Of a DNA stretch of 64,000 nucleotides, positions 1-64,000 are shown piece after piece. The DNA lies in IMG/VR virus record IMGVR_UViG_3300047483_000428; one strand, 5' to 3'. The notes beneath the pieces are model-generated. The model saw nothing but the letters and a program-made list of their open reading frames with translations, did not search any database and was not told the DNA's origin. The DNA is from a virus. Taxonomy: Duplodnaviria; Heunggongvirae; Uroviricota; Caudoviricetes. Position numbers and translations under genes: made by a program. Positions within the stretch are counted from its first letter, which is position 1. Each line of letters starts with the position of its first letter.

Positions 1-369
1 CAATCCAAACGTGGAAATACATTTCTCACAACCTTCACACGGTTTTGCAATACCATACACAATCTTATTGCTGGTGGAACTTTTCTGTTTTGCACGAATG
101 ATAAACAAATCACATTTTGCAAGTTGGTCCACAGAAATACGTTTCAGCGCATTTTTGATTGCATCGGTTTCGGCATGAAGATAAATCGCATCTTCATTCT
201 TTTGATACGGAATGATGAAAGGATGTGACTTGAGTTGATTGAAGCCGTAGCTTATGATTTGATTTTTGTGAACAACGGCTGCAACAATCTTTGCATTACC
301 AGTAGCCTCATGGTCGCTGGCAAGAATAAACAACGTATCTACAATCTTACTTTGCTTATGGGTTAGCAT
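1..369 (-). CDS. dCMP/cytidine deaminase family protein (partial; N-terminal part, continues past window start)
   Basis: Minus-strand translation from the ATG at 369 gives MLTHKQSKIV...IYLHAETDAIKNA...IAKPCEGCEKC. It carries the HAE and PCxxC zinc-binding motifs of CDA-fold deaminases. The ORF is still open at position 1. Confidence 0.55.
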   Translation of the reverse strand, partial: MLTHKQSKIVDTLFILASDHEATGNAKIVAAVVHKNQIISYGFNQLKSHPFIIPYQKNEDAIYLHAETDAIKNALKRISVDQLAKCDLFIIRAKQKSSTSNKIVYGIAKPCEGCEKCISTFGL

Positions 370-541
370 GTTCGCATTTCTTTAGAAGATACTGATAAGC
401 GAAATCATTGGTAGAAAGAGGCTCTGGGTCCATTCCAAGAGATAACGATGCGTTCCATACATCAAAACCCAAAAGTGCAAGATGGGCTGCTTGCCAATCT
501 TGCAACAAATGGACCTCATTGTCTACGAGATAAAGATACAA
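356..541 (-). CDS. hypothetical small protein
   Basis: 61 aa minus-strand ORF in the gene-dense run; no recognisable motif. Confidence 0.3.
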   Translation of the reverse strand: MYLYLVDNEVHLLQDWQAAHLALLGFDVWNASLSLGMDPEPLSTNDFAYQYLLKKCEHANP

Positions 542-544
542 TGG

Positions 545-730
545 TTAGTCGCCCATACACTCGCCGGGTTCAACCACGCAACGCTGTTCATACATATTCC
601 AATAGTATTGGTCAACATCAATCTTCCAACGTGCTACTTCCTCACGATTAGTTGTTGCAACAACAATAACGACAATCACAAGAGTAGCAGCAACTGAAAC
701 CAGAATATCACGGATGGTTTGAAGAGTCAT
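545..730 (-). CDS. hypothetical small membrane protein
   Basis: 61 aa with a hydrophobic segment VSVAATLVIVVIVVA. Confidence 0.3.
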   Translation of the reverse strand: MTLQTIRDILVSVAATLVIVVIVVATTNREEVARWKIDVDQYYWNMYEQRCVVEPGECMGD

Positions 731-740
731 TTTATTTTCC

Positions 741-923
741 TTATGCTAAGAGGATGAGGTAAGCGATTGATGCAATCATAAAGAGAAACAGAAGCACCGA
801 AACACTGATTGCGACATTGGCAATGAGTTTTTTATGCCAACGTATCGGCGGCTTTTCTTTTTTGGGTTTTTTACCGAAGATAGCTCGGACCAGTCCACGA
901 AATCGCATATTTACCTTCCACAA
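741..923 (-). CDS. hypothetical small membrane protein
   Basis: 60 aa with a basic N-terminus and a C-terminal TM; overlaps the 3' end of 871..1209, so uncertain. Confidence 0.25.
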   Translation of the reverse strand: MWKVNMRFRGLVRAIFGKKPKKEKPPIRWHKKLIANVAISVSVLLFLFMIASIAYLILLA

Positions 924-1209
924 TGTTGCCCCGTGCAGCGTTCCGTGCGGGAGTGGCCCACGATGCTGCTTTCAGGATGTCACCTTTTTTGAACTTCTTA
1001 TCACCTTCATCTTTCACGATGAAGCCCCACACCGAACCGCCTTTGGTGATTTTGATGTATTTGGAGCCTTCAACTACAACGAGGGAGTCATTGAAGTCTT
1101 CAACCATTTCAGAAAGGATTTCGTTCAGTTCCCGCGTTCCGTTCCGAGTCGTCCATTTGAGGTAGTCTGCCTTGATGGCACTCAGGAGTTCTTCAACTTT
1201 GTCAAGCAT
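871..1209 (-). CDS. hypothetical protein
   Basis: 112 aa ORF immediately downstream of a promoter-motif copy at 1239..1267. Confidence 0.5.
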   Translation of the reverse strand: MLDKVEELLSAIKADYLKWTTRNGTRELNEILSEMVEDFNDSLVVVEGSKYIKITKGGSVWGFIVKDEGDKKFKKGDILKAASWATPARNAARGNIVEGKYAISWTGPSYLR

Positions 1210-1257
1210 GTCTTCTTCTCTCTCTTGGCTACAGATTACTTATAGAGTGATTCGCAG

Positions 1258-1406
1258 TATTTGTCAAGCACTTTTTGGATAAAGATTTGAAAGAACTCTC
1301 CATTCTCCGTTGAGAAGGAGTTCAACCTTCACACCGAGTGACTCAGCATAATGAAACGCACAAGAAAGATCACTGAACTCCATTCGGCCAGCGCGGTATT
1401 TCATGA
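1258..1406 (-). CDS. hypothetical small protein (about 49 aa, below ORF-track cutoff)
   Basis: Hand translation gives MKYRAGRMEFSDLSCAFHYAESLGVKVELLLNGEWRVLSNLYPKSA. An AAGGGA RBS precedes the ATG, and the ORF lies between two promoter-motif copies. Confidence 0.3.
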
Positions 1407-1455
1407 CAGTCCCTTTGTTTTTACAGGATAGTTATATACTGATTCGTTGATATTG

Positions 1456-1635
1456 TCAACCGTCTAAACCACTGTCTTGGTATGGCCAAGATAAATTATG
1501 GTAAACTTCATTCAGAAGTTCGTTGACTTCTTGAATACTGATGGTTTCAAAGTCATCACCAGATATGTTTTTCACGTATTCAAGCAACTCACTTGGAACA
1601 TCGCCCAAGGATTCAAAGTTATACTTCTTCATCAT
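1456..1635 (-). CDS. hypothetical small acidic protein
   Basis: The 82 aa ORF probably starts at the internal MMKKYNF, which has an AAGAGGA RBS. Confidence 0.35.
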   Translation of the reverse strand: MMKKYNFESLGDVPSELLEYVKNISGDDFETISIQEVNELLNEVYHNLSWPYQDSGLDG

Positions 1636-1843
1636 AACGCAGAATATCCTCTTGCCACTTGCCATCCTTGAGAGTTTTACGAGTTTTGATAAACCCGTTG
1701 TCAATCAGATTTTGAATAGTGGAATCGATAATGTGCGGAGCAAGAGCACGTGCTTTGCCTACACCTTTCATATAACCGAGAAGAAAAATAAGGAGTCCAA
1801 TACCAACTCCAATCCAGCCGTTCACATCCGAAAAGTATTCCAT
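1619..1843 (-). CDS. hypothetical membrane protein
   Basis: 74 aa with one TM, GWIGVGIGLLIFLLGY. Confidence 0.4.
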   Translation of the reverse strand: MEYFSDVNGWIGVGIGLLIFLLGYMKGVGKARALAPHIIDSTIQNLIDNGFIKTRKTLKDGKWQEDILRYDEEV

Positions 1844-1889
1844 CTGTTTCTCCTTTATGAGTTGAAGATAGTATGATTCGTATAGTTTG

Positions 1890-2489
1890 TCAAGTAGTTT
1901 CTGTAAATGTTCGTATAATATCTATCACATCGTTAGAATACAAAACATCATAATGGTCTTCATCTATCAAAATATAATCAATGTCTGAGCGGTTCATCAT
2001 ACTGTTTTTTGTGACCACACCATCATTAGGCAACACATGTATTGGATGGTGTCCACTTGTGGTTACTATTTGTGTCCAAGGTATGTCAATATCAATCAGC
2101 TTTGATGAATATATAGGGGGACTTGCGGGGCAAATATCTCTGAATAACTGATAAGATGGAAACATTTGTCTAAAAAATAATGCAAGAGCAGACCCACCAT
2201 ATGGCGTAGATATGGTTATTGCCCCTGCAACGTTTCTTTTTAGTTGATGATACAGGTGAACACTATAGATTCCACCCAATGAGTGAGCAACGAAGAATAT
2301 ATTTTTTAGATGAGAAATCTCATCTTTCATTCGTTCCAAGTTATTTGCAAATGAGTTTCTACTATCGTAATCAAGTAGAGTGTATTGTTGTGGCTGTAAG
2401 TGAGTTATAATATGCGTCCAACAAGAAGGCGATTGATTTGCTCCATGTATGAATACAAGATGTGGAATCGTTGTTAGTTCTGCTGCCAT
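1890..2489 (-). CDS. alpha/beta-hydrolase fold protein (esterase/lipase-like)
   Basis: GxSxG nucleophile elbow AHSLGG with an upstream HG oxyanion motif (FIHGANQS). Confidence 0.6.
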   Translation of the reverse strand: MAAELTTIPHLVFIHGANQSPSCWTHIITHLQPQQYTLLDYDSRNSFANNLERMKDEISHLKNIFFVAHSLGGIYSVHLYHQLKRNVAGAITISTPYGGSALALFFRQMFPSYQLFRDICPASPPIYSSKLIDIDIPWTQIVTTSGHHPIHVLPNDGVVTKNSMMNRSDIDYILIDEDHYDVLYSNDVIDIIRTFTETT

Positions 2490-2495
2490 ACTATC

Positions 2496-2831
2496 TCACT
2501 GTTTGTCTATAACCTTTTCCAACTTTATGAACTCAATGCGATGGTTTGGAACGTATCTCCAAATAGTTTTTTCGTCTCGTTCAATCTCAAATATTGTTTC
2601 TTTTAGACTTATAGATATAACAGTTGCTGGTTCTCCGTCAACATATACGTTGTCACCAGGAGAAAACGCAGGGTTACGTAAAAATGACCATCCTTTTGCA
2701 AAGTTGGTTGCTGTCTCTTTTAGCCATATAGTAACAAAGATTGAAATAAGTAACGCCACCCACGGCATCGCAGCTTCAGTCAAAGTTGTTGCAAATATAT
2801 CAAGGTCGCCCATGTCTTCTCTCCCGCTCAT
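2496..2831 (-). CDS. hypothetical membrane protein
   Basis: 111 aa with an N-terminal TM, WVALLISIFVTIWL. Confidence 0.45.
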   Translation of the reverse strand: MSGREDMGDLDIFATTLTEAAMPWVALLISIFVTIWLKETATNFAKGWSFLRNPAFSPGDNVYVDGEPATVISISLKETIFEIERDEKTIWRYVPNHRIEFIKLEKVIDKQ

Positions 2832-2868
2832 TAGTATTTATCTACTGGCAGAAAAGAAATAAGCATGG

Positions 2869-3321
2869 TTATTTTGTAAGTAAAATTTTCATTGCTTCAT
2901 ATTGTTCCCATGCATCTTGTAGGGCTGGATGTTGCTTGCGAAGTTTTTCTTCGTCATACCTTTCACGCATGGTTGCATCGTAATATTTTTGCCGTGTTGA
3001 AATACCGTCATAATCACTGTTGCTTGAAATATGGCGAAAACGATCTTGTTCACAGTAATCCAAATAGTCAAGTAGATTATATAGTGCATATTCAGTCATA
3101 TTGACGCTTACAGTTTTTACTTTTTTGGCTTTTTTGGCATGGTATGCATCCGCATCCATTGATGCCGTGTATAAAAATTCCGTATTTCTCATGTCATATG
3201 CATAACCAGAATCTTGAACTCTGGCATCATATCGGCGTTCAAACTTTTCAATCTTTTGTTCAAAAATCATTATATACCTCCATAATAGGTATATAATATC
3301 AGTTTTTTGCTTCTTTGTCAA
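2869..3321 (-). CDS. hypothetical protein
   Basis: 150 aa, Tyr/Asp-rich; no motif recognised. Confidence 0.45.
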   Translation of the reverse strand: MTKKQKTDIIYLLWRYIMIFEQKIEKFERRYDARVQDSGYAYDMRNTEFLYTASMDADAYHAKKAKKVKTVSVNMTEYALYNLLDYLDYCEQDRFRHISSNSDYDGISTRQKYYDATMRERYDEEKLRKQHPALQDAWEQYEAMKILLTK

Positions 3322-3391
3322 TCATGGAATTGACAAGTTGAATGTATGCATATCTCAGTATACGCAATCGTTCTTTATGTTTCAATCGTTG

Positions 3392-4522
3392 TTACCTGTA
3401 TTTTTTGAATATTGGGTGGACTTCCAATAGCTTCGTGTTACGTGAAGTATCAAGTCTGTCGTTGATGGAAAAGAATTTAGAAAAATCAGCTTCTTCATTT
3501 GTAATAGATTGTAATATACTCAACAGTCTATTTACAGTATCATAGTCATTTTGATTTAGGCAATTTACTTCTTTTATTTTATCTATTTGAGTAGCCATTT
3601 CATAGTTACTCCATTGATCTATTTTTAGATATTCTGGAGAATGTATTTTATCAAAGTATAAAAACCATTTAGGGAACTGAGAAGAAAAGTAACTATATAT
3701 ATCAAATACTCTATAAACGTTCAACACATTTATCACGGTGTGTATAGCAAATTTCATATTATCAAAACAGAGTTCCTCGTATTTTTTCATATTTGAAATT
3801 ACGACATCGAAGTTGCCATCAGTTCTGAAATAATTATAATGCTCAGTTATATCATCGACTGATACAATTAGATGGATTTGTTTTGCTTTTCGCAGTGAAT
3901 TCAAAATACTATCGGTCGGTAATACAGACCCATTTGTTACTATCTCAATAGAAATGTTCTGTATTAGATTATTATCATCCAGCATATGAATTAGCTTACC
4001 AAATGATTTAGACAATATTGGCTCACCGCCTAATATCTTTATTTTTTCAATGTTTTTTAGAGAATGAAAATCAATTGATGATATATCTGGTTCTTGTAGT
4101 ATTCGGTCTGGAACCCAATTTCCAAGCATAATGTCATCTTGTTTCCACCGACTACTACTTGCCGTTTTACAATGTCTACATTTCATATTACAATGATTAC
4201 TGAACGCAATTTCAATACTTGTTATGTCAGAGTTTGGGTCACCAGTTATTTTTTGGTGCTGTAACATGTAATTATGAAACTGACGCATACTGGTTGCGCC
4301 ACTATCTTCTTCGTTCCAGCAATGGTAGCAACCTTCATCACGAATGCCGTTTTTTAAGTTTTCTCTAACTGAAACCAAGTATGGGTCATTGAATGTTTCT
4401 GTAATAGTTTTACCATCCAGAAACAGTCTTTTATCGTGAAGTGGAGAATACCTACAGCAAGGATTCACCTCACCCATAGTATTGATAGCAAGGTGTGTTT
4501 CACTCAGCAAGCATCGTGTCAT
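3392..4522 (-). CDS. radical SAM domain protein
   Basis: CxxxCxxC cluster motif SNHCNMKCRHC, preceded by an extra Cys-rich N-terminal region (NPCCRY, GCYHCW). Length is 376 aa. Confidence 0.65.
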   Translation of the reverse strand: MTRCLLSETHLAINTMGEVNPCCRYSPLHDKRLFLDGKTITETFNDPYLVSVRENLKNGIRDEGCYHCWNEEDSGATSMRQFHNYMLQHQKITGDPNSDITSIEIAFSNHCNMKCRHCKTASSSRWKQDDIMLGNWVPDRILQEPDISSIDFHSLKNIEKIKILGGEPILSKSFGKLIHMLDDNNLIQNISIEIVTNGSVLPTDSILNSLRKAKQIHLIVSVDDITEHYNYFRTDGNFDVVISNMKKYEELCFDNMKFAIHTVINVLNVYRVFDIYSYFSSQFPKWFLYFDKIHSPEYLKIDQWSNYEMATQIDKIKEVNCLNQNDYDTVNRLLSILQSITNEEADFSKFFSINDRLDTSRNTKLLEVHPIFKKYR

Positions 4523-5343
4523 TTGTTTCCATAAATTTTAGAAAGTGTAGATGGTCCTGCGACTCCATCCGCTGCCAACCCATTGTTGAGTTGAAATCTC
4601 ATCACTGCTTCTTTTGTTGCAGGACCAAAGTTTCCGTCTGCAACTAGTCCAAGTGCTTGCTGTAGCTTTACAACATCATTTCCAGTTGAACCAAGTTTTA
4701 GTGTTGTAGATTTTGATTCTGAAATTTTCCCACCCAAAACAGAAAGTGCTTTGTTGTAATATTTCATTCTGTCTTCAAGACCGTTGAACCCGCCATTGAT
4801 ACGTCTGGTAAGAGCTTTCATGTCTTGTGCATCTGCCAGTGCGTTCAGATTATTTTTTGCCCAAAACCAGCAAGCAGATTCAATCGCACCTTCTTTGGTT
4901 TCAAGATATGAGATTGCTTGGTCTATAGTCATGTTCACAGACTTGGCAAAAGCTGTGTAATTATCTTTTCCGGTGAGTTGTATCAACCCACGACCACGAT
5001 GTTTCCAGCCATCATTTGGCTCAGTGTTACCCATGCGACCAGCATATACTATGTTCGCAATCTTCTCTGGTTGACGAGCATATGCGTTTGCATCACGACC
5101 AGCATTGACAAAATACTTTGGAAATACTCTGTTCAAACCGTCTGCGGAATAGATCAAATTTTCTTGAACGACCGTGAATTGACCGCTCTCATGAGCACAC
5201 TGTGCGAGGAAAGCAGCAACTCTAAGTGGCGAAGTAATATCGTATTTTGGTAATATTTTAGATAGTGGGTCATACCAAGAACCAGCATCTTTATTGTTTG
5301 AAAGTATAGAACACAATTGTTCTTTTGTTATAGGCAATGACAT
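4519..5343 (-). CDS. endolysin: GH19 (chitinase-like) lysozyme domain plus C-terminal peptidoglycan-binding repeats
   Basis: GH19 catalytic signature AAFLAQCAHESG. The C-terminus has tandem PG_binding_1-like repeats (LQQALGLVADGNFGPATKEAV and NNGLAADGVAGPSTL). Confidence 0.8.
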   Translation of the reverse strand: MSLPITKEQLCSILSNNKDAGSWYDPLSKILPKYDITSPLRVAAFLAQCAHESGQFTVVQENLIYSADGLNRVFPKYFVNAGRDANAYARQPEKIANIVYAGRMGNTEPNDGWKHRGRGLIQLTGKDNYTAFAKSVNMTIDQAISYLETKEGAIESACWFWAKNNLNALADAQDMKALTRRINGGFNGLEDRMKYYNKALSVLGGKISESKSTTLKLGSTGNDVVKLQQALGLVADGNFGPATKEAVMRFQLNNGLAADGVAGPSTLSKIYGNK

Positions 5344-5389
5344 ATGCGCCTCCTATGCTTGATATGATATTTATCATATTAGCATCCGA

Positions 5390-5632
5390 TTATGCGTATG
5401 TCATTGCGAATACCGCAGCATCAAACTCGGTATCAAATCTTATCTTTCGTTCTCTATTATATTGAATGACTGTAGCGCCGTTGTCAAATAGCCAGTTTTC
5501 AAACTCTTGGCAGACTTTATGCGCTCTCCATTGTGAAGAATACAAGGCTCCACGATACTGAACCCCGTTGCGCTCCATCCACTTTTCCCATATGTCATCT
5601 AACACATGACTTTCAAGTAGTATCGCCATCAT
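5390..5632 (-). CDS. hypothetical protein
   Basis: 80 aa ORF; Trp-rich. Confidence 0.4.
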   Translation of the reverse strand: MMAILLESHVLDDIWEKWMERNGVQYRGALYSSQWRAHKVCQEFENWLFDNGATVIQYNRERKIRFDTEFDAAVFAMTYA

Positions 5633-6269
5633 ATACCCAAGGGTTTTCTACTTCGTTTATCAATACTGCTTCATAAATCTTTTTGATTTTTACATGTTGA
5701 AGCATCATCGCAGCATAAGAAACTTGCTCATAGGTTTCAAAATATATTGGTTCCGTAGAGTAAATAGAAATTGTATACGGCGTCCATTTTCCGTTGTCTT
5801 TGACATTTAGGGTATCCATGACATCAGTTACAGATTGTGTTGCTGCGTCTCTGTCATTATAGCTTTGGCAAGCAATCATCATCTTGTAACGATACATGCC
5901 ATGATAAAGACCTTTGCGAAGTTCTGCGTTAGTGTTCAATCCACCATACACAGAACTCAAATCTTTACGATAAGGAACAGTGGCTTCTTCTATGAACTGT
6001 GCATAGTTCTCGCACAAATACTGGAAAACATATTCGTCTTCCAAGAAATAAGAATGACACATTTCAACACGAGTTTTATAATCAACTGCCTCTTTTTTCA
6101 AATACCAATCTACATTCTTGAAAGCAGCACGAATGTCTTTGTATCGCTCATTATATTCGTCGCTATCATAACTGTTTCCATTATGATATGCATAATACGA
6201 TGGGCTTTGAAATTTTATGCGATAGGGATACTTATTAAAGTATAGCTTTATTGTTTCTGTTTTTTTCAT
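5613..6269 (-). CDS. hypothetical protein
   Basis: 218 aa ORF in an operon-like run. Confidence 0.5.
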   Translation of the reverse strand: MKKTETIKLYFNKYPYRIKFQSPSYYAYHNGNSYDSDEYNERYKDIRAAFKNVDWYLKKEAVDYKTRVEMCHSYFLEDEYVFQYLCENYAQFIEEATVPYRKDLSSVYGGLNTNAELRKGLYHGMYRYKMMIACQSYNDRDAATQSVTDVMDTLNVKDNGKWTPYTISIYSTEPIYFETYEQVSYAAMMLQHVKIKKIYEAVLINEVENPWVYDGDTT

Positions 6270-6626
6270 TTACCATACCGTTGCAAAAAATAAAGCATCA
6301 TCATTATCCTCAAACATAAAAAGTGGTCCCGCAACATAAAATGGAGATTTGCAGTTATCTTTGCACCATTCAATCATTTCTTTGCGAGTAGCAGAATTAG
6401 AATCCAAATAGACAGGAGTATATCCCATATTTTTGTATTCGTTGACTTCTTTGATTTGTTGTTTCAAATATTCAATCATCATTGACTGACTATTTGATTT
6501 ACCATTTGACCTGCCACTTGTAACAATAGACATTTCTCCTGCCTTCACTCCGTAGCTGTTGTTCATCAGCTTTTTTAGCACAATGTTTTTCAGCGCAATA
6601 CTTACGTCAGTTTTCATGGTCCCCAA
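6270..6626 (-). CDS. hypothetical protein
   Basis: 118 aa ORF. Confidence 0.5.
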   Translation of the reverse strand: MGTMKTDVSIALKNIVLKKLMNNSYGVKAGEMSIVTSGRSNGKSNSQSMMIEYLKQQIKEVNEYKNMGYTPVYLDSNSATRKEMIEWCKDNCKSPFYVAGPLFMFEDNDDALFFATVW

Positions 6627-6919
6627 CTCACAAAATCAACTTGTTCTGCCACAAATAGCATACGAGTGAACTCATCTTCATCAAACTCCGTGTTGTAGTC
6701 TCGTGACTTGATAACCCGAATAGGTTCATCATTCACTTGAAGCCAAACTTTATCTGCATTTTGCGCTCTGCCCATACTAGCATCGGAAAATGCAAAACCC
6801 TCATCATTGAATAGTCTTGGGTGTTTCACTGTCATTTGAGCAAGAGGCAAGCCAAAATGCTCGGCAACATGATGTGAATATCGATACCAGTATCTTACTG
6901 TTGCGTTCTCATAAATCAT
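6614..6919 (-). CDS. hypothetical protein
   Basis: 101 aa ORF; its start overlaps the upstream stop. Confidence 0.45.
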   Translation of the reverse strand: MIYENATVRYWYRYSHHVAEHFGLPLAQMTVKHPRLFNDEGFAFSDASMGRAQNADKVWLQVNDEPIRVIKSRDYNTEFDEDEFTRMLFVAEQVDFVSWGP

Positions 6920-6979
6920 AGTATACTCAGGTTGATGCTTTACTCTACATTTATATATGATTTCTAAATGGTTGTCAAT

Positions 6980-7005
6980 AAAAAAACGCCCCGAAGGGCG
7001 TTTTG
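6980..7005. terminator. bidirectional rho-independent terminator
   Basis: Hairpin CGCCCCGAAGGGCG with an A-run on one side and a T-run on the other; lies downstream of the minus-strand gene 7270..7833. Confidence 0.6.
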
Positions 7006-7269
7006 GTGAGAAGAAAAGTAAGTAACAGACACAGCAATCAACAACGGCCTATACGCCACTCAAGCAATACGCAATCTACAATCTGCAATCAAACCCTAAT
7101 ACCGACCATCAAAATGCAAGTCCGTTGGAATATCGGATAATAATGTCGGAACATGGCAGAAAAGAATGCAAAACCTTGCTTTCATATGAACGTTTTTGTA
7201 ACTTGACAGTTACGAGTCTGTCCTAATCTCTTTCCTTCTCCAAGAGGAACCCAAAGGTTCCTCTATTTC

Positions 7270-7833
7270 TTACAGCACAGATGCTTCCCGTAGAACGGCG
7301 AGTGCATCGTCCGATAGTTCAATCTGAACGCGCACGTTCAGTTCAAGGAGTTCGTCCTGAATAGCTTGCTTGCGAAGTTTCAGTTCAGCAAGGCGGTTTT
7401 TGATTTCCGAAAGTTCGGCTTCATCAAAAATAGATGTGCGAATTTCTTCGTCAAAGCGACCATAAGGGTCAGCCTCACGTCCCTTGATTTTGCCAATCTT
7501 ACCGATTAGCACATCATGGGGAACCGCTGGTGCGATTCCAGAAATACGCTTCATAAGCACAATCTCTTTTTCAAGACGTGCAACCGCAGCAAGGCGGGCA
7601 GAAATGCCATGTGCTTCGTTCTGTGAGCCAACAGCAACACGAATGTCGTAAAGAACATTCAGAAGTTGGTCACGAGTTGCAAGAGCAGCACCGAACTTGC
7701 TTTTTGCAAGGCTGATTTTGTCCGTAGGACGTTCAAACTCATTGATTGAAACTTCTGTAACCAATGGAAGTGCATTGATTGCATCGTTTACTGCACGTTG
7801 AATAGCGTCTGCTTTGCGTAGAGAGATTTTCAT
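7270..7833 (-). CDS. hypothetical coiled-coil protein
   Basis: The ORF track starts at 7869, but a GAGGAAA RBS precedes the internal ATG for MKISLRK at 7833. Confidence 0.5.
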   Translation of the reverse strand: MKISLRKADAIQRAVNDAINALPLVTEVSINEFERPTDKISLAKSKFGAALATRDQLLNVLYDIRVAVGSQNEAHGISARLAAVARLEKEIVLMKRISGIAPAVPHDVLIGKIGKIKGREADPYGRFDEEIRTSIFDEAELSEIKNRLAELKLRKQAIQDELLELNVRVQIELSDDALAVLREASVL

Positions 7834-7885
7834 TTCATTTCCTCGTTTGATTATTTTACTAATATACATGTAAGTGGTTGATTTG

Positions 7886-8074
7886 TCAAGGTTTTTTTTG
7901 AAGTTCAGCTATTTTTTCTTTTGCATCCAACACGTTGTGTAATGCGAAATCAAGAAGATAATCTCCTTGTAATGGGTTGCCATTGTTGTGTTCCAAATAC
8001 AAACGTAGATTTGATATGGCAGTCTCCACATAATCTTCTACTGTATTTTTTGTTGCTAATGCAAACAGACCCAT
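7886..8074 (-). CDS. hypothetical small protein
   Basis: 62 aa ORF. Confidence 0.35.
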   Translation of the reverse strand: MGLFALATKNTVEDYVETAISNLRLYLEHNNGNPLQGDYLLDFALHNVLDAKEKIAELQKKP

Positions 8075-8091
8075 ATTGTTTTCCTTGAAAA

Positions 8092-8168
8092 TGGTGCCCC
8101 CGGCAGGATTCGAACCCGCAACAGTCGGTTTCGAAGACCGATGCTCTATCCAGTTGAACTACAGAGGC
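8092..8168 (-). tRNA. tRNA-Arg (anticodon TCG)
   Basis: 77 nt cloverleaf: D-arm TAGTTCAACTGGATAGAGCA, anticodon arm TCGGT-CTTCGAA-ACCGA, T-arm GGGTTCGAATCC, 3' CCA encoded. Confidence 0.75.
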
Positions 8169-8174
8169 GTTATT

Positions 8175-8807
8175 TTAGTATAGACGATTTTCAACGTCAA
8201 AAGTGGTGATTGGACCTTTTTTGCCTTTCTCATAAACCCCAACACAAAGTCGGTTTGAGTAGAATGCTCCACAATCCAAGTTACAACGATTTATCGCAAA
8301 AATAGGACCATCGCCATGCGGGGTGTGACCATGGTTCAAATACATAGTCGGATGGTCAAATGATGCATACCTACCACGTCTGCGCCAAATCATTGCGTGT
8401 TCAAGTTGCTGGCGTTCCTCAAGATGTTCATCCCAGTCGGCATGAACAAATATATTTTCATCTTCGATGTGATAGATTTTTAGTTTGTTGATCCAACGCA
8501 ATACTTCGTCGTCAATAAGTCCACCAAAACTATCCAGAACCTTTGGGTCATATAACTGATTAGATGAGCACCAATCATACATCAACATATCTTCATGGTT
8601 GCCTTTGAGGCAAATGTATTCCCAACCAGCAGGAGGAACATCCATTAGATAGCGGACAACACCACCACTGTCTGGGCCACGGTCAACATAATCACCAAGG
8701 AAAATAATCTTTCCAGAATCTTGGCGTGAGAATATTTCCTTTAGTGCAAGATCAAGTAAATCTTTTCTTCCATGTATATCTGGTATTGCGTAATATATTT
8801 CACTCAT
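8175..8807 (-). CDS. serine/threonine protein phosphatase (calcineurin-like metallophosphoesterase, lambda-PPase-like)
   Basis: Motifs DIHG, GDYVDRG, GNHE and a His-rich C-terminal region. Confidence 0.8.
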   Translation of the reverse strand: MSEIYYAIPDIHGRKDLLDLALKEIFSRQDSGKIIFLGDYVDRGPDSGGVVRYLMDVPPAGWEYICLKGNHEDMLMYDWCSSNQLYDPKVLDSFGGLIDDEVLRWINKLKIYHIEDENIFVHADWDEHLEERQQLEHAMIWRRRGRYASFDHPTMYLNHGHTPHGDGPIFAINRCNLDCGAFYSNRLCVGVYEKGKKGPITTFDVENRLY

Positions 8808-8826
8808 AATGAATCTTTCTAAATAT

Positions 8827-8983
8827 TGGTCAAGTGGGAAGGACTTGAACCTTCAACTGAATCGCAGCTTACACATACTCTTGCAAATGGGTTCGTCTCG
8901 AGCCTACTACCATCCACTCAATGTGCCTCACTGAAACTCCACGGCCCCTAATGCCGCTGCGTCTACCATTTCGCCACCACTCG
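8827..8983 (-). tRNA. interrupted tRNA-Leu(TAG)-like gene (about 157 nt; canonical 5' half and 3' T-arm/acceptor separated by an approx. 75 nt insert)
   Basis: 5' part CGAGTGG-TG-GCG-AAATGGTAGA-CGC-A-GCGGC-ATTAGGG-GCCGT carries a Leu-type D-arm and anticodon loop. 3' part is GAAGGTTCAAGTCCTTC-CCACTTG-A-CCA. The insert contains a partial duplicate of the 5' half. Confidence 0.35.
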
Positions 8984-9002
8984 TAAGACGATTTTGAGAA
9001 AG

Positions 9003-9165
9003 TCAGCCCTTGTCAAAATCGTCTTGGGATTTATTACCCTTACGCAACTCAACCTTATCATCACGGCGTTGCGCTTTTTTGCTCTTACCATGAGCACCGC
9101 TCTTTTTCGTAATCAAATGTTGCACGAAGGGATTACGAGCCTTCGGTAGTTTCTTTCGTTTCATT
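9003..9165 (-). CDS. hypothetical small basic protein (53 aa, below cutoff)
   Basis: Hand translation gives MKRKKLPKARNPFVQHLITKKSGAHGKSKKAQRRDDKVELRKGNKSQDDFDKG. An AAGGAGA RBS sits 7 nt upstream. Confidence 0.3.
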
Positions 9166-9291
9166 TGTAATCTCCTTGATTTCTACCTTTGCTGTTGATT
9201 TATCAACTTCACTTGCATGGACAAATGCCATTGCATCTTCTTTTTTTGTGGTGATTGCCACTATTTCATCGTCAACAGTCACCACAAACAT
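9126..9291 (-). CDS. hypothetical small protein (about 52 aa)
   Basis: Hand translation gives MFVVTVDDEIVAITTKKEDAMAFVHASEVDKSTAKVEIKEITNETKETTEGS. A GGAG RBS precedes it, and it overlaps the next gene out of frame. Confidence 0.25.
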
Positions 9292-9296
9292 TATTC

Positions 9297-9446
9297 TGTT
9301 TTCTCCGTTTCATAAGGAATGAACTCAACCGTCCATTTACCATCAGACCAAGTTTTCAGATGTTTCATCCAATACTTGAGTTTGCCATACTTCTTCTGAT
9401 GAAGACGAGTAAGGTAGGAAAGATTTCCACTATGGATATTGCTCAT
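9297..9446 (-). CDS. hypothetical small protein (about 49 aa)
   Basis: Hand translation gives MSNIHSGNLSYLTRLHQKKYGKLKYWMKHLKTWSDGKWTVEFIPYETEKTE, with a GGAG RBS. Confidence 0.3.
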
Positions 9447-9616
9447 TCTTTGCTCCATTCGTAAACATCATCAAAGTCAAGACCTTGGGATTTCAGGTCG
9501 CTGGCGATTTTCTTAACTTCTTCAAGGTCACCGTCAAAACCAAGGTCTTCACGAATTGCTTCTTCGGTTTCACCGTGGAAGAACCAGCAGACAGCTTCTT
9601 TGAAAATCTTGGTCAT
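9443..9616 (-). CDS. hypothetical acidic protein
   Basis: Start moved to the internal MTKIFKEA, which has a GAGGGAGA RBS and lies downstream of a promoter-motif copy at 9627..9660. Confidence 0.4.
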   Translation of the reverse strand: MTKIFKEAVCWFFHGETEEAIREDLGFDGDLEEVKKIASDLKSQGLDFDDVYEWSKE

Positions 9617-9626
9617 TTCGTCTCTC

Positions 9627-9660
9627 CCTCTTACTTGTATAGGTATACAGTGATTCGTGG
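9627..9660 (-). promoter_or_regulatory. promoter-like motif copy (minus strand: TTGACT, N17 containing CGAATCAC, TATA-rich -10)
   Basis: Plus strand reads tgtataggtatacagtgattcgtggaaagagtcaa; a member of the family repeated at least 20 times in this window. Confidence 0.5.
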
Positions 9661-9666
9661 AAAGAG

Positions 9667-9837
9667 TCAATAGTCTTTTACTATTTTCAGAGAAGTTTCT
9701 GCTTGAATAGCATCTGCTTCATCAATCGCTTCTTGTTCGGATAAACCAGAAAGTTCATCCCAGTTATCAGACCCAACCACCTTCACCGAAAAGGTGTCAT
9801 CTTCCGAGTCTTGATAGATTGAAATATAAGATTTCAT
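9667..9837 (-). CDS. hypothetical acidic protein
   Basis: Start tentatively at the internal MKSYISIYQD; weak RBS. Confidence 0.3.
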   Translation of the reverse strand: MKSYISIYQDSEDDTFSVKVVGSDNWDELSGLSEQEAIDEADAIQAETSLKIVKDY

Positions 9838-9841
9838 TTCA

Positions 9842-10108
9842 TCACACGCGGGCAAAAGAACGGCCAGAAAAGGCTTCAAGAATACCGTAATACCAATTTT
9901 CATTTGTATCACGAAGAATCGTAAGAGGGGCTTTGTCATTCGCCATTTCAGAAAAGTAACTCTCAACCGTATGATTGGCAATCAATTCTTTCAAGAACTT
10001 TGCTTTAGTGAACGGGCTACCACGGTGTTTGAAACGAGCAACAAACTTGCCCTCGTAACGAACATATTCACCAGAAGTTTCGAACTTAGCTTTTACAAAC
10101 TTCGTCAT
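9842..10108 (-). CDS. hypothetical protein
   Basis: Start moved to the internal MTKFVKAKF, which has an AAGGAGA RBS, directly downstream of promoter motif 10131..10161. Confidence 0.45.
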   Translation of the reverse strand: MTKFVKAKFETSGEYVRYEGKFVARFKHRGSPFTKAKFLKELIANHTVESYFSEMANDKAPLTILRDTNENWYYGILEAFSGRSFARV

Positions 10109-10130
10109 TTCGTATCTCCTTCTCACAGTA

Positions 10131-10161
10131 TGTTTATATACTGATTCGTGAAAGAAGTCAA
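10131..10161 (-). promoter_or_regulatory. promoter-like motif copy
   Basis: Plus strand reads tgtttatatactgattcgtgaaagaagtcaa. Confidence 0.5.
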
Positions 10162-10177
10162 CTACATTGTTGGAAAA

Positions 10178-10252
10178 TGGTGCTGCGAAAGAGGATTGAA
10201 CTCTTGACCTCTTCATTACCAATGAAGTGCTCTACCACTGAGCTACCGCAGC
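10178..10252 (-). tRNA. tRNA-Thr (anticodon GGT)
   Basis: GCTGCGG-TA-GCTC-AGTGGTA-GAGC-A-CTTCA-TTGGTAA-TGAAG-...-AAGAG-TTCAATC-CTCTT-TCGCAGC-A-CCA. Confidence 0.7.
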
Positions 10253-10262
10253 ATAAAAGTAT

Positions 10263-10904
10263 TTATCGTCTTACTACCCAACCACGAAAGTTATAGCTTT
10301 GCCAAACTTGGTCTGCATGACCAAGATATTTCAATTCTTCGGTGATTTCGGCATTAGTCAAACAAAACATCTTACCAATCAAACTGTAATCTTTATCCAA
10401 AATCTCAGTATCGGTGAAGTGTTTTCGTTTTTGGTTGTAGTGTTCTTTTGTCATGATAGAGTTTAGTTTGGCGGTATCACTGAATACCTTTTCGGCAAGT
10501 AGCAGTGTTGCACCGTTGTCTATCAACTCTTTCAACTTTTTTACAACTTGTCGGCGTTTGTATTTACCAAGAAACTGTAACGTGAACATAGATACGATCA
10601 GGTCAACGGATGTAAAGTTTTCCAATGCAGTGATTACATCTTGGTTGAGAAACACAAAATTTTTATCAGACGCCATTTCAACTACGTCAATACCTACGTA
10701 GAAGCCCTCTGTTGAGGCAGAGAGGTCATTGAGAAACTTACCAGTGCTACATCCAATGTCAACGCACTGACCCTCTGGTGGCATGTATTCAAGGGCTATG
10801 GCTCTAAAAACGTCATATAGTCCTTGGTAGTTTGGAATAGAAAGGTTGATGTGATTGTCGAAATCTTCAACCTTCTGAAAGTCAAACTTGTTGTGCATCA
10901 TCAA
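10263..10904 (-). CDS. class I SAM-dependent methyltransferase
   Basis: Motif I CVDIGCSTGKF and motif II VGIDVVE. Confidence 0.6.
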   Translation of the reverse strand: MMMHNKFDFQKVEDFDNHINLSIPNYQGLYDVFRAIALEYMPPEGQCVDIGCSTGKFLNDLSASTEGFYVGIDVVEMASDKNFVFLNQDVITALENFTSVDLIVSMFTLQFLGKYKRRQVVKKLKELIDNGATLLLAEKVFSDTAKLNSIMTKEHYNQKRKHFTDTEILDKDYSLIGKMFCLTNAEITEELKYLGHADQVWQSYNFRGWVVRR

Positions 10905-11775
10905 ATTCCCGTATCAACTCACCAACATGCTGAATGACATTTACCGTCATTCCATTATACACGAACTTTTGAGTATCGGTTAGGTCGCAACCATCAAACC
11001 AATCAATTGGGAACGACTGTAGAAGTAGTCGTTCAGTTGGAGTAACCCTGCGTATTCTATTTTCAGTGATTACCAAATCTGTAAACTGTTTATAGTCTCG
11101 TTTACAAAGAGTTGATGCTAATCCTGATTCGGTAAATTCTGCATTGCTTTGACGAGTGATGTAGGTAAAGGCTTCTTGCCCTCTTTCTGGCTTCGCCTCA
11201 AAACTCCACTCAAAGCCTTGTGAGATAGATTCCACTTTTCTTCTGTGTTCGTCAGTATCACGTTCTCTAAACTTGAAGATTTCGGTTCCAAGGGGGATTC
11301 CGTCACGGACGGCCACAATGTAAACTCTACGTCTTCGTTGGGGAACTCCAAAAAACTTGGAGTCGTAGATTGTCCAAGTCGCATCGTACCCGATTTGGGC
11401 AAGGTCGTGTAGGACGACTTCAATTCCTCTGCCAAGGATTGCAAAGACGTTTTCAATGATCGCATATTTTGGTTTCCCTTCATCTATAAGTCGTAGATAC
11501 TCTTTCCATAATCCAGAACGTTCACCAGTAATGCCAGCACCTTTTCCACCTACAGAAATGTCTTGGCAAGGGAACCCCCCGCACATAACATCATACTCTC
11601 CACCTTTCAGTGAGAGAGTTTTTACGTTGTCAAAAATAACAGCGTTAGGAAAATTCTTTTTTAGAACCCGTGTGGCTGGTTCTTCGATTTCACACATGGC
11701 AGTTATATCAAACCCTGCGCGTTGAAGCCCAAGTTCAAAGCCACCGATTCCACTGAATAGTCCTAATACTTTCAT
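10882..11775 (-). CDS. DNA (cytosine-5)-methyltransferase
   Basis: Motif I LFSGIGG and motif IV GGFPCQDIS (catalytic PC), with ENV-like motifs downstream. Confidence 0.8.
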   Translation of the reverse strand: MKVLGLFSGIGGFELGLQRAGFDITAMCEIEEPATRVLKKNFPNAVIFDNVKTLSLKGGEYDVMCGGFPCQDISVGGKGAGITGERSGLWKEYLRLIDEGKPKYAIIENVFAILGRGIEVVLHDLAQIGYDATWTIYDSKFFGVPQRRRRVYIVAVRDGIPLGTEIFKFRERDTDEHRRKVESISQGFEWSFEAKPERGQEAFTYITRQSNAEFTESGLASTLCKRDYKQFTDLVITENRIRRVTPTERLLLQSFPIDWFDGCDLTDTQKFVYNGMTVNVIQHVGELIREFDDAQQV

Positions 11776-11818
11776 TTTTACCTCATTTTATACATCATAT
11801 CAAAAAAACTCAAATAAG

Positions 11819-12010
11819 TCAAGCCACTAAAAAGTTGGCATCTTCCAAATCTTCTCGTAGGACAAAATCATCAGGAAGTTCAACAGTCTTTCCTTCCATC
11901 ACGCTTTCAATAAGTCTTTTACTTTCAAGTAAACTTTTTCCAGTGTGCTTTCTAACGGCATTTATAGCAGAATATGAGTTTGCTCTATGTTTGCATCCTA
12001 TAATAAGCAT
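11819..12010 (-). CDS. small protein resembling ribosomal protein L7/L12 C-terminal domain
   Basis: SAINAVRKHTGKSLLESKRLIESV...GKTVELPDD parallels the bL12 CTD ([22 protein letters not shown]). Confidence 0.4.
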   Translation of the reverse strand: MLIIGCKHRANSYSAINAVRKHTGKSLLESKRLIESVMEGKTVELPDDFVLREDLEDANFLVA

Positions 12011-12023
12011 TTCCTTTCTCCTT

Positions 12024-12099
12024 TAGAATAATATGGTCCCCAAGGACGGAATCGAACCGCCGACACCATGCTCTTCAGGCAAGTGCTCTACCAACTGAG
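12024..12099 (-). tRNA. tRNA-Phe (anticodon GAA)
   Basis: CCCCAAG-TA-GCTC-AGTTGGTA-GAGC-A-CTTGC-CTGAAGA-GCATG-GTGTC-GGCGG-TTCGATT-CCGTC-CTTGGGG-A-CCA. Has a U28:U42 mismatch and G37. Confidence 0.6.
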
Positions 12100-12355
12100 C
12101 TACTTGGGGACAACCAGTTTTGAGACATGGCGGTCAACCGCTCTTTAACGACAACGGTGGTCGGAACACTTATACATCAGGTTCCTATGACATAACTTTA
12201 CATCGTTTAGCTTACAACGACTGGGAATACATGCTAACCCGCTGCTCCAAAATATTACTATCAGTGACACGAAAGGAGTTGAACCTTCATCTTTACTTTT
12301 TTGGAGTAACGCCTTATCCCTAGTTTTGGCCACGTGTATGTAGTAAAATAATCTA

Positions 12356-12430
12356 TGGTGCGGTCTAATGGATTTGAACCATTGACCTCTGTCGAGTCAG
12401 GACAGCGTTCTACCCCTGAACTAAGGCCGC
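12356..12430 (-). tRNA. tRNA-Val (anticodon GAC), tentative
   Basis: GCGGCCT-TA-GTTC-AGGGGTA-GAAC-G-CTGTC-CTGACTC-GACAG-...-TTCAAAT-...-CCA; position 37 is a pyrimidine. Confidence 0.5.
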
Positions 12431-13152
12431 ATATCTATTTTCAAATTTTCTAACATGGTTCCGTTGAAATCAGCAAACTCAACCTTTTTTGTTGACAAGT
12501 ATTTTTCTGCGACTAATTTAAGATGGTCATAGTTATCTACTATTGTCTTTTTACTTGGTGCTTTTAATTTAGATATATCAAATGGTGTTAGATTTTCTAT
12601 TGGTGTATTACACAGTTCCATATTGGCAAAATCAACAACAGGATCAAAAGTAAGATTTTCCATATATACGATTTCATTATACTGAATATTAAAATCGTTT
12701 CTGCATATATATCCCAAATCCCATAACTGATTATCAACATACCATATAATCATATCATCTGTTATTTCAACTTTATCGAAGTTATGATATTCAACAAATT
12801 CTTTTTTTATATTTGCGATAGCAAGACTCAATGCACTTTGAAAGACATCTTTTCTTAATATGACAATCGTATAATATTTTTTTTGGTAATATCGATCTAT
12901 GACCCCATAGTCTTTCAAATCCACAATTTGAGTAATATGCGTTTTCATTACTACGGGGTCATGTCGTTCAATGAAATTCAGCCGACTATTAAAAAGATTT
13001 GCTATTTCAGACGAAGATGTTATTTCTGGTGGTATTAGAAATGGTTCATTTACACAAACATAATTTTTGTTCAGACTTGTCATGTGATGACAAATCATTC
13101 GTTGCATATATGTCGAACCATTTCTTGGATTACTTATTATTTGAATATTCAT
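12421..13152 (-). CDS. sulfotransferase-like protein (paralog A of 61575..62330)
   Basis: N-terminal ISNPRNGSTY resembles a PAPS 5'-phosphosulfate-binding loop. The shared block RKDVFQSALSLAIA aligns with paralog B's RKNVFDTVMSLALA. Confidence 0.4.
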   Translation of the reverse strand: MNIQIISNPRNGSTYMQRMICHHMTSLNKNYVCVNEPFLIPPEITSSSEIANLFNSRLNFIERHDPVVMKTHITQIVDLKDYGVIDRYYQKKYYTIVILRKDVFQSALSLAIANIKKEFVEYHNFDKVEITDDMIIWYVDNQLWDLGYICRNDFNIQYNEIVYMENLTFDPVVDFANMELCNTPIENLTPFDISKLKAPSKKTIVDNYDHLKLVAEKYLSTKKVEFADFNGTMLENLKIDMRP

Positions 13153-13374
13153 TGTGTTATTCCTTTGAATAATATTTATTCAATAGTGTGCTGCTACGCC
13201 AAAGGAAAACAGAGCCAAAAATATCATAACGAGCGATTATGTTTCTGTTACTGTCCGCATTTTCCCGCCCAGCCTCTCCCTATACCACTTGTTTTCACAG
13301 CCCGATATAGTCTCTTTGCGTTCACGGTGCTTCGTTCCACTCTTTAAAGGATGTGCTGCCTCTAAGCCAACCTC

Positions 13375-14091
13375 CTACTGAACTTTCAAGTAATCATATT
13401 CTCCGCTTAGTAACTTTTCAACAAACGCAGGAACCATTTCTGTTGCAACCCCATCCATACTTTCTGTAAACATATACTTGTTTTCAGAAGGATGTAGATT
13501 GATTTCAACAGTATGTGCTCTTGCTTTTTTCTTTGCAGTCTTCACAAATCCAGCCGCAGGATAAACTGTTCCAGATGTTCCAATCGCAACAAAGATGTCA
13601 CAACGTCTAAGTGCATCATCAATCACTTCCATGTAGTATGGAAATTCACCGAACCAAACGATGTTTGGGCGTAATGCAGGATGATAGCAATCATCACAAA
13701 TATCGTGTGTTTGCATCACTTCATTTGCAGTTGTAATGTCTCCACATTTTCTACAAATAGATTCGTGCAAACTTCCATGCATATGCAATACGTTTTTTGA
13801 CCCTGCTTTTTCATGTAAGTCATCTACGTTTTGAGTAATCAAAGTAACATCAAAATTTGGATTATGCTGTAATGCTGCTAAAGCATAATGCGCTTTGTTT
13901 GGTCTTGCATCGGCAACTTCTTTACGTCTATGGTTATAGAAGTCTAATACAAGTTTTGGATTTTTATAGAAACCTTCTGGGGTTGCTACATCAGTTACAT
14001 CATATTCATTCCAACGTCCATCGGTATCACGAAATGTTTTGATTCCGCTTTCTGCGGAAATTCCCGCCCCTGTCAATATGCATATTTTCAT
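13375..14091 (-). CDS. Sir2-family NAD-dependent protein deacetylase
   Basis: GAGISAESGIKTFR, QNVDDLH, a conserved HG and a CxxC zinc pair. Confidence 0.8.
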   Translation of the reverse strand: MKICILTGAGISAESGIKTFRDTDGRWNEYDVTDVATPEGFYKNPKLVLDFYNHRRKEVADARPNKAHYALAALQHNPNFDVTLITQNVDDLHEKAGSKNVLHMHGSLHESICRKCGDITTANEVMQTHDICDDCYHPALRPNIVWFGEFPYYMEVIDDALRRCDIFVAIGTSGTVYPAAGFVKTAKKKARAHTVEINLHPSENKYMFTESMDGVATEMVPAFVEKLLSGEYDYLKVQ

Positions 14092-14109
14092 TTCGTGTCC
14101 TTATAAGTT

Positions 14110-14185
14110 TGGTGGTGCTGGTAGGAATCGAACCTACGACAACCTAGTTATGAGCCAGGCACTCTACCGACTGAGTTACAGCACC
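14110..14185 (-). tRNA. tRNA with CAT anticodon (Met/fMet/Ile2-type), copy 1
   Basis: GGTGCTG-TA-ACTC-AGTCGGTA-GAGT-G-CCTGG-CTCATAA-CTAGG-TTGTC-GTAGG-TTCGATT-CCTAC-CAGCACC-A-CCA. Confidence 0.75.
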
Positions 14186-14205
14186 GAAAATTCTAGCCAG
14201 AAGCA

Positions 14206-14278
14206 AAACTGTTACGGGATTCGAACCCGCCTCTCCCCCGACTCCGCAGGAGTATCCTTTCCTATAGACGAAACAGTC
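14206..14278 (-). tRNA. degenerate tRNA-like element (possible pseudogene)
   Basis: Acceptor GACTGTT/AACAGTT and T-arm GGCGGG-TTCGAAT-CCCGT are present, but no canonical anticodon arm and no CCA. Confidence 0.25.
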
Positions 14279-14353
14279 TACCTATCAACACCTCTACGAC
14301 GATAATTGAAGATAGTCTTCTAGCTAAGGTAGTCGCAGCTACCTATTCTATGT

Positions 14354-14430
14354 TGGTGGCGGGTGAGGGATTTGAACCCCCGATCTTCTGGTTATGAGCC
14401 AGACGAGATAGACCACTTCTCCAACCCGCA
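14354..14430 (-). tRNA. tRNA with CAT anticodon, copy 2 (position 1 unpaired with 72, initiator-like feature)
   Basis: TGCGGGT-TG-GAGA-AGTGGTCTA-TCTC-G-TCTGG-CTCATAA-CCAGA-AGATC-GGGGG-TTCAAAT-CCCTC-ACCCGCC-A-CCA. Confidence 0.7.
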
Positions 14431-14565
14431 TCAATTGGAGGTCCGTTAGCCGATATAGAGTGGAACCTATATATCCGACCTTGCCGCTTTCGCAGCAAAT
14501 ATTTCACATCATTTTCTCTAATGAGAAGAACAGAGAGGTATGACACGGACCAACATCTTACTGTA

Positions 14566-14655
14566 TGGCGGTGTATACAGGATTCGAACCTGTGGCAGTC
14601 TTTCAACTGCGATGGTTTAGCAAACCACTGGTTTCAGCCACTCACCCAATACACC
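14566..14655 (-). tRNA. tRNA-Ser (anticodon GCT), type II
   Basis: GGTGTAT...GTGGT-TTGCTAA-ACCAT plus an 18 nt variable arm CGCAGTTGAAAGACTGCC, then ACAGG-TTCGAAT-CCTGT-ATACACC-G-CCA. Confidence 0.75.
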
Positions 14656-14656
14656 A

Positions 14657-14851
14657 TTATGTTTTCAGTTGTAAGTTTTTCTCTTTTATGAAGTTAGCAA
14701 TATCGCTTGGCCTAACACGAACTTCCCAATCGTCAATTACATATCCGATTTCGCGTTTGTCAAATGCTCCAACATATCTAATTTTGACATGTGAACGTCC
14801 AACAGAATATTCAAATGTTTGACCATTTACTTCAATCTTACGATAACTCAT
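14657..14851 (-). CDS. hypothetical small protein embedded in tRNA island
   Basis: 64 aa with a strong AAGGAGA RBS 7 nt upstream of the ATG. Confidence 0.5.
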   Translation of the reverse strand: MSYRKIEVNGQTFEYSVGRSHVKIRYVGAFDKREIGYVIDDWEVRVRPSDIANFIKEKNLQLKT

Positions 14852-14894
14852 TTATTTCTCCTTACGGGTTGCTAGGCACAGTGCCTATGGAATA

Positions 14895-14969
14895 TGGCGA
14901 GAGAGGTAGGAATCGAACCCACGACACCGAGTTTTGGAGACTCGTGTTCTACCACTGAACTACACTCCC
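14895..14969 (-). tRNA. tRNA-Trp (anticodon CCA)
   Basis: GGGAGTG-TA-GTTC-AGTGGTA-GAAC-A-CGAGT-CTCCAAA-ACTCG-GTGTC-GTGGG-TTCGATT-CCTAC-CTCTCTC-G-CCA. Confidence 0.75.
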
Positions 14970-15067
14970 ATTTATAGTGGTATCAATCCCCTTACCCCGA
15001 TGATGCTATCTTTGGACAACAGTATCGCTACTGCTTTTCTATGATGGATAGATTGATTACATATTTT

Positions 15068-15143
15068 TGGTGAACGGAGTGGGAATCGAACCCACGACAA
15101 CAGAATTAAAAGTTCCGTGCTCTACCAACTGAGCTACCCGTCC
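15068..15143 (-). tRNA. tRNA-Lys (anticodon TTT)
   Basis: GGACGGG-TA-GCTC-AGTTGGTA-GAGC-A-CGGAA-CTTTTAA-TTCTG-...-GTGGG-TTCGATT-CCCAC-TCCGTTC-A-CCA. Confidence 0.75.
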
Positions 15144-15248
15144 GTAAACTTTACTGGTTCTCACGTCTTGAACCGAATGCTGTCTAGTATTGCGACTCCG
15201 ACTCCCCGCTAATTGCAGGATGGAAGTATCTAGATCAAACACTTATAT

Positions 15249-15325
15249 TGGCACTTCCGACAGGATTCGAACCTGTAACCTTTCGCTTCGTAGGCGAATG
15301 CTCTATCCAGTTGAGCTACGGAAGT
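15249..15325 (-). tRNA. tRNA-Arg (anticodon ACG)
   Basis: ACTTCCG-TA-GCTC-AACTGGATA-GAGC-A-TTCGC-CTACGAA-GCGAA-...-ACAGG-TTCGAAT-CCTGT-CGGAAGT-G-CCA. Confidence 0.75.
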
Positions 15326-15429
15326 ATAAACAGTCGGAGTTTCTTTTAACGTGCTGCCGAATCAGACACAGGTATTTTTGGTGAGTGTTTATCCATCGCA
15401 GGAGGCGCTTCCGCTAGTGGTGTACGGCC

Positions 15430-15470
15430 ACATCAGACCTTGGACATTATGTGGCCACATAATGTCTTGT
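15430..15470. other. stable hairpin in tRNA-island spacer
   Basis: Inverted repeat GGCCACAT...ATGTGGCC (8 bp arms) between tRNA genes; possible processing or termination signal. Confidence 0.3.
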
Positions 15471-15488
15471 CACTTCACACTCATAGTT

Positions 15489-15572
15489 TGGTGGGTGTCC
15501 TTGGAATCGAACCAAGCATAGGTTTCCCTGACGGAGTTACAGTCCGCTGCCTCACCTTGAGGCGGCACACCC
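15489..15572 (-). tRNA. tRNA-Tyr (anticodon GTA), type II, copy 1
   Basis: GGGTGTG...GCGGA-CTGTAAC-TCCGT plus a long variable arm, then CTTGG-TTCGATT-CCAAG-GACACCC-A-CCA. Confidence 0.6.
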
Positions 15573-15767
15573 AAATGTTATGGTGCTGGATTTTTTCGGC
15601 GTCAACACTATGAGCGAGGAAGATAATCCCTCATGGGACTCTATCGCTTATCAACTGCTGACGTTTTGACTTTACGTGGATTAGAATAAACCGCTTCCAC
15701 AACCAGCTTAGATGACCGACCTGTAATATGGTGACTTGACCATATCAGGGAGCATCGGTCGTAATAT

Positions 15768-15856
15768 TGGAGGACGTGGTGTGATTCGAACACACGGTAT
15801 AACTTTCGTTAGCCGGATTTGCAATCCGGTGCCTTGAACCGCTCGGCCACACGTCC
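15768..15856 (-). tRNA. type II (long variable arm, Leu/Ser-like D-arm) tRNA whose anticodon loop reads TTGCAAA (GCA, Cys-type)
   Basis: GGACGTG-TG-GCC-GAGCGGTTCAA-GGC-A-CCGGA-TTGCAAA-TCCGG plus a 17 nt variable arm, then GTGTG-TTCGAAT-CACAC-CACGTCC-T-CCA. Confidence 0.55.
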
Positions 15857-15913
15857 ATTTTTATCTCTTGCATTATGTATAACCTGATTCGCATCAAGAG
15901 TCAACAACTATTT

Positions 15914-16003
15914 TGGCGGATGGTGAGGGATTCGAACCCCCGCTACACTTTCATGTAGCCGCCCTTTCCAGGGGCGGATAATAAACCACTCTAACAACCA
16001 TCC
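15914..16003 (-). tRNA. tRNA-Ser (anticodon GGA), type II
   Basis: GGATGGT...CGCCC-CTGGAAA-GGGCG plus variable arm GCTACATGAAAGTGTAGC, then GGGGG-TTCGAAT-CCCTC-ACCATCC-G-CCA. Confidence 0.7.
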
Positions 16004-16019
16004 ATTGTTTATGGTATTT

Positions 16020-16099
16020 TGGTCCTGCGGGAAGGATTCGAACCTTGCTCTCTCTGATCCACAATCAGATGTGCTAACCGTTAACACTACTTCGCAGGA
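16020..16099 (-). tRNA. tRNA-His (anticodon GTG), tentative
   Basis: Anticodon arm TCTGA-TTGTGGA-TCAGA, T-loop TTCGAAT and a CCA end are clear. The D-arm is irregular and no G-1 is encoded. Confidence 0.5.
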
Positions 16100-16106
16100 T
16101 TATTTT

Positions 16107-16184
<78 letters not shown>

Positions 16185-16195
16185 ACATTTTAGTG

Positions 16196-16314
16196 TGGTG
16201 CGTATGGCTGGACTTGAACCAGCATGTCACCATGACTCATTCAACCACCGTTGAACTTATGGATTTGAACCACCTTACGTCCGTCGACGTGCGTCTACCA
16301 TTTCGCCACATACG
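16196..16314 (-). tRNA. interrupted tRNA-like gene (about 119 nt) with Leu-type 5' half and approx. 50 nt insert before T-arm
   Basis: 5' GCGTATG-TG-GCG-AAATGGTAGA-CGC-A has a D-arm identical to element 8827..8983. 3' GCTGG-TTCAAGT-CCAGC-CATACGC-A-CCA. The acceptor halves pair perfectly; the middle carries two small hairpins instead of an anticodon arm. Confidence 0.3.
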
Positions 16315-16322
16315 CAAATATT

Positions 16323-16397
16323 TGGTTGCCCCTACTGGATTTGAACCAGTGACCTATCCCTTATCAGGGGATTGCTCTACCACTGAGCTAAGAGGCA
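16323..16397 (-). tRNA. tRNA-Ile (anticodon GAT)
   Basis: TGCCTCT-TA-GCTC-AGTGGTA-GAGC-A-ATCCC-CTGATAA-GGGAT-AGGTC-ACTGG-TTCAAAT-CCAGT-AGGGGCA-A-CCA. Confidence 0.75.
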
Positions 16398-16504
16398 TCA
16401 TTATTTGGAAGATAGTATCAAGGGTCGCAAATTCCTTGTGTAGCCCACTTCAAAGCAAACTTAATTACCCAAGCTACTGCGATAGAATACTATCATCAAA
16501 ATAA

Positions 16505-16590
16505 TGGTGTGGGGGGCTGGATTCGAACCAGCGTTGCTTTTCAGCGCCTGATTTACAGTCAGGTGGTTTCAACCGCTCACCCACCCCCAC
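16505..16590 (-). tRNA. tRNA-Tyr (anticodon GTA), type II, copy 2
   Basis: GTGGGGG-TG-GGTG-...-CCTGA-CTGTAAA-TCAGG plus variable arm CGCTGAAAAGCAACG, then CTGG-TTCGAAT-CCAG-CCCCCAC-A-CCA. Confidence 0.65.
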
Positions 16591-17010
16591 AAGAACACAG
16601 TGACCCTAACCGTTCTAACCGCTGAACTACATCGCAGTTTGAAGCCGCAATGGAGGGATTTGAACCCCCGACCTGTGTAGTATGTGTATATTTTCGTAAT
16701 GAGTGCTCTATCTGGATTCGAACCCTCGGACAGCATCAGCCCTACACCTACCGATCTGCTGACCGGAAAATAGGAGATCATTACATAGCCCGCACAACCA
16801 CGAATCGAACGTGTTTTCTTGACAACTGTCTATATAGACCAACTACCAGGTAGCTACAACTGGCTGTTGTGCGATTGTTGATGAGGTTTACCATGAGTCA
16901 TTTTAACTCATCAACAATATTTCTGTTTTCAACTGTAACAACTGTTGGACTCGAACCAACCCCACCTTGTCCTGAAACTACTCGTAGTTATACTACTTTC
17001 GCCCAAGGTT
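16591..17010 (-). other. block of degenerate/non-canonical tRNA-like elements (at least 4 T-arm-like and several D-arm/acceptor-like segments)
   Basis: T-loop-like GGGTTCGAATCC, GGGGGTTCAAATCCC, CACGTTCGATTCGTG and TTGGTTCGAGTCCAA occur with fitting acceptor pairs (e.g. GCACAAC/GTTGTGC), but anticodon arms could not be folded by eye. This block may hold the tRNAs missing from the hand-parsed set (Ala, Asn, Asp, Gln, Glu, Gly, Pro). Confidence 0.25.
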
Positions 17011-17121
17011 TATGACACCCTTGCACCGTATTGTTACATGTGAAAACAGAAATTATTTCATTCTGTTTTTTCTAAATTGTCAAAGAGCAGTGAAGCATCG
17101 CTTCGTTTTCTTACATTGTCT

Positions 17122-17149
17122 TTATATACTGATTCGCTTATAAAGTCAA
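17122..17149 (-). promoter_or_regulatory. promoter-like motif copy at the head of the tRNA array
   Basis: Plus strand reads tttatatactgattcgcttataaagtcaa, oriented to transcribe into the tRNA block at lower coordinates. Confidence 0.45.
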
Positions 17150-17154
17150 CATCT

Positions 17155-17196
17155 TTTTTCAATAAAAAACCCTCCGAAGATTTTCATCTTGGAGGG
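17155..17196 (-). terminator. rho-independent terminator downstream of the LamG-like gene
   Basis: Minus-strand hairpin CCCTCCAAGATGAAAATCTTCGGAGGG followed by TTTTTTATTG. Confidence 0.6.
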
Positions 17197-17365
17197 TTCC
17201 TGTGTTCGTTAGAACTGTATGGATATGTAAGTTACATTCCCATACCAAGACCCTCGCAGCCGCTATACATAAAGCGACCACACCAAGTGCGGCGAATAAT
17301 CATCTTATGTGTAGAAGCGGTTTTCATTGAAAGTCTTAGTCCTTTGTTTGTTTCTATTCTTTATT

Positions 17366-17392
17366 TATAGCACTATCAGAGTGATTCGTCAA
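17366..17392 (-). promoter_or_regulatory. promoter-like motif, variant spacing (TTGACG-N17-TATAAA)
   Basis: Revcomp reads gcTTGACGaatcactctgatagtgcTATAAAtaa, sigma70-like with the CGAATCAC block immediately after the -35. Confidence 0.45.
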
Positions 17393-17436
17393 GCATTATC
17401 TTCTATTTTATTTATCTTTTTTACATTTTTTCTGTA

Positions 17437-18519
17437 TTATAGACCGTAACGTGTCTTATGAGCATTGAAGTTTTGAAGTAGTTCTGTTGCACTCAGTGCT
17501 CTGTTATAGAACCGTATTCCGCCTAACTTTCCATCTAACCAAGCAAAACTGTTATTGGTGGAACCAAACTGCAAAAACTCTGGACTATCAAAAAGGGCAG
17601 TTGTTGACAAATCACTTCTTGTGAATTTCGCAACTCCATTCCTGTAACCAGTAAGTGATGCCCCGCTTCTGACTACTGCAACATGATACCAAGTTCCAGT
17701 GACCATTGGTTCAGAGTTAGACCATAATCCATGATATAACCAGTTTGTGCCATCAAAACTATATCTGAATGTTGGGCGATTTACCGCGCCAAACGCATCT
17801 ATATATAAACCATAACTTCTGTTTGAGGACGCACCTTCTTTTTCAAAAATGGTTTGGTTATTCACAGTATGTGCATCAATATTTACCCATACTTCCCAAG
17901 TGAAGTCGTTTGCGCCAACATCCAAAATGTCAGCTTGTGTATCACAAATAGCAGTAGCAGTAACATCAAAATCTAACACTCCACCATTTGAACTCAAATA
18001 AGTTACATCAGTGAGCGTTCCGTTGTATGCATTTGGTGAAAGGTCGTTCAACACAGTTCCAGTGCCAGGATAACTGTTGCCATCGCCAGGTTCGTAGTAA
18101 AGCTGTAGGCCACGTGTAGTCACAATATCGGTAGTTTCAGAAATGACTTCATATGACGCTGTTATTTGTATATCATTGGCAATACTTGCAAAAGAAACAA
18201 TCGCATCAGATTCTTCAAGGTAAATGCCAATTTCTTTAGTCATCAAAGAAACAGAGGAATTTGCAGGAACAGACACAGTGCTAAAAATAGAGTATGTAAT
18301 GCCATTTCTTGAAATTTGAACTGTAACAAGAGCAGGATATAGTCTATCCACGTTAGTCGCTACTATTTGATTTACTTTTATTAGCTTACCAGAACCAGCC
18401 TCATTGAACAAAATGACTTTTGGTGTTAGTTGTAGAACGGAGGAAACGCTACTTTCTCCGTCTATATTTAGACTATTTGCTATATTTGGTGCAGTCATAT
18501 TATACCTCGTGATCAACAT
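17437..18519 (-). CDS. concanavalin-A-like lectin/glucanase (LamG-like) domain protein
   Basis: C-terminal 200 aa carry a jelly-roll signature (WYHVAVV..SG....YRNG, LDG.L..IR.YNRALS). The N-terminal 160 aa are a different Ser/Thr-rich beta region. Confidence 0.55.
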   Translation of the reverse strand: MLITRYNMTAPNIANSLNIDGESSVSSVLQLTPKVILFNEAGSGKLIKVNQIVATNVDRLYPALVTVQISRNGITYSIFSTVSVPANSSVSLMTKEIGIYLEESDAIVSFASIANDIQITASYEVISETTDIVTTRGLQLYYEPGDGNSYPGTGTVLNDLSPNAYNGTLTDVTYLSSNGGVLDFDVTATAICDTQADILDVGANDFTWEVWVNIDAHTVNNQTIFEKEGASSNRSYGLYIDAFGAVNRPTFRYSFDGTNWLYHGLWSNSEPMVTGTWYHVAVVRSGASLTGYRNGVAKFTRSDLSTTALFDSPEFLQFGSTNNSFAWLDGKLGGIRFYNRALSATELLQNFNAHKTRYGL

Positions 18520-18574
18520 GTATACTTGATTTGAAGTTTTTTGTCAAGAATTATATGCTGTTTTATTTATCTAT

Positions 18575-19702
18575 TTATATTACGATTACGCCAAGTGGCG
18601 GAAACCCATTGAACGCAACCGTTGAGTATGTAGTTGTGTATGCTCCACAGTTCTTGATAAAGATTCTATCACCAGACTTCAAGTCAGTTGGAAACTTTAC
18701 TTTGTTAGTTTCATACAAAACATCAGCACTATCACAGGTAGGACCAGCAAGAACACAGGACATTGTATCATTGCTACGGCAATCTGGTGTCACAAACTGA
18801 TACTTGATTGCTTCTTCTGCGGTTTCTGCAAGGCCACTGAACTTACCAATATCCAAGTAAACCCAACGAACTTCGTCACCTTCATTTTTAGTTGACACAA
18901 GTAGAACATTGGCAGAAATCATACCAACATTTCCAACCATACCACGGCCAGGTTCTGCCATGATATACTCAACAACGCCAAACTTATCCGAAATCATCTG
19001 TGTGAGTAGTTGGCAGTATGCCTCTGAATCGGTGATAGGAACGCCATAGAAGGCAGGAAATCCACCACCTATGTTGAGTAGCTTCATATCAAAGCCATTG
19101 CTTACAGCGTCTTTCCAGACCTCTGAGGCATATGTCAGAGTGTCATCCCACATTTCTGGATGACGAGTTTGCGACCCAACATGGAAGCTAATACCGATTG
19201 GTTTCAGCCCAACAGATTTAGCATACTTCATGAGAGGAATAGCTTTTGATTGTCCGCATCCAAACTTACGACTCAATGGCCATTCCGCTTGTGAGTTTGT
19301 AACTAATAGGCGAATGAATACTTCACTGTTCGGTGCGTATTTTGCTATCTTGTCTAGTTCTTCTTCTGCATCTGCTGCATAAAGTTTGATACCTTGTGCA
19401 TACGCATATTCAAGGTCTGCTGGACGCTTTACCGTGTTTCCAAAACTAATGTGTTCTGGTTTAGCGCCAGCATATAGACATATGCGTATTTCTTCTGCGC
19501 TTGCTGCGTCAAAACGGCATCCAAGTTTGACGAGTTTGTTTATGATTTCCTTTTGTGGATTTGCTTTCACGGCATAGTGAATATGGGCATTTCCAAGTCC
19601 AGATTTCAATTTTTTGTAGTTTTCTTCTACCTTCTCCACATCTAGAACGAGGGTTGGATAGTCGAAAACATTCGAGCGAATGTAATCTTCTAGTTTATCC
19701 AT
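18575..19702 (-). CDS. PLP-dependent decarboxylase, Orn/DAP/Arg decarboxylase family (fold-type III)
   Basis: Family-2 PLP attachment signature HYAVKANPQKEIINKLVKLG, the Gly-rich motif IGGGFP and a C-terminal beta-domain. 375 aa, similar in size to CANSDC/NspC or short ODC. Confidence 0.75.
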   Translation of the reverse strand: MDKLEDYIRSNVFDYPTLVLDVEKVEENYKKLKSGLGNAHIHYAVKANPQKEIINKLVKLGCRFDAASAEEIRICLYAGAKPEHISFGNTVKRPADLEYAYAQGIKLYAADAEEELDKIAKYAPNSEVFIRLLVTNSQAEWPLSRKFGCGQSKAIPLMKYAKSVGLKPIGISFHVGSQTRHPEMWDDTLTYASEVWKDAVSNGFDMKLLNIGGGFPAFYGVPITDSEAYCQLLTQMISDKFGVVEYIMAEPGRGMVGNVGMISANVLLVSTKNEGDEVRWVYLDIGKFSGLAETAEEAIKYQFVTPDCRSNDTMSCVLAGPTCDSADVLYETNKVKFPTDLKSGDRIFIKNCGAYTTTYSTVAFNGFPPLGVIVI

Positions 19703-19747
19703 AGTGTTGTGACCCTTTCGTAAAACAACACAGTTATTTATAAGATA

Positions 19748-19837
19748 TGGCGGAAAGTGTGGGATTCGAACCCACGAGAGGTTTCACCCCCTGCTCGTTT
19801 AGTAGACGAGTGCCATCGACCGCTCGGCCAACTTTCC
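19748..19837 (-). tRNA. type II tRNA with anticodon loop CTACTAA (reads as ACT; atypical)
   Basis: GGAAAGT-TG-GCC-GAGCGGTCGAT-GGC-A-CTCGT-CTACTAA-ACGAG plus a long variable arm, then GTGGG-TTCGAAT-CCCAC-ACTTTCC-G-CCA. Ser/Leu-type architecture. Confidence 0.5.
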
Positions 19838-19840
19838 TTT

Positions 19841-20551
19841 TTATTTTCGTATCACTACCGTATATGAACCAAGTTCCGCATCTGGGTATGATGTCAGCAT
19901 GGGAACAATTTCAACATTCTTATACTTATCAAAAAAACTTTTGTCATAGAATGTAAGTGGAGTAGTTTTGTATTTCTCAGACAATTGCTCAAGTGTTAGA
20001 TTTTGTCTGTTTGCTTGCTTTTCCTTGAAAAGATTCTCTGTTTCTTTATCTTTCACATCGGATATCACAACGCCATATTTTGAGCAACGTAGCATTTCTT
20101 GAGTGACGTAATCAGCATCATCATATGATAGATATTGAAAAACTGAATTTGATATGAACCAATCAACTTTATTATCAGTTATCGGTATTTTTTTATCGGA
20201 AACAAAAAAGTGATGTGCTTGCATAGGAAACAGTATCATGCATTGGTCTATAAGTTGTTTGCTTATATCAATTCCATATACATCATTTCCATATGTGTGG
20301 TGAAGGTAATGTAATAATGCAGCGTTTCCGCATCCAAACTCAGCTATTGACGAATTTGTTTCAACAAAATCCATCATGTATTCTACATACGATTTGAATG
20401 TGTTTTTGTCGCAATCAAAAATGGCCTTGTGCAATTCAAAAGATGAATCAAATACCGATTTGTCAGTTGATACTAGTATTTTGTTTGTTTCTAAAACCCA
20501 TGAAAGATTTGGATTGTTAAATATTTTATTCCATGTTTTTACTTCGGTCAT
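19841..20551 (-). CDS. class I SAM-dependent methyltransferase
   Basis: Motif I IAEFGCGNAALLHYL and motif II VYGIDIS. Confidence 0.6.
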   Translation of the reverse strand: MTEVKTWNKIFNNPNLSWVLETNKILVSTDKSVFDSSFELHKAIFDCDKNTFKSYVEYMMDFVETNSSIAEFGCGNAALLHYLHHTYGNDVYGIDISKQLIDQCMILFPMQAHHFFVSDKKIPITDNKVDWFISNSVFQYLSYDDADYVTQEMLRCSKYGVVISDVKDKETENLFKEKQANRQNLTLEQLSEKYKTTPLTFYDKSFFDKYKNVEIVPMLTSYPDAELGSYTVVIRK

Positions 20552-20777
20552 TCGGAATTTCTTTTCTTACTTTCCAATAAACCCAACTCTCCATACAATG
20601 GTGGCTATCGTTAAATACCAAGTTTATAAACCATACGATGTTTGGTTTGTTAGTTCGTTTCCAATGCCAATTTCTTGCACTAAAAGTTTGATTGCTTTCT
20701 CCACCAATCACTACATTGAAGAGAATACTAAATGCGGTGCCGCATCTTTTTATATAGTTTGTTAATACATTTCTCAT
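20526..20777 (-). CDS. hypothetical protein
   Basis: 83 aa, Trp-rich ORF upstream of the methyltransferase. Confidence 0.3.
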   Translation of the reverse strand: MRNVLTNYIKRCGTAFSILFNVVIGGESNQTFSARNWHWKRTNKPNIVWFINLVFNDSHHCMESWVYWKVRKEIPNDRSKNME

Positions 20778-20954
20778 AAATGTATTTATATAAAACCCCC
20801 AACCAGATGCTTATGCGCGGGAACACGACATTTTACGGTATACCAGCATCATTCTCTGTATCAGAGAGGAACAGATTTTAAAGATTGTTAAGGATAAGTC
20901 CCATCCACAGCCGCATGGGTTAACTTACGTGGCAAATCCAGAGGGTTTTATATT

Positions 20955-21575
20955 TCAAATTTTACCATTCAACTCGTTAAACAAACACAAAGCGTATTCA
21001 TCGTGAGCATCTTTATTTGGATGTGATCCATCCAATGCAGGAGGATATTTTAATCTAATACTATCAAAATCAGATTTCAAAAATTCAAAACTCATCCAAT
21101 TTCCAACACTTTTTGAGGTAATATTAGAAATAGATAAAAGTGCGTGAAAGTTATTTACATCTTTTGACCATAAATATCGGTGTATATGGTCCGCTCTTAA
21201 ATTCAAATCTATTAAACCATCATATTCAGAATATAAGTTTTCATAATACCATTCATACTCTGAATATCTTGGTAGTATAAAAACATCATCCGAGTTTTCT
21301 CTAAAATATGTTGTTCTTGTAATAAAAGACCAATTTACTATAACAATATCATCTTGATGATAACCAAAGTCAACTACAGTTTTCCATATTTTTTTATTAC
21401 TAGCACCAGGAATACTTTTGTTTACTACTTCTTGTATTCCTAGTTTTTCAGCGAGAGTATTTGGCCAACCCATCTTACTTGGATACGATGTTATATATGG
21501 ATATTCATTGGTATGACAATCCTCTAACGAGTGTCCATATGTGTAACTGCAACCAAAAACAACTAATCTACTCAT
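20955..21575 (-). CDS. SGNH/GDSL-like hydrolase (tentative)
   Basis: N-terminal block VVFGCSYTYG is block I-like, a GASN block follows, and the C-terminal DGSHPNKDAH fits the DxxH catalytic pair. Confidence 0.45.
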   Translation of the reverse strand: MSRLVVFGCSYTYGHSLEDCHTNEYPYITSYPSKMGWPNTLAEKLGIQEVVNKSIPGASNKKIWKTVVDFGYHQDDIVIVNWSFITRTTYFRENSDDVFILPRYSEYEWYYENLYSEYDGLIDLNLRADHIHRYLWSKDVNNFHALLSISNITSKSVGNWMSFEFLKSDFDSIRLKYPPALDGSHPNKDAHDEYALCLFNELNGKI

Positions 21576-21586
21576 TTTTTAACCTC

Positions 21587-21683
21587 TGGTGTTGGAGAGG
21601 GATTTGAACCCTGCTTTGAACAATTTGTTTCATCCGCCTGCCCGAATATATGAAACAACATCAGCACACCATGCCAGTCCAAC
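21587..21683 (-). tRNA. tRNA-like element with canonical T-arm/acceptor but a long central hairpin instead of D/anticodon arms
   Basis: 3' AGGG-TTCAAAT-CCCT-CTCCAAC-A-CCA and 5' GTTGGAC pair; the centre is a 9 bp hairpin TTGTTTCAT...ATGAAACAA. Confidence 0.25.
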
Positions 21684-21893
21684 ATAATAAATCGTATGCA
21701 TCTTTATCCCTTCTACCCAGTCCACTGTAGGTGCGCCGTAGCTGGCCACACAGCTTCAACCTAGTCCAGTCTTCAACACTCACGTGCTACGATACACGGC
21801 ATTACTCTGCTTCGGGCTTTTTTTGCGGTTGCTACATCGCTTCTCATCATATGGGTTACCGCCCATACTATCTGTTGCTACACAGAACGTCTA

Positions 21894-21978
21894 TGGTGCC
21901 CGTAGAGGGACTTGAACCCCCACTCCGTTAGGAACCTGATTTTGAGTCAGGCGCGTCTACCAATTTCACCATACGGGC
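21894..21978 (-). tRNA. tRNA-Leu (anticodon CAA), type II
   Basis: GCCCGTA-TG-GTG-AAATTGGTAGA-CGC-G-CCTGA-CTCAAAA-TCAGG plus variable arm TTCCTAACGGAGTG, then GGGGG-TTCAAGT-CCCTC-TACGGGC-A-CCA. Confidence 0.75.
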
Positions 21979-21982
21979 AAAT

Positions 21983-22198
21983 TTATAAATCTTTTGTATT
22001 ATCTATCTCTCTACCAAGAGAAATATTTTTTTGTGCTCTTACTTTGTTGTTTGGCCAAGTCCAACACTGTCCATCATCATCACCAAAACAAACCCACATC
22101 AAGTTATGTTCTGGTCCATAATCTATCAAAACATGCGCCAATGCTGGACCTCTTGGCGTATAAAGAGGTATCGGTGGATTTAGCTGTAACATATTCAT
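21983..22198 (-). CDS. hypothetical protein
   Basis: 71 aa ORF. Confidence 0.35.
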   Translation of the reverse strand: MNMLQLNPPIPLYTPRGPALAHVLIDYGPEHNLMWVCFGDDDGQCWTWPNNKVRAQKNISLGREIDNTKDL

Positions 22199-22220
22199 GT
22201 AAGTTCTCCCCTCACACTAT

Positions 22221-22847
22221 TTATGCTACTGACGCCTCTTTCACAACTTTTGCAACTACTTTATACAAACCAGGATTTACAACTAACGCTTTTGGCATCA
22301 ACTCATGACGAATAAAGTTACGCATATACTTTGTATCGCTGTTACTTTTATCTTCAATCCATTCAATGCTTTTTCGTTCACACCAATCAACAAACTCATA
22401 CTTACGGTTCATACGAAATGGACGAATAACATTCATGTTGCGATATGGAATAACTTTACCAAAACCGTTCAATGACGACCAAATCCAAGTTTCAGTGCAA
22501 TCATCCAAGTGATGACAAGTTACAACTGGCACATCCATACTATAGAAGATTTTGTATCGCTCGTTTCTCCAATGTTCTTCCTGAGACGTATTTTTGGGAG
22601 GGTTTTCATCAGAAATACATGTCTTGATGAGACGTTCACCAAATACAGAATCAAGAAACTTTTCTGCTTCTCTACTTGTTTCAGTTCCGTGATTTACAAA
22701 TAGGGGACGGACTGTATGATTGCGACTTAGGAAGTCAACAACTGCCATACTATCAACGCCGCCACTACAAGCGACAATCACTTCACGTGGGATTTTACCT
22801 TGGATTTTGATCATATTCGAAACAGTCTTTTCCTGTTTGGTGTTCAA
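22221..22847 (-). CDS. PP-loop ATP pyrophosphatase (TilS-like tRNA(Ile)-lysidine synthetase or QueC-like)
   Basis: SGGVDS PP-loop in VIVACSGGVDSMAVVDFL followed by FVNHG. Context of four CAT-anticodon tRNAs favours TilS-like. Confidence 0.6.
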   Translation of the reverse strand: MNTKQEKTVSNMIKIQGKIPREVIVACSGGVDSMAVVDFLSRNHTVRPLFVNHGTETSREAEKFLDSVFGERLIKTCISDENPPKNTSQEEHWRNERYKIFYSMDVPVVTCHHLDDCTETWIWSSLNGFGKVIPYRNMNVIRPFRMNRKYEFVDWCERKSIEWIEDKSNSDTKYMRNFIRHELMPKALVVNPGLYKVVAKVVKEASVA

Positions 22848-23046
22848 ATGTTAGAAGGCCGAGTCGTGGAGACTTCTTATTCGCACATACACCATAATCA
22901 AATCCAAGTTCCCCGTCAAGAGGCAAAAACCATTTACATCCACAACTACAGTCTGGGTAATCTTGATTGTCGGCCCATCGTTTGACTTCTCCACCATAAT
23001 CAGTGTAATCAGATGGAAGGACTTTTATAAACGACATATCAATCAT
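22795..23046 (-). CDS. hypothetical Cys-containing small protein
   Basis: 83 aa with a CSCGCKW motif. Confidence 0.35.
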   Translation of the reverse strand: MIDMSFIKVLPSDYTDYGGEVKRWADNQDYPDCSCGCKWFLPLDGELGFDYGVCANKKSPRLGLLTFEHQTGKDCFEYDQNPR

Positions 23047-23064
23047 ATTCAGACCTTTTTATTT

Positions 23065-23141
23065 TGGTAGTCCCCCTCGGACTTGAACCGAGATATCCGT
23101 TCTTATGAGGAACGCTCATTCACCAATTATGATAGAGGACC
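23065..23141 (-). tRNA. tRNA with CAT anticodon, copy 4
   Basis: GGTCCTC-TA-TCAT-AATTGGTGA-ATGA-G-CGTTC-CTCATAA-GAACG-GATAT-CTCGG-TTCAAGT-CCGAG-GGGGACT-A-CCA. Confidence 0.7.
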
Positions 23142-23255
23142 GTAATTCTGTTCGGTTTGTCGCAGACTCCGAAAAACTGCTTTCAGTAACCTAGACGCAG
23201 AGCATCATCCCTGTAGGACCATTGTCCCGCTACCGCCATCGCATTACCTTCTAAA

Positions 23256-23332
23256 TGGTGCCCCCGGTGGGATTCGAACCCACACTGTAGAGATTTTAAG
23301 TCTCCTGCCTCCTGCCTTTGGGCTACGAGGGC
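23256..23332 (-). tRNA. type I tRNA with anticodon TAA (Leu-type anticodon on a short-variable-arm body)
   Basis: GCCCTCG-TA-GCC-...-GGC-A-GGAGA-CTTAAAA-TCTCT-ACAGT-GTGGG-TTCGAAT-CCCAC-CGGGGGC-A-CCA. Confidence 0.55.
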
Positions 23333-23452
23333 ATTTTATTACTTGTTCCGACACCAGCCCCCAAACCCGCCGTGTCAGTGACTACTTCCATATCCCAAAG
23401 AGAACAGAAAGGAAAAGGTTCTCAACGGTATACTAAGTATCTTTCCTAATAT

Positions 23453-23529
23453 TGGCGATTCCGGCAGGACTCGAACCTGCAACCCACAGCTTAGAAGGCT
23501 GTTGCTCTATCCAGTTGAGCTACGGAACC
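23453..23529 (-). tRNA. tRNA-Arg (anticodon TCT)
   Basis: GGTTCCG-TA-GCTC-AACTGGATA-GAGC-A-ACAGC-CTTCTAA-GCTGT-GGGTT-GCAGG-TTCGAGT-CCTGC-CGGAATC-G-CCA. Confidence 0.75.
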
Positions 23530-23542
23530 ATTATGTAGGTAT

Positions 23543-23692
23543 TTATCAAATTGCTTTCAATTCAGCACGAGACACGCCGTTGTGTCCACGAATAGCATGA
23601 AAGAAAGACAAAGCAGCAGCACGAGTATCAAACACTTTTTCACCAGCATGACGACCGTAGCGGCTCCAAACGACTTTGAACATTTTGTTCAT
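23543..23692 (-). CDS. hypothetical small protein (49 aa)
   Basis: Hand translation gives MNKMFKVVWSRYGRHAGEKVFDTRAAALSFFHAIRGHNGVSRAELKAI. It has an AGAGAGGG RBS and a promoter motif at 23705..23732. Confidence 0.3.
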
Positions 23693-23704
23693 CCCTCTCT
23701 TGAT

Positions 23705-23732
23705 TACTTTCTTACTATAGCCGATTCGTGTT
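23705..23732 (-). promoter_or_regulatory. promoter-like motif copy
   Basis: Plus strand reads ctatagccgattcgtgttagattgtcaa. Confidence 0.45.
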
Positions 23733-23738
23733 AGATTG

Positions 23739-23954
23739 TCAAGACTGTTTTTCCCATTTTACTTTTTTCATTATCTCGTCGTGCCAAGCAAGATGTTTTT
23801 CATACCATTCCACCCGATTGCCACCGTCTTTACGGTCTTCAACAAAAGCATGAAGATGATCAGACATCATTTTAGTTTTGTAGTCTCGTAGAATCTCACT
23901 GATATGAGTTGCCTCAAAATCATCAAGACCAGATATAGTAAGGGTATGAGGCAT
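23739..23954 (-). CDS. hypothetical protein
   Basis: 71 aa. Confidence 0.4.
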   Translation of the reverse strand: MPHTLTISGLDDFEATHISEILRDYKTKMMSDHLHAFVEDRKDGGNRVEWYEKHLAWHDEIMKKVKWEKQS

Positions 23955-24343
23955 CAGCCAAACTCCCGCTTCAGTTTCTTATACATCTTGAAGTCTTCTT
24001 CTGACATAGCGTCAACATCGTTTTCTGCTTGTGCAGCAAGAGTATTGAACAAGATTTGTTTTGCTTCATTTACTTCCGAAACAATATTACTTTCACCAAC
24101 AAACCTACGAGACACTTCCACTTCAACAACCGAAAGGGTTCGCTTGCTGTTGTATTGAACATAGTCAAGATATTCAATGACTTCTTTACGAGTGACGTAA
24201 AGTCTTGCATCCTCAATATTAGTTGAAAACTCTAGTTTTCCAAACATATCGCGAACATAATATTCGCCTGTCGCCTTGTCATAGAATGCGAGTTTGATTA
24301 CTGACATTTGTTTACTTTCAGAGTTTGATGCCAAGAACTTCAA
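23954..24343 (-). CDS. hypothetical protein
   Basis: 129 aa. Confidence 0.45.
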   Translation of the reverse strand: MKFLASNSESKQMSVIKLAFYDKATGEYYVRDMFGKLEFSTNIEDARLYVTRKEVIEYLDYVQYNSKRTLSVVEVEVSRRFVGESNIVSEVNEAKQILFNTLAAQAENDVDAMSEEDFKMYKKLKREFG

Positions 24344-24653
24344 GTTCTTCTGCGGTCAGTTTGCCCAAAGCAACTTTTCGAAGTTCTTCCTTACGCTTTT
24401 CGGCGGCTTCACGAGCACGGCGCTTTTCATCTTTCTCTTTGTGCTTTTTCCACCAAAGACCAAGAGTGCGGCGTTTTACACCAGCTTCATCCCAATCAAC
24501 CAAGTCAAGAACCTTGTTCAACTCGTCTACGCCAAGTTTGCTTTCAAGTGCAGTCAAGATACCGCACATCGAAGCTTCAAGCATATTGTGTTCAGCAACC
24601 TCATCGCGGCTCACACGAACTTCGTCACTCCAACCACCATCACTGCAAGGCAT
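24318..24653 (-). CDS. hypothetical protein with Lys/Glu-rich C-terminus
   Basis: 111 aa. Confidence 0.4.
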   Translation of the reverse strand: MPCSDGGWSDEVRVSRDEVAEHNMLEASMCGILTALESKLGVDELNKVLDLVDWDEAGVKRRTLGLWWKKHKEKDEKRRAREAAEKRKEELRKVALGKLTAEELEVLGIKL

Positions 24654-24687
24654 TTTGTATCTCCTTATGTTTCAGAAGTAGGTTGGT

Positions 24688-24990
24688 TCAGGCGACTGCC
24701 TGAACCTTGCTCACCATCATCGCAGGAACTTTCCAGTTCGTGGTAACATTGTTCAGACCTTTTTGAGAAACAATCAGGTTCTTGCGGTTAACTTTTGTAA
24801 CAACGCCACGAATTACCACACCACGAGCGACAAACTCAACTTCTTCACCGACCACAACAGAGCGAACATTTTGATTAGTGATGAAAGTGCGTTGAAGTTT
24901 GATGCGTTCAGCAATGCGAACGATTTGGTCAAAGTCAGCTTTGCCGATCAGAGTCAGAACAGTGTCCATTTCAGTGGCGGTGAGTTTCAT
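24688..24990 (-). CDS. hypothetical protein
   Basis: Start moved to MKLTATEM, which has an AGAGAGGAAA RBS downstream of promoter motif 25020..25049. Confidence 0.45.
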   Translation of the reverse strand: MKLTATEMDTVLTLIGKADFDQIVRIAERIKLQRTFITNQNVRSVVVGEEVEFVARGVVIRGVVTKVNRKNLIVSQKGLNNVTTNWKVPAMMVSKVQAVA

Positions 24991-25019
24991 TTTGATTTCC
25001 TCTCTTTTGCTTACAGGAT

Positions 25020-25049
25020 ATGTATATCGTGATTCGTTCAGATTGTCAA
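25020..25049 (-). promoter_or_regulatory. promoter-like motif copy
   Basis: Plus strand reads atgtatatcgtgattcgttcagattgtcaa. Confidence 0.5.
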
Positions 25050-25252
25050 GCAGCTTCTTCAACATAGAAGTTGTGGCTTTGGCTGCAAAGTTGATAAAGC
25101 CAAGCATCAACCATGTCGATATACGACTTATACTTTGCAACAGGAACCGCGCCAGTCAACCCCATGTAGGGATCATAAGTAACGCCTTTTGTTTCATACA
25201 CAACGTAGATGGGGTTTTCAATAAACTTGGTTTCCATCATCGTCTCCCTCAT
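25046..25252 (-). CDS. hypothetical protein
   Basis: 68 aa; promoter motif at 25266..25294. Confidence 0.4.
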   Translation of the reverse strand: MRETMMETKFIENPIYVVYETKGVTYDPYMGLTGAVPVAKYKSYIDMVDAWLYQLCSQSHNFYVEEAA

Positions 25253-25290
25253 TGGCTACAGTGTATGTATATCGTGATTCTTTTGGAATG

Positions 25291-25692
25291 TCAACGAAAA
25301 ACCATCGGCAGAACAGAAATAAACATAACAATCATACCACCGATAACAATTTTCATCGTATTGACAGATGATTGCAATTCCCGTGCTTTACGCTTTAGGG
25401 CATATTCTTTGTTCATCAGGTTGCGATGTTCAATTGACAGATTGTCATATAGGTATTTCAGGGTTCGGTAATCAGCAGAGTTATTATTTTGCTTGTGATA
25501 ATTGTAATATGCCAGAGCCTTCTCATACCAATACTTTGCAGTATGGCCATTATAAGTAACTTCTTCTGACTTTTGACCAAAAGATTGAGTTACTTTTCCA
25601 CCTTTCTTTCGTGCCATTCGCAAACAAGCAATTGCTTCGTCTTCAGAAGTGGTGCTCATAGCCTTGGCGATAAGTTGGTCAGTCGTGCTCAT
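25291..25692 (-). CDS. hypothetical C-terminally membrane-anchored protein
   Basis: 133 aa with a C-terminal TM, IVIGGMIVMFISVLPMVF. Confidence 0.45.
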   Translation of the reverse strand: MSTTDQLIAKAMSTTSEDEAIACLRMARKKGGKVTQSFGQKSEEVTYNGHTAKYWYEKALAYYNYHKQNNNSADYRTLKYLYDNLSIEHRNLMNKEYALKRKARELQSSVNTMKIVIGGMIVMFISVLPMVFR

Positions 25693-25937
25693 TTTACTTC
25701 CACTTCTCGATATTGAACTTCAAGCCATCCGTTGGATGGTCCTGCATTTGGGAGCCAACGACCTTTCACATACTCATGTTCGAACCCATGGTTTGGTAAG
25801 TCAGCGTAAGCCTCTTCGGCTGTTGGCCAACGATCAAGAACTACCGCGCTGGTGGGATAGTTACAACCATATTGGTCAACTTGTTGAATGACGACTTGCC
25901 ATTCACACCGAATTGTTTTTGTTCTGAAGTTTTTCAT
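25689..25937 (-). CDS. hypothetical protein
   Basis: 82 aa. Confidence 0.4.
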   Translation of the reverse strand: MKNFRTKTIRCEWQVVIQQVDQYGCNYPTSAVVLDRWPTAEEAYADLPNHGFEHEYVKGRWLPNAGPSNGWLEVQYREVEVK

Positions 25938-26107
25938 CAGTAATCCCGCTCAGTTTCAAACATCACGCCAAAGACAAACATCAAGGCAAGCCCTGGAATA
26001 GCAAGAGCAGCAGCAATCCAAAGAGAAACCCCTTCATCGATGCAACCAGCGGCAATCACCATAAGAAGGCCAATCATTACCATCACAGTGCGAAACCAAG
26101 CCATCAT
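25937..26107 (-). CDS. hypothetical small membrane protein (56 aa)
   Basis: Hand translation gives MMAWFRTVMVMIGLLMVIAAGCIDEGVSLWIAAALAIPGLALMFVFGVMFETERDY; two TMs. Confidence 0.3.
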   Translation of the reverse strand: MMAWFRTVMVMIGLLMVIAAGCIDEGVSLWIAAALAIPGLALMFVFGVMFETERDY

Positions 26108-26122
26108 ATTTTCCTTTTCTGA

Positions 26123-26386
26123 TTAGGTGCGAACCGAAATGGTAGAACCGTCTTTGAACTTCATATAGAAGCCATCATAGTAGTCGGCATCACCATGGTC
26201 TTTTTCAAACTTACCATATTCTTCTTCAAGGGCATCGTAGGCAATCACGGGAACAGACGTATGAAACAGTTTGGCATCACGAGGATCAAACTTGACAAAC
26301 TGTGCAAGATGAGCGATGGTAGTTGACGTGTCACCTTCTGCGGGTTTAATCAGAAGTTTGGAACCAAAGTGCGAAGCGAGAGTTTT
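26123..26386 (-). CDS. hypothetical protein
   Basis: Start moved to MKTLASHF, which has an AAGGAGA RBS, downstream of promoter motif 26417..26445. Confidence 0.4.
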   Translation of the reverse strand, partial: KTLASHFGSKLLIKPAEGDTSTTIAHLAQFVKFDPRDAKLFHTSVPVIAYDALEEEYGKFEKDHGDADYYDGFYMKFKDGSTISVRT

Positions 26387-26416
26387 CATGATTGTCTCCT
26401 TGTTTGCTACAAGATA

Positions 26417-26445
26417 TGTATATAGTGATTCGTTGTTCTTGTCAA
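26417..26445 (-). promoter_or_regulatory. promoter-like motif copy
   Basis: Plus strand reads atgtatatagtgattcgttgttcttgtcaa. Confidence 0.5.
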
Positions 26446-26654
26446 TCCACATTCGGCTCAAGACGGAAGAACCACGACTTTTTGTTTTCGGAAAACTTCG
26501 CAAGAACACGGTCACCGCAATGACGGTAGGTGTTCATCAAACGAAGGCAAGCGAGTTCGGAACCAAATACATACATCGTTCCGCCAATTTCCTCAACCTC
26601 AAGATTTTCTTTGGCATGGATTTCAAACTCACGCTTGGCACGGAAAAGGTTCAT
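26442..26654 (-). CDS. hypothetical protein
   Basis: 70 aa; promoter motif at 26684..26712. Confidence 0.4.
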   Translation of the reverse strand: MNLFRAKREFEIHAKENLEVEEIGGTMYVFGSELACLRLMNTYRHCGDRVLAKFSENKKSWFFRLEPNVD

Positions 26655-26683
26655 CTGGTTTCCTCTCTCTTGGTTACAGATTA

Positions 26684-26712
26684 CTTATATAGTGATTCGT
26701 ATGGATTGTCAA
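26684..26712 (-). promoter_or_regulatory. promoter-like motif copy
   Basis: Plus strand reads acttatatagtgattcgtatggattgtcaa. Confidence 0.5.
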
Positions 26713-26722
26713 TAGAAAAAAC

Positions 26723-27973
26723 TCAAGCGGCGGCAACCGCTTGAGTCCGAGCACGTTTCATGCCTTCTTTGATTTTTTCAACTTTCTTTTCACCATTCGG
26801 GAAAACATCGTTGAACTTCACACTCTTGAACGCTTCCCACTTGGTCAGCAGAACGTCCAGTTGGTCAACAGAGTTGTTTTCACTACCCAGACGACCACGC
26901 TCATCGCACATACCAACCCGATGCAGAACATTCACAGTTTCAGGATCATTCAGCGAACCCATTTCATCAAACATCTTGACAAAAGTTTTCGGGTTCAGAT
27001 CATCCAGTTTGTGCATATTCATGTGAAACCGAGTAGCTTTCATCGCACGGTCACGCATCTTAGCAGGAACAGTCAGACGGTCAGCAAAGGCTTCCACAAC
27101 GGGAACACCCTTCACATCATGCCCGAAGTGCTTAGGAAAGTCTTCTTTCCGAGTCAGACCTTTACCAAAGTCATGAACCAGTGCAGCAAACCGAGTTTCC
27201 AGATCAAACCCAAACTTGGCAGCTTGAGTCAGAACCAGCATGGTATGCTCAAAGGCATTACCTTCGGGGTGCCAACGGCGACTTTCCATCGCAGAACACA
27301 GTGCATACACTTCGGGAAACAGAACATGCAGAGCATCACATTCCAGCAGCGTATCAAAGAACAGGCGAGGATGGGGTTCCATCAGAGCACGGCTCAGTTC
27401 TTTCCACACCCGTTCAGCAGTCAGTTCGTTCAGAACGCCCTTCTTGGCCATCGTATGAACCAGTTCACGAGTTTCCTTGGCAACAGTCCATTCCGCACCA
27501 AAACGAGCACGGAACCGAGCCAGACGCAGAACCCGAACAGGGTCTTCAACGAAAGCATTAGAAGTATGACGCAGAACTTTGGCATTCAGATCATCTTGAC
27601 CACCAAAGGGGTCAAACAGAGCAAAACTACCTTCATCGCCTTCAACAAAGAACTCAGTGTCTTCCATGCGTTGCAGAGACATGCTGTTGATGGTCAGGTC
27701 ACGTCGACCCAGGTCTTCTTCCAGCGTCACATCAGTGCCGAACTCAGAAGTGAAACCCAGATACCCAGTGCCAGTCTTTTTTTCACGACGAGCCAGAGCA
27801 AATTCTTCACCAGTTTCGGGGTGCAGAAACACAGGAAAATCAGCGCCAACTTTTTCAAAGCCAGCAGCCAGCATTTCTTCGACCGTGGAACCGACCACGA
27901 CAAAATCTTTATCTTTCGGCTCCATGCCCATCAGCATATCGCGAACAGCACCGCCGACCAGAAATGTTTGCAT
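26723..27973 (-). CDS. cca: CCA-adding tRNA nucleotidyltransferase (class II polymerase-beta head plus HD domain)
   Basis: N-terminal GGAVRD...DxD head motif (LVGGAVRDMLMG..KDKDFVV) and HD-domain signature ALVHDFGKG. Start placed at the internal MQTFLV (GAAAGGAA RBS), because a promoter motif and terminator lie inside the longer ORF-track frame. Confidence 0.8.
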   Translation of the reverse strand: MQTFLVGGAVRDMLMGMEPKDKDFVVVGSTVEEMLAAGFEKVGADFPVFLHPETGEEFALARREKKTGTGYLGFTSEFGTDVTLEEDLGRRDLTINSMSLQRMEDTEFFVEGDEGSFALFDPFGGQDDLNAKVLRHTSNAFVEDPVRVLRLARFRARFGAEWTVAKETRELVHTMAKKGVLNELTAERVWKELSRALMEPHPRLFFDTLLECDALHVLFPEVYALCSAMESRRWHPEGNAFEHTMLVLTQAAKFGFDLETRFAALVHDFGKGLTRKEDFPKHFGHDVKGVPVVEAFADRLTVPAKMRDRAMKATRFHMNMHKLDDLNPKTFVKMFDEMGSLNDPETVNVLHRVGMCDERGRLGSENNSVDQLDVLLTKWEAFKSVKFNDVFPNGEKKVEKIKEGMKRARTQAVAAA

Positions 27974-28002
27974 TGGTGATTCCTTTCTCATTACTGTTAC
28001 AC

Positions 28003-28029
28003 CATACAGTATGATTCTTACCTTGTCAA
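28003..28029 (-). promoter_or_regulatory. promoter-like motif copy upstream of the CCA-adding enzyme gene
   Basis: Plus strand reads catacagtatgattcttaccttgtcaa. Confidence 0.45.
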
Positions 28030-28060
28030 ATAAAAAAGAGGGTTTCCCCTCTTTATTTTT
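28030..28060. terminator. bidirectional rho-independent terminator
   Basis: Hairpin AAGAGGGTTTCCCCTCTT flanked by an A-run and a T-run. Confidence 0.6.
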
Positions 28061-28253
28061 GTTCCACAACTCGTATTTCTTGTTCGGCAATCATATACCA
28101 ATCAGGTGCGATTGCTTCTGGTGGCTCATTGAATGAGTTGATATGGTCACGATACTTGATGGCTTCTTCTATCGTATCAAACAAAGCATATTCTCGTTTT
28201 TGTCCCCAACCACGTTCTGATTCAATAGTGCAGACTTCGTATTTTACTTTCAT
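28053..28253 (-). CDS. hypothetical protein
   Basis: 66 aa; variant promoter motif at 28278..28310. Confidence 0.4.
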   Translation of the reverse strand: MKVKYEVCTIESERGWGQKREYALFDTIEEAIKYRDHINSFNEPPEAIAPDWYMIAEQEIRVVEQK

Positions 28254-28311
28254 CTTCGGTTCCTTTCTGTTTCTATACTTCTATGATAAGTTGATAACCC
28301 AAGATTGTCAA

Positions 28312-28340
28312 ATAAAAAAGGCGACCGAAGCCGCCTTTTG
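28312..28340. terminator. rho-independent terminator
   Basis: Hairpin GGCGACCGAAGCCGCC with an A-run and a T-run. Confidence 0.55.
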
Positions 28341-28346
28341 TTGAGA

Positions 28347-28892
28347 TTATCGTAGTTTGAGTGGTTCTTCGACACCAGTCTTGAACGCTTCTTCAGTTCG
28401 GGCATTGGTCACAATCTTGTAGTCGTCAAGATTAATTTTTGGATATCCAGCGACTCGCATCCAAGTGCCTTGCCAGAATGAACCAAGGGCAGTTTCATAT
28501 ACACGTTTCTGATCAATCAACCGAGTTTGGGCAGTTGCAAAGTCAATACGACCCGCTTCAATCATGCGTTGTAGTTGAGTGTATACAGTGCTGTCAATGG
28601 TTGGGTTTTGTTCCTGAATGAACTGGAACATAGCTTTTGAACCTTCTTCTCCATAACGAGCATCAAGGGCAGCGGTTACAACCGCAGTCAAATCGTCTCG
28701 TTGCATTGCGGGGATTTGAGCGGCTTCCGCAATACGATTACTGTATTGAGCAAGAATGTTTTTGTTGTCTTCAAATGTTGCGACAATCTGATTTTCAAGT
28801 CGGTTACCAGTGTTATACGCGGACACATAACTCATGAACACAAGGCCAACCAGACCGACAACAAAGACAAGGGCAGCGATTAGGTATTTCAT
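28347..28892 (-). CDS. LemA family membrane protein
   Basis: N-terminal TM followed by YNTGNRLENQIVATFEDNKNILAQYSNR...AQIPAMQRDDL, matching the LemA architecture. Confidence 0.6.
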   Translation of the reverse strand: MKYLIAALVFVVGLVGLVFMSYVSAYNTGNRLENQIVATFEDNKNILAQYSNRIAEAAQIPAMQRDDLTAVVTAALDARYGEEGSKAMFQFIQEQNPTIDSTVYTQLQRMIEAGRIDFATAQTRLIDQKRVYETALGSFWQGTWMRVAGYPKINLDDYKIVTNARTEEAFKTGVEEPLKLR

Positions 28893-28902
28893 CTTTTTCT
28901 CC

Positions 28903-30012
28903 TTAGACGATTTTATATTTGTTCATCACATAGGTGATTGCAGGGGTTACAATTAGAAGCACGATGAGTGCCAAGACAAATGCCCAAGTAGGCGGAACAA
29001 TGTCGTTGGACAGGTATTCAAAGTCGTCCATTGATTGAAGTTTGTAGTCGCTTCGAATCACATTCCCAATATAGGTATTGATCGTATCAATGTCAAGAAC
29101 TTTCGCATCATAAATTGCATCACGGATTTTCACGTTTACAATGCTATCTTCACTCCAACTACGCACATCCACCCAAGAAATATTGTTGTCTGCCATACCA
29201 ATCACAACGATTACGTCATTGATATTATGGGCATCCCAAGATTGTGCCAGTTGTTCAGCAAAGTCTTGATTCTTACTGGTTACTACAATGATTACGTTTG
29301 CGCCAGTTTTCACAATATCAGAGTTTAGAATAGAAAGTTTCTTGTTCCATTCTGCTTTCATTGTTTCTGGCATAGAATAATCAACAGTAATCACACGGTC
29401 AGAACGATAGAAGTCATAGATGGCAGGATAGGAGATAGAAGGCAGTTCTTCTGGTTTCAGATGTTTGTTGAAGAGACTTGTAGACGCACCACGAATATAG
29501 TTTGTATACGATACTTGACCAGATACAGGGTCACCAACATTCGCTTCTGCAACGCGAGGCGGAATGTTTACGCCTTGGGCATCAACACGAGAAATTTGAT
29601 ACGTGTCAATCGTTGTTTCAATAAAATACTTTTGTTCCCAAGAATATTTTGAACGATATTGAGTTTTGTATTTTGGAGTGCAAGTGCGTTTATTATTGAC
29701 GGTTGTGCAAGTTTGCCCATTCCTTACCGTTCTTGTTTGTTGATTGGTGCAGAAGCTATCTGGCCAATCGCTCCAATATTGATTGCAAGACTTTCTTTCT
29801 TTGACGAGTTCAGTTACTACGCCATTTACGAATTTTACATCACTTGTCTGTGACCCAATGCCAGCAAGAAATACCAGAAAAATGATAAGACTTGTTGCTA
29901 CAAATTGAATAGCAACTTCACCCCAAGTGATGTTCATGTGTAGGAAGGTCTTTGTGATTCCAATCCATATCACAACAGGGATAAGGAATAGAAAGGCATA
30001 GTATGCGGTCAT
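28903..30012 (-). CDS. membrane protein (N-terminal 2 TM, large extracytoplasmic domain, C-terminal TM); likely LemA partner
   Basis: TM segments at 1-50 and a C-terminal FVLALIVLLIVTPAITYV; co-operonic with LemA (11 nt gap). Confidence 0.5.
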   Translation of the reverse strand: MTAYYAFLFLIPVVIWIGITKTFLHMNITWGEVAIQFVATSLIIFLVFLAGIGSQTSDVKFVNGVVTELVKERKSCNQYWSDWPDSFCTNQQTRTVRNGQTCTTVNNKRTCTPKYKTQYRSKYSWEQKYFIETTIDTYQISRVDAQGVNIPPRVAEANVGDPVSGQVSYTNYIRGASTSLFNKHLKPEELPSISYPAIYDFYRSDRVITVDYSMPETMKAEWNKKLSILNSDIVKTGANVIIVVTSKNQDFAEQLAQSWDAHNINDVIVVIGMADNNISWVDVRSWSEDSIVNVKIRDAIYDAKVLDIDTINTYIGNVIRSDYKLQSMDDFEYLSNDIVPPTWAFVLALIVLLIVTPAITYVMNKYKIV

Positions 30013-30043
30013 GTGATTTCCTATCGGTTATTTCGAATCCATA

Positions 30044-30070
30044 CATATACTATGCAGATTCATTTGTCAA
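30044..30070 (-). promoter_or_regulatory. promoter-like motif copy
   Basis: Plus strand reads acatatactatgcagattcatttgtcaa, upstream of the 28903..30012 operon. Confidence 0.5.
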
Positions 30071-30619
30071 GTGGATTCATACAGATACTTACTCTGTAAG
30101 TATCAAATTATGATGGACACTCATTCCTTGCTATCGCTTCGTCATTCATATCCATCATAATTTTTTAGTTATGATATTATTTTCTTATATCATTTCCAGA
30201 GCCAAGATACACTTTGCCTTCAGGCTGGCAAGCGTGTATCTATGGGGAAATCTTTTCCGTCACACTGATACTTCATACAGAACAACCTTGTTACGTCAGG
30301 TTATGGTGGTCACGCGGTGCCATTTTACGTTCTAACTTATTATGACGCAGACTTGCTATAGCTGTATGAATAACATTAGCAGTCTTGCGGGTTCCCTAAG
30401 TGTCATGGATTGCCCGCTCATTTTTCAAGTGGTCATCTTGATTACATAAACGAACTCTGGCATCGGTAAAATGCCAGAGCACACATTGTCACTATATCTA
30501 TTCGCATAGTGGTTTATTACTACCGAAAACGTAACAGAGGATACATCCTCATTGTCTGTGTTATAAGTTTTACTACCTTTATATGACAGGTATACACCTG
30601 ACTTTATAAGAGTATCATA

Positions 30620-30656
30620 GACTCTATGATTCGGTCAACATACTACTTTGTCAAAG
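30620..30656 (-). promoter_or_regulatory. promoter-like motif, variant, at the far end of the 620 bp gap
   Basis: Plus strand reads ctctatgattcggtcaacatactactttgtcaaag. Confidence 0.35.
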
Positions 30657-30895
30657 TATGCTTTTAGTTCAGTGAATCCACCAATGTGATTTCCATCTAC
30701 CCATATTTGAGGATATGTTCTTGGAGTGTAATTTACTGCCGCACATTCTGCAAGCATGTTTTCTTTCGCTCCATCCACAAACTCAACATTCAGTTCTTCA
30801 TACTGAACACCACGAATTTGCAATAGAGTTTTTGCCTGAATGCAATAACTGCATCCATTCTTGGTATATATTTTTGCTTTCATTTTTTCATCCAT
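30635..30895 (-). CDS. glutaredoxin (NrdH/GrxA-like)
   Basis: CxxC active site KNGCSYCIQAK in a thioredoxin-fold-sized (86 aa) protein, with a conserved TYPQIWVDGNHIGGF. Confidence 0.75.
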   Translation of the reverse strand: MDEKMKAKIYTKNGCSYCIQAKTLLQIRGVQYEELNVEFVDGAKENMLAECAAVNYTPRTYPQIWVDGNHIGGFTELKAYFDKVVC

Positions 30896-31202
30896 ATAAT
30901 AAAATAAGATGCGCCTTTACTTCATCAGACGCATTCGTTTTGTTGACCCATTCGTCAAAATTATATCGTTCACCATTCAAATAGAAGTCTGAAAACTCAT
31001 TTTCAATAATATCGGCTGGACCATCATTGCGATGTATCTTGCCATAACGATAATATATCTTTCTATTTACAGTGTGGTCAATATATGCAGCACCTTTCTC
31101 TCTATGAAGACACCCGTATCTATAATACATTGTAATGTTTCCATCTTGATATATGGTATATTTATGGTCGCCTTTACTTTTGGGTCTTTTGTAGTTCTTC
31201 AT
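30888..31202 (-). CDS. hypothetical protein
   Basis: 104 aa, Tyr-rich. Confidence 0.4.
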   Translation of the reverse strand: MKNYKRPKSKGDHKYTIYQDGNITMYYRYGCLHREKGAAYIDHTVNRKIYYRYGKIHRNDGPADIIENEFSDFYLNGERYNFDEWVNKTNASDEVKAHLILLYG

Positions 31203-31602
31203 TCGTTACTCTTTTTCTTAGGTCACTTGAACTAAATCTGTGATCTCTTTGGTTGAAGTAAATTTCAATTCCACGTTTTTTGCAGATGTCTCTGCCTGTG
31301 AAATCCATGTCTCTGTATTCAACACCAAGAATACGAATATCAATATGCATACCAGAAAGAATATCTTCCAAGTCTTGTTCGGTAGCGTATGGGATAATTT
31401 CATCAACATACTTACATGCTCTTAGTTGCAAGTATCTCTCAACCACAGTTTGAACTGGTTTGTTCTTCTGTGGGCGGTCTATTGTCGGGTCAGTTTGAAG
31501 TCCTACAATAAGATAGTCACACACTGTTTTAGCTTCTTCAAGCATCAGTGTGTGACCTGAGTGTAGTAAATCAAATGACGAAGCTGTAAATCCTACTTTC
31601 AT
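31174..31602 (-). CDS. cytidylyltransferase-family nucleotidyltransferase (TagD/RfaE-domain-II-like)
   Basis: HxGH motif SFDLLHSGH. The run YLIVGLQTD...ERYLQLRACKYVDEIIP parallels TagD (GTFDLLHWGH...YLVVAISTD...YVDEVIP). Confidence 0.65.
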   Translation of the reverse strand: MKVGFTASSFDLLHSGHTLMLEEAKTVCDYLIVGLQTDPTIDRPQKNKPVQTVVERYLQLRACKYVDEIIPYATEQDLEDILSGMHIDIRILGVEYRDMDFTGRDICKKRGIEIYFNQRDHRFSSSDLRKRVTNEELQKTQK

Positions 31603-31603
31603 T

Positions 31604-31876
31604 CTATATCAACATTGTAAATATTGCTGCATCATCTTCGTTGCGAAAACTGAGAGTTGCCATCATACTATATTTGTCAAAATATATTCCTATGTCTTTT
31701 CCACAGTTTTCAGAAAGAAGGTTACGAAAATCTTTGATGCATTTTTTTATATGATGGTTGTCGTAATTTCCTAAATCGAAACTAACAACAACAGTGTATG
31801 GAAGTCCAGCCCCGTGTATGTATCGCGAGTTAACGATGTTTACTTTATAATCGAGGTTGGAGTTCTTATCATACAT
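31604..31876 (-). CDS. hypothetical protein
   Basis: 90 aa. Confidence 0.4.
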   Translation of the reverse strand: MYDKNSNLDYKVNIVNSRYIHGAGLPYTVVVSFDLGNYDNHHIKKCIKDFRNLLSENCGKDIGIYFDKYSMMATLSFRNEDDAAIFTMLI

Positions 31877-31882
31877 TCATTA

Positions 31883-32083
31883 TCAGCCAACAATATCCTT
31901 GATACGTTTTGCTTCCTCTGCTTTCTTTTCTACAGTTTTACCAGCAATAAGCAGTGCTATACCTACAAGCAGGGGAGAAAGAATGAAGGCTACTATGCCC
32001 CAACCCCAACCATTTCGACCCCAAGAGTTTGCCCAATATCCTACGCCAAACGAGAATATTAGTAGAAAGAATAGAATTTCCAT
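31883..32083 (-). CDS. hypothetical small membrane protein
   Basis: 66 aa with two TMs. Confidence 0.35.
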   Translation of the reverse strand: MEILFFLLIFSFGVGYWANSWGRNGWGWGIVAFILSPLLVGIALLIAGKTVEKKAEEAKRIKDIVG

Positions 32084-32092
32084 TTTGTTTCC

Positions 32093-33265
32093 TTACATTT
32101 TTGTTGTTGTGGACTCATATGTCCGATTATACTGATTATTTACCCTAATAAATGTGGTGCATTTACTGAGTTGTTTCAAGGTAGGTGCGCCAACATAAGT
32201 GCAAGTTGAACGTATTCCGCCAAGAATAGTTTGAATGGTATTGGATACATTTCCACGATACGGAACCAATACTTCTCTGCCTTCACTTGCCCGATAATCT
32301 TTGAGGCCACCAAAGTGTTTAGTGTTAGCAGCATCGCTACTCATACCATAGAACTGAACAAATTTCTTTTCTGCGATGATGGGTTGAAAACTTTCAAAAG
32401 TTTCTGGTGTGCCAGTGTGTTTGTATTCACCTGTGTTATACCATTTACTTATCACCTCGCCACCACCTTCGTCATGGCCAGCCAACATGCCACCTAGCAT
32501 TACAAAGTCAGCACCCCCTGCAAAAGCCTTGGCAACGTCCCCAGAACAAGAACAGCCCCCGTCAGCAATAATATGTCCACCAAGACCATGAGCCGCATCC
32601 GCGCACTCAATGATAGCCGAGAGTTGGGGATAACCGACACCAGTTTGTATCCGAGTGGTGCAGACGCTACCAGGACCAATCCCAACTTTAACAATGTCTG
32701 CTCCATTTAGAATCAATTCCTGTGTTTGGTCTGCGGTAACAACGTTTCCTGCGATGATAACGATGTTTGGATATATTTTGCGAATGTTTTTTACATGTTC
32801 AACAAAATGCTGACTGTATCCATTTGCAACATCAATACAAAGATATTTTAGATTATCACCAACTCTGGCATAAACCTGAACAAACTTGTCATAGTCTGCA
32901 TTACTGGTGCCAATACTCATAGCTACATGTTGAGTTCTACGTTCAACGTTTTGTGAAAAGAACTCAACGAGTTCATCCATCGAATATGTTTTTACCAAGC
33001 AAGTAAAAATGCTTTGGCTGGATAGAACGTCTGCCATTTCAAATGTTCCAACACCATCCATGTTTGCAGCCATGATGGGAACCCCCTTGTATTGAGAGTA
33101 GTTACGATCAAACACTTCATTCATGGTTTCGTTTGGACCAGAAACATAGTTTCTAAATGTATATGACCGTTCCAGACTTACATCTGAACGGCTTTTGAGT
33201 GTGCTTCGTTTTGGGCGAATTAGAACATCGCTGTAATCCAGCAATACTTCATTTTCTATGCGCAT
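32093..33265 (-). CDS. guaC: GMP reductase
   Basis: Near-colinear with bacterial GuaC: [105 protein letters not shown]. Confidence 0.85.
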
Positions 33266-33467
33266 TCTTATTCCTATTTTTTACATGTTGTTTTATGAAA
33301 TCAACAGGAACACTTGGATTTAAATTAATCAATTCCTGTTCAGTATACGATTCTGGTTTACGAACCCCAAACTTGTCAAATTGTTCGTAAGCCCAATCGG
33401 TCATTTCTTTTTTGTTTTTAAAACGCATCTGCATTTTCCATATGATAAAGGGTGGGACGTTGCCCAC
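33249..33467 (-). CDS. hypothetical protein
   Basis: 72 aa. Confidence 0.35.
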
Positions 33468-33478
33468 CCTTTTTTTTA
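33449..33478 (+). terminator. terminator-like hairpin with T-run on plus strand
   Basis: AGGGTGGGACGTTGCCCACCCT followed by TTTTTTTT. Confidence 0.4.
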
Positions 33479-33748
33479 CTTACCGAGAATTGTTTTGAAC
33501 TCTGTCAGGGTGTCGGCATCAACAAGGTCGCTTCGGTATAGCGCGTATCGTTTTGTGTTTCCGTTATAAACACCGACTTCGGTGACATCACCACGGTCAT
33601 TCGTGGATAGCATACCGTAAAGATTTTCCTTGCCACGATGTTGTTTCACAAGTTTGATTGCTTCATCTAGCGAAGGTGTCCGAGAACGCCGCTGGTTTGA
33701 TTGATTTGATTGTGGGCGACGATTCTTCTGGGTATTTGGGTTTGCCAT
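33476..33748 (-). CDS. hypothetical basic protein
   Basis: 90 aa with a basic N-terminus (QKNRRPQSNQSNQRRSR). Confidence 0.45.
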   Translation of the reverse strand: MANPNTQKNRRPQSNQSNQRRSRTPSLDEAIKLVKQHRGKENLYGMLSTNDRGDVTEVGVYNGNTKRYALYRSDLVDADTLTEFKTILGK

Positions 33749-34037
33749 ATTTTCCTCATATTGACAAATTTAAGAAGAGAAAGTTTTTGATTTGGGTGAG
33801 CATTTCTCGTTGCGGCTTCACCGATTAATAATATTAAAATAACGATGACGGTTACATGACACTTACTCCAAGTGGAGGTTGAAGGTTAGTTTTTTGTTTT
33901 ACGAGCAGCATTCCCATTATTCGGCGCTCATCATACTAAATTAGTCTCATATATCTATAAGTCAGTCATAACATTAAGATGTAACCGTCATCGTCGCATT
34001 TTATTCTCCACGGTTAAGTTCTTGTTTCTGATACATT

Positions 34038-34067
34038 ATTTATAGCAGATTCGTATATCGTTGTCAA
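34038..34067 (-). promoter_or_regulatory. promoter-like motif copy
   Basis: Plus strand reads ttatttatagcagattcgtatatcgttgtcaa. Confidence 0.45.
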
Positions 34068-34603
34068 GAACCTTTTTTCTCGTCTTTGTAGAAAATGTGA
34101 TCCTCAATCTCAACGGTTTCTACAAATTTTGAACTCCAGTAAGGGTCAACGTAGTCGGCATGATACATAGTCGCGCCATTCGTTGGGTCTGGAATTTGGC
34201 CGTATGAATACATTGCAATTTCGGCAACGAATTGTGCAAGCATCCAAGATGTTTCGTCGTTTGGTTTATCCGATTTGCCATCCTCTGTCCAAGAGAATTG
34301 GCCATCTTGCCATACAACTTCACATACGCTTTTCGGATATTGTTCGTCTTTTACCCGATTGAGTGTAACCCAAGCAACTGCCCGTTGCCCAAGAAACGAT
34401 TGGTTTCGTGCCTCAAAATAGATATTTTTTGCAAGGCAATCTGTTTGTTTTTCAATGTTCACTTTTTGAACTTGATTGTCAATAGACGTAGCCATCGCTA
34501 TACGTCTTTCTGACTCTGCTTTAACCTCATGAACTCCGAGACCCGCAAGTCCTATTGCTACAGTAGCATTCATGAGAAACGCTGCAAGGTGTAACCTTTT
34601 CAT
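34064..34603 (-). CDS. SleB/CwlJ-family cell-wall hydrolase with signal peptide
   Basis: Signal peptide MKRLHLAAFLMNATVAIGLAGLGVHEVKA, then Hydrolase_2 signatures CLAKNIYFEAR, AVAWVTLNRV and CEVVWQDGQFSW. Confidence 0.7.
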   Translation of the reverse strand: MKRLHLAAFLMNATVAIGLAGLGVHEVKAESERRIAMATSIDNQVQKVNIEKQTDCLAKNIYFEARNQSFLGQRAVAWVTLNRVKDEQYPKSVCEVVWQDGQFSWTEDGKSDKPNDETSWMLAQFVAEIAMYSYGQIPDPTNGATMYHADYVDPYWSSKFVETVEIEDHIFYKDEKKGS

Positions 34604-34635
34604 TGTCGCTCCATGTTTGTTTCTTTTGCATCTTA

Positions 34636-34664
34636 CTTATATTCTGATTCGTCGGTCGTGTCAA
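34636..34664 (-). promoter_or_regulatory. promoter-like motif copy upstream of the SleB-like gene
   Basis: Plus strand reads cttatattctgattcgtcggtcgtgtcaa. Confidence 0.5.
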
Positions 34665-34667
34665 TGA

Positions 34668-35216
34668 TTATTTTGCGAAAATTTTCAAAATTTCGAGTTC
34701 TATATAATCTTTGTTTCGTTCAATATAAGCAATATCACCAATTGAACATCCTAATAGTTCTTTTCCAACTGGCGATCTATGACTTATAACGCCCTCAGAC
34801 GGATTGCTGTCCGTCTCTCCAAGGATTGTGTATGTTATAATTTTGTCAGTCGATAAGTTTTTCACAGTCACACTCAGCCCAACTTCGACCTTACTATATT
34901 CCCCCTTTGCTTTTGTTGGTATGATAGTATATGTTTCTGCTATGAATTGGAGTTTTGCAATCTCCATATCCAATCTCATCATTTCTTCGAGTGCCATAGA
35001 AAATTCTTCATTTTCTTCTACGCCCCCGTTTTCTCTGGCATCTTTAATTTGCTCAGAAATTAGTGGTTTCTTTTTGGAAAGAATTTGAATTTTTTCCAAA
35101 ATTTGTTTTCGTCCCTGTTCGGTAATAATGTCCCCACTCAATTCTTTGTATTCCTTGTTATTATTATTGTTGTGGTTGTATTTATCGTAAACAACAAATG
35201 ATAGTGCATTATTCAT
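34668..35216 (-). CDS. GreA/GreB-family domain protein
   Basis: C-terminal FKBP-like Gre signature ISHRSPVGKELLGCSIGDIAYIE plus an N-terminal coiled-coil region. Confidence 0.55.
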   Translation of the reverse strand: MNNALSFVVYDKYNHNNNNNKEYKELSGDIITEQGRKQILEKIQILSKKKPLISEQIKDARENGGVEENEEFSMALEEMMRLDMEIAKLQFIAETYTIIPTKAKGEYSKVEVGLSVTVKNLSTDKIITYTILGETDSNPSEGVISHRSPVGKELLGCSIGDIAYIERNKDYIELEILKIFAK

Positions 35217-35481
35217 TGTTTGTCAGCCTTTCACTAATGAGAGAGAAAACTTCAAATAAGTCATCGTCAATATCATTCAAATGATTGATGTGTGCTTGAA
35301 ATAACATGCTCAGTAAAATCATATTCTCTGCTGTTTGCACGTCATACGCATTGTATTTGTATTTCAAAAGTATGGTGATAATGGATTTCATGAGTTCAAG
35401 AGACTCTACTTCGTCTTGCGGACGATAGGTAGAGTCTTCTTTTTTGGACCGATATTCATCCAAACTTACTATGTTAGTCAT
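35209..35481 (-). CDS. hypothetical protein
   Basis: 90 aa. Confidence 0.4.
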   Translation of the reverse strand: MTNIVSLDEYRSKKEDSTYRPQDEVESLELMKSIITILLKYKYNAYDVQTAENMILLSMLFQAHINHLNDIDDDLFEVFSLISERLTNNE

Positions 35482-36017
35482 CGGATATTCAAACCCAATG
35501 TGGCGATAGCATCTTGGACGGATTTTGCTTGAAATTTCGCATCCTGTAGTGGGTCATGCTTCAAAAACGTGTATGCTTTCCTTGGGTCGTCTGGCAAAAT
35601 ACTAAACAGTGTGGCACTGTCTTTGATTGCCCAGTATGGCCAAGGAACGGGAGAATCGTATTGCTTGCACATGTTTTGTATAATTCCAACGTCCATCAAA
35701 ATACGTTGTGACCAGATGGCATCACAGCCAACATACCATTTTTTCAAATGGCGAAGCATTTCATGTGGGGAAACACGCCCTTCTGGTGAGAACGCCATTT
35801 CAATTGCGTCTTTGTCTTGTGTGGACCACCAATCCAACGTTTCTGTGCTTACCGTTCTACCAGTGCTTTCCTGATAGTCAATATCCACCCGATAGAAAAA
35901 CTCATCAAATGGATTTTCTTTACTGTTTGGATTAAATTTTACCCCACCGATGGATAAAACTTGTGCTGTTGGAGACACATCAAGCGTCTCCAAATCAATC
36001 ATTGCATGTATTGTCAT
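35478..36017 (-). CDS. DEDDh-family 3'-5' exonuclease (DexA/oligoribonuclease-like)
   Basis: Exo I motif IDLETLD near the N-terminus and a distal HD..D..Q block (KHDPLQDA); 179 aa. Confidence 0.6.
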   Translation of the reverse strand: MTIHAMIDLETLDVSPTAQVLSIGGVKFNPNSKENPFDEFFYRVDIDYQESTGRTVSTETLDWWSTQDKDAIEMAFSPEGRVSPHEMLRHLKKWYVGCDAIWSQRILMDVGIIQNMCKQYDSPVPWPYWAIKDSATLFSILPDDPRKAYTFLKHDPLQDAKFQAKSVQDAIATLGLNIR

Positions 36018-36031
36018 TATTTTCCTATTCT

Positions 36032-36490
36032 TTATACGCCAAACAGTTCAGACGCAATTGCGCCAACTTGTTTCATGTCGGCAAGAACACCCCAGTGAGA
36101 CTTTGCCCACTTCATAATCTCGCCCTTATTTTGGACCTGTTTGCCACCGAAGGCGAATACCAGCTTTGAACGAATTTCTTCTTCTGAGGCCATTTGTGGC
36201 AGAACACCAGAAAGAATATTCTTTTCAAAGTTTAGAGCAACACGCCGACCATCATCAATATTCAGCTTCAAGTTTTCGTCAATAGTGACGATAAGTTTCT
36301 GAATAACCTTGATGGCTTCGTCTTCTGTGGTTTCGCGGTTGCCGTTATTCTTGCCAACCTTTTCAATTTCGCTAAGTGCAAAAAGAATGGATGGCGCAAT
36401 GGGACTGCGAGTTTTACGCAGTGCGATGGATTCAGCTTTTAGTTTTTCAATAACACTCATTTTCTTTTCCTTAGCTACATAGTCCAGCAA
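36032..36490 (-). CDS. hypothetical protein (weak GatB/YqeY-like helical pattern)
   Basis: 152 aa. Confidence 0.35.
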   Translation of the reverse strand: MLDYVAKEKKMSVIEKLKAESIALRKTRSPIAPSILFALSEIEKVGKNNGNRETTEDEAIKVIQKLIVTIDENLKLNIDDGRRVALNFEKNILSGVLPQMASEEEIRSKLVFAFGGKQVQNKGEIMKWAKSHWGVLADMKQVGAIASELFGV

Positions 36491-36866
36491 GCATTTGGTA
36501 ATGTTCCCATGCTTCTTTTACTGCGGGAACGTTTTCAAGTTCATCAACAGGAACAGCACAATCAAGCCAGTAATAATTCAACCGAAGTGGATGTGTTCCA
36601 AATTTACGTGGTTGATGTATTTTTCCACCACTGTATAGCTTGACTGCCAGCTTTCTAAACTCATCATAATTGTCAATATGTGCGGACCATTCTGGATTTG
36701 ACCATCCACCACGGGTATAGCCTTCCCAAATCTGATTCCATTCTGAGTCAATGTTTGGATCAACATCTGTTCTGGCGACAATCACCAACACATCATGATA
36801 GTCAACTTTTCCTTCAAAAATGTCGCGAAGGCAACGACTAAAACTCAATCCAACTTTCATTTGCAT
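36471..36866 (-). CDS. hypothetical protein, tandem paralog 1 (conserved C-terminus WEHYQMLAGLCS)
   Basis: Shares a start-region pattern and the C-terminal VKxAW(D/E)HYQMLAGLC motif with 36857..37264. Confidence 0.45.
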   Translation of the reverse strand: MQMKVGLSFSRCLRDIFEGKVDYHDVLVIVARTDVDPNIDSEWNQIWEGYTRGGWSNPEWSAHIDNYDEFRKLAVKLYSGGKIHQPRKFGTHPLRLNYYWLDCAVPVDELENVPAVKEAWEHYQMLAGLCS

Positions 36867-37264
36867 AACCCTGCTAACATTTGGTAGTGGTCCCAAGCCA
36901 ACTTGACTGCTGGCTCCATGTCTTGTTCTCGTAAATTTATTTGATACCAATGACTCCGTGCAGCTTGTTTTGCTCTCACGAGTAAGTTGACTGGATTACC
37001 AGTATCGCGAATTACTATAGCACCATCCTGATACAATGTCAAGCACAAATGGTAAACTTCTTCAAAATCAAATAGATGAAAAACGTTTTTACCGTTTGAT
37101 AGGTTTATTACCATAGGGTCTACTTGGGTATCATACCAATGAGTGAATGAATCCATGCTTCTTATGTTTACGTCATGTGCAATGATACAGTAAACATCGT
37201 TCAAATCAACTTTTTTCAGTAGAATATCACTGATGCAGTATGTAAGATTTGTCCCAAGTAACAT
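36857..37264 (-). CDS. hypothetical protein, tandem paralog 2 (C-terminus WDHYQMLAGLCK)
   Basis: See paralog 1. Confidence 0.45.
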   Translation of the reverse strand: MLLGTNLTYCISDILLKKVDLNDVYCIIAHDVNIRSMDSFTHWYDTQVDPMVINLSNGKNVFHLFDFEEVYHLCLTLYQDGAIVIRDTGNPVNLLVRAKQAARSHWYQINLREQDMEPAVKLAWDHYQMLAGLCK

Positions 37265-37983
37265 TATAACTTTCTTAGTTTATCGTTCACTTCAATGACC
37301 TTACGAAGAATTTCACTGTTGCTGAACTTCAAAAACGCCTCTGTATCTTTTGGAAAGCAATATCCACCGAACCCTAGCCCGCCCTCATCATTTGGTGCCA
37401 TCATGTGACTTGGACCCATATTTGGAAATTGTGCAAGAATATTCACCATAGAGTAAAAATTAGCTTCTGGAACGAGAGAGTATATCTCGTGAAAGAACGC
37501 AACCTTTGTTGCAAGCCACACGTTGTGCATATACTTTACCATGCTTGCAGTATGTCTGTCGGTTTCCATGACATTGGCTTCAATGTATGAAAACACGTGT
37601 TTCCAATAAAACAATTGCGCATGGTCGCCGCCAATAACCATAACTTTTTGGTTCTTGAAATCTTCATACGCATGAGCCGCCCGTAAAAATTCTGGATAAT
37701 AACTTACATTATCTGGATATAGTGCAATGAGGTCAGGCGGAACTGTGCTTTTCAACAGTATGGGAATATCACCGAGTTTCCCAATGATGAACCGTATTAG
37801 TGAATCATCACATTTTCCATCTACAGTTGGAGTTGGCAAACATATAATTGCTGATTGATAGTTGGAAAAACTGGAAAGGTCAGTTTCCAGTTTTGGGTCA
37901 ACCCGACCTACAACATAACCATTTCTTTCTAGGCTTGTCGCAACAGTTTCGCCAACAAATCCACATCCGATAACTAGTATCAT
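37264..37983 (-). CDS. UDP-glucose/GDP-mannose dehydrogenase-family protein, short form (lacks C-terminal UDP-sugar-binding domain)
   Basis: N-terminal Rossmann MILVIGCGFVGETVA and a central-domain catalytic region GGLGFGGYCFPKDT (cf. Ugd GYGGYCLPKDT); only 239 aa. Confidence 0.6.
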   Translation of the reverse strand: MILVIGCGFVGETVATSLERNGYVVGRVDPKLETDLSSFSNYQSAIICLPTPTVDGKCDDSLIRFIIGKLGDIPILLKSTVPPDLIALYPDNVSYYPEFLRAAHAYEDFKNQKVMVIGGDHAQLFYWKHVFSYIEANVMETDRHTASMVKYMHNVWLATKVAFFHEIYSLVPEANFYSMVNILAQFPNMGPSHMMAPNDEGGLGFGGYCFPKDTEAFLKFSNSEILRKVIEVNDKLRKL

Positions 37984-38282
37984 TCTTCTATCTCAGCCCA
38001 CCAACAACGACAAAAAATTTCTTTGTTCGGAAAACTATCTATGATTGATTGCGGATAGCCTTCTGAAACCAACCAACGCTCAAAATCAAAATCTTCTCCC
38101 AACAGAAAATATTCGTCATGCATCTGTTTTGGAAATCCATACTTCCAACCTTCTGGCGGATCGACCATTAGAACTTTTTGCATTTCATTCCTCTCTTTTT
38201 GAAAGTAGATACATTTTCCAATAGTGCTCAAAACACTTTGGGTATTGTTGAGGGTTTGGGATTTTACTCCCAAACATTTCAA
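37980..38282 (-). CDS. hypothetical protein
   Basis: 100 aa; overlaps the UGDH-like start (ATGA). Confidence 0.4.
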   Translation of the reverse strand: MKCLGVKSQTLNNTQSVLSTIGKCIYFQKERNEMQKVLMVDPPEGWKYGFPKQMHDEYFLLGEDFDFERWLVSEGYPQSIIDSFPNKEIFCRCWWAEIEE

Positions 38283-38318
38283 TGAACTCTTTGATTTGGT
38301 CGTCAGTTGGTTTTGCTT

Positions 38319-39140
38319 TTACGTCCACAGACTTGCTCTAACTTTGATTAGGCGAATAAGCATTTCGGTATCTTCTTCTTCGTATGCTTTTTCCATTTCG
38401 CGGATTTTGTCATGCATTGCACGAGTGTTCCACTTTTCTTCGTCTGGGTCATCTTCAAGAAAATCAACACCGCGTCCACGTTTGTTTTCGCAGTATTCGC
38501 TCCAACCGCTCACATCGTATGGGTCTGGACGGTTAGGATAAACCTCTGTCCACCACATATAAAGGTCGTAGATTTCTTTTGCAGCAATAGACTGTGCGGT
38601 TGGTTGTGCTTGATCTTTTTTATCTTCATCAAGCCATTCTTCGTCGGTGAGGTCCATTTCCCATTTTAGATGACCAATACCAGCTTCGGCACTTCGCCAA
38701 GTGCGAGTGCGCCAACGGCCAACTTGCCACCACTTCATACCTTTTTGTTTTTCTTCACACCAACGATAGTTGCAGTATGCCGTTTCAATCTCTACAAAGT
38801 CAACAAGTTCATCAAAAAGACAAATAAGAATACGACTGTCAAAGTCTTGATACTGACCAGGCTTGATATGTTTTGGATGTGCAACCAAGGCATTGCTTTG
38901 GTCAATCCAGCGGTTGACAACATAATATTTCATATCATACAGTCGGTCAACAGGCCAGTTGACAAAGTTTTGAATTTTGTCAAGACCTTCTTCTGCCAGC
39001 CAATAACGGAAAGAATGTTTCTGCTTGGCTTCATTCTTCCACTGCTTCCAGCCAGAGCCAGATGCAGCATATGGTTTTTCAGTTCCGCGTAGCCAATCAG
39101 CAAACTTACTACAAGACCAATAGTTATTTCGAAACGCCAT
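38319..39140 (-). CDS. hypothetical Trp-rich protein
   Basis: 273 aa. Confidence 0.45.
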   Translation of the reverse strand: MAFRNNYWSCSKFADWLRGTEKPYAASGSGWKQWKNEAKQKHSFRYWLAEEGLDKIQNFVNWPVDRLYDMKYYVVNRWIDQSNALVAHPKHIKPGQYQDFDSRILICLFDELVDFVEIETAYCNYRWCEEKQKGMKWWQVGRWRTRTWRSAEAGIGHLKWEMDLTDEEWLDEDKKDQAQPTAQSIAAKEIYDLYMWWTEVYPNRPDPYDVSGWSEYCENKRGRGVDFLEDDPDEEKWNTRAMHDKIREMEKAYEEEDTEMLIRLIKVRASLWT

Positions 39141-39513
39141 CTTTTTTCATCCTTTGATTACGAAACTCTTTTACATCATCTATCGCAGATTTCAATACCG
39201 CAGAGTAGTTCAGTGCGGTTTGTTCAGTTAGGACAATAGTAGTCTCCATGTCTGCATATCCTTTTGTAAGGATTTGCCAGATTTGCTTCCACCGATTAGA
39301 CTTCCACCATTTGGTATGCTGCTTATGATATAGGTGAACTTGAACGAACATATCATCCGCTTCTACTTCAATCGTATGAGCGCAATCTTCATTACTGCAA
39401 TCACATTGAACATAGTAGAACTTAGAATCTCCAAAGTCCCCTTGTTTTAGAATACCCGATGCTGGTGTCTCTGGTGTCATGCTTCTTTGACCTTTCCGTT
39501 TTCGTAATCCCAT
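39124..39513 (-). CDS. hypothetical Cys/His-containing protein
   Basis: 129 aa with CDCSNEDCAH. Confidence 0.4.
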   Translation of the reverse strand: MGLRKRKGQRSMTPETPASGILKQGDFGDSKFYYVQCDCSNEDCAHTIEVEADDMFVQVHLYHKQHTKWWKSNRWKQIWQILTKGYADMETTIVLTEQTALNYSAVLKSAIDDVKEFRNQRMKKDGVSK

Positions 39514-39710
39514 CCTTGTCCACCAAGGATTTCCATCATTTTATACATTTCTGCTTTTTCTTGGCATTGTTTTGGTTGGCCAATACTGCCAACCATAGCA
39601 AAACAAGTAGTGCAACGATACCCAATATCTGATTCAGAATCCCACCTTGCAACATTGCCACAAGGTGAGATAATAAATTTTGCCATCATTGTTTTGTTGC
39701 TTCCATGCAT
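39477..39710 (-). CDS. hypothetical Cys-rich small protein
   Basis: 77 aa with CGN...CTTC. Confidence 0.35.
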   Translation of the reverse strand: MHGSNKTMMAKFIISPCGNVARWDSESDIGYRCTTCFAMVGSIGQPKQCQEKAEMYKMMEILGGQGWDYENGKVKEA

Positions 39711-39991
39711 CCAAGATAGGACACGCCAGCAACTGTTTCTGGTGATGCAGTTGGCATGTCATCGTATACCATCTTTACAATCATATGTGCAATTTGCTGA
39801 TCTAACCCATTTGCTATCATTGCGGCATATACAGCAGATGCAGTTTGTCCTTGGTCGCGCATTGATGCCGTTGCGCCCGTCAGCTTTCCCATATTCATAC
39901 ACAGAGCATCACGTTGTTCGTCTGATAGTTGTTGTGCAGAAGCGGCTAATGGAGCCACAAGCAGCATCGCAGTCAACAGTAGGTATTTCAT
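39686..39991 (-). CDS. secreted/periplasmic small protein
   Basis: Start at the internal MKYLLLTAMLLVAPLAASA, which is a signal peptide. Confidence 0.45.
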   Translation of the reverse strand: MKYLLLTAMLLVAPLAASAQQLSDEQRDALCMNMGKLTGATASMRDQGQTASAVYAAMIANGLDQQIAHMIVKMVYDDMPTASPETVAGVSYLGCMEATKQ

Positions 39992-40011
39992 TTTTATCTC
40001 CAAATAATAGG

Positions 40012-40353
40012 TTATGCAACGCCCTGTAGAATTTTCCACATGTGAGCGGTCTTCTGTTTTTCCACCCAAGATGAGCGGATGCCATTGGTGTCTTTGCACC
40101 AATTCTTGAAGTTATCCTCATTGCCAAAACTACCATTTGGAAATTCAAGATAAATCCACTTTGCCTGACGAGACATCATGGGTGCATTGAAGTGGTCTGC
40201 TCGTGCAGAAGCAAGATACAGATTTCCAGCCAGCAATGCGGTAGTATATCCACCCGGTTCGATACCATGAAACAGATATAGTTCCAACGCTTCTACCATG
40301 TAGTTGTTGAAAATATCGTTTGGGATATCAAACACTCCACGAATGTCGTTCAT
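40012..40353 (-). CDS. hypothetical protein
   Basis: Start moved to MNDIRGVF (ATGA overlap with upstream gene). Confidence 0.4.
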   Translation of the reverse strand: MNDIRGVFDIPNDIFNNYMVEALELYLFHGIEPGGYTTALLAGNLYLASARADHFNAPMMSRQAKWIYLEFPNGSFGNEDNFKNWCKDTNGIRSSWVEKQKTAHMWKILQGVA

Positions 40354-40568
40354 TCTTTCGCCTTTTTCTCTAAGATTTCGATGTATTGTAGCACACGATC
40401 CAGACGATTCGCAAGGGTATAAAACCCTTCGTCCCACATCCAATCAATATCTTGTTCTAGCATCTTTTTTAGGCTGTCAGAATTTGGCATTGTTTTCTCC
40501 ATTGCACCAAAGTTTTTTGTTAGAGTTACGTGGATTAGGTTGGCCGTTTGGCCAACCTTACTGGTCAA
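40350..40568 (-). CDS. hypothetical protein
   Basis: 72 aa. Confidence 0.35.
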   Translation of the reverse strand: MTSKVGQTANLIHVTLTKNFGAMEKTMPNSDSLKKMLEQDIDWMWDEGFYTLANRLDRVLQYIEILEKKAKE

Positions 40569-41199
40569 GTGGCGTAGTTGCTAGTTTTACGCCTTCAAAA
40601 TACTTCGTAGCTTTTTCGCTCTTGGTATCAACTGCCGTGACTTTTGCAATTGTGATGCCTTTGGTTTCATCAGTTTTTAGCAGCAAATCGCCAACTGCAA
40701 CTGAACCCTCTTTGCCAAGATACGCATATTCGGTTCCTTGGCCATTGAATTTGACAGAGAAGGTGAATGGCATAACCACTTCAATATCCCGCTTGTCAAA
40801 CGCTTCAAGGTCGCCAGAACCCTTCATTTCAAGAACATACTTCCCAGTGCTGTTGATCGCAAGACCAACGCCAAACCGTGGAGCCTGTTCTTTTGTTTGA
40901 AATAGTTTACCCTTCATTGTGTTGCCTTTCTGCTCATTGTTTCCGTCAATCTTCACAAACTCACTCATATGACGATAAGAAATCATCCCACCACTATGCT
41001 CATAGCGGGCAGAAACCTTATCGTTACCATACACACTTTCAACTATAAGTGGTCGTGTTCCAAACCCAAGGCGAACTCTGTCGCCTACTACAAGTTTCAT
41101 ACTGTTTCCTTTTTTCTTCTGCTTCGTGTTTTTGTTATATGGTTGATCAAACCAACCATCAACCATATGGTCAATGTAATCGTCTGTGTAATCACTCAT
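40558..41199 (-). CDS. hypothetical protein
   Basis: 213 aa. Confidence 0.45.
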   Translation of the reverse strand: MSDYTDDYIDHMVDGWFDQPYNKNTKQKKKGNSMKLVVGDRVRLGFGTRPLIVESVYGNDKVSARYEHSGGMISYRHMSEFVKIDGNNEQKGNTMKGKLFQTKEQAPRFGVGLAINSTGKYVLEMKGSGDLEAFDKRDIEVVMPFTFSVKFNGQGTEYAYLGKEGSVAVGDLLLKTDETKGITIAKVTAVDTKSEKATKYFEGVKLATTPLDQ

Positions 41200-41233
41200 G
41201 TCTCTTTTCCTTAGTTCAAATATACTACTATAA

Positions 41234-41527
41234 TCATTCGCCTAAGTCAAGGACTTTATTAGGTTTTTTTACAGCTTTTATTCTATCTTCCATCGTCATC
41301 GGCGGTTGTGGGTCTACACTCCAATGTGGACTTCCCCATCGCCTTCTTTGATTTTCTTCGTATGTTTCTTCTTTACTGAGATATTCGCCAGACCAACTGT
41401 CTATCACATCTGCCATTTCATATAGGGCTGAAACAACACTCGCATTGTCACCCCAACGACTTTCTCTATCATCATGTTTTTTCAAATACTCTGCACGGTC
41501 ACGAAATGCATCTGCTAAACTTTTCAT
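41234..41527 (-). CDS. hypothetical protein
   Basis: 97 aa. Confidence 0.4.
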   Translation of the reverse strand: MKSLADAFRDRAEYLKKHDDRESRWGDNASVVSALYEMADVIDSWSGEYLSKEETYEENQRRRWGSPHWSVDPQPPMTMEDRIKAVKKPNKVLDLGE

Positions 41528-41528
41528 C

Positions 41529-41921
41529 TTATCCGTTTACCATACCAAACCATACGGCATCGGCTTCATATGCAAATACAAAATGATTTTGAAGACGAAT
41601 GTATGCGCCTGGTTTTAGATTTTGTTCACACCACTGCATTGCTGCTTTTGCTTGTAATGACGTTACCTTGACTTTGGTATACTTGTATTTGTCAACAATT
41701 TCAGAAAACTTGTGAAACTTCTGACGGTTTGGCAACCGAACAAAATGCTGATAATGAACTTTCTGCATAATAACAGACCCCTTTTCATAAATCATTGAAC
41801 CAATATAATCTTCTGACGACATTGGTTGAACGCCAATAATATCATTGGCGATGATATTTGGCATAACTCGTCTGATGATAGGTAATAATACCTTGGCAGT
41901 GTTAGGGTCTAACTCACTCAT
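41529..41921 (-). CDS. hypothetical protein
   Basis: 130 aa. Confidence 0.45.
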   Translation of the reverse strand: MSELDPNTAKVLLPIIRRVMPNIIANDIIGVQPMSSEDYIGSMIYEKGSVIMQKVHYQHFVRLPNRQKFHKFSEIVDKYKYTKVKVTSLQAKAAMQWCEQNLKPGAYIRLQNHFVFAYEADAVWFGMVNG

Positions 41922-42168
41922 ACTGATAATCCACTTCTTTTAGCATTTCGGAAATTCTGGCCAAGTTGTTTGCCCATGAGCCAGAGATTGTAATATAGTG
42001 CAATTCGCAAGTTTCTTCAAGCACTTTCTCATATTCAAAGTTGAAATCTATCTCGTCATCCATTAGCAACTTGATAAATTTGCGAACTTGTGACACATCA
42101 CGAAAATGAAACTCAAGTTCCCAAGTGCATATACTTGCTCTGCCATTTACTACTGGCTTATATGTCAA
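41914..42168 (-). CDS. hypothetical protein
   Basis: 84 aa. Confidence 0.4.
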   Translation of the reverse strand: MTYKPVVNGRASICTWELEFHFRDVSQVRKFIKLLMDDEIDFNFEYEKVLEETCELHYITISGSWANNLARISEMLKEVDYQYE

Positions 42169-42740
42169 AATCCATGTTCCTTTTTGTATTCTGTAAGCCA
42201 GTTTACTGCTCTTACTCGTTCTCTATCCCAACGAGGAATATGTTCTTCATACCCAACTGAGTCTGGCCAAGTCATTGGCTTCACATATGAGTATGGCGCT
42301 GAAAGTTTTTGAATGGCTTCATCAATAGTTACATTGCCATTTGAACCAAACACTCCTGCAATATTGGCAGCTTCATGCTTGCCAAGACCTTCAAGGGTTG
42401 AAATACCAAGGGCAGTTTCCGCCCAACACTTCATACATGACGCAGCAACACAAGTGCAATCGCCCATATGAGAATATTGAAGTTCACTCACCAGCGCATT
42501 GACTCGAGAATCGTTTTCATCCATATCACATATTCGTTGCCACTTTGAGGCACGTTTTAGAATATCAGCGTTAGACAGTGAAGGTGACTTTTGGTTGATA
42601 GTTTCTTCCAACGTTAGCTGAAGATCGCATAGAATTTCAACATAATCCTCATTTTGAAGATACATACAAATACGTTGACGATCCCGTTCATCAACGTCAA
42701 CCGTTGTCCACAGTGGATTTTGATGCCAGTTTATTTTCAT
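42165..42740 (-). CDS. hypothetical Cys-rich protein
   Basis: 191 aa. Confidence 0.45.
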   Translation of the reverse strand: MKINWHQNPLWTTVDVDERDRQRICMYLQNEDYVEILCDLQLTLEETINQKSPSLSNADILKRASKWQRICDMDENDSRVNALVSELQYSHMGDCTCVAASCMKCWAETALGISTLEGLGKHEAANIAGVFGSNGNVTIDEAIQKLSAPYSYVKPMTWPDSVGYEEHIPRWDRERVRAVNWLTEYKKEHGF

Positions 42741-43177
42741 TCGTATTTTGTGCTTTCTCGCTTACTTACCAGTCTATGGTTTTTACAATCCTCAAAGAAC
42801 GCTTCAATGTTTTCGCTTGTGCGACTTACTTTATAGCACAATGTTCCACCAAAGTAAACAAGATACTCTTGTAATGCGTAGCACTCCAACACAATAGTAT
42901 AAGCAGTTGTCATAGCCGCACCACCCATTCCACCATGACCAAGGGCGGTGCTACCCCAAGTTTGAGGAAACATTGCGTAAACCCAAAAGTCACGAGTAGT
43001 TGGGCGTCTTACCGCAGGAGTGGTTGCATGCATTGCAGCAGCACGTTCTTCCGAAGTTTTAGCCTTGCGAATAGCTTCAATGTCACGCTGTTCATACTCA
43101 ATGTCACTGAACCCTTCATATTGAGCATGTGCCAACGCATCGTGTAACTCACGGATAGGATTTTCTACATACATCAT
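42737..43177 (-). CDS. hypothetical protein
   Basis: 146 aa. Confidence 0.45.
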   Translation of the reverse strand: MMYVENPIRELHDALAHAQYEGFSDIEYEQRDIEAIRKAKTSEERAAAMHATTPAVRRPTTRDFWVYAMFPQTWGSTALGHGGMGGAAMTTAYTIVLECYALQEYLVYFGGTLCYKVSRTSENIEAFFEDCKNHRLVSKRESTKYE

Positions 43178-43455
43178 TTAGTCCTCACAATATATCTGCC
43201 TACTTGTTTGATCTTCATTTTCTTTTTCAGGCGGCGCATATGCTTTCCCCTGATTTGAAGAAGATGTTCCCCGTTGATTCGCATACCATCAGGAAAGATT
43301 TCAAGTCTTTCTTCAACTTTGTTTTTTAGTTCGCGAGTAGAATACCAATGCTGGATTCCTTTTGGCTTATCAATAACCGCTTTGCCATTACGAAGGATGC
43401 GACCCTTTACATATCCAAGCTCGATAAGTCGGCGCTTTTTATCTTCTGTCATCAT
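43174..43455 (-). CDS. hypothetical basic protein
   Basis: 93 aa. Confidence 0.4.
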   Translation of the reverse strand: MMTEDKKRRLIELGYVKGRILRNGKAVIDKPKGIQHWYSTRELKNKVEERLEIFPDGMRINGEHLLQIRGKHMRRLKKKMKIKQVGRYIVRTK

Positions 43456-43763
43456 TTCTTGATACTCCCTCCAATCAAGTATGAAACTGCCCAGAACAAC
43501 GCAGTTGAACCGTTTTCAGTCTCATAATGCACATCCAGCCAGTCAAGAAACTCTGCCAGTTTTTCTTGTGCATCTATTGGCAACGGATTGGTTCCGATTG
43601 GAGTTTCAAGTGCATGATAAACCGCAGGACAAGGATCGGCAAGTTTGCCCCATCCACTTGGTGTATCGGCGGTATCACACTTTTTACATACATAATCGTA
43701 GTGTGAACTATCACGCCATTCTAAATCATGGCTTGGATGTGCTTGGCTCATTTTCTTCTCCAC
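43452..43763 (-). CDS. hypothetical Cys-containing protein
   Basis: 103 aa with CKKCD...PCP. Confidence 0.4.
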   Translation of the reverse strand: MEKKMSQAHPSHDLEWRDSSHYDYVCKKCDTADTPSGWGKLADPCPAVYHALETPIGTNPLPIDAQEKLAEFLDWLDVHYETENGSTALFWAVSYLIGGSIKK

Positions 43764-43938
43764 AAACAGGGCAATGGTTTTCTCTTACATTGAATGAAGT
43801 AAGAAAGGCATTTGACGTTCCTACATAAGAGCCTCTTGCCCAACGAACAGTTTTATCATAAAGTGCATCGCAACACTTGCAACGCACAAGATTGTGCTGG
43901 TTGGAATAAGTCATTTTTTCTTCTGAAAGCAAGTGCAT
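43726..43938 (-). CDS. small zinc-ribbon-like protein
   Basis: 70 aa with CKCCD...HCPVCGE. Confidence 0.4.
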   Translation of the reverse strand: MHLLSEEKMTYSNQHNLVRCKCCDALYDKTVRWARGSYVGTSNAFLTSFNVRENHCPVCGEENEPSTSKP

Positions 43939-43990
43939 TTGGGGCCGCAGCTACTTCCACGATGTTCAAAGTTGTTTGGACAAATCAGTT

Positions 43991-44215
43991 TCATTTCTTT
44001 CCCCACGTATCAATAAAATAGTTGGCGTCATCCTGAGAAGGAAAGTCCATGGTAATAGTAGGAGAATCCCCGTTTGTGTATTTCATAAACACTTTGATGT
44101 TGTTGGTAGCCAACCAACTTTTTACATCTTGTGTCAAATTCCATTCTCCTTGCTGAGAACTTGGCTCAACAAGGTTACGATGGTCTTTGTAGTGAAATAT
44201 AACTTGATGTATCAT
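43991..44215 (-). CDS. hypothetical protein
   Basis: 74 aa; followed by two further ATGA-coupled 49-aa-class ORFs (44214..44363 and about 44360..44456) that I did not list separately. Confidence 0.4.
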   Translation of the reverse strand: MIHQVIFHYKDHRNLVEPSSQQGEWNLTQDVKSWLATNNIKVFMKYTNGDSPTITMDFPSQDDANYFIDTWGKK

Positions 44216-44456
44216 TCTATAAGAACTCCCCGTGTCCCCCAGTTGTTCAGATCAGACAGACGATGAACTTTACGCCAATCGTCTGCATAGTCGCCGCCCT
44301 CATAGAAAACTTCGGTTTCTGGCGGAAACTTTTTTAGTTCTTCAATCAGTTCTTTGACTGTCATTTTCTTTCTCTTTCAGAAGTTCAAGAAGCCTTTCTT
44401 CCAATGCTGGCATTCTGTAACCATGAAACGCACCAAGCATAATCTCACCTTCAAGG

Positions 44457-44693
44457 TCATAAATCAACTGTTGTCGTTCTTTCGCTGTCATCTTCTATTC
44501 CTTCTTCTTGAATGATTTCTATCACACGCATAATCGCATGACGGGTCATGTGACATTCATCTTTATACCGTTGAATGATTTCATCCTTGGTCAGTGGAGA
44601 ATGCCTAAAGCCAACTTCAAGTGAGTTATATGTTGGGTTTTCTAAACAAGAAGCCCAATATTCAAGATTTATCAATACATCACTTGTTTTCAT
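44457..44693 (-). CDS. hypothetical protein
   Basis: 78 aa. Confidence 0.4.
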   Translation of the reverse strand: MKTSDVLINLEYWASCLENPTYNSLEVGFRHSPLTKDEIIQRYKDECHMTRHAIMRVIEIIQEEGIEDDSERTTTVDL

Positions 44694-44827
44694 TTGAATT
44701 TCCTTGATGAATGATAACCTTTCTCCGTTCTTTTACCAACTCTACGATACTATGCAAAGACGCTTCATCGTCTGTTGTGATGAAACGTCTCATAGCATCT
44801 TTGATTTGTGTGTTTATTCGGCGTAGG

Positions 44828-45211
44828 TCATTCGACACTTTTTGGTTTCCATAACTTGGCGAACTTCAACACATTCGGCAAAGGTTCATCATCACGATAA
44901 GGACATACTACCACGCAACTATCGCGTCCGTCAAGAGTTTTCTTTTCATGACCAAGATAAACATCTGGAAGTGCGGCAATCTTGTCAAACTCTTTTTGGC
45001 TTACTCTCACTACACATTTCTTGAATGAGTTTTCAAGCCAGTCAATATATTGCGGATACTTGTATGGCCCGTCATCTACAATACGGTCAAGGTCAGTATG
45101 ACACTTAGTGAAGTAAAGATGAGCACCAAGCATAGAATGAGCGACAAGAGTTGGCGTCATATAGTCTGGAAACTCATCCAGAACAGCGATATATAGTTTC
45201 ATTCGTCCCAA
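44828..45211 (-). CDS. hypothetical protein
   Basis: 127 aa. Confidence 0.45.
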   Translation of the reverse strand: MGRMKLYIAVLDEFPDYMTPTLVAHSMLGAHLYFTKCHTDLDRIVDDGPYKYPQYIDWLENSFKKCVVRVSQKEFDKIAALPDVYLGHEKKTLDGRDSCVVVCPYRDDEPLPNVLKFAKLWKPKSVE

Positions 45212-45359
45212 TCCACTAAGGTTTCCATAAGTTTATATAGCCCCATATCAGCAATATGCTGTTGAAATGCTTCTTCTGCCGTTTGTCCCCAATATAAAGA
45301 GGGAACAAGGTTTGGTGCTTGATGTTGCATCCACCAAGTTTTATATGCGGTATATGCTT

Positions 45360-45599
45360 TCATTCTTGCTTCCACCCTTGCTGCTTTTGGTATTCGGCAT
45401 GACCCAAGTTGATCAACATTTCAATAAACTTTGGATCAAACTGCATAGCGGGTTCAACCATATTGATCAGATTCCAACCATGACGATGATTGCACCTTCC
45501 AAGATAAAGGGCATAGCCTTTGCCATGCCTTTCAATCGTGTATTTGCCTTCACATTTACAAGGTTCAAAGAGTGCGGACAAGCTATTTACTTCGGTCAT
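45360..45599 (-). CDS. hypothetical protein
   Basis: 79 aa. Confidence 0.4.
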   Translation of the reverse strand: MTEVNSLSALFEPCKCEGKYTIERHGKGYALYLGRCNHRHGWNLINMVEPAMQFDPKFIEMLINLGHAEYQKQQGWKQE

Positions 45600-46408
45600 C
45601 CGCGATAGTCTCCTACTCCCAGTCCTTCCATTTCTTTCAATGAACGATAACCCGGCCTTACAGGCACTACTGTGAGATTGATCCAGCTTTCAATACCAAC
45701 GCCATCGTGTGCATCTTCAATTTTGATATGCAGAGCATTAGACCTTGCCCAAGCAGTGAGTTCATTCCAGATGTCTTGATGTGCAGCCTTGCCTTTTACA
45801 GCTTCCTGCACCCATTTCCTGCGGTCATAATCCTTGATTTTGATCAATGGAACTCTGCCATCAATAATAGAAGCAGTCAGAGTGGAAATCGTATCATCTT
45901 TGAGACGGGTTAGCGAAAGCCGTTCTTTGCGAATCTTTTCACGATCCGCGCTTGCTTGTTTTTCAAGCCCTTCAATTTTTGCTTTTTCAAGTTCATCAAG
46001 GGTAGCAGCCAGTTTTTGGCCAAGAGTTTGTGTCGTCATAGCAGTTGCAGTCTCCAAAAGTTTCACATCTTCTGGCGTAGTCCAGAAGATTCCACTACCA
46101 AGTGTTCCATTTGCTTTCAGCGGAGTAATCCAAAACACATGTTGGTCTGGGTGAACTTTCACCACTTGGCAAATAGTGCCAGCGGACGGACCCCATCCTT
46201 CTGCCATATCGCTGATTACTTCCACATTCATACCAACTTTGAACATCGTTTGTTTCCTTGGGTTTGGTTTGTTGAGTTCAATCAAAACGTTCACAAGGTA
46301 AGGATTTGGAACACATTCCCCCTTGTTGTGTCCCATCATAGATGATACTTGACCACAAGTCAAGCAGAAATATCCATGAGAAAGGCCATTCGGGCGAATG
46401 TGTTCCAT
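45596..46408 (-). CDS. hypothetical protein with N-terminal Cys/His cluster and coiled coil
   Basis: 270 aa. Confidence 0.45.
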   Translation of the reverse strand: MEHIRPNGLSHGYFCLTCGQVSSMMGHNKGECVPNPYLVNVLIELNKPNPRKQTMFKVGMNVEVISDMAEGWGPSAGTICQVVKVHPDQHVFWITPLKANGTLGSGIFWTTPEDVKLLETATAMTTQTLGQKLAATLDELEKAKIEGLEKQASADREKIRKERLSLTRLKDDTISTLTASIIDGRVPLIKIKDYDRRKWVQEAVKGKAAHQDIWNELTAWARSNALHIKIEDAHDGVGIESWINLTVVPVRPGYRSLKEMEGLGVGDYRG

Positions 46409-46413
46409 TTTAG

Positions 46414-47175
46414 TTACTCCGATTTAGGGCAAAACTTACCAAGTTGTGGGACTTCAAAGAAGCCATAACGGTTCATGATTTGTCGTGCTTCTTCAACAGT
46501 GCCGCGATGGTAGTATCCACCAGCAACCGATTGTTCCGTCATAACAACAGGAACCATGCCATACGGCAGTTCTACGAACTCTGCGGCAATACCGTCAAAC
46601 TTGTCTTGTGGAATGACCCAGACCGCTACAGCTTCTTCTTCGCCACCCCAAGGATTTTCAATTTTTTCCGCGTAGTAGTAGCAATCTTGTGGGGTCAGTT
46701 CTTTTTCTTTGACAATAAGGCTTTCTTTTTCCTTTTCGTCACTTTCAATTTTGGTAGCAAGTGCATCAAGAAAATCGTCAAGAGACAGGTTCATAAAGTC
46801 GTCAGAGAAATCAACACCAGTATCTTGTTCTTTTTCTGAAACTTCTTCTGCAAGTTCTTCAAGAAGGGTCAGTGCTTCGGAACCTTCTGCGAACTCGTCA
46901 TTATCTTCATCTTCATCTTCATCGTCATCATCTGCCACGTCATCATCTTCTTCGTCTTCATACGGATGGTAGTGTTCGGAAATCTCAAAATCAGCATTGT
47001 CATGAAGTTCCAAGTCTTCTTCCCGCCAGCCGATATCTTCATTCAGGTCAGTCAGTTTTTGAATACGGGCTTGACGTGCAGCAGCCGTTGAAAAGACCTC
47101 AATCGGTGAATAGAAGATATTGCAATCTTCACGGCTTCCATGGTCAACATCATAGATAAGAACGTATACAGTCAT
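46414..47175 (-). CDS. highly acidic protein (poly-Asp/Glu tract)
   Basis: Contains YEDEEDDDVADDDDEDEDEDNDEFAEG. Confidence 0.45.
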   Translation of the reverse strand: MTVYVLIYDVDHGSREDCNIFYSPIEVFSTAAARQARIQKLTDLNEDIGWREEDLELHDNADFEISEHYHPYEDEEDDDVADDDDEDEDEDNDEFAEGSEALTLLEELAEEVSEKEQDTGVDFSDDFMNLSLDDFLDALATKIESDEKEKESLIVKEKELTPQDCYYYAEKIENPWGGEEEAVAVWVIPQDKFDGIAAEFVELPYGMVPVVMTEQSVAGGYYHRGTVEEARQIMNRYGFFEVPQLGKFCPKSE

Positions 47176-47441
47176 TTTGCTTCGCTTTCCATTACAAAGA
47201 AGGTGGGTTCATAGTCAAGTTCAAATACAAAGTATCGTTTATTTCCTGATTCGTCAATAGCTATAATGCGTTCATCCGAATCTTTCATCCACTCCCAACC
47301 ATCGCGGTGACTATACAGATACTTACAAAAGTTAGTAATATCCCAATCAATCATCAAATCGGAAGTATCGATGATGTGACTAGGCTCCAAGTCACCATCA
47401 AAATCTTTGTATTCTTGTTCCAAATACAACTTATACTTCAT
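47172..47441 (-). CDS. hypothetical protein
   Basis: 89 aa. Confidence 0.4.
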   Translation of the reverse strand: MKYKLYLEQEYKDFDGDLEPSHIIDTSDLMIDWDITNFCKYLYSHRDGWEWMKDSDERIIAIDESGNKRYFVFELDYEPTFFVMESEAK

Positions 47442-48151
47442 TAGTAGTCTCGCTTTCCATAAGTGAACTTTTTGATCGAACCAGTGATGCTCACATCATC
47501 AACAAGCAACTCATGAGACAATGCAGCAGCAAGGCCAGGCCAATCATCTGCAAACATGTTGCACTCATAGCTATAGGTATTATTGGTGCCACCACCACCA
47601 GTGCCAGTGTGAATACCAGTTCCACGGAACGTATCAGAACCAAACCCAAGATCATGGCTGGTTTGGAATGAGATACGCCCTTTCCAACCGGGGTAATAGC
47701 GAGGAACCCCCTCTTTGTCTCCGTTCCCGCACCAGTTGGTTTTCTTCCCACGTGGCGCAGAATGTGAATTGGAAACTTGTTGGCTGTAAGTCAAATCCAA
47801 ATAATGGATTTTGATCCAATATTCTGAGCGAATGTGAGCACGACGAGTTGCCCAACCAGTATGACCATGTTGAATTAGATTGTCAAAGAAAAACTCTGGA
47901 CTGGTTTCAATCCAATCAATAATGTCTTTGAATGTCGGCTGATTGTAGAAAGTAGCAAATTTACGCTGATGAATGTTTTGACGCGCCCGCTTATGCATAC
48001 GGTTTTCGCGAAGGTCTTTCAAATGTTTGAGGTATGCCTTCTTGGTCGCAAACAACTCGCTTGTCCAAGGGCATTGATATACTTTTGAGATTTTTGCTTC
48101 GCTCACTGGAATCATCTTTCCATTTGCTTTGTATGCTTGAATCGCGGGCAT
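47441..48151 (-). CDS. hypothetical protein with Gly-rich C-terminal region
   Basis: 236 aa. Confidence 0.45.
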   Translation of the reverse strand: MPAIQAYKANGKMIPVSEAKISKVYQCPWTSELFATKKAYLKHLKDLRENRMHKRARQNIHQRKFATFYNQPTFKDIIDWIETSPEFFFDNLIQHGHTGWATRRAHIRSEYWIKIHYLDLTYSQQVSNSHSAPRGKKTNWCGNGDKEGVPRYYPGWKGRISFQTSHDLGFGSDTFRGTGIHTGTGGGGTNNTYSYECNMFADDWPGLAAALSHELLVDDVSITGSIKKFTYGKRDY

Positions 48152-48204
48152 TTTAGTTTCCTATTGTTTCATCACAACAGTTATGCCACAGAATGGCATA
48201 ACTG

Positions 48205-48552
48205 TCAAGAACCTTTTTTCTTATCCCAATAATCTTTTGGCATATTTGTCCATTGCGTTGACCAGTAGAACACAATGAAATACAGGTTCAGTTGCGCGTG
48301 TGGGCAGTCATACCAAAACTTGTGAAGTCCAAAGTTTTCAAAACCCCAAATCTTACGCATCCAAGAGTCGTCTTTGAACTCTCGCATTGCTTGACGCATT
48401 TCTTTGTCAACCAGTCCAACCTTGAAATAGCACCCATACCAATCGGACCCAAGAGTCTTTTCGGTTTGATACCACTCAACGCCGAGTTCTCCCTTCCAAC
48501 AAAGTTTGAACTTCCACGGGTATTGTTTTACTTTTTCCATATCAGTCCCCAC
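48205..48552 (-). CDS. hypothetical Trp-rich protein
   Basis: 115 aa. Confidence 0.4.
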   Translation of the reverse strand: MGTDMEKVKQYPWKFKLCWKGELGVEWYQTEKTLGSDWYGCYFKVGLVDKEMRQAMREFKDDSWMRKIWGFENFGLHKFWYDCPHAQLNLYFIVFYWSTQWTNMPKDYWDKKKGS

Positions 48553-49552
48553 CTTTCAGAAGGAACTGATTGCTGATTGTCTTGAAGCTGAAACTTGGGT
48601 CTTCGTTGCACTTCCACACAAGACCTTCACGAACCTTATGGGCGATACTTGGACCTTCGGCAATAGCAAGACCTTGTTCAACCGAAGCAGGGGATTTCCA
48701 GTCATTACCAAGAACAGGAGCATGGTCAAAGTATTTTGCATTGCAGACCATGCGCCGAGTCTTTGGTTCTAGGTATTCATGCTTCTGAATGTCGAAGACG
48801 TCGAACACGAAGAACTTGTGTTCAGTGAACCCTTCGCGGTTTCCTTGAATACCTGGGCCCATGACTTCACCTTGAACAGCGTAACCGTTCGGAATGCGAT
48901 CACCGATCTTGAGAGCCATTGCAACAAGGGTGTTGTCTCGGTTCTCGTCATTGATCTTGAGTTCAAGGTTCCTACTGCAAACGCGAACTTCGCCTTCCCA
49001 ACGGAAGATAGTGCAACTGGTTCCGTCCAGTTTCATAGTTACTTCGTAAGTAACATCACCCTTATCCTGAATCTCTTGGAAACAGTTTTGGATACGTTCT
49101 TGGTCAGTTTTAGGAATCAGGCTGGTAGGAAACAGACCGCGAACTTGACCAGCAAGTTGAGCAGGGATTTCTGGTTCCCACTTTTGAATACCAAGGATTT
49201 CGGTTACATCAACTCCTTCTTCTGGAAGAGTAAAGAACAGTTTTCCTTTCACACCTTCCGCATCAAGTTTCAAAAGAAGACCTTGTGAAACTTGCCCACG
49301 CAGTTTGACAGTGCGAAGCCGTTCACCTTTCACCCCATTGTATTCACGAGGTTCTTGTCCTTTTGACAGGAACGCAGCAAGTTCAGTTGGCACCCAAGAG
49401 TCGATTTCAAGGTAAACGGCAAGGTCACCAACTTGAAACTCGTCTTTCTTGACCACAACTTTCCAGCCATCAACTGTGGCCACAACAATAGCATCAGCAC
49501 CTTCAATGGGCTGAATGTCGGCAATCCGACGAATAGAGGCTAGTTTACGCAT
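48542..49552 (-). CDS. ATP-dependent RNA ligase (nucleotidyltransferase superfamily)
   Basis: Motif I KxDG as KLDGTSCTIF. Start placed at MRKLASIRR (ATGA-coupled to the upstream ORF). Confidence 0.5.
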   Translation of the reverse strand: MRKLASIRRIADIQPIEGADAIVVATVDGWKVVVKKDEFQVGDLAVYLEIDSWVPTELAAFLSKGQEPREYNGVKGERLRTVKLRGQVSQGLLLKLDAEGVKGKLFFTLPEEGVDVTEILGIQKWEPEIPAQLAGQVRGLFPTSLIPKTDQERIQNCFQEIQDKGDVTYEVTMKLDGTSCTIFRWEGEVRVCSRNLELKINDENRDNTLVAMALKIGDRIPNGYAVQGEVMGPGIQGNREGFTEHKFFVFDVFDIQKHEYLEPKTRRMVCNAKYFDHAPVLGNDWKSPASVEQGLAIAEGPSIAHKVREGLVWKCNEDPSFSFKTISNQFLLKGGD

Positions 49553-49911
49553 TATTTTTTCTCCCGAATAAAGGCAGTGAGTGGAGTTCCGTATCCACAT
49601 TGTAAGTCCGAATGAAGATTTCCACCGTTGATGGAGTCTGTCAGATAGTCCATTTCAGTATAGCCATACCGATCAATGCCATTGCCAATCCCAACGTATT
49701 CACCGTCAGCATCAAAGGCAGAGTATCCGTAACTGTCAAAACCTTCACTGTCGTAGTCGCCAAACATGGTTTTTTCATCATATTCGATTCCATCTTCATA
49801 GACTTCTTGATTCCATTCTGCGGGGACTTCGCCATAGCAGTTGTATTTGAACATTTCCCATCCGCTTTCATTGGCGTGAGGGCAGAGAGGTGAATATTTT
49901 CCAGTGCTCAT
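49552..49911 (-). CDS. hypothetical acidic protein
   Basis: 119 aa. Confidence 0.4.
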   Translation of the reverse strand: MSTGKYSPLCPHANESGWEMFKYNCYGEVPAEWNQEVYEDGIEYDEKTMFGDYDSEGFDSYGYSAFDADGEYVGIGNGIDRYGYTEMDYLTDSINGGNLHSDLQCGYGTPLTAFIREKK

Positions 49912-49922
49912 TTTGTATTCCT

Positions 49923-50150
49923 TCAGATTTCGCCGTTCAGACCGACATAGACCGCAATGGTTTTGATGTCATGTTCACGAAAGCCTTCCATCGCAAGACA
50001 GTTGCGAAGATATTTCAACAGTCGTTCTTCGTCCGCTTTGATTTGCGGCATCTGATTTTCAAGCATATTCCAAATGGAAAACGACTTCCAAGGTTTCAGA
50101 AACCCCGAAGTGAAGCTATTGCAGAACGACTCAAAACGACGATAGTCCAT
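49923..50150 (-). CDS. hypothetical protein
   Basis: 75 aa; promoter motif at 50176..50206. Confidence 0.4.
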   Translation of the reverse strand: MDYRRFESFCNSFTSGFLKPWKSFSIWNMLENQMPQIKADEERLLKYLRNCLAMEGFREHDIKTIAVYVGLNGEI

Positions 50151-50175
50151 ATCATCACCTCTCTTGGTTACATAT

Positions 50176-50206
50176 TATGTATACAGTGATTCGTCAGGAA
50201 TGTCAA
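50176..50206 (-). promoter_or_regulatory. promoter-like motif copy
   Basis: Plus strand reads ttatgtatacagtgattcgtcaggaatgtcaa. Confidence 0.5.
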
Positions 50207-50754
50207 GAGTATGATTTCAAAAAGTTGCGAACATATTCATCGGAAGCATCGCCCATATCTTTGCCTTCGTCCATCACATGATGCTGATTGCCAAATTTAG
50301 CAAGTTTGCGGCCAGCAGCATCATTATCACATACACAAATGACGGGACGATTCTTTCTCGCCACCCATAACCAACGAGCCACAGAACTGTCCAGATCATT
50401 AGAAAGGGTGGCAATAGCAGAATAGCCATAAGAAGTAAGTCGAGCAGCATCAAAAACACCTTCTGTTACAAACAATACGTTTGAGAATGACCAAGATTCA
50501 AGACCCCAAACCCCGACCACTTTATCTTTTCGCCAAGTGAAATATCGACCATCTTTGGGATGGTTGAATGCTTTTTTGTCACCAGCAGGGCGATATTGCT
50601 GATAGCCAACCATTTGACCAGAAAGGTTCCACAATGGAAAAGTGGCAACGCCTTCTTCTTCATCCACCCAAGCAGTGTGAACGTTCAAGTCAAAGTGTCT
50701 GGACTTCAAGTTTTCAAGAACGGTCACATTATTACTCCTTCTTATCAAAAGCAA
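50203..50754 (-). CDS. Toprim-domain protein (primase/topoisomerase-like fold)
   Basis: Contains VTEGVFDAARL...ICVCDNDAAGRKLA, the Toprim conserved Glu and DxD. Confidence 0.45.
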   Translation of the reverse strand: MLLIRRSNNVTVLENLKSRHFDLNVHTAWVDEEEGVATFPLWNLSGQMVGYQQYRPAGDKKAFNHPKDGRYFTWRKDKVVGVWGLESWSFSNVLFVTEGVFDAARLTSYGYSAIATLSNDLDSSVARWLWVARKNRPVICVCDNDAAGRKLAKFGNQHHVMDEGKDMGDASDEYVRNFLKSYS

Positions 50755-50784
50755 TATACGACGATTCGTGTAGAATGTAAAGAC

Positions 50785-50970
50785 TTATTTTTGTTGGTCA
50801 ATCATTTCTTTACGCCAATCGGCATAAAAAATGAAACTCAAGTATCCAAGAACAATCATGGCAGAATACCACAAAAAGTCTACGGTTGTGGCAGCAGCGA
50901 GTGTCATCATAAGACTAGCAGACATTCCATCTGCAATCCACAAACAAACAAAGTAATCATACCACTTCAT
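50785..50970 (-). CDS. hypothetical small membrane protein
   Basis: 61 aa with two TMs. Confidence 0.35.
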   Translation of the reverse strand: MKWYDYFVCLWIADGMSASLMMTLAAATTVDFLWYSAMIVLGYLSFIFYADWRKEMIDQQK

Positions 50971-51443
50971 TATTCATCCTTTGCGGTTTGTTTCAATTCT
51001 GGTAGCCAAGTTTCATAATCGTTTAGAAACTTTATGAGTCCATCTGGTGAATCAGCATAGATTGGCGCAGCTTCGATAATTTTCGTAAGAGCATCAACCT
51101 TGCGCTGCAAGATGTTCCGTTGAATAATTGCGTTTGCAACATGGTCATCAATAAACGCAGCAAGAGGAACATTTTGTGAGTTGAGCATATCCCGAATGGT
51201 TGAACACACCGCACCTTCCATTCCATCGTTTTCATGATACTTGGCTATGGCTTCATCCCGTTCATACACTAACGATGTAATCGCTATCGCAGCTTCTTTT
51301 TGAATAGGTGGAGTTTCAAACGTGCGAACAAACTCACTGGGGTTGTCTGGTTCTTCTCCACCGGCGGGACCAAGACCGTCTGTGATAGGAATACGATACT
51401 GGCCAAGTAGACGTTGAACCAGACTTGTGTGTTCGTGTGTCAT
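50970..51443 (-). CDS. hypothetical protein
   Basis: 157 aa. Confidence 0.45.
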   Translation of the reverse strand: MTHEHTSLVQRLLGQYRIPITDGLGPAGGEEPDNPSEFVRTFETPPIQKEAAIAITSLVYERDEAIAKYHENDGMEGAVCSTIRDMLNSQNVPLAAFIDDHVANAIIQRNILQRKVDALTKIIEAAPIYADSPDGLIKFLNDYETWLPELKQTAKDE

Positions 51444-51444
51444 A

Positions 51445-51843
51445 TTAGTTATCCCTTATAAACATATCTTTTGCAATTCGTTCCAATGAAAGGTATTCTT
51501 TTTCTGTCATGCCGTTCATATATGAGTTGTAGCGTCTCTTCTCAAGTCCATCTATATATTTTTTGAACCGATAGATATTATAACGTGATGCTCTTCCCAC
51601 AATTGGGGTGTCTCGCAGATTGGTGTAAGAGTATGGGTATGTTCCAATCCATACCGCCACATCCCCATACCTGACCGTATACGTTCCTGTATATTCTCCT
51701 TCTACATTTCTATCCAAGATGTCTTGAATGAAATTGTCAATGTTGCGATTGTAGGGAGCAGACAAGGCCCAAAATGCAGGACGAAGAATGACAGTTGAGT
51801 AAAAAAGTATTCTACTCAACTTATTTTTTGTGCTTTGGTTCAT
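51445..51843 (-). CDS. hypothetical protein
   Basis: 132 aa. Confidence 0.4.
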   Translation of the reverse strand: MNQSTKNKLSRILFYSTVILRPAFWALSAPYNRNIDNFIQDILDRNVEGEYTGTYTVRYGDVAVWIGTYPYSYTNLRDTPIVGRASRYNIYRFKKYIDGLEKRRYNSYMNGMTEKEYLSLERIAKDMFIRDN

Positions 51844-51853
51844 TTATTTTCAC

Positions 51854-52255
51854 CTACCGATGCAGAGAGAACTGTTTCATATATTCGGCTTCTTCTTCGG
51901 TGTAAACAAACACCCAAGCACAAGTAACTTCACAGCTTACAAAAACATCACCATAAAAGTTACGCCAAGGGTAGGTAGGATCAACCGTCATCCCACTGTT
52001 TGGAATGACACTGGTGATTTGATTGATGACATCCAGAGGTTCATGCAGAACCAGTGTGACGCCAAAAGACCGATCTTCTTTCCATTGTGCAACCGCATTG
52101 AATAGTGCAGCAGTTTTGAAATCCAAGGGCGCAAGTTTCGACGATTCCACAAATTCGTCAAAGTCAGATTGCGCGTGTGCAGCTTGCGCCATAGCCTTGC
52201 CAGGATTCATGTCCTGAATGTCTTTGCGCATGATAATATACAGTTTCGGTTCCAT
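51854..52255 (-). CDS. hypothetical protein
   Basis: 133 aa. Confidence 0.45.
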   Translation of the reverse strand: MEPKLYIIMRKDIQDMNPGKAMAQAAHAQSDFDEFVESSKLAPLDFKTAALFNAVAQWKEDRSFGVTLVLHEPLDVINQITSVIPNSGMTVDPTYPWRNFYGDVFVSCEVTCAWVFVYTEEEAEYMKQFSLHR

Positions 52256-52257
52256 TT

Positions 52258-52533
52258 TTACTCCATTGTGAACAACATCATTGCCTTATCTATATCAGAC
52301 AATGTGCAGTATGTCAACCATTCTTTGAAGGACATATCACATCCCTCTACATAGAAAAAGAAAACGCCATCCCGAATAATAGCAGGACCATTCGTGTTAT
52401 GGAGTTTTCCATTTTTTAGATACATTGTTCCAAGCGTTACATCAACCCTCTTGGTTTCACCTTCGGTTACGGTAATAACCCTACTGCAAGTGTAGTTGTC
52501 AATTGTGATGGATGTATTCTTAGCCCTTTCCAT
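52258..52533 (-). CDS. hypothetical protein
   Basis: 91 aa. Confidence 0.4.
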   Translation of the reverse strand: MERAKNTSITIDNYTCSRVITVTEGETKRVDVTLGTMYLKNGKLHNTNGPAIIRDGVFFFYVEGCDMSFKEWLTYCTLSDIDKAMMLFTME

Positions 52534-53215
52534 AGATATTCTCGTCGGTGATTTCCAAATTGTTCAAATCCACATCAACGTAGTCAAGTTCTCCAAGGCA
52601 CATAAAAACTGTATTTCCATACTGGTGACGCATTGTATGATGCCAATGTCCGAAAAACCAAAAATCAGGCCGATGAATATCAAGCATCGCATCAAATGCT
52701 TGGGCGGTTCTCGTTTTATATTCTACGCCCTTGATAATTCCAGTATTGAAAAACATTTCGCGTGAGATTTTTTGCGGGCAATCATGTGTAATCATGATGC
52801 TTGGTTTTACAAACGAATACAGTTCAATAAATCGTTGGAACTGCTCATCGGAACATTGTTCATCTGCCCACCAATCCACATCCTCTGTGCGATGATACCA
52901 ACCGGGCGCACCATCTGGTCCATCAATACTCCACGCCCCGCCAACAAACATCACATCGTTTTCAACAGTTCCATCAGGAATCCATCCAACCATTTCAGAC
53001 CTACACATAGAAGGCTTGTCGTGGTTTCCACGAATAAATCGGTGTTTCCCATCTTTGTGAAAGTCATTCACACTTTCAACCCAGTAGTCGCTTTGGCCAA
53101 ATCCAATACCAAAGTCGCCAACTTGAATAGTGGGACCATCAAAGTCTCCAATGGAATATGCCTTGTAATCATTCACCATTCCGTGAATGTCGCCAATAAG
53201 TCTTGTCAATGTCAT
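52520..53215 (-). CDS. calcineurin-like metallophosphoesterase (second copy)
   Basis: Motifs GDIHG, GDFG, GNHD and GHWHH. Confidence 0.75.
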   Translation of the reverse strand: MTLTRLIGDIHGMVNDYKAYSIGDFDGPTIQVGDFGIGFGQSDYWVESVNDFHKDGKHRFIRGNHDKPSMCRSEMVGWIPDGTVENDVMFVGGAWSIDGPDGAPGWYHRTEDVDWWADEQCSDEQFQRFIELYSFVKPSIMITHDCPQKISREMFFNTGIIKGVEYKTRTAQAFDAMLDIHRPDFWFFGHWHHTMRHQYGNTVFMCLGELDYVDVDLNNLEITDENIYGKG

Positions 53216-53391
53216 TGTGATACTTCCTCCAAGAAACTTTCAATGTCTTCTTTTAGGCAATATCCATCGCAGTCAGTGCCATCATAAAATGCAGTGGCAC
53301 TGAGCACGTCAAGCACATAAGGGCTTTTGTCGCATTTGTTGAGTAGTTCCAGTGCTGCTTTCAGAAGCACAACGGCGCGATCTTCTTCCAT
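53215..53391 (-). CDS. hypothetical small acidic protein (58 aa)
   Basis: Hand translation gives MEEDRAVVLLKAALELLNKCDKSPYVLDVLSATAFYDGTDCDGYCLKEDIESFLEEVSQ. It has a GGAG RBS and is ATGA-coupled to the phosphoesterase gene. Confidence 0.3.
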
Positions 53392-53466
53392 AAGAAAACT
53401 CCAGTTAGGTTACGGCTACATAATAGCATCTAACTGGAGTCTTGTCAAGTAAAAGTATTTTTATTT

Positions 53467-54531
53467 TTATGGTGTGGGGTTACTTGGTGGTGTCGCATTA
53501 GCCGAGTTGGCGTCAGCTTCGTCCAACACTCTGTTGAATTCTCGTAAACGCTTTATAACAGACTGGAAATCAACAATCGTTGTCCAACGGTCAATGAAGT
53601 ATGTAAGCGCACTTTCAACTCGTCCAAACGCATTTAGAACTTGTATGAGAACACCAAATGTAACCAACTGTGCGAAATAGCTTGGTGCCAGCACAACAAG
53701 AGCCACGTTTCCTGCTATCATACCAAATGCGGTTTGCCATACACCAAATCCCATATACCAGTTGAACAAACGATAATAGTTACGTTTGATTGAAGCAAAC
53801 ATAGGGAATAGGTCTGCGGTCAAACGATGGTTGAAATCATCTTCGGAATGAACTAACTTCTTTCTAAACTGTGCTTCTACCACTTGGTTGTTATATTCTA
53901 ACCCAGGAAGTTTTATACCCAACAAGAATGACAGCAATGTTCCGCCCAAGGACATGGTAAGAGCAACCCACACCAAGAACCCAGGAATTATTTGGTCGCC
54001 CCACACTGGCAGTCCTTCGCTCAGATTCCACAAAACTGGCAAGAAAGCTGCAAGAACAAAAATCTTATTCACAAATCCAGCAAATAGACCTTGTAGTGTT
54101 TTTCCAAAGACCATCAAGTCTTCTTGTATACGCTGTGAGCCACCTTCAATCTTTGCCGTTGATTTTTCCCAACGCTTTAGATAATACATCGTGTTTGCTT
54201 CTCTCCATGCAAACGTGTAACGCTGTGTTTGCCACGTTGAATAAACTGCGATTGGAGTGTATAGCACAATGATTTCCAAGAAACTGGGAACAATCATTTC
54301 GGAGTCGATTCTTAGCATTAGAAAGTCAAAAAATCTTCCTGTATCCCAACCCCATAACAATTCCCAAAAGGTTTCCTCTTGTAGCGTTTGTATGGCATCA
54401 TAGAACTCTCTGTTCCACGCATTATAATATACGAGAATTTCAACGCTATACCAACCAACGAATAGCAACCATGCTAACATTAGCCAAGAATATAACGCGG
54501 TTTCTCTGTTCCAAAAGAAACTTTTTAGCAT
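53467..54531 (-). CDS. polytopic inner-membrane protein (at least 6 TM), transporter-like
   Basis: 354 aa with multiple hydrophobic helices and a C-terminal Pro/Ser/Asn-rich tail; first gene of the membrane module. Confidence 0.5.
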   Translation of the reverse strand: MLKSFFWNRETALYSWLMLAWLLFVGWYSVEILVYYNAWNREFYDAIQTLQEETFWELLWGWDTGRFFDFLMLRIDSEMIVPSFLEIIVLYTPIAVYSTWQTQRYTFAWREANTMYYLKRWEKSTAKIEGGSQRIQEDLMVFGKTLQGLFAGFVNKIFVLAAFLPVLWNLSEGLPVWGDQIIPGFLVWVALTMSLGGTLLSFLLGIKLPGLEYNNQVVEAQFRKKLVHSEDDFNHRLTADLFPMFASIKRNYYRLFNWYMGFGVWQTAFGMIAGNVALVVLAPSYFAQLVTFGVLIQVLNAFGRVESALTYFIDRWTTIVDFQSVIKRLREFNRVLDEADANSANATPPSNPTP

Positions 54532-54542
54532 TTTTTATCTCC

Positions 54543-55406
54543 CTACTCTAATCCACTTATTGGGTTAGCAGCAGTAAAACCCCAAAAGTTTCTATAATTT
54601 GTTGCGATGTTAAGTAATCCTGGCTTAACTTTAAAGTCATCTGGCTTTAGCCAATACATATTCGAATTTGGTATTTGAATGAATAGTTGTCTTACGTCTG
54701 CATCTGTGACGCCCAAATCTTCAAGTAACGATAACAAGCTACTGGCAACTCTCAACGTTGATGATTCGACTTGCGACTGGTTCATTCCTCCACCAGCGCC
54801 TTCTGGGGTTGCAGGAGAATGTATACCAAACCATACATCGCCAATCAGATAGCGAACATCACCAGCCAAGAATAGCAGACCACAAGCACTGGCGCATATT
54901 GAGTTTCCCTCCATACCAGAGTCTTTTGGTGCTATCAATCCTGGTTGGTATATATTTTTCCCCATGTCATTATAAACTGGGGTTGCACGGACAACCGTTA
55001 CTACGTCCCGTATTTTGAAATGTGCAGCCAGACATGAACCATCTGCAAGACTTCCGCCAGGGCTTTCTAAAATAACAGTGAAATGGTCTGGTAACAACGG
55101 GACGATTTTTTGACAATCGCCTTCTTTTATGCCACCAGTTAATGTATACAAGTTGTCATCAATCTGTTTGAACTCTAACCCAACTTCTTCTACCGCAGTA
55201 ACTTCTTTTGAGGGATTGTTTAGTTCAGTGTATAACTCGTTGTATGCGTTATATGACATTCTTATTTGATTTCCAGCTAACAACATTATGATGATTATTA
55301 GCGAGAGCATTAATGGCTGTGAAATCAGCCTACGTATCGCTCTATATATCCACAATCCCTCTATTGATTCAAATATAAAGAGTCTAACCTTCTTCCATAT
55401 ATTCAT
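54543..55406 (-). CDS. membrane-anchored ClpP/crotonase-fold serine protease (NfeD/SppA S49-like)
   Basis: N-terminal TM (LMLSLIIIIMLLAG) then ILESPGGSLADGSCLAAHF...GNSICASACGLLFLAGD, the SPGG and Ser-x-x-x-Cys/Ala pattern of S49/NfeD. Confidence 0.55.
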   Translation of the reverse strand: MNIWKKVRLFIFESIEGLWIYRAIRRLISQPLMLSLIIIIMLLAGNQIRMSYNAYNELYTELNNPSKEVTAVEEVGLEFKQIDDNLYTLTGGIKEGDCQKIVPLLPDHFTVILESPGGSLADGSCLAAHFKIRDVVTVVRATPVYNDMGKNIYQPGLIAPKDSGMEGNSICASACGLLFLAGDVRYLIGDVWFGIHSPATPEGAGGGMNQSQVESSTLRVASSLLSLLEDLGVTDADVRQLFIQIPNSNMYWLKPDDFKVKPGLLNIATNYRNFWGFTAANPISGLE

Positions 55407-55439
55407 ATTGGTTTCCCCTATATTGTATTGTTATTTTAG

Positions 55440-55700
55440 TTACTGTGCGGGTGTGTCTGGTTGTTGTTTTGATTGTTCCGCAACTGCGGCATCATATTCT
55501 TGACGTGTCATACATTGTGACCTTGAATAGACAGTCCATTCTATGTCAATTTGCGTCTTTTGATTTTCTAGCATTTGGGCATGTGCTTTGCAATCTTCCA
55601 AAGACGTATACGGTATGTGTTGAATAATCGGTGCTCCGAGTTGCACATTGAACACCGATACTATAAAGTAAACCACTACTAGGACTGCATTGTATTCCAT
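55440..55700 (-). CDS. small single-pass membrane protein
   Basis: 86 aa with an N-terminal TM. Confidence 0.4.
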   Translation of the reverse strand: MEYNAVLVVVYFIVSVFNVQLGAPIIQHIPYTSLEDCKAHAQMLENQKTQIDIEWTVYSRSQCMTRQEYDAAVAEQSKQQPDTPAQ

Positions 55701-55701
55701 A

Positions 55702-56187
55702 TCAATTTCCTTTTAAATTGTCTGGATCAGTAACAACAAAGTCATAGGTGTTATATTCTCCACCCTGCGTTTGCCCTTTGCCTACTCCAGTTCCATCTTG
55801 GTCTGCACCTTCTTGACCAATTTTTTGGCCTTTGCCTTCTTCTTGTGCTTTTGCTGCTTCATCCATCGCCTTTTTGTTTTGCTCAGTATTTGGAATACTA
55901 TACAGTCTAGGCTTTTCAGTTTCAGTCGGCCATGCCCAAACATAAATCACATCACCATCAACAATGTGATTTATATAAAAACTGTCATTTGGAATTGGAG
56001 TAACAACGGGAAATCCTAAAAGGTTCTGTAATGTGAGATAACTTGTAATGACACTAACGAATGTTACTGGTATGATTATAAAAGTAATCAGGAAATTTTT
56101 ATAGTTTCTTATCGCTACCCACAATACAACAATTGATAGGAACATAAGGGATATTAAAATAGGTAACAATTCGCTGCTATATATCAT
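55702..56187 (-). CDS. membrane protein with Gly/Gln-rich C-terminal tail
   Basis: Two to three N-terminal TMs; C-terminal QEEGKGQKIGQEGADQDGTGVGKGQTQGG. Confidence 0.45.
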   Translation of the reverse strand: MIYSSELLPILISLMFLSIVVLWVAIRNYKNFLITFIIIPVTFVSVITSYLTLQNLLGFPVVTPIPNDSFYINHIVDGDVIYVWAWPTETEKPRLYSIPNTEQNKKAMDEAAKAQEEGKGQKIGQEGADQDGTGVGKGQTQGGEYNTYDFVVTDPDNLKGN

Positions 56188-56193
56188 TTTATT

Positions 56194-56907
56194 TTACTCT
56201 ACATTTATGAAACTTGACCCTGCGGTATATTTTTTATTAGATTTTTGCAATCCACCACTGACAAACGTGTCAGATATAAGTGAACCACTAATTCTGGAAT
56301 TGGATTTTATTACTATATTTTCAGTAGGAAATCTAAAATTGCTTGCCTTTCCATTTTCATCTAAATCGAATTGTAGGATTGGAACGATTTGGCCTTTATC
56401 TTTATATCTGTGTTCTGAAGTATATACTTCTTGATACGGATTCACACGTATCATTTTAAAAGACAATGGAGAATATGGGTCTGGATTATTTTTATTTTCA
56501 TACTTATTGAAAACGTGGGCCATAACTGTATAAGTTCCTGGGATAATTCCACGCATTGTAGTAACTTCCCGATTGGTTTTTACAATAGTCTCTGTCCCAT
56601 CTGGGGATTCATACGTATCGTTACTTTTACCAAGATCGTCTCTTTCAAGATTGAGTAAACCGCCATCTTTACTCAAGAAACTTACGGTTATTCCATTTGG
56701 GTCTCTTACCCAAATATCAATATCGTCATACGATTCTGAGTCCCATTCGATGGCGAATAGGTATTCAGCTTTTGATGGTATATCATTTTTTTTCGCTTGC
56801 GGATTGATTAAAATAAATGCAACCGTGAACAAAAATACAAATCCCACCAACAAGTTGAATAACAAATCATTAAATGCTATGCCACTTCCGTAGTGTGATC
56901 TTTTCAT
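56194..56907 (-). CDS. MotB/ExbD/TolR-like stator subunit (single TM with conserved Asp, periplasmic domain of unknown fold)
   Basis: N-terminal GIAFNDLLFNLLVGFVFLFTVAFIL parallels the ExbD/TolR/MotB TM (FIDVMLVLLIIF / ADLMTLLMAFF), with Asp at the cytoplasmic end of the helix. Sits immediately downstream of the MotA-like gene. Confidence 0.5.
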   Translation of the reverse strand: MKRSHYGSGIAFNDLLFNLLVGFVFLFTVAFILINPQAKKNDIPSKAEYLFAIEWDSESYDDIDIWVRDPNGITVSFLSKDGGLLNLERDDLGKSNDTYESPDGTETIVKTNREVTTMRGIIPGTYTVMAHVFNKYENKNNPDPYSPLSFKMIRVNPYQEVYTSEHRYKDKGQIVPILQFDLDENGKASNFRFPTENIVIKSNSRISGSLISDTFVSGGLQKSNKKYTAGSSFINVE

Positions 56908-56908
56908 A

Positions 56909-57382
56909 TCATTGGTTGCCTGACTCTAAATTGACAAGTTGTATCTTTAATACTTGACTACATACCAACCCGACAAGAGTAGTATATAGTGCAGTGCTCA
57001 TACCAAGCGCCATTGCGACAAGTGCAGATTTTAGTGTTTCTGGATTAGAAGCATCTATTTCAGCAAACGAACCGCCTAGCATCATAATAAAACCAGCAAC
57101 GGTTCCAATCATACCAAGTGTCAACATAGTTTCACTTATGAACCATGCAATTTCGGTTCTTTCTTCTACTATTTTGTTTTTGGAATTTTCGTAAGACAAT
57201 TTTCCAACAAACAAACTTGCAATTATATACAACGCTATAATCAAGACGCTTATTTTAGTTGTATCCTTGGTGTAAATTTCCCAAGTCCATCCAAAGATGT
57301 ATGCAATGTATCCCATAACTAATGATAAACAAAAAACTAGCCACCATTTTAGAACTTTAGACATTAATACTTCTCCACACAT
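56909..57382 (-). CDS. MotA/TolQ/ExbB-family proton-channel protein (short form, 4 TM)
   Basis: C-terminal TMs carry the family signature TMLTLGMIGTVAGFIMMLGG...ALVAMALGMSTALYTTLVGLVCS (cf. MotA GMIGTV.GL...LG.GIAVAL.TT.YG). Confidence 0.6.
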   Translation of the reverse strand: MCGEVLMSKVLKWWLVFCLSLVMGYIAYIFGWTWEIYTKDTTKISVLIIALYIIASLFVGKLSYENSKNKIVEERTEIAWFISETMLTLGMIGTVAGFIMMLGGSFAEIDASNPETLKSALVAMALGMSTALYTTLVGLVCSQVLKIQLVNLESGNQ

Positions 57383-57525
57383 TCACACAAACTAATTCAT
57401 TTATTTATTTATCTATTTTGTCTGTATATAACGAATAATCAAAATCCACTTTTGTGGTATTACTGCCACAATAAAAAAAGAACAGTGAGTAATCACTGTT
57501 CTTTTATTTTGATTTATTTTTACTG

Positions 57526-58161
57526 TTAGTATGTTTCTACAACCACGTCAGCAATACCATGTTGGACTGCTTCTTCTGGTGTTAGCCAGTGGTCTGTTTT
57601 TGGCGCAAGCAAGTGCTTACGAATATACTTTTCCGTTTTGCCAGTGCATTTGATGTAGTGTTCAAGCAACTTGTCGTTTGTCCAATCCATGTGTTTGCGG
57701 CTTTCAACCATATCATGGTATTGGCCACGAGTGCCACCACTAAATTCATGGCTCATAACAGCGGTGTTTTGTGTCAGGTAACGGTGTCCCTTTTCTCCTG
57801 ACATCATGAGCATCACACCACAACTTGCAATGCTTCCCATTCCATAGGTATATACTGGAATACGACTTTGTTTGATAATGTCAATCAGATGCATACAACT
57901 GTCAACGTAACCACCAGGGCTGTTGATATATAGATGAATCACTTCTGGTGCTCTATCGGCTGGCATCAAGTTGTATTCCATAATCATTTTTACTAGTGGC
58001 ATACAATTTTCTTGATTGAACTCTTTGTCCATAAACAACACACCATTGTCGCGCAAGTATTCACCTAGCTGTTTTGGTGGACTTGGTGGCGCTGGCGGTG
58101 GTGGTGGAGGGGTTTGTGGCGCTGGTGTTTCTTTTGGAACGGGGATGACTTTGTTTTTCAT
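57526..58161 (-). CDS. ClpP-like serine protease with Pro-rich N-terminal linker
   Basis: Contains YINSPGGYVDSCMHLIDII...GMGSIASCGVMLMMSG...MSHEFSGG, ClpP-like Ser/His regions. The N-terminus is PAPQTPPPPPPAPPSPP. Confidence 0.7.
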   Translation of the reverse strand: MKNKVIPVPKETPAPQTPPPPPPAPPSPPKQLGEYLRDNGVLFMDKEFNQENCMPLVKMIMEYNLMPADRAPEVIHLYINSPGGYVDSCMHLIDIIKQSRIPVYTYGMGSIASCGVMLMMSGEKGHRYLTQNTAVMSHEFSGGTRGQYHDMVESRKHMDWTNDKLLEHYIKCTGKTEKYIRKHLLAPKTDHWLTPEEAVQHGIADVVVETY

Positions 58162-58178
58162 TTTATGTTTCTTTCTTA

Positions 58179-58445
58179 TTAGTCGTCTTCATCATCAGTA
58201 TTTAGTTCGGTCCATTCTGTTTCAATGTGACATTCAGCGAAAAAGGTGCCTTCCACTCCTTCTTTTCCGTATACAAAAATACTTGGGCCATCTATGTCTT
58301 TTGACATGAACACGTGATGAAACCAAAGGTCGCCCGTGGTTTCTAGGCTTTCGCATAAATAGTCAAGTTCATTGCGAACCTTTGCGACTTGTTCAGCAGT
58401 CGGAATGATTTCGCCTTCCCATACAATGTCATAATTTTCAATCAT
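58179..58445 (-). CDS. hypothetical acidic protein
   Basis: 88 aa. Confidence 0.4.
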   Translation of the reverse strand: MIENYDIVWEGEIIPTAEQVAKVRNELDYLCESLETTGDLWFHHVFMSKDIDGPSIFVYGKEGVEGTFFAECHIETEWTELNTDDEDD

Positions 58446-58666
58446 CTACATTTCTCAATCATCTGACGTGCCATTGCAGTATCATTTCTTTCTTCCAATT
58501 CTTCGTCTATCATAGAAAGTATTAGCAATTCACGAAGCACAATTACTTCTTTTACGGTTTCTTCTGGGAGTGAGCGAATCCATCGCTCTAACTCGTCTAC
58601 TGTTTCCAAACTCCACATCTTGTCTAATAGGCGGCACTGACTTTCTGACATTCCTTGTAGGATCAC
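58442..58666 (-). CDS. hypothetical protein
   Basis: 74 aa. Confidence 0.4.
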   Translation of the reverse strand: MILQGMSESQCRLLDKMWSLETVDELERWIRSLPEETVKEVIVLRELLILSMIDEELEERNDTAMARQMIEKCR

Positions 58667-58823
58667 TTTTTATTCCCTTTATCGTTTGCGATAGCACGAA
58701 GTGTTTTACTAAGTTTTATCTTGTCTTTTTTGGATAGTTTTTCGTTTTGTTCGTCCAAGCAGTCTTCGCAGAAGGGCGAACCATATTCTGCACAATCTTT
58801 GCAATCTTTTGGTATATCGCTCA
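58664..58823 (-). CDS. small Cys-rich zinc-ribbon-like protein (53 aa)
   Basis: Hand translation gives MSDIPKDCKDCAEYGSPFCEDCLDEQNEKLSKKDKIKLSKTLRAIANDKGNKK, with an AAGGAGA RBS. Confidence 0.3.
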
Positions 58824-58871
58824 TGTAGATTCTCCTTCGGAATAATATACTCTACAAATGCCACGATGTCA

Positions 58872-58902
58872 ACAAAAAAGGCGACCGAAGTCGCCTTTTT
58901 TG
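58872..58902. terminator. bidirectional rho-independent terminator after the SPFH gene
   Basis: Hairpin GGCGACCGAAGTCGCC with a flanking A6 run and T6 run. Confidence 0.65.
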
Positions 58903-58914
58903 ATTCTTGTGTGG

Positions 58915-60312
58915 TTACTGCTTTACAGGGTTTCCGATAGTAGGATCAACACTCAGTTGCTTTGCAGAGTTTAGCATCATCAGTTGCATAAACTGGTCTA
59001 CGGTTCCAAGTGCATTTCCCGCAGTCCCATCGCTACCACCACCAGCAATCACAGTGGAAGGAACATTGATTTTAGATGCGGCGTCTGCCCATACACGTTG
59101 TGCTTCAACCCAAGCATCAAGTTTCTGTTGTAGCGCACCGTCAGCTTCAAGGATAGCTTGTTTGGCGTAGGCTTCTGCATCGGCAGCAACAGTTACAGAT
59201 TGTGCGTCAACCTTTGCACGTTCCAGATTGATTTCCGAGGTTTCTTGTGCAATTCGGGCTTCCTCGCGGATACGTTCAGCTTCAATTAGAGCAAGTTTTT
59301 TCGTGGTTTCGGCGTTTGTAGTCTTTTCAATCTGTTCCACTTTTGCTTCTGCTTGACGCTTGGCAATGTCAGTTTCACCTTGTTGAATAGCCAGCAGACG
59401 CTGTTCTTCTTGCTCAAGGCGTTGTTCACGAGCAACTACACGACGAGACGCAGCTTTCTTACGTTCACCAATTTGACGCTCATATTCATCATCTGGGTCA
59501 ATGTTTTCAAGAATTGCAGATGATACAACAACACCGATTTCCGCAAAGTCATGTGGGGTTCGGATGTCATTGCCGCTTGCGTCTGTCACTTTTTCCATCA
59601 TAACACGACGAACTTCTGTGTCGCCAACTTCTGAAGTGTCGGCAGCAACATCGCTACTTGATGGAGCGGCACGACTAGGAATTACGCCACCCGCTTGGTT
59701 GAAAGACACTTGACGAACTTGCGCACGACCCTTTTCAACAGTATCTTTGAACTCGCTCTTGAATTGGTCCCGCTTACCACCAGAGTAGTATTCTTCCATG
59801 GTAAACATGTTGGAAACCGAGTCAAGCGATGCAGTAACGGCAGGTTTCAGAGTAGTGCTAATCAGACGCTCAGGACTACGGAAGGTTCGTGCCATCGTCA
59901 AGAATTGTTCTTGATCTTGTGGGATTGCAAAACGAGTGGTCTGAGTAACATCACCTGTCCAGTTGTCTGCTAGGCGAACACGATATGGACCCGTGACAGA
60001 ACTGCCATCCGCTTCAATATCAATCGTGTTTGCGACTGTAATGAAGTGAGGCCATGCGGTAGAAGTTCCCCAACCGACAAAAAACCAACCTGTTTCGCAA
60101 ACTGCGGTTTCTGTTCCAAAAATACTCCGAGTGTGTTGGCAGTATCCAGCGTCATTGTAACTTACGGCCCCAAGACCGATAATTGCAACACCAAAAACGG
60201 CGACCGCAGATGAAACGATTGTTTTTACTTTTCGTAGTTCAGGCACCAGAGGCACAGCTTTGATTGCGATTGCCGCAATAATAAAGACGATGCCTAGAAT
60301 AAGTCCAGTCAT
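58915..60312 (-). CDS. SPFH/Band-7 (flotillin/YqiK-like) membrane protein
   Basis: N-terminal TM, an SPFH domain, then a long Ala/Glu-rich coiled coil (EAKVEQIEKT...ERAKVDAQSVTVAADAEAYAKQAILEADGALQQKL) typical of flotillin/HflK/C. Confidence 0.75.
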   Translation of the reverse strand: MTGLILGIVFIIAAIAIKAVPLVPELRKVKTIVSSAVAVFGVAIIGLGAVSYNDAGYCQHTRSIFGTETAVCETGWFFVGWGTSTAWPHFITVANTIDIEADGSSVTGPYRVRLADNWTGDVTQTTRFAIPQDQEQFLTMARTFRSPERLISTTLKPAVTASLDSVSNMFTMEEYYSGGKRDQFKSEFKDTVEKGRAQVRQVSFNQAGGVIPSRAAPSSSDVAADTSEVGDTEVRRVMMEKVTDASGNDIRTPHDFAEIGVVVSSAILENIDPDDEYERQIGERKKAASRRVVAREQRLEQEEQRLLAIQQGETDIAKRQAEAKVEQIEKTTNAETTKKLALIEAERIREEARIAQETSEINLERAKVDAQSVTVAADAEAYAKQAILEADGALQQKLDAWVEAQRVWADAASKINVPSTVIAGGGSDGTAGNALGTVDQFMQLMMLNSAKQLSVDPTIGNPVKQ

Positions 60313-60342
60313 TATTTTATCCTTTGTTAGATTGTGTGTGAG

Positions 60343-60489
60343 TTAGTTTTGTTCTGAACCGTAGTTCATAAGCGTTTCGTGGTTTTCAATAACGTGCCAT
60401 ACCATGCGTTCAATAGCTTTGCTAACAAACCACAGTCCACCAAACATAAGCACGTTTGGGATTACATAGTATACAACTACATCTACCAT
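60343..60489 (-). CDS. small membrane protein (48 aa) co-transcribed with the SPFH gene
   Basis: Hand translation gives MVDVVVYYVIPNVLMFGGLWFVSKAIERMVWHVIENHETLMNYGSEQN, with an AAGGAAA RBS downstream of promoter motif 60536..60568. Confidence 0.3.
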   Translation of the reverse strand: MVDVVVYYVIPNVLMFGGLWFVSKAIERMVWHVIENHETLMNYGSEQN

Positions 60490-60535
60490 GTCGTTTTCCT
60501 TCGTATTGAGTTTGCACTATTGCTCACTCTTATGT

Positions 60536-60568
60536 GTTATATATAGTATAGATTCGTGTCAATGTCAA
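60536..60568 (-). promoter_or_regulatory. promoter-like motif copy heading the SPFH operon
   Basis: Plus strand reads atatatagtatagattcgtgtcaatgtcaa. Confidence 0.5.
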
Positions 60569-60757
60569 GAGGATAGTAAGTGAAAAGCAAGATTTTCTGT
60601 TGTTGCATACTTTCTATAAGTATAGGTGTATTCCATCCTTCCGCCCATAATCATAACTTTAGTGCATATTCTCAAAAACATCCACCTTTTAGTGAAAATG
60701 CACCAACCAAATGGATTGATGCATCTTACTTCTTTGCAGTCTATTATACGCTCATCA

Positions 60758-61096
60758 TTACGCAAAGTTCACCGAAACTCCACATCCGCAGCCAGATTGT
60801 GCATTTGGATTGAAAAGTTCAATTTTACTTCCAGTGATATCGCTGACATAATCAACAGTCGTTCCGATAAGATACATTAGGCTGTGACTGTCAACATACA
60901 GAGTGAAGTTATCGTATTCTTGAACCTCATCGCCAAACATATGGTCCTTGACTTCATCGAATATTTCCCAATGGTATTGGAAACCCGCGCATCCACCACC
61001 GATGATGCCAAACTTCACCAGTTTTCCAGATGCGATATTAGTAAAGTGATTGATTGCTTTGTCGGTTAGTGTCACAACACTCATTTTTTTCTCCAT
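60758..61096 (-). CDS. HesB/IscA-family iron-sulfur cluster insertion protein
   Basis: C-terminal CGCGVSVNFA matches the conserved Cys-Gly-Cys of A-type carriers; an N-terminal Cys lies in GGGCAGFQY. Confidence 0.65.
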   Translation of the reverse strand: MEKKMSVVTLTDKAINHFTNIASGKLVKFGIIGGGCAGFQYHWEIFDEVKDHMFGDEVQEYDNFTLYVDSHSLMYLIGTTVDYVSDITGSKIELFNPNAQSGCGCGVSVNFA

Positions 61097-61578
61097 TTTG
61101 TGATAGATAGTCCGCTATCTATTATTTCGTTATTGTGAATATAGAATTGGCTTGTTATTTTTTCTTTTGGTAAAAACACGTCACAATCATATATTCCACT
61201 AATATTACTTATCCACAATTCATCTATAATATCAAGGCAGTCTTCAATAAGCGAAGCGCCGCCGATGACCCATGTAATGTATTCCGAGTATCTAGTTTCT
61301 ATGATTTCCTTGATGATTCTAGAAGGATTGCCACTATATACTCCATGGGGTGCGTTCTTCCATTCATTTGGATTCATGGAAGACGATATTACAAAGTTCA
61401 GACGGTTGGATAGTGGTTTATATGGAAGGCTATCCCATGTCTTTCTTCCCATTACCACCGAATGACCATTGGTGCAATCTTTGAACCATTTCAAGTCGGC
61501 AGAGTTACGGGGCCATGGCAAGTCGCCGTTCTTTCCTATGCCCCAATTGTCGTCCATTGCAAATATTGCGTTTATCAT
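61081..61578 (-). CDS. frd: dihydrofolate reductase
   Basis: N-terminal MINAIFAMDDNWGIGKNGDLPWP with the DHFR signature, and LNFVISSS downstream; 165 aa. Confidence 0.85.
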   Translation of the reverse strand: MINAIFAMDDNWGIGKNGDLPWPRNSADLKWFKDCTNGHSVVMGRKTWDSLPYKPLSNRLNFVISSSMNPNEWKNAPHGVYSGNPSRIIKEIIETRYSEYITWVIGGASLIEDCLDIIDELWISNISGIYDCDVFLPKEKITSQFYIHNNEIIDSGLSITKWRKK

Positions 61579-62330
61579 GATTTTGGTATAAATCTCTCGT
61601 AGTTGGCAAACTCTTCATCAAGAAACCCATCTGGTTTTACTAACTTTATCTTGTTTGAAACCATAAAGCTATTGAAATATCTTCTGAGTTGTTCAATGTT
61701 GTCAATTGATGATTCTTTTGATGGTCCCCGATGAACCCTGCTTTCCATACTTTCTATGTAAGTTGGAATGAAGCCAGATTTCTTCACATCTGCTATTGGG
61801 TCAGATGTCAAATCTTCATAATAAATCACTTTATTGTATACGATACCAAGTTCATTACTTCTAAACTTTCGATAGTTGTTTAGACAGTCAAGTAGTGTTC
61901 GGTGAAATATATCAATAGGAACGGATTTTTTGTCAACTGTGGCGTCTTTATCATAGAACCAAACATCTTTTGTTCGGGCTAACGCCAGACTCATAACGGT
62001 GTCAAACACATTTTTACGAACAAGCACAACAGTGTGCCAATCAAGAGACATATACCTATCCCAAAGATTATTTCCCATACTGTGAAGATGAAACATGTTG
62101 AACATGTGATTTTTGACAAGACAATGGTTTGATTTGGTAAACGCCTCTACACGCTCTTCCGCATATTTTGGAAATTCATCACGGGAAATCTTCTCTCTCG
62201 CGGTAATCCAGTCAATATTGAATGGTTCATACTGTATCTCAAAGTCTGGATATTCTCTGATGTATCGTTCAAGCAACCCGGCATAATATGTGCTGCCGGA
62301 TCGCGGATGTGTAAGTAATTGTATTCTCAT
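61575..62330 (-). CDS. sulfotransferase-like protein (paralog B of 12421..13152)
   Basis: Start at MRIQLLTHPRSGSTYY. Shares PRxGSTY, EPF and VVLVRKNVFDTVMSLALA blocks with paralog A. ATGA-coupled to the S8 protease gene. Confidence 0.45.
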   Translation of the reverse strand: MRIQLLTHPRSGSTYYAGLLERYIREYPDFEIQYEPFNIDWITAREKISRDEFPKYAEERVEAFTKSNHCLVKNHMFNMFHLHSMGNNLWDRYMSLDWHTVVLVRKNVFDTVMSLALARTKDVWFYDKDATVDKKSVPIDIFHRTLLDCLNNYRKFRSNELGIVYNKVIYYEDLTSDPIADVKKSGFIPTYIESMESRVHRGPSKESSIDNIEQLRRYFNSFMVSNKIKLVKPDGFLDEEFANYERFIPKS

Positions 62331-62331
62331 A

Positions 62332-64000
62332 TTAGAACCTTTGTGTAAGGGTAAAGCCAATCTGTGGCGCGGTTTCGCCAGCAATACCCATGTAATTTTC
62401 GCGAACTTCTGCAAACATAGAAACGTTAGTCATTGGTGCTACGTCTACATTGTAAAACACACCAAGATTTACTTCACGACTATTATTCGCAAGAGATTCA
62501 GTTGCAGAAGCAGATGATACCACACCTTCAGCACTTACGGAAGATGCATATTCCATTGACACTTCCCCAGATTGAATGGAAACTGGAAGTGCCGCCACAA
62601 CTCCAAAGTGTCCGTTTTTCGTGTTGAATTTTGCACCAATGCTTGCTGTGTTGCTGATTATAGTTCCAGCACTTTTCATCATAGAGTTATCTCCAACATT
62701 CAGGTCAGTCGCACCAAATCCAATACTCCCAAACAGTGAGCCGTTTCCAGTTTGAATTTCTGGATTGAAACTTACATAAGTTGTAGTCGCACCAGTTACA
62801 TTCATGATTGGACTGTTCGCCGTGTTTCCAAGGAATGAACCATCTTCTTTCATCATCCCGAATGTCATAAATCCTGCGTTATATGATAGACCATAGTTTG
62901 TTCCATCAGTGTTTGTAGATACAGCAACATTGCCGATATTGATATTTAGTCCTTTTGTATAACCCATGTAATTGTCTGCATTTGAGTTATACGATGCTGC
63001 CAGAACTGGGTTCACCATGCGAGTATCAGTAGCAACGTTCAGTTTGTTGCCATCAACATAAAAGTTTCGATCATAGTCATCAACGACCATCATACTGGAC
63101 AACGAAGCCATATTCATCCCTGCAACAGAAAGTTGCCCATCAAGCGAAGCGGTTGCCCCATCAATCCGACCAGTCGTAGGAATACCAATTGCACCCTGTG
63201 GAGACGTTGCGTTATCAAGGTCCATGACGCCTTGACCGTGAATATTTACATTATAGCCAGCAAACGATTTGTCCGCAGTTTCCATGAGTAGTTTTACAAT
63301 ATTATCGCCTGTCATGTATGGCCACATTTGATGAACTAGTGCTACGCCACCAGAAATAGCGGGAGCAGCCATAGATGTTCCACTCAGAGCACGATAGTCC
63401 CCACCATTATCGGTTGAAGTGACCCAAGAACCAGGAGCCATCAAATAATAGTCGCTAACACGATAGGTATTGTTACACTGATTAGTTACGGAATTGTAAT
63501 CATAGCACATTGTTCCAGCACGGTTTGAGTAAGAAGCAATATTATTTGTTCCAAGGTCAAACGAACCAGCAATGATTACCCGACCGTCAAGTGCAAGGTT
63601 GCCATTTTCATCAGTGATAGTGGCATAGTGAGCAGGAAACGCTGGAAATGCCAACCCTTGGTTACCAGCAGCCACAACAAGAACAGTGTCATTTCCACTC
63701 ATCGCACTGATAACAGGAGCAGTGAAGTTGTTGCTATCTAGCACTTGGTTGTAACCAAGAGATTGGTATGGGCTGTAGGTGCTATAGTAAAAACCATCGC
63801 CAATAGACACTACACTATTACGGTATGTAGAATCCATACTCATTTCGGCACTTACGTTTACTACATCTGCGCCATTTGATACTGCCCATGCGATACCATT
63901 ACCAAGTTGGTCAAGTTCAATATATCCGCTATCATGACCAATTTTGCCAATCAACAGGTCAGCGTCAGGCGCAACACCAGTCATGCCAACGCCATCTAAT
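62332..64000 (-). CDS. S8 subtilisin-family serine protease with beta-barrel-like C-terminal domain (partial; N-terminus beyond window end)
   Basis: Asn oxyanion VVAAGNQG and catalytic Ser in LSGTSMAAPAISGGVALV. The C-terminal 250 aa are Gly/Ser/Asn/Thr-rich with alternating hydrophobics ending ...IGFTLTQRF (aromatic terminus, autotransporter/OMP-like). Confidence 0.7.
   Translation of the reverse strand, partial: LDGVGMTGVAPDADLLIGKIGHDSGYIELDQLGNGIAWAVSNGADVVNVSAEMSMDSTYRNSVVSIGDGFYYSTYSPYQSLGYNQVLDSNNFTAPVISAMSGNDTVLVVAAGNQGLAFPAFPAHYATITDENGNLALDGRVIIAGSFDLGTNNIASYSNRAGTMCYDYNSVTNQCNNTYRVSDYYLMAPGSWVTSTDNGGDYRALSGTSMAAPAISGGVALVHQMWPYMTGDNIVKLLMETADKSFAGYNVNIHGQGVMDLDNATSPQGAIGIPTTGRIDGATASLDGQLSVAGMNMASLSSMMVVDDYDRNFYVDGNKLNVATDTRMVNPVLAASYNSNADNYMGYTKGLNINIGNVAVSTNTDGTNYGLSYNAGFMTFGMMKEDGSFLGNTANSPIMNVTGATTTYVSFNPEIQTGNGSLFGSIGFGATDLNVGDNSMMKSAGTIISNTASIGAKFNTKNGHFGVVAALPVSIQSGEVSMEYASSVSAEGVVSSASATESLANNSREVNLGVFYNVDVAPMTNVSMFAEVRENYMGIAGETAPQIGFTLTQRF

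Follow-up and report, generated by a model that had tools for sequence, protein, structure and literature searches.

A predicted ornithine(/lysine) decarboxylase of alphaproteobacterial type within a layered accessory block in the tRNA island of an uncultured large phage

Why would a phage carry genes with metabolic and carbohydrate-handling signatures among its tRNA genes? We addressed this question for positions 17437-21575 of a 64-kb stretch of DNA (hereafter, the window) from an uncultured phage with a genome of ~350 kb. As described in an earlier note on this DNA, four minus-strand ORFs are present here and are interleaved with tRNA genes according to ARAGORN and the Rfam tRNA model (Table 1); ARAGORN makes 23 tRNA calls spread over 8092-23529. 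The family calls of that note, i.e., a LamG lectin, a PLP-dependent decarboxylase, a SAM-dependent methyltransferase and an SGNH hydrolase, were all correct by Pfam or predicted structure. Its suggestion that these genes are morons inserted between tRNAs applies to LamG, which is found in none of the relatives and has a copy of a duplicated repeat on either side, but not to the other three. Rather, to judge from sequence comparisons, the segment is built of three layers: an ornithine decarboxylase (ODC) conserved throughout a phage clade, a p83-methyltransferase pair and an SGNH gene shared with relatives, and a strain-specific LamG gene. We consider it rather probable that these layers together form an accessory block within a tRNA/translation-support island.

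Table 1. Positions of genes, tRNAs and repeats in and around the segment (window coordinates)
Feature	Position	Strand	Basis or remark
tRNA-Tyr	16505-16590		among the tRNA genes interleaved with the four ORFs
Promoter-like repeat, downstream (ancestral) copy: TTGACG, 17 nt, TATAAA	17380..17421	-	repeat family D1
LamG/ConA-like lectin-domain protein, 360-aa ORF	17437..18519	-	PF13385 (Laminin_G_3), 1.2e-21
Promoter-like repeat, upstream copy, 42 nt: AT-rich element, TTGACA, 17 nt, TATACA	18535..18576	-	repeat family D1
Predicted ornithine(/lysine) decarboxylase, PLP-dependent, alanine-racemase fold (fold type III), 375 aa	18575..19702	-	PF02784 and PF00278
tRNA-Ser, anticodon ACU (A34)	19748..19837	-	ARAGORN; Rfam tRNA model, 54.7 bits
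Class I SAM-dependent methyltransferase, 236 aa, motif I EFGCGNA	19841..20551	-	Methyltransf_11/25, ~5e-10
p83, 83 aa	20526..20777	-	phrog_3342; fifth small gene, same unit as the methyltransferase
Small SGNH/GDSL-fold esterase (DUF6071-like), 206 aa	20955..21575	-	AlphaFold2 and Foldseek; invariant residues
97-nt tRNA-like gene, ARAGORN label tRNA-Tyr(ATA)	21588..21684	-	ARAGORN only
tRNA-Leu	21894-21978		among the tRNA genes interleaved with the four ORFs
TilS-like tRNA(Ile)-lysidine synthetase, 208 aa	22221..22847	-	TIGR02432, 103.7 bits (cutoff 93.6); PF01171

Several lines of evidence identify the decarboxylase. It matches Orn_Arg_deC_N (7e-50) and Orn_DAP_Arg_deC (2e-13), and its top PDB matches are the lysine/ornithine decarboxylases of V. 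vulnificus and S. ruminantium (2plj and 5gjm; E ~1e-51 to 5e-51), followed by the arginine decarboxylase (ADC) of PBCV-1 (2nv9, 6e-41) and eukaryotic ODCs. The protein stays under the cutoff of every NCBIfam equivalog model; with scores of 23 bits for nspC (cutoff 409) and 159 bits for lysA (cutoff 298), we rejected both NspC and LysA as identities. Thus, of the two enzymes that the earlier note had proposed from size, a short ODC and a carboxynorspermidine decarboxylase, only the former stands. Using human ODC (sequence verified as identical to 2on3) as the reference, we mapped fourteen catalytic or PLP-binding positions, all of which are conserved (K46, D65, E71, R131, H174, S177, G212-214, E250, R253, C323, D324, Y355, F364, N365) and invariant across 30 phage-clade sequences. 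The PLP lysine, K46, lies within HYAVKANP, as had been predicted, and C323/D324 form the catalytic pair. Because every catalytic residue is present, the concern that the protein might be a pseudo-enzyme falls away. A function in polyamine synthesis is plausible. The equivalent of human D332 is E297; Glu occupies this position also in PBCV-1 ADC and in every alphaproteobacterial ODC that we aligned. Based on the PDB matches, the low nspC and lysA scores and its clustering with alphaproteobacterial ODCs, we assign the protein as an ODC-type, alphaproteobacterial-type ornithine(/lysine) decarboxylase with an intact active site.

The alphaproteobacterial ODCs of the alanine-racemase (AR) fold resemble the phage protein in length (373-381 aa), in full-length identity (48-62%), in the active-site set including the E297, S325 and F288 variants, and in the CDSAD and GAYTT(T/S)YS motifs. 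They differ in that the window ODC is phage-encoded, AT-rich like the phage (42% GC for the gene versus 40.6% for the window) and embedded in tRNA arrays rather than in a bacterial chromosomal context. Moreover, it belongs to a separate clade. A metagenomic search scored 8000 homologs at E<=1e-20, and the phage-only clade comprises thousands of these, at 58-99% identity; the best 120 of the 8000 are 62-99% identical, about 375 aa long and located on contigs of up to 374 kb, and the sampled contexts look phage-like. In neighbor-joining (NJ) analysis, the phage clade had bootstrap support of 100/100, while its grouping with Rhodobacterales had moderate support (59/100, NJ only); by identity, the closest genomes are those of Rhodobacterales (53-62%), followed by Rhizobiales (~48%). 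Homologs are thus widespread in related phages, a point on which the earlier note had proposed a check, and the sequence data indicate that the ODC, which matches the phage in composition and is conserved throughout its clade, is an old gene and not a recent moron.

Among 25 distinct phage contexts, the ODC lies inside or beside a tRNA array in 14, the nearest tRNA being no more than 250 bp away in 11 of these and no more than 2 kb away in the remaining three; in the other 11, there is no tRNA within 5 kb. The only genuine homolog from a cultured phage in INPHARED, the "ornithine/lysine decarboxylase" of Sinorhizobium phage Phosso (PV764938.1, 469 kb), is 46% identical to the window ODC over its full length. 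Like the window phage, Phosso is a jumbo phage with its ODC just downstream of a tRNA gene (tRNA-Gly, 179 bp); unlike the window ODC, the Phosso protein groups with Rhizobiales, the order of its host, with 100/100 support, and it therefore appears to represent a separate capture.

The second layer is confined to fewer phages. p83 overlaps the start of the methyltransferase gene by 26 nt, and the two are therefore probably translationally coupled. Both are found in the closest relative, L007 (p83 82%, methyltransferase 83% identity), and in L010 (61% and 57%), so that the methyltransferase is not a moron; by these comparisons, the pair is cargo confined to close relatives of the window. The methyltransferase matches phrog_4752 "tRNA methyltransferase" (1.5e-7) and has weak PDB profile matches to amine N-methyltransferases (E ~1e-3), and no match among INPHARED phages. 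The AlphaFold2 model of the SGNH protein (pLDDT 90.6) has as top Foldseek matches in the PDB GDSL lipolytic, TesA and carbohydrate-esterase (CE2) structures only, and the catalytic set S10, G57, N60, D182 and H185 is invariant in 34 homologs. By inspection, this small esterase has no signal peptide, its N-terminus running directly into the first catalytic strand, and the proposed action on surface glycans finds no support; it and the methyltransferase are both probably cytoplasmic. The SGNH gene is present at 55% in L010-L012 and is cleanly deleted in L007, between TAAAA microrepeats. Thus, it appears to be a variable gene shared with more distant relatives and lost by the closest one rather than a moron.

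LamG has a different history. Its probable true start is Met8 (window position 18498), 8 nt downstream of a GAGG Shine-Dalgarno sequence, which gives 353 aa as in the JGI gene call. In the predicted structure, the C-terminal ~230 aa form a lectin jelly-roll and the N-terminal ~130 aa a poorly modelled beta-rich domain common only to P0127; Foldseek matches are to ConA-like lectin domains and a cyanopodophage tailspike. The closest homologs lie in tail/structural modules of unrelated phages, among them tandem 235-aa LamG proteins of siphophage tail modules from metagenomes that are 62-66% identical to the C-terminal ~230 aa, and homologs from cultured phages carry annotations as baseplate or virion structural proteins, e.g., the virion structural protein of the T4-like cyanophage S-PM2 (~30% identity to the C-terminus). 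For LamG, homology to structural or tail proteins, which the earlier note had held against a cargo reading, is therefore what we found. All of these proteins have the same ConA-like jelly-roll fold; however, the window LamG carries the additional N-terminal domain and lies in an early-type accessory/tRNA region instead of a structural module.

By blastn against L007 and L010, LamG is missing from L007 and L010-L012 as a clean gene-sized indel. It is bracketed by two copies of a promoter-like repeat that are 81% identical. The upstream copy immediately precedes LamG and overlaps the ODC stop codon; the downstream copy heads a 31-aa ORF, followed by the distal tRNA array. In the alignment, L007 and L010 carry a single copy, at the conserved place directly after the ODC stop. 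The promoter-like motif occurs twice in the window against 0.03 expected occurrences; a strict sigma-70 consensus scan lists neither copy, because the -10 element ends in A. The two copies match a consensus only. These comparisons indicate that LamG is a strain-specific, recent single-gene gain. We suggest that a virion-type lectin module was copied from the structural region of another phage and inserted by recombination at the repeat, so that LamG would now have its own copy of the putative promoter while the downstream genes would keep theirs. Promoter-cassette-mediated gene shuffling in T4-type phages (PeSL elements) and the classical lambdoid morons are precedents. LamG may be analogous to these in being a lone gene that close relatives lack and that lies between two promoter-like copies; unlike PeSL elements, its repeat occurs only twice in the window.

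The RNA genes around the ORFs are conserved among relatives. The tRNA-Ser(ACU) gene, separated by 3 nt from the methyltransferase and by 45 nt from the ODC, is also found in L007, L010 and L005. The 97-nt tRNA-like gene lies 12 nt upstream of the SGNH start, at the edge of the segment, and has no match to the Rfam tRNA model at E<=0.01; it is kept in the same three phages, with compensatory changes in 8 of 29 predicted pairs. The TilS-like protein, likewise conserved in these phages, consists of the N-terminal PP-loop domain alone, without the C-terminal domains. Other products of the island are a CCA-adding enzyme, an RNA ligase and Sir2.

We infer from homology that ornithine is the substrate of the decarboxylase. 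That it acts instead on another basic amino acid, converting arginine to agmatine or mainly lysine to cadaverine, is unlikely in our view. Within the alphaproteobacterial ODC family in its wider sense, some enzymes have changed their substrate to arginine, and the Pelagibacter and Fonsibacter "ODCs" are ADCs, their AR-fold homologs decarboxylating arginine only (PMC9992855); E297 as in PBCV-1 ADC, the bifunctional nature of the top PDB matches and the missing equivalog assignment would fit such a switch. However, E297 and S325 are common to all Rhizobiales and Rhodobacterales ODC homologs aligned, and the length of 375 aa is that of these enzymes, as opposed to 394-396 aa for Pelagibacterales ADCs; a marine 394-aa cluster (P0248), a candidate ADC of the Pelagibacterales type, is just 44% identical and branches further away. 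Moreover, Odc2 of S. meliloti, a characterised L/ODC of the same group, has an ODC activity 10-fold above its LDC activity and makes ~90% of cellular putrescine (PMC10385936, a review); the Ensifer locus in our comparison is only a candidate Odc2 ortholog. As for arginine, no agmatine-processing gene (AIH, NCPAH or agmatinase) was seen in the 64-kb window. A dead regulatory homolog of the antizyme-inhibitor kind, or a decaying pseudogene, is so improbable that the mapped residues in effect refute it. The reading frame is complete, with conservation across thousands of homologs, and nothing specific favours this idea beyond the NCBIfam scores under the cutoffs.

Tentatively, the four genes could also be unrelated cargo in a recombination-permissive tRNA region, their position having no functional meaning and the decarboxylase topping up polyamines or altering host metabolism independently of translation. 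Linkage to tRNAs need not imply functional coupling, since accessory genes tend to gather in tRNA regions in general. The gene-sized indels of LamG and SGNH between close relatives point this way, as do the completely different genes flanking the ODC across its clade, the 11 contexts distant from any tRNA, and the methyltransferase and SGNH genes, which are unlinked to the ODC outside the close relatives of the window. On the other hand, proximity within 250 bp recurs in 11 independent contexts, the ODC is the sole protein gene inside dense tRNA arrays in L002/L102, L106, L099 and L100, a tRNA gene likewise precedes the Phosso ODC, which was acquired independently, and other genes of the island code for several tRNA-related enzymes (TilS, CCA-adding enzyme, RNA ligase). 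There is a slim chance that the diamine feeds nucleic-acid modification rather than the free polyamine pool, e.g., a DNA hypermodification of the putrescinyl-thymine type or a wobble cytidine to which the neighbouring mini-TilS would attach the diamine. The window encodes a radical SAM enzyme, a C5 DNA methylase and two further methyltransferases besides the truncated TilS and four tRNA(CAU) genes, TilS and ODC are co-located in L005/L127 as well, and archaeal TiaS uses decarboxylated arginine for an analogous modification. Yet, the 64-kb window yielded neither a gene of a hydroxymethyl-pyrimidine pathway nor an amino-group transferase, TilS accompanies the ODC in the window lineage and in L005-type phages only, and the ODC, its active site unaltered, is a conventional decarboxylase of free amino acids.

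Our preferred explanation is that the ODC is the oldest gene of the segment, and the one whose function is clearest, and that an ancestor of the large phage clade captured it long ago from an alphaproteobacterium, its nearest cellular kin being the ODCs of Rhodobacterales. During infection, the enzyme would most likely convert L-ornithine to putrescine, possibly with a minor activity on L-lysine. A Pfam scan of 30 larger ORFs in the window, which covers 64 kb of the ~350-kb genome, revealed no spermidine or homospermidine synthase, AdoMetDC or arginase; the host could provide the enzymes that turn putrescine into spermidine or homospermidine. Through their binding to tRNA and ribosomes, polyamines would assist translation that uses the tRNAs of the phage itself, with which the ODC may be co-expressed to the benefit of the infection; they would also offset the charge of a very large genome while it is replicated and packaged. 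The relation of polyamines to tRNA and translation and the spermidine dependence of phage replication are covered by Li et al. (2023, PNAS; PMC9992855), who also describe AR-fold ODCs of giant eukaryotic viruses and the ODC-derived ADC of PBCV-1. Like the window phage, these viruses encode the first step of putrescine synthesis, with enzymes of the same fold; the window clade is of bacterial (alphaproteobacterial) rather than eukaryotic origin. The phage decarboxylases in that work are pyruvoyl-dependent ODC/ADC derived from AdoMetDC, with a fold unrelated to that of the window ODC, and no likely AR-fold ODC homologs, only DAPDC, were reported from phage genomes. The large phage-specific clade is an ODC type that this survey did not find in phages, and its likeliest role, held with the same moderate confidence as the explanation as a whole, would be to supply putrescine for translation and for the neutralisation of nucleic-acid charge during infection.

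Here, we identify the PLP decarboxylase encoded in the tRNA region of this uncultured phage as a probable alanine-racemase-fold (AR-fold) ornithine decarboxylase (ODC). The earlier note had read its gene, together with those for a LamG lectin-like protein, a methyltransferase and an SGNH-like hydrolase, as morons inside a tRNA island. The observation was confirmed and the interpretation held in part: all four ORFs lie on the minus strand, their coordinates exactly as claimed, and tRNA genes lie between them. ARAGORN makes 23 tRNA calls in 8092-23529, throughout on the minus strand, and the Rfam tRNA model supports most of these. The spacers measure 45 nt between the ODC gene and tRNA-Ser(ACU), 3 nt between this tRNA and the methyltransferase gene, and 12 nt between the SGNH gene and a 97-nt tRNA-like gene.

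Features of the tRNA region and of the accessory genes discussed in the text
Feature	Coordinates	Strand	Product or length	Remark
Radical SAM enzyme	3392-4522	-		
FtsJ-like methyltransferase	10263-10904	-		
C5 DNA methylase	10882-11775	-		
Sir2	13375-14091	-		
tRNA-Tyr	16505-16590	-		ARAGORN
LamG ORF	17437-18519	-	360 aa	
ODC ORF	18575-19702	-	375 aa	
tRNA-Ser(ACU)	19748-19837	-		ARAGORN
Methyltransferase ORF	19841-20551	-	236 aa	
p83 ORF	20526-20777	-	83 aa	phrog_3342; 26-nt overlap with methyltransferase start
SGNH ORF	20955-21575	-	206 aa	
tRNA-like gene	21588-21684	-	97 nt	ARAGORN
tRNA-Leu	21894-21978	-		ARAGORN
TilS-like PP-loop protein, N-terminal domain only	22221-22847	-	208 aa	TIGR02432, 103.7 bits, above cutoff
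CCA-adding enzyme	26723-28090	-		
GreA-like factor	34668-35216	-		
RNA ligase	48542-49600	-		
SbmA/BacA-family transporter	53467-54531	-		

Several lines of evidence point to ODC among the subfamilies that had been left open, i.e., NspC, a short ODC or LysA. First, Pfam finds PF02784 (Orn_Arg_deC_N; 7e-50, residues 23-256) and PF00278 (Orn_DAP_Arg_deC; 2e-13), in line with an N-terminal TIM-barrel PLP-binding domain and a C-terminal beta-sheet domain, and the protein aligns over its full length with 2plj and 5gjm. Second, these two lysine/ornithine decarboxylases, from Vibrio vulnificus (2plj, 4e-51) and Selenomonas ruminantium (5gjm, 6e-51), lead the PDB sequence search, followed by the PBCV-1 arginine decarboxylase (6e-41) and eukaryotic ODCs (about 1e-36), while DAP decarboxylases appear only at 1e-27 or weaker. 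Third, NspC/CANSDC and LysA were both rejected: TIGR01047 reaches 23.4 bits where its cutoff is 409 and covers residues 206-367 only, and TIGR01048 stops at 158.7 bits, its cutoff being 297.9, with the tree placing the protein among ODCs. No NCBIfam equivalog model reaches its cutoff on this protein.

The active site is intact. Based on an alignment to human ODC, the sequence of which was checked as identical to 2on3, human K69, D88, E94, R154, H197, S200 and G235-237 correspond to K46, D65, E71, R131, H174, S177 and G212-214 of the phage protein, and human E274, R277, C360, D361, Y389, F397 and N398 to E250, R253, C323, D324, Y355, F364 and N365. In AR-fold decarboxylases, the catalytic Cys-Asp pair (human C360/D361) is contributed across the dimer interface; in the phage protein this pair, C323/D324, lies within GPTCDSADV. 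All mapped catalytic and PLP positions, including the PLP lysine, are kept and are invariant among 30 members of the phage clade. A pseudo-enzyme reading is thereby rejected.

The gene has a wide distribution. In a metagenomic collection of 5.8 billion proteins, 8000 homologs scored at E<=1e-20; the best 120 of these 8000 have 62-99% identity, nearly all are 375-377 aa long, and several are on contigs of 250-375 kb. The six contexts that were looked up are phage-like with dense small ORFs, and contain genes for ClpP, a CCA-adding enzyme, DNA ligase, RNR, QueC-like proteins and SegE-type homing endonucleases. The closest relative, with 94% ODC identity, is the 356-kb NCBI contig CACUWB010000001.1 of GCA_902725615.1, and 44 related viral loci are present in IMG/VR. 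Among the cultured phages in INPHARED, the sole genuine homolog is the 'ornithine/lysine decarboxylase' of the 469-kb Sinorhizobium phage Phosso (46% identity); of the 13 tblastn matches, all but that in Phosso were rejected, being lysA genes of bacterial type on records that are contaminants or lack annotation. INPHARED gave no megablast match to 17000-22000, and a neighbouring 550-aa gene gave marginal matches only; the phage has no cultured close relative. Two 'viral' contigs of IMG/VR have a tmRNA gene a few kb away from the ODC homolog (L125, 8209-8622; L142, 9428-9780, with an ODC identity of just 32%), and these contigs may be bacterial or prophage-flanking instead of phage.

The nearest cellular ODCs, using one genome per GTDB species, are from Rhodobacterales (53-62%), then from Rhizobiales and other Alphaproteobacteria (about 47-50%). 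In a neighbor-joining tree with 100 bootstraps, the phage/metagenome clade and the Rhodobacterales are each monophyletic (100/100), and a group made up of these two plus two other representatives has 59/100 support. The enzyme of Phosso clusters with Rhizobiales, the order of the Phosso host (100/100), indicating a separate capture. Typical Rhodobacterales genomes are far richer in GC than the ODC gene, which at 42% (GC3 35%) resembles the window (40.6%). On these grounds, the gene is a long-standing resident of this phage clade.

The ODC gene is frequently, although not universally, associated with tRNA genes, and this association is suggestive. In the lineage of the window, the gene has tRNA-Ser(ACU) on one side and the distal tRNA array on the other. 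Several divergent clade members, with 58-65% ODC identity and otherwise unrelated genes, have it as the sole protein gene in a dense tRNA array: in L002/L102 a tRNA-Thr ends 24 nt before it and a tRNA-Ile starts 9 nt after it, and in L106 tRNAs lie 65 nt before and 3 nt after it. A tRNA is within 250 bp also in L099, L100, L004, L114, the L116 group, L123, L125 and L134, and within 2 kb in L111, L115/L122 and L127. In total, 14 of the 25 distinct contexts are tRNA-linked; in the IMG/VR scan, the 11 others have no tRNA inside 5 kb, ruling out universal adjacency. The independently acquired Phosso gene lies 179 nt after a tRNA-Gly.

Wobble-A tRNAs are common in the clade: tRNA-Ser(ACU) is kept in the window, in the closest relative L007, in the more distant L010 and in L005, and other members (L002/L102, L099, L106, L127) have tRNA-Thr(AGU) and tRNA-Ser(AGA). 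In bacterial tRNAs, A34 is as a general rule restricted to tRNA-Arg(ACG). Potential amber suppressors with a CUA anticodon, labelled 'Pyl' by ARAGORN, are present in L106 (1600-1674), L116/L119/L120/L133 (1276-1351) and L127 (8906-8980, equivalent to L005 11906-11980); the 23 tRNA calls of the window include none. The 97-nt gene is a conserved tRNA-like RNA, also present in L007 (8653-8749), L010 (7681-7777) and L005 (6768-6863). ARAGORN assigns it an A34 anticodon that differs by relative (ATA, ACA, AAA), and it escapes the Rfam tRNA model. In the structure predicted by RNAalifold, a 7-bp acceptor stem and a D-like arm are accompanied by a canonical T arm, an encoded ACACCA 3' end and a long bipartite 'anticodon' arm surrounding the conserved GGGCAGGCGG, with compensatory changes in 8 of 29 pairs.

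The moron reading fits LamG alone, which is absent at this locus from L007-L012, where the flanks are 88-94% identical, and fails for the ODC and methyltransferase genes, which relatives conserve. In blastn of the window against L007, flanks of 87-94% identity are interrupted by two clean gene-sized gaps. One of them, at 17432-18539, corresponds to LamG, which is missing from L007 and L010-L012 and is seen only on contigs with a 100% identical protein (P0121); the two for which DNA is available, L013 and L014, appear to be the same phage. On either side of LamG lies a copy of a 42-nt element (18535-18576 and 17380-17421, 81% identical) that on the coding strand reads as an AT-rich stretch, TTGAC(A/G), 17 nt and TATA(C/A)A. 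Relatives have one copy, right after the ODC stop, and the motif occurs twice in the window against 0.03 expected. A strict sigma-70 consensus scan gave no more sites than shuffled sequence and did not list the two repeats, and no clear terminator was found after LamG and before the second copy. The arrangement resembles promoter-cassette-mediated gene insertion, in which the insert gains a promoter-like copy and the downstream unit keeps one.

For LamG, the earlier note had suggested a possible action on surface glycans. Pfam detects PF13385 (Laminin_G_3; 1.2e-21, 77.9 bits against a cutoff of 27.6, residues 200-346), and the AlphaFold2 model is confident for residues ~130-360 and poor for residues 1-130 (pLDDT 29-73). 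Foldseek matches (1e-11 to 1e-8) include a trans-sialidase lectin domain, carbohydrate-binding domain 4 of the arabinanase AbnA, neurotoxin Hc and the tailspike of cyanopodophage Pan3; with Pfam, they describe a beta-sandwich jelly-roll of the ConA-like lectin type, from which we infer a putative carbohydrate-binding role. A PDB sequence search with the protein gave nothing useful. Translation most likely starts at Met8 (18498), which has a GAGG Shine-Dalgarno sequence. The N-terminal domain (1-130) has a single full-length homolog, P0127. The C-terminal ~230 aa have 62-66% identity to stand-alone 235-aa proteins, which an unrelated smaller phage carries as three LamG-like ORFs in tandem within its structural region; adjoining genes there encode a T5-type small terminase, tail terminators and a chaperone for tail assembly. 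These ORFs (235, 225 and 235 aa) follow a 592-aa protein (L015 8001-10086; L016 4196-6281), and the first of them, 63% identical to the C-terminal domain of LamG, is a plausible donor type. Cultured-phage homologs (~30% identity) are annotated as 'virion structural protein' in S-PM2, as 'structural protein' in a Flavobacterium phage and as 'baseplate wedge subunit'. By the refuting criterion of the earlier note (homologs that are structural or tail proteins), LamG is argued to be a virion or adhesion-type module and not a metabolic gene. We interpret the gene as a virion-type lectin module that was recently inserted in moron-like fashion, and as such it offers a clean small case in which one gene was gained where a promoter-like element is duplicated.

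The second gap in L007 spans the SGNH coding sequence (20953-21574), between TAAAA microrepeats. The gene is present in the more distant L010-L012 (55% protein identity), indicating that L007 lost it. The 'SGNH-like' call proved right because residue conservation, the Pfam domains of homologs and fold matches agree. S10 in G8-C9-S10, which replaces the GDS motif, G57, N60, D182 and H185 (DxxH block V) are invariant among 34 homologs, some of which carry the Lipase_GDSL domains PF13472/PF00657; the protein itself has a DUF6071 match alone, below threshold, and a PDB sequence search gave nothing useful. Its AlphaFold2 model (pLDDT 90.6) has a three-layer alpha/beta/alpha flavodoxin-like fold, and the 25 best Foldseek PDB matches are GDSL lipolytic proteins (including one from Desulfitobacterium), E. 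coli TesA and CE2/acetyl-xylan esterases, with E down to 5e-7 and modest TM-scores of 0.5-0.6. The methyltransferase has generic class I SAM domains (Methyltransf_11/25, about 5e-10) and a glycine-rich motif I, EFGCGNA, that is invariant in three orthologs. Matches for its substrate class diverge between a phrog 'tRNA methyltransferase' (1.5e-7) and weak PDB amine N-methyltransferases; PDB searches gave nothing useful with the single sequence and marginal matches only with a three-sequence profile. Both this protein and the SGNH esterase are predicted to be real enzymes. The methyltransferase and p83 are 83% and 82% identical in L007, and 57% and 61% in L010, and are not detectable beside the ODC gene in other clade members. 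A functional ODC-methyltransferase pair as a rule was rejected, the methyltransferase being confined to close relatives of the window and one near the ODC gene of L101 being not detectably homologous.

The window as a whole, in which 30 larger ORFs were scanned, is rich in accessory genes. It also encodes a CCA-adding enzyme with an HD domain, an Rnl-type RNA ligase, Sir2, a radical SAM enzyme, a C5 DNA methylase next to an FtsJ-like methyltransferase, a GreA-like transcript cleavage factor, an SbmA/BacA-family inner-membrane transporter, ClpP, IMPDH/GMP reductase, an SPFH protein, a subtilase and two metallophosphoesterases. Among these 30 ORFs, no spermidine/homospermidine synthase, AdoMetDC, arginase or agmatine-processing enzyme is recognizable. 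The TilS-like protein, which is without the C-terminal domains of E. coli-type TilS, is kept in L007, L010 and L005, and four tRNA(CAU) genes lie near its gene. Between LamG and tRNA-Tyr, 846 nt (16591-17436, minus strand) have no ORF of at least 50 aa on the minus strand and are conserved as well as or better than adjoining coding DNA (92% to L007; for 17035-17421, 89% to L010 versus 70% for the ODC gene). Within it lie a promoter-like repeat and a Cys-containing ORF of 31 aa (17232-17327, MKTASTHKMIIRRTWCGRFMYSGCEGLGMGM), which is conserved and was called in L008 as well. The stretch further contains a terminator-like hairpin that is strong (17161-17198) and another promoter-like site (17120-17149). 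Of three motifs that resemble a T arm (16944-16957, 16711-16724, 16652-16666), none is called as a tRNA, and Rfam gives a weak Y-RNA-like (YrlA) match (16591-16690; 30 bits, E 0.002).

These comparisons show an ODC-type gene that is intact, conserved across the clade and often placed in tRNA arrays, with cargo around it that varies. We suggest that during infection the enzyme would convert L-ornithine into putrescine, which host enzymes may extend, and that the benefit would lie in translation and in the handling of a genome of ~350 kb. Both tRNA and ribosomes are bound by polyamines, and several phages need spermidine for normal replication (PMC9992855). The main caveat on the substrate comes from Pelagibacter and Fonsibacter, the AR-fold 'ODCs' of which are actually arginine decarboxylases (Li et al. 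2023, PMC9992855). Human D332 makes contact with the substrate's distal amine; the phage protein has a Glu (E297) at this position, as do the PBCV-1 arginine decarboxylase and every Rhodobacterales and Rhizobiales ODC homolog aligned. In S. meliloti, according to a review, Odc2 gives about 90% of the cellular putrescine and its ODC activity exceeds the LDC activity ten-fold (PMC10385936). We consider arginine or lysine an unlikely substrate in place of ornithine.

Supply of putrescine for infection is also to be weighed against readings centered on the tRNA genes. The ODC gene and its neighbors could be pure hot-spot cargo of the tRNA region, as the gain of LamG and the loss of SGNH would illustrate; we regard this as possible but rather doubtful. 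Use of the diamine product for nucleic-acid modification would find candidate modifying enzymes in the window; we hold this to be very improbable. Still less probable is that the enzyme is a working part of a phage tRNA module and not a general polyamine booster, with a diamine (putrescine or cadaverine) needed specifically for phage tRNA function or modification. If true, the diamine could, for example, be the amine donor for the PP-loop-only mini-TilS on one of the four tRNA(CAU), so that a bacterial virus would have a wobble cytidine conjugated to a diamine, similar to agmatidine, and the conserved placement of the gene in tRNA arrays of many divergent phages would reflect that coupling.

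Polyamine synthesis is already established for giant eukaryotic viruses and, via AdoMetDC-derived pyruvoyl enzymes, for phages. The systematic survey of virus polyamine enzymes by Li et al. 2023 (PMC9992855) found no likely AR-fold ODC homologs in phage genomes, DAP decarboxylases only, and the phage decarboxylases characterized there are pyruvoyl enzymes derived from AdoMetDC. Virus-encoded polyamine synthesis is a known kind of function, of which the decarboxylase is a new member; its fold class is unreported for phages in the main survey, and our literature search found no report of AR-fold ODCs in jumbo phages. The distribution of the gene is unexpectedly wide: an AR-fold ODC with an intact active site stands here for a large phage-specific clade with thousands of metagenomic homologs, many on 300-375-kb contigs. 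This clade broadens the known routes of phage control over host polyamines and offers a concrete, testable connection of polyamine supply to the translation apparatus that very large phages encode themselves.

Follow-up and report, generated by a model that had tools for sequence, protein, structure and literature searches.

The question raised by this locus is what, if anything, a large phage encodes in a 622-nt interval (30013-30634) that carries no plausible ORF on either strand. The interval lies in a 64,000-nt stretch of DNA that was analysed as a whole (the window), which is part of a 185.6-kb JGI metagenome contig and whose phage context is seen from an endolysin, an RNA ligase, and 23 tRNAs. 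All genes around the interval have the minus strand as their coding strand, and the longest ORF within it, of 54 aa, lies on the opposite strand. The initial annotation had described a gap of ~620 bp at this place as the largest gene-free interval of the genome; the gap is real, and its rank holds within the window if tRNA genes are counted as genes, in that a greedy ORF map combined with ARAGORN predictions shows no larger interval without protein or tRNA genes, while the sole larger stretch without protein genes (22848-23581) contains tRNAs. The evidence set out below leads to a model in which the interval is probably the gene for a highly structured non-coding RNA of ~527 nt, encoded on the minus strand, which would act in trans as a free molecule.

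The glutaredoxin gene precedes the interval on the minus strand and the genes for a 369-aa membrane-type protein and a 181-aa protein follow it (Table 1), with a cytidylyltransferase-like gene and hypothetical genes being the other neighbors of the RNA. The name "LemA", given earlier to the 181-aa protein and the downstream operon, was not reproduced for that protein by Pfam at E≤0.001; PHROGs lists it as a virion structural protein (phrog_1383). A tRNA island with 23 tRNA genes (8092-23529, ARAGORN) lies 6.5 kb away from the RNA element, a gene for a CCA-adding enzyme (PolyA_pol + HD, 26723-28090) lies 2 kb from it in the window, and an RNA ligase gene is located at 48542-49600. A GreA/GreB-like gene (34668-35216) shares an early-type region with the RNA ligase, the CCA-adding enzyme, the tRNA island, and the RNA, and the three protein genes named here point to a phage-encoded RNA maintenance and transcription module. 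As regards the tRNA predictions themselves, four ARAGORN calls are without an overlapping Rfam tRNA match (15489-15572, 15914-16003, 21588-21684, and 23065-23141), two Rfam tRNAs were missed by ARAGORN (12267-12337 and 14206-14278), and unusual anticodons are found in the ARAGORN calls Tyr-ATA (21588-21684) and Ser-ACT (19748-19837). The unmatched or odd-anticodon calls may be atypical tRNAs or false calls.

Table 1. Positions of the RNA element, its parts, and its flanking features in the window.
Feature	Position	Strand	Remarks
Glutaredoxin gene	30895..30635	minus	Pfam PF00462
Promoter-like site for the RNA	30609..30638	minus	hexamers conserved
Structured non-coding RNA, ~527 nt	30078..30604	minus	putative ends, from conservation limits and flanking promoter-like sites
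H1, 5' terminal hairpin GUCAGG...CCUGUC	30585..30602	minus	stem invariant, loop variable
Domain I, H4-H10	30418..30561	minus	double compensatory changes in H4, H5, H8, and H10
H8 (CTCTGGCAT/ATGCCAGAG), 9-10 bp	30480..30454	minus	covarying
Domain II, H11-H19, most conserved core	30270..30417	minus	H11-H15 covary
H11 (GCGGG/CCCGC)	30417..30387	minus	compensatory changes in homologues
Domain III, H20-H23	30166..30258	minus	contains H22
H22, 37-nt hairpin	30240..30206	minus	stem never varies
Domain IV	30084..30162	minus	H24/H25 and H26
H24/H25, long hairpin	30162..30106	minus	H24 covaries
H26, 3' hairpin	30104..30084	minus	no U-tract after H26
Promoter-like site for the 369-aa gene, CTTGACAAATGAATC...TATATG	30040..30071	minus	outside the RNA; conservation drops before the site
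369-aa membrane-type protein gene	30012..28903	minus	downstream of the interval
181-aa protein gene	28892..28347	minus	after the 369-aa gene

Homologues of the element were obtained by way of a large protein collection and a subsequent look-up of the contigs of the relatives. Seven distinct full-length versions are available, i.e., the window and the loci L012/L014/L015, L016/L017, L018, L034/L036, L039, and L040, along with two partial copies (L033 and L041). They come from uncultured large phages, with L016/L017 originating from a 356-kb contig and L034/L036 from a 332-kb contig, and in every version a gene-free interval of 618-641 nt is positioned directly 3' of the glutaredoxin gene.

In an alignment of all seven sequences (A3; a further alignment, A1, contains six) the element shows 90% mean column identity with long invariant runs, and it is the best-conserved segment in every comparison with the flanking genes. 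Its identity to the window is 84-92%, the corresponding values being 76-88% for glutaredoxin, 69-88% for a 104-aa gene, 79-89% for the cytidylyltransferase-like gene, and 74-86% for an IMPDH-like gene. Third-codon positions of the glutaredoxin gene are 55-72% identical and its four-fold degenerate sites 44-63%, and since these third positions are far less identical than the element, the element must be under strong purifying selection. At the level of nucleotides, purifying selection on the element exceeds that on the neighboring coding genes.

Conservation above that of nearby real genes is the opposite of what would be expected from a pseudogene, which bears on the reading of the interval as a decayed or misread protein-coding gene, or as a source of small peptides. 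Short ORFs of 20-55 aa are present in the interval; in addition, the gap is replaced by two coding genes in the closest IMG/VR relatives by the 369-aa protein (~50% amino acid identity), and in L001-L005 these are a 257-aa and a ~100-aa gene immediately upstream of the 369-aa homologue. However, tblastx of the gap against L001-L005 gave matches only where the flank of the query overlaps the start of the 369-aa gene, and L001-L008 and L019-L021, whose 369-aa protein is ~50-56% identical, have neither a comparable gap nor any similarity to the interval by DNA or tblastx comparison. The ORFs themselves are not conserved, the longest one differing in position in each homologue, and stop codons are plentiful in every frame of every homologue, with 7-26 per forward frame across homologues and 10-19 in the window copy. 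Indels are mostly of 1-2 nt rather than multiples of three, and the variable columns are spread over the three phases as 59/51/46 without 3-nt or codon periodicity. A protein-coding gene was rejected on account of the lack of a conserved ORF, the 1-2 nt indels, and the lack of a third-position bias, and the decayed, misread, or peptide-coding variants of this reading are considered extremely unlikely. The proviso of the initial annotation that relatives might carry a coding gene here does not hold for the close relatives, which lack a conserved ORF, and the interval as such is missing from more distant ones (53% amino acid identity). At 4280-4809 of L039 a 95-aa ORF is present on the opposite strand, antisense to the RNA; it is seen in L039 only and, being broken by stops in all other homologues, is probably spurious.

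The check proposed in the initial annotation, RNA folding with alignments to relatives, was carried out with RNAalifold on the seven sequences and gave a consensus fold with 167 pairs in 26 helices. Standard pairs occupy 97.8% of its cells in A3, as compared with 34-41% in slid controls, in which the 3' partners are displaced by 1-3 columns. Compensatory double changes are seen at 20 pairs (39 cells), whereas column shuffles (n = 500) gave 9.0±1.7 pairs and 11.8±2.5 cells, with a count of 20 pairs reached in 0/500, and the slid controls gave 1-3 compensatory pairs. The generic test for a structured non-coding RNA, compensatory substitutions beyond controls, is thus positive. At least one double change is found in each of 11 helices (H4, H5, H8, H10-H15, H24, and H26), and more than 20 helices are maintained, these 11 by compensatory double substitutions.

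The three hairpins that had been picked out from the single sequence are all present in the consensus, as H22, H8, and H11, with H8 and H11 carrying compensatory changes and H22 being invariant. H8 exists in four versions, all of them fully paired (CUCUGGCAU/AUGCCAGAG, CUCAGGCAU/AUGCCUGAG, CUCACGUAU/AUACGUGAG, and CUCGGACAU/AUGUCCGAG), and H11-H12 in two concerted ones, GCGGG...CCCGC and GCAAG...CUUGC, to which GUAGG...CCUAC is added in L039. Four compensatory pairs with several states are found in H24, and H26 shows an exchange of A-U to G-C in L039 and, in alignment A2 only, also in L033. Within Domain II, H11 and H12 are followed by H13-H15 and then by the multi-stem junction H16-H19, while in Domain III a run of 46 nt shows no change among the six sequences of A1, and L039 differs from it at a few positions, mainly in the loop of H22. 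With only seven sequences from one narrow clade, covariation is uninformative for H22 and for the nearly invariant H16-H19. The closing helix H2 (5' AUAUA/3' UGUAU) and the upper part of H7 are weak, showing mismatches in L039 and L012, and for that reason are not relied on. A long-range pairing CUGUCAUAU/GUGUGACGG from the first RNAalifold run is broken in L018 and was replaced by the 5' hairpin H1. Further covarying columns were looked for as signs of pseudoknots or tertiary contacts, but the hundreds of pairs obtained are spurious and arise, in a set of seven sequences, from lineage-specific changes.

The "alleles" of H11-H12 (30417-30387) differ at ~10 positions, all of which are compensated. 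The allele GCGGGCAAUCCAUGACACUUAGGGAACCCGC is carried by the window and L018, and with two loop changes by L040, and the allele GCAAGCUCUUCACGACACUUCGGAAACUUGC by L012, L016, and L034, with one loop position differing in L016. This distribution departs from overall similarity, by which the window is closest to L016, and suggests either recombination between phages or parallel change. Two internal repeats are also seen: CCACUUGAAAAAUGA in the RNA (30418-30432, formed by the 3' strands of H10 and H9) is nearly identical to CCACTTGACAAATGA of the downstream promoter (30060-30074; repeat D1), and the H17/H16 strand (30281..30272) recurs as UCUGUAUGAA at the 3' end of the RNA (repeat D8). They could be due to chance, to an old duplication, or to alternative pairing.

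The fold is not neutral with respect to strand. The window copy has a folding energy of -158.6 kcal/mol with z = -7.1 relative to dinucleotide shuffles, the reverse complement having z = -6.1, and the consensus energy is -132.4 kcal/mol for the gene strand versus -114.1 kcal/mol for the reverse complement. G·U cells number 97 and A·C cells 4, a count that is biased by the prediction of the fold on the gene strand. The G·U pairs and the folding energy point to the minus (gene) strand as that of the RNA, and the suggestion of a structured RNA is in this way strongly supported by conservation, covariation, and strand asymmetry together.

These same data bear on another proposal of the initial annotation, a replication or packaging cis element, which would work at the DNA level as an origin or packaging site whose hairpins form in DNA. 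Conserved non-coding DNA of this length, rich in inverted repeats, might be expected of such an element in a phage, and promoters are used by T4-type origins. On the other hand, the 97 G·U cells would turn into A·C mismatches if the other strand were folded, so that the pairing is strand-specific, and the compensatory changes span ~500 nt rather than a few protein-binding sites. The element also has no iterons or direct-repeat arrays, no GC-skew switch, and no pronounced AT-rich unwinding block. A DNA-level role is therefore regarded as very improbable.

The homologous loci further show that the element does not depend on the identity of the downstream gene. Three different genes are found in that position: the 369-aa gene, a 66-aa gene that is in turn followed by the CCA-adding enzyme gene (L034/L036, with the start of the latter gene lying in L034 ~330 nt past the RNA), and an 83-aa gene (L039). 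Neither the 369-aa nor the 181-aa gene is present in L034/L036 or L039, yet the element is intact there and its 3' boundary unchanged. The 369-aa/181-aa pair (28347-30012) behaves as a movable cassette, L034/L036 and L039 representing the locus without it. In distant T4-like phages (L019-L021), the pair is found beside homologues of uvsY, uvsW, and gp19, the element being absent.

In the reading first put forward, the interval would be a long 5' leader or riboregulator, riboswitch-like or acting by antitermination, of the 369-aa/"LemA" operon. In four of the seven lineages, as in the window, this operon does follow the element, and H8 followed by UUCGUUUAUGU was flagged as terminator-like. The tail of this supposed terminator, however, itself pairs as the conserved helix H9, the 369-aa gene, where present, has a promoter-like site of its own that comes after the element, and the 369-aa/181-aa pair occurs in distant phages that lack the element. 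Since the two genes are absent from L034/L036 and L039 while the element persists with the same 3' boundary, the element is not the leader of the LemA operon, and such a leader role is judged very unlikely.

Both boundaries of the element are sharp and the same in every genomic context. At the 5' side, the -35 hexamer TTGACC (30638..30633) of the sigma-70-like promoter site overlaps the TGA stop codon of glutaredoxin (30637..30635), and an extended -10, TGnTACTCT, is located at 30617..30609, with GATACT at 30616..30611 as an alternative; a consensus scan reports TTGACC-16-GATACT. The hexamers are kept in all eight homologues that cover the site and the spacer is variable, which, judged from the aligned copies, is the conservation pattern of a promoter. 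Transcription would then start at ~30604-30601, just before the 5' hairpin. At the 3' side, conservation ends past H26 and UGUAU(G) at ~30078, after which a short variable stretch leads to the promoter-like site of the next gene.

Sites of the type CTTGACA-N7-CGAATC-N4-TATAnn recur as a promoter family upstream of minus-strand genes in the window, and the initial annotation had placed copies of it at both ends of the gap. Promoter-like sites are indeed present at each end, but the one at the 3' end (CTTGACAAATGAATC..., 30071..~30040) is a loose member of the family and the spacing of the one at the 5' end is off-family, its CGAATC following immediately after TTGAC. In L039 a perfect family promoter is found at the place equivalent to the 3' site, before a different gene. 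Minus-strand copies of the family, with their unusual conserved spacer element, occur, e.g., at 60569, 50207, 34068, 25050, 23743, 17393, 1894, and 1268.

A second conserved non-coding element (33749-34063, minus strand) is positioned between a Hydrolase_2-like gene and a 90-aa gene (alignment A5). It begins with a perfect copy of the promoter family, CTTGACA..CGAATCTGCTATAAAT, followed by ~250 conserved nt in which UGAGCGCCGAAUAAUGGGAAUGCUGCUCG is an invariant block and GACGAUGACGGUUACAU and AUGUAACCGUCAUCG are complementary over a long range. Rfam gives no match to it at the gathering threshold, and a further structured RNA or a leader may be encoded there.

The position of the main element relative to the gene upstream has to be considered as well. 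The main rival of a free RNA is a long structured 3' UTR, or a processing or stability element, that serves the glutaredoxin operon in cis. In each of the seven homologues the element comes immediately after the glutaredoxin gene with no terminator in between, and the promoter-like site overlaps the stop codon, all of which fits such an arrangement. A 3' UTR stabilizer of 527 nt that is more conserved than the coding sequence it serves would nevertheless be out of proportion, the presence of more than 20 helices and of long invariant unpaired stretches speaks against this role, and the retention of the promoter hexamers with a variable spacer argues for transcription independent of glutaredoxin. 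A cis-acting 3' UTR is accordingly held to be unlikely.

In the preferred model of a free RNA, the element would be transcribed early from its own putative promoter, with read-through from the glutaredoxin operon as a probable second source. An intrinsic terminator is lacking, as no U-tract comes after the element, and the 3' end would probably be made by processing, as happens to tRNAs and stable RNAs in early transcripts of the T4 type. The RNA would then act in trans as a folded molecule and not as an mRNA element. Its size, ornateness, and phage origin, the lack of a dedicated partner gene, and the nearness to tRNA and RNA-repair genes make an RNA-only or RNA-dominated scaffold or binding platform the most likely form of action. 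By analogy, the product would most likely be a free and stable RNA that is produced early in infection and serves in trans as a scaffold or for binding, with catalysis by the RNA being possible.

The next question is whether the RNA belongs to a family already described. Rfam 15 at the gathering threshold reported only tRNAs in the whole window, and cmscan at E≤10 with permissive filters returned only scattered, mutually inconsistent chance matches to snoRNA and miRNA models for the window, L039, and L012 copies; the Rfam/Infernal scan that had been called for thus recognized no known family in the gap, where ARAGORN also found no tRNA or tmRNA. Among the GenBank phages (50,697 records), blastn with 11-nt words gave nothing at 1e-5 and at E≤1 only a 47-nt AU-rich chance match in Lak phages. 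Four patterns taken from invariant blocks gave nothing in IMG/VR or a chance 19-mer in an unrelated phage family, while invariant-block patterns retrieved from the JGI metagenome collection only two contigs already among the homologues and from the GTDB genomes one chance match in a high-GC bacterial MAG. IMG/VR likewise yielded nothing when the search was anchored on glutaredoxin. A covariance model built on the Domain II core (R1) scores 145-181 bits on all seven sequences and nothing elsewhere in 225 kb comprising the window and related loci, so that there is no paralogue in the window and none in the distant relatives. Literature searches returned no description of such an RNA. In an IMG/VR-wide survey of phage structured RNAs the motifs average 67 nt, and the clade of the present RNA is absent from the pattern scans of IMG/VR, the collection used in that survey.

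The element might still be a diverged member of a known family (ROOL, GOLLD, OLE, RNase P RNA, tmRNA, a group I or II intron, or HEARO/omega RNA), given that its size and its phage and tRNA context resemble those of ROOL and GOLLD and that very divergent members can escape covariance models. Against this, none of these families was among the matches of cmscan at E≤10 to three divergent copies, ARAGORN calls no tRNA or tmRNA, and no nuclease, transposase, or reverse-transcriptase gene adjoins the element in the window or in the neighborhoods of the homologues. RNase P RNA, tmRNA, 6S RNA, group I/II introns, and HEARO-omega RNAs have no Rfam match here, and no IscB/TnpB-type gene is adjoining. 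Membership in a described family is hence judged quite unlikely, and the absence of matches to the ROOL and GOLLD covariance models leads to the RNA being filed as a new class of the same general kind and not as a member.

To our knowledge, structured RNAs of more than 500 nt other than rRNA, RNase P RNA, and introns are very rare in bacteria and phages, the main examples being OLE, GOLLD, HEARO, and ROOL. The element described here shares their hallmarks with its ~527 nt, more than 20 helices, and conservation above that of neighboring protein genes. Each large structured RNA found so far opened new biology or brought structural surprises, the latest being RNA-only nanocages (PMC12286853). 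A bolder reading, given about an even chance, makes the element the founding member of a new class of ornate phage RNAs of more than 500 nt, unrelated to ROOL, GOLLD, OLE, and HEARO. Its conservation, close to the level of rRNA, would then stem from an activity of the RNA itself, such as that of a ribozyme or of an RNA-only particle that assembles itself, which would serve infection by giant aquatic phages and possibly act on tRNAs or on the translation or RNA-repair machinery encoded beside it. Irrespective of that, a well-delimited new target is available to structural and phage biologists, with its sequence, boundaries, a seven-sequence alignment, and a covariation-tested secondary structure, and a role as regulatory spacer is not to be assumed for the gene-free gaps of giant phages.

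Among the known systems, the stable RNAs of phage T4 offer a model, by analogy, for the formation of the 3' end. Species 1 and 2 (rnaC/rnaD) are stable non-coding RNAs of unknown function that are encoded with tRNAs in the early region and are released by processing and not by termination. They are ~120-140 nt long and lie inside the tRNA cluster, whereas the present element, at about four times that size, is located 6.5 kb away from the cluster and comes with a promoter-like site of its own. OLE RNA is similar in its size of ~600 nt and in combining extreme sequence conservation with an ornate structure, its function likewise not being established. Encoded in the chromosomes of Bacillota extremophiles, OLE has dedicated partner proteins (OapA and others) and a membrane localization; the element here differs in having no oapA-type genes nearby and no Rfam match to OLE.

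GOLLD is closer in several respects, as a very large and ornate RNA that is known from aquatic metagenomes and whose genes lie near tRNAs in phages or prophages. It usually exceeds 800 nt and has a conserved 3' half and a variable 5' half, whereas the present element is conserved throughout and most highly in its center (30417..30166), and no match to the Rfam GOLLD model is found at the gathering threshold or at E≤10. ROOL hosts are mostly Bacillota and the rumen is their typical setting, while the element comes from uncultured aquatic large phages and does not match the Rfam ROOL model even at E≤10. ROOL (Rumen-Originating, Ornate, Large) is a multi-helix, ornate RNA of ~580-660 nt with no known protein partner (PMC12286853), and like it the element is of comparable length (~527 nt), has more than 20 helices, is phage-encoded, and lies near a tRNA island and a CCA-adding enzyme gene with no dedicated neighbor gene. 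The genomic context of ROOL, in phages or prophages near tRNA islands, is thus shared by the element, a feature that is insufficient for membership. ROOL and GOLLD, large ornate RNAs of phages and prophages that often lie near tRNA islands and whose function is unknown, form RNA-only nanocages (PMC12286853), and they would be the closest analogues of the element by resemblance only. The element is in this way one more instance of the unexplained association of large ornate RNAs with the tRNA islands of phages.

Follow-up and report, generated by a model that had tools for sequence, protein, structure and literature searches.

Gene content and transcription units of the block

The block lies at 53467-60568 of the window, by which we mean the whole 64,000-nucleotide stretch of DNA, from a large uncultured phage, that was analysed. 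A first-pass annotation, made from the letters of the DNA, described it as a single ten-gene module combining a stator pair, an NfeD-like protease and an SPFH protein. All the ORFs that it noted are present on the minus strand where it had placed them, and the block holds 12 ORFs rather than ten. None of the genes is known to be structural, and, as that annotation held, no match to a characterised system was found. A nucleotide search against 50,697 phage records returned no match, and nothing supports the T5-like ancestry that had been considered. Accessory metabolic genes are abundant in the surrounding region.

Two hairpin terminators and an internal promoter divide the block into at least three transcription units, all on the minus strand. 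The first is preceded by a promoter-like site (60536..60568, TTGACA-17-TATATA), which is plausible as previously claimed; a consensus scanner did not list it because its last -10 base is A. This unit comprises p48 (60343..60489), a 48-aa ORF with a single TM helix by hydropathy, and a 465-aa SPFH/Band_7 (flotillin-like) protein with two N-terminal TM helices (58915..60312), whose earlier assignment is confirmed by PF01145 (1.3e-11); it also matches phrog_11908 (4e-101). The unit ends at a strong intrinsic terminator, already proposed at about 58872-58902 and located here at 58873..58902 (13-bp stem flanked by an A-run and a T-run, -19.4 kcal/mol, RNA fold z -4.63). The second unit opens with a strong sigma-70-like promoter (58844..58872, TTGACA-17-TATATT, 11/12 consensus match) and contains three small ORFs followed by a ClpP gene (57526..58161): p53 with a CxxC...CxxC motif (58663..58824), the soluble p74 (58442..58666) and the acidic p88 (58179..58445), for which family searches gave no match. 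A second strong intrinsic terminator at 57476..57505 (RNA fold -16.1 kcal/mol, z -5.91, then U7), separates ClpP from the third unit. This is a tightly packed six-gene operon with intergenic gaps of at most 33 nt, encoding in order a MotA/ExbB-like protein, its single-TM partner, a 2-TM protein, p86, a membrane-anchored ClpP-fold (S49-like) protein and an SbmA/BacA-like transporter. Its 3' limit is marked by another strong promoter (53420..53448, minus strand, TTGACA-17-TATTAT) that opens the next downstream unit.

The view of a single stator, NfeD and SPFH module does not survive this analysis, because SPFH and p48 have their own promoter and terminator and are missing from the loci of relatives. 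SPFH was found alongside the other genes only in the phage of the window itself (near-identical contigs L008/L009), to which p48 is also confined, and no SPFH gene was found in the relatives' loci anchored on the partner, S49-like or SbmA-like gene, including the closest relative (L013). SPFH homologs exist in Alishewanella, Sinorhizobium, Pseudomonas, Vibrio and Aeromonas phages; of these, Slicko01 and phiN3 were inspected for gene context, and neither carries the module. An IscA/HesB-like Fe-S assembly gene (60758..61096, minus strand; PF01521, 1.6e-13) lies directly upstream of the MotA-like gene in many relatives, and 10/39 loci have it within 4 kb of the partner, so SPFH and ClpP have been inserted between them in the window. 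SPFH and p48 are a separate, lineage-specific and recently inserted membrane cassette, unrelated to the conserved module. The conserved unit is the six-gene operon (57364..53467) with the nearby ClpP gene (57526-58161), not the whole ten-gene block.

A minimal MotA/ExbB-like triad of cellular origin

The first gene of the operon (56909..57364, minus strand) encodes the A subunit, a minimal MotA/ExbB/TolQ-family protein of 151 aa with four TM helices by hydropathy and no cytoplasmic domain. It had been called a MotA/ExbB-like channel at 56909-57382, and PF01618 (MotA_ExbB) agrees at 30 bits (cut-off 22.9). The start is most likely 57364 rather than 57382, because a GGAG ribosome-binding site precedes it, an identical protein of 151 aa has been recorded, and the 1,177 homologs are each about 150 aa. 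The motifs quoted earlier, GMxGTVxGF and GMSTALYTTLxG, are invariant in 33 homologs. Those in TM3 and TM4 align with solved MotA (profile E 0.65), and matches to ZorA, PomA and TolQ are weak; membership of the MotA family is remote.

The next gene (56194..56907, minus strand) encodes the partner, or B subunit. As first described, it has one N-terminal TM helix with a stator Asp, Asp14, which is invariant in 43 homologs. This residue sits 1-3 residues into the helix, near its cytoplasmic end; in ExbD, TolR and MotB the Asp is likewise 1-3 residues into the helix. The motA-motB-like order also stands: the two genes are adjacent in 80/80 viral loci, with a median gap of 13 nt, and in 39/39 cellular-assembly loci. 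This A/B arrangement, a MotA/ExbB-family gene followed by one whose single-TM product carries an invariant Asp, is the signature of proton-driven 5:2 motors. However, the identification of the partner as MotB or ExbD/TolR is not supported, since it has no Pfam, NCBIfam or PADLOC match and its extracytoplasmic domain is a TerD-like beta-sandwich, whereas the domains of MotB (OmpA-like) and ExbD differ. In the structure model, a confident one (pLDDT 82.8), the top fold match is TerD, and the sandwich bears an invariant acidic motif (D62, D64, D90, D91). The likeness is one of fold, without sequence similarity to TerD; comparison with MotB, ExbD and TolR gave none either. A flagellar stator was rejected as the identity of the phage genes.

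The third subunit (55702..56187, minus strand) is a 2-TM protein: a GYP motif follows TM2, and then come a small domain and a tail rich in Gly, Gln and Glu that ends in GGEYxxYDF. Its gene comes after that of the partner in 37/39 well-flanked viral loci, and homologs occur in a Rhizobium phage and on bacterial chromosomes.

The first-pass annotation also missed the cellular origin of this triad. It is found among housekeeping genes in chromosomes of marine Gammaproteobacteria, between fumC and acnA on contigs of 780-820 kb, and in a proteobacterium with a GC of 0.58; a chromosomal MotA-like homolog matches MotA_ExbB at 42.4 bits. From this housekeeping setting we conclude that phages captured the triad from marine bacteria, in which it is a cellular system. 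The A-subunit cytoplasmic loop was trimmed off: it is missing from the phage protein, which has 151 aa against 180-247 aa in cellular homologs. Such a truncated A subunit, which still has the family's TM hairpin motifs, could, with its partner, mix or compete with host ExbBD, TolQR or ZorAB, shutting down TonB-dependent uptake or receptors, or disarming a Zorya-type defence. We find this improbable, as the phage keeps a complete, co-evolving triad with an invariant Asp, suggesting a functional complex and not a poison subunit, and the resemblance to ExbB, TolQ and ZorA is too slight for mixed assembly to be an obvious outcome.

ClpP-fold proteins and an SbmA-type transporter

The product of 57526..58161 (minus strand) is a soluble serine protease of the ClpP family whose N-terminus carries a poly-Pro stretch. 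The original ClpP call is upheld by PF00574 (5.2e-33) and by alignment to solved ClpP (3q7h), in which the catalytic Ser, His and Asp positions are kept. Its best PHROG matches carry the annotation head maturation protease (phrog_94, 1.3e-27), which would fit a role in virion assembly, with ClpP maturing the prohead and SPFH and the membrane proteins serving as assembly scaffolds. This is scarcely credible: the protein covers the cellular ClpP profile in full, its gene belongs to an accessory-gene region that also holds DHFR, IscA, tRNAs and RNA ligase, and in the relatives inspected in detail its neighbours are the triad or the S49-like gene, no portal or capsid gene being close by.

The second half of the operon begins with p86 (55440..55700, minus strand), a small protein with two Cys and an N-terminal anchor by hydropathy. 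Its gene precedes the S49-like one in 28/31 loci, and it travels with the S49-like and SbmA-like pair. The S49-like protein (54543..55406, minus strand) is membrane-anchored and, as initially called, adopts a ClpP fold, seen in a moderate model (pLDDT 70), in which Ser173 and His196 are invariant. Its four invariant Cys suggest that the domain is probably periplasmic and disulfide-bonded. The SPFH-NfeD pairing proposed for it was rejected, as the gene is never beside an SPFH gene and adjoins the SbmA-like gene in 42/42 viral loci.

Of particular importance is the last gene (53467..54531, minus strand). It had been recorded only as a polytopic membrane protein and is a short SbmA/BacA-family inner-membrane transporter of 354 aa (PF05992, 7e-78; SbmA structure 7p34, 2e-57). 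It aligns to E. coli SbmA residues 86-395 and matches NF009036 and NF008306, both under cut-off. This SbmA-type importer is the most informative link that was missed. It shows the strongest conservation in the module (70-87% identity), isolated phages otherwise almost lack such genes (4/50,697 records), and an M17 aminopeptidase recurs downstream of it in some relatives.

These genes could also form a superinfection-exclusion or envelope-guarding device with a Ter- or Zorya-like logic, by which the phage protects the infected cell: the motor would sense or resist envelope perturbation by a second phage, colicin or antimicrobial peptide, and the SbmA-like importer and proteases would remove membrane-active peptides. 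BacA/SbmA-type uptake shields rhizobia from host peptides, and an SPFH membrane-scaffold cassette is inserted alongside. The weak ZorA-family matches and the TerD-like partner point the same way, and a role against superinfection has been proposed for the Ter components of jumbo phages (PMC7824862). We nevertheless regard such a device as doubtful. The matches to ZorA are confined to the TM hairpin, and the defining features of Zorya (ZorA tail, ZorB peptidoglycan-binding domain, ZorC/D) are missing, so the relationship suggested at first is not supported; there is no nuclease effector nearby, the TerD likeness is at fold level only, and the chromosomal triad has housekeeping surroundings rather than a defence island.

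Conserved linkage and a proposed role in infection

Our viral comparison covered about 200 loci overall, with subsets anchored on the partner, S49-like or SbmA-like gene. Within 4 kb of the partner we found the SbmA-like gene in 15/39 loci, the S49-like gene in 7/39 and ClpP in 7/39; around the SbmA-like gene, the S49-like gene was nearby in 36/49 loci and the triad in 21/49. Both sub-modules (the triad; p86 with the S49-like and SbmA-like pair) and ClpP remain close to one another across at least four gene orders: the window type, S49-like-SbmA-MotA-partner-third-ClpP, triad-lipoproteins-SbmA, and an inverted triad. In one locus (L053) exactly six of these genes, ClpP being the last, stand on the plus strand as an island flanked by minus-strand genes, and no capsid genes lie close by.

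The block might instead consist of two or three independent accessory systems that share a variable region without mechanistic coupling. The triad would then be a host-copied envelope function (e.g., Tol-like outer-membrane maintenance), the S49-like and SbmA-like genes a separate transporter set, and ClpP a general protease. No SbmA, S49-like or ClpP gene accompanies the triad in 24/24 well-flanked chromosomal loci or in about 60% of the phage loci, several jumbo phages carry the two sub-modules about 30 kb apart (L014 vs L170), the window's ClpP is cut off from the operon by a terminator, and the region is mosaic, a clamp loader and other genes lying between ClpP and the MotA-like gene in L013. 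Such independence is nonetheless somewhat unlikely, because closeness survives at least four rearrangements, the strand-bounded island among them, because SbmA-like genes are so rare in phages and yet recur near the triad, and because the window's six genes form a single compact operon. Some of the linkage could reflect inherited synteny, and since the triad is often alone and the sub-modules are sometimes distant, coupling is facultative at best.

We tentatively favour a proton-driven 5:2-type envelope motor combined with a route for peptide uptake and degradation from periplasm to cytoplasm. Sub-module A, comprising the minimal MotA/ExbB-family protein, the single-TM Asp protein and the 2-TM accessory protein, would be the motor, by analogy with ExbB-ExbD-TonB and TolQ-TolR-TolA. 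The Ca-binding-type (TerD-like) beta-sandwich would face the periplasm and, as a dimer, form the fixed periplasmic part, while the 2-TM protein may be the output or adaptor that rides on the A-pentamer. No TonB- or TolA-like protein or outer-membrane partner was found. Sub-module B would consist of p86, a membrane-anchored Ser/His hydrolase of the ClpP fold located in the periplasm, and a short proton-coupled peptide importer of the SbmA type; with the cytoplasmic ClpP it would cut periplasmic or envelope peptides or proteins, import the products and degrade them, joined in some relatives by the M17 aminopeptidase. In E. coli, uptake of microcin J25 requires both the ExbBD-TonB motor and SbmA, and a motor and an SbmA-type importer can therefore serve one import route. 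The phage would express both sub-modules from its accessory-gene region and draw on the host proton-motive force for envelope work and a supply of peptides or amino acids while infecting. A peptide-scavenging role is plausible, and this uncharacterised and widespread module is worth experiments.

Gene content and setting of the block

On the minus strand between 60489 and 53467 we counted twelve ORFs, including every one named by the first-pass annotation, which had put the number of genes at ten. Profile searches gave clear identities to four block genes (SbmA/BacA, MotA_ExbB, ClpP and SPFH/Band_7) and zero matches in Pfam, PHROGs, PADLOC and NCBIfam to the proteins encoded at 56194-56907 and 54543-55406 and to the small proteins, which we name by their length in residues. 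Two hairpins, together with promoters, divide the block into three transcription units. The promoter-like site noticed earlier at 60568-60536 has the sequence TTGACA-17-TATATA. Also as noticed, the hairpin at 58873-58902 is strong (-19.4 kcal/mol, z -4.6), and a TTGACA-17-TATATT promoter directly follows it; a second hairpin of equal quality, overlooked at that stage, lies at 57476-57505 in the interval between the ClpP and MotA-like genes (-16.1 kcal/mol, z -5.9, then U7). The first unit consists of p48 and SPFH, the second of p53-p74-p88-ClpP, and the third of six genes, encoding a MotA-like A subunit, its partner, a third protein, p86 (55440-55700), a ClpP-fold protein that we call S49-like, and an SbmA-like transporter. 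Within this last unit the intergenic gaps are at most 33 nt, and the partner start codon overlaps the MotA-like stop codon. The MotA-like start is most likely 57364, giving 151 aa: a GGAG is found 8 nt before it, a protein of 151 aa with the identical sequence is already recorded, and the homologs are all about 150 aa long. The next downstream unit starts at a strong promoter (53448-53420). We are very confident of this anatomy of the block.

The first gene of the ClpP unit, p53 (58663-58824), has no family match and carries a CxxC...CxxC motif typical of small zinc ribbons. It could be an adaptor-like factor of ClpP or ClpX; the parts of the window that we inspected revealed no ClpX-like gene. 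A further protease, a large subtilisin-like S8 peptidase, is encoded in the same neighbourhood, three genes upstream of the block (62332-63984, extending past the window end; 888 aa at 1909-4575 of L008, a fetched locus of the same phage), and the gene after it (61575-62330) gives a weak sulfotransferase-like match.

When the block was compared at the nucleotide level with 50,697 deposited phage genomes, no match was obtained, and nothing points to the T5-like ancestry that had been envisaged. The partner protein recurs unchanged on metagenomic contigs as long as 246 kb, and the window has 23 tRNA genes along with numerous accessory enzymes; we therefore consider it to be the accessory region of a large phage that has not been cultured. 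The tRNA genes form a dense array at 8092-23529, with 23 found by ARAGORN and 21 by Rfam, which detected only tRNAs in the window. The two sets are not identical: ARAGORN alone called tRNA-Tyr(ATA) at 21588-21684 (97 nt) and a tRNA-Met at 23065-23141, and Rfam alone gave weak tRNA-like matches at 12267-12337 and 14206-14278. Both found a tRNA-Ser with the unusual anticodon ACT (19748-19837). The enzymes include a radical SAM protein (3392-4522), a C5 DNA methylase (10882-11775), an ornithine/DAP decarboxylase (18575-19702), a CCA-adding enzyme with an HD domain (26723-28090, minus strand), a GMP reductase/IMPDH-like protein (32093-33265), an RNA ligase (48542-49600), a PTH2-like peptidyl-tRNA hydrolase (51854-52255) and a DHFR (61081-61578). 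Antisense to the CCA-adding enzyme gene is a 412-aa plus-strand ORF (26741-27979). The stretch that holds it has the highest GC content in the window and is among only three in which AT skew is positive; the ORF probably reflects this composition and is not a gene.

A motor-like triad in phages and bacteria

The A subunit (56909-57364) matches PF01618 over the TM hairpin with 30 bits against a cut-off of 22.9, in line with the MotA/ExbB assignment of the first-pass annotation; a chromosomal homolog reaches 42.4 bits, and nearly all of the homologs listed carry this domain. GMIGTVAGF and ALYTTLVGL, the motifs picked out in that annotation, are invariant in 33 homologs. They contain the G-x-x-G-T-x-x-G of TM3 and the A-L-x-T-T-x-x-G of TM4, with their Thr residues, that mark family membership, and line up with their counterparts in solved MotA (8gqy). 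MotA is the best solved-structure match of the A subunit and the single match of its family profile in the PDB, at an E-value of 0.65 that is non-significant alone. Hydropathy indicates four helices, with only a loop of about 20 residues in place of the cytoplasmic domain of MotA, ExbB and TolQ and a C-terminus about 12 residues past TM4. To our knowledge, this 151-aa protein without a cytoplasmic domain is the smallest A subunit to be reported.

The partner, or B subunit (56194-56907), adjoins the A subunit in 80 of 80 viral loci (median gap 13 nt) and in all 39 from cellular assemblies. Its helix carries the proposed stator Asp: Asp14 is invariant in 43/43 sequences, down to a Rhizobium phage at 34% identity, and is retained in the chromosomal versions. 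With these invariant motifs and this invariant Asp, the pair, as judged from sequence, has the defining features of proton-driven 5:2 motors, and we lean towards its being a working motor.

The remainder of the partner does not conform to a known B subunit. A MotB identity fails, as there is no Pfam or NCBIfam match, no plug and no OmpA-like peptidoglycan-binding domain, and in the structural model the domain is a beta-sandwich most similar to TerD. An ExbD/TolR identity fails too, with no PF02472 match at E <= 1 and a different fold; the family profile returned only noise from PDB sequences, with no ExbD or TolR, and a fold search of the model against BFVD gave only weak, uninformative matches. 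As in TerD (2qz7, 2kxt), the conserved acidic clusters are compatible with Ca binding. TerD proteins are soluble and cytoplasmic, whereas in the partner a motor-type TM helix anchors the domain, and no other ter genes are present. Sequence homology to TerD was rejected (hhalign probability 0.2% against verified TerD, 293 bits; no PF02342 match). The third protein (55702-56187) has two TM helices, directly follows the partner in 37 of the 39 well-flanked viral loci, and has recognisable homologs in Rhizobium phages and bacterial chromosomes. On our reading, the triad would be a proton-driven motor of the 5:2 type, in which the beta-sandwich may be a fixed periplasmic element and the third protein the output or adaptor.

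Like ExbB-ExbD-TonB and TolQ-TolR-TolA, the triad has a PF01618 A subunit and, directly after it, a B subunit whose single TM helix carries an Asp close to its cytoplasmic end; a third membrane-anchored protein is encoded alongside, and the genomic context is non-flagellar. However, sequence similarity to these motors is confined to the TM3/TM4 hairpin. Unlike ExbB and TolQ, the phage A subunit has four TM helices and no cytoplasmic domain, its B subunit bears the TerD-like sandwich where ExbD and TolR would match PF02472, and its third protein has two TM helices and no TonB- or TolA-like domain. With MotA-MotB and PomA-PomB the pair shares the 4-TM A subunit, the order and overlapping stop and start codons of the genes and the Asp in the B helix, but it differs from the flagellar stator in missing the torque-generating domain, and no flagellar genes are nearby. 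Interference with host motors is a rival reading of the triad.

The ZorA-ZorB system shares the A/B gene pair and a setting of phage-host conflict, and weak ZorA profile matches cover the TM hairpin alone (30 bits against a family cut-off of 500). ZorA has a coiled-coil cytoplasmic tail of roughly 70 nm (PMC11946911). The A subunit has no such tail, the partner has no ZorB peptidoglycan-binding domain and there is no ZorC, ZorD, ZorE, ZorF, ZorG or other effector gene, so the suggested relation to Zorya does not hold. We also rejected identity with a defence system, since PADLOC gave only the weak ZorA matches and nothing for the other nine proteins. Superinfection exclusion is another rival reading.

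The triad is not confined to phages. A search with the A subunit yielded 1,177 proteins, and the B-subunit family falls into 1,879 clusters at 50% identity. Of the isolated phages, only those of Rhizobium have the triad, annotated as hypothetical proteins; P10VF, RL38J1 and RHph_I46 are among them. The partner family occurs on 780-820 kb contigs of uncultured marine Gammaproteobacteria, where the triad lies between fumC and acnA, among lysS, purB, hflD, mnmA and aceA, and the A subunit has 234-247 aa with a cytoplasmic insert. In low-GC members the position between fumC and acnA is fixed within a conserved housekeeping context (L120 9268-11017, L109 9274-11039), and in a proteobacterium of GC 0.58 the triad lies beside maf, yggS and queH. 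Because bacterial chromosomes hold the triad with a longer A subunit, we conclude that it is a cellular system captured and shortened by phages.

The transporter set and its linkage to the triad

The protein encoded at 53467-54531, earlier called polytopic and left without a family, is indeed transmembrane and matches PF05992 (SbmA/BacA) at 7e-78 over positions 3-314 of 315, and solved SbmA (7p34) at 2e-57 over E. coli SbmA residues 86-395. It is a clear family member, transmembrane-only and without an ATPase domain. Unlike E. coli SbmA it is short, without the first ~85 residues, and it falls below the NCBIfam cut-offs (240 bits against 492 and 288 against 385; NF008306 equivalog/PRK12369). 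Its sequence places it in the SbmA/BacA family, not at the level of an SbmA ortholog.

The adjoining S49-like protein (54543-55406, 287 aa) has 397 homologs of equal length, all with an N-terminal TM helix, Ser173 (C-A-S-A-C), His196 (G-I-H-x-P) and four invariant Cys. The ClpP/crotonase fold and membrane anchor of the original call stand, and a nucleophilic Ser is present; the S49/NfeD assignment does not hold, with no match to PF01343, PF25145 or PF01957 at E <= 1 and none of the family profile to PDB sequences. It resembles SppA and NfeD in being a membrane-anchored ClpP-fold protein with Ser and His at ClpP-like positions, but its fold is nearer ClpP than either and it matches no sequence family. 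Unlike NfeD, it adjoins the transporter gene and not an SPFH gene in every relative locus.

The other two identities are as first annotated. ClpP (57526-58161) is a regular family member (PF00574, 115 bits, 5e-33) whose Ser (GSIASCG), His (MSHE) and Asp (TDHWLT) align with those of ClpP 3q7h. SPFH (58915-60312) matches PF01145 with 45.3 bits against a cut-off of 23.6 (1e-11) and is a full-length member of phrog_11908 (4e-101), its closest homolog being 58% identical, in Alishewanella phage Slicko01; other phages with SPFH do not conserve the 48-aa upstream gene.

We collected loci around three anchors, namely the partner (80 viral loci and 39 from cellular assemblies), the S49-like protein (42 loci) and the SbmA-like protein (80 loci), mapped all block genes onto them, and counted genes within 4 kb in loci with at least 4 kb on either side. 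Around the viral partner (n=39) we found the MotA-like gene in 39 loci, the third gene in 37, SbmA-like in 15, IscA-like in 10, S49-like and ClpP in 7 each, and SPFH in none. S49-like loci (n=31) had SbmA-like in 31, p86 in 28, the triad in 11 and ClpP in 4; SbmA-like loci (n=49) had S49-like in 36, p86 in 26, the triad in 21 and ClpP in 8. S49-like and SbmA-like genes adjoin in all 42 S49-like loci. The phage-encoded transporter thus differs from other SbmA/BacA members in being nearly always paired with the ClpP-fold protein and p86; we are not aware that cellular SbmA has been described with such partners. Otherwise, SbmA-like genes are nearly missing from isolated phages (4 records). Two sub-modules emerge, the triad and the transporter set. 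Around the cellular partner (n=24) the MotA-like gene was present in 24 loci and SbmA-like, S49-like or ClpP in none, and the link of the triad to the transporter set is phage-specific.

In phages the pieces stay together in four different gene orders: that of the window; S49-like, SbmA-like, MotA-like, partner, third, ClpP; the triad, small lipoprotein-like genes and SbmA-like with the S49-like gene missing (L079); and an inverted triad beside ClpP, S49-like and SbmA-like (L169). One locus, L053, has S49-like, SbmA-like, MotA-like, partner, third and ClpP genes as a six-gene plus-strand island flanked by minus-strand genes. Virion assembly, with ClpP as a prohead protease, is a rival reading; no capsid genes are near this island, and on gene context the prohead-protease reading was rejected. 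We put functional coupling of the two sub-modules at an even chance, the rival being independent accessory systems: the four orders keep them together in phages, and the cellular triad stands without the transporter set.

SPFH and p48 lie beside the module solely in the phage of the window. The closest relative (L013; ClpP 96%, SbmA-like 87% identical) has neither, and two of two inspected contexts of SPFH homologs in other phages are without the module. SPFH is foreign to the conserved module. The three-way unit of stator, NfeD and SPFH that had been proposed does not exist as such, and the presumed SPFH-NfeD pairing gives way to a constant SbmA-like neighbour, the S49-like loci of relatives being without SPFH. 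The system is Ton/Tol-like; it falls within MotA/ExbB, SbmA/BacA, ClpP and SPFH, and outside MotB, ExbD/TolR, Zorya, TerD and SPFH-NfeD.

Several neighbours vary among relatives. A Cpn10/GroES-like gene lies directly upstream of ClpP in L013 (6430-6738) and L010 (5278-5598), scoring 20.2 and 16.9 bits, just below the Pfam cut-off of 21.1; the window has the unrelated p88 at this position. In L079, three tandem paralogous ORFs of 70-78 aa with lipoprotein-type signal sequences and a conserved Cys (11249-11915) replace p86 and S49-like between the third triad gene and a divergent SbmA-like gene. Two lineages encode an M17 leucyl aminopeptidase (394 bits) 0.3-1.3 kb downstream of SbmA-like (L010 12213-13604, L177 7813-9186), which is not found in the window. 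A second group of phage SbmA-like proteins (L229-L253), about 35% identical to that of the window, is mostly solitary, with neither triad nor S49-like gene within 4 kb in 13 well-flanked loci; in L079-type phages a gene of this group comes after the triad. An iron-uptake role was considered: IscA-like is often beside the triad and L010 has FTR1 and a ferredoxin, but the association is lineage-limited, and neither TonB nor a TonB-dependent receptor was detected.

Possible role and significance

In E. coli, microcin J25 uptake needs FhuA, TonB-ExbBD and SbmA, a motor and SbmA in one route. In the phages, p86, S49-like and SbmA-like, together with ClpP, may form a route of peptide cutting, import and degradation. 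A peptide-supply role fits the recurring downstream M17 aminopeptidase and the accessory-metabolic neighbourhood, and we regard it as possible but doubtful. More specifically, and quite improbably in our estimation, the triad might act as a PMF-driven unfoldase substitute in a trans-envelope line of proteolysis and recycling that phages would have assembled from a cellular motor. The periplasm has no ATP, so a proton-driven motor would take the place of an ATP-dependent unfoldase. The MotA/ExbB-type motor would pull envelope proteins into the membrane-anchored periplasmic ClpP-fold protease, SbmA-like would import the products, and cytoplasmic ClpP and, in relatives, the M17 aminopeptidase would finish their degradation.

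We found no description of such a system in the literature on 5:2 motors, Zorya, jumbo phages and viral auxiliary genes, and looking specifically for MotA/ExbB modules or SbmA in phages, or for TerD together with MotA, gave none either. A survey of MotAB relatives describes the periplasmic appendages of non-flagellar members as diverse and unknown (PMC12505986), a picture that the triad fits. It would form another branch, marked by a B subunit of a new kind, with a beta-sandwich of the Ca-binding type, and by a new third subunit. The family is common, being present in phages from aquatic habitats and on chromosomes of abundant marine Gammaproteobacteria, but Pfam has no entry for it. With three genes and about 550 codons the triad is small enough to be tractable in structural and heterologous studies and, while less exotic than the proposed stator, NfeD and SPFH module, should interest those who study envelope motors and phage auxiliary functions. 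In phages the triad is repeatedly linked to an importer of the SbmA type, a probably periplasmic protein of ClpP fold and ClpP itself, which suggests that the host PMF is exploited for proteolysis in the envelope or for the uptake of peptides; if this is true, PMF exploitation would represent a new kind of auxiliary function.
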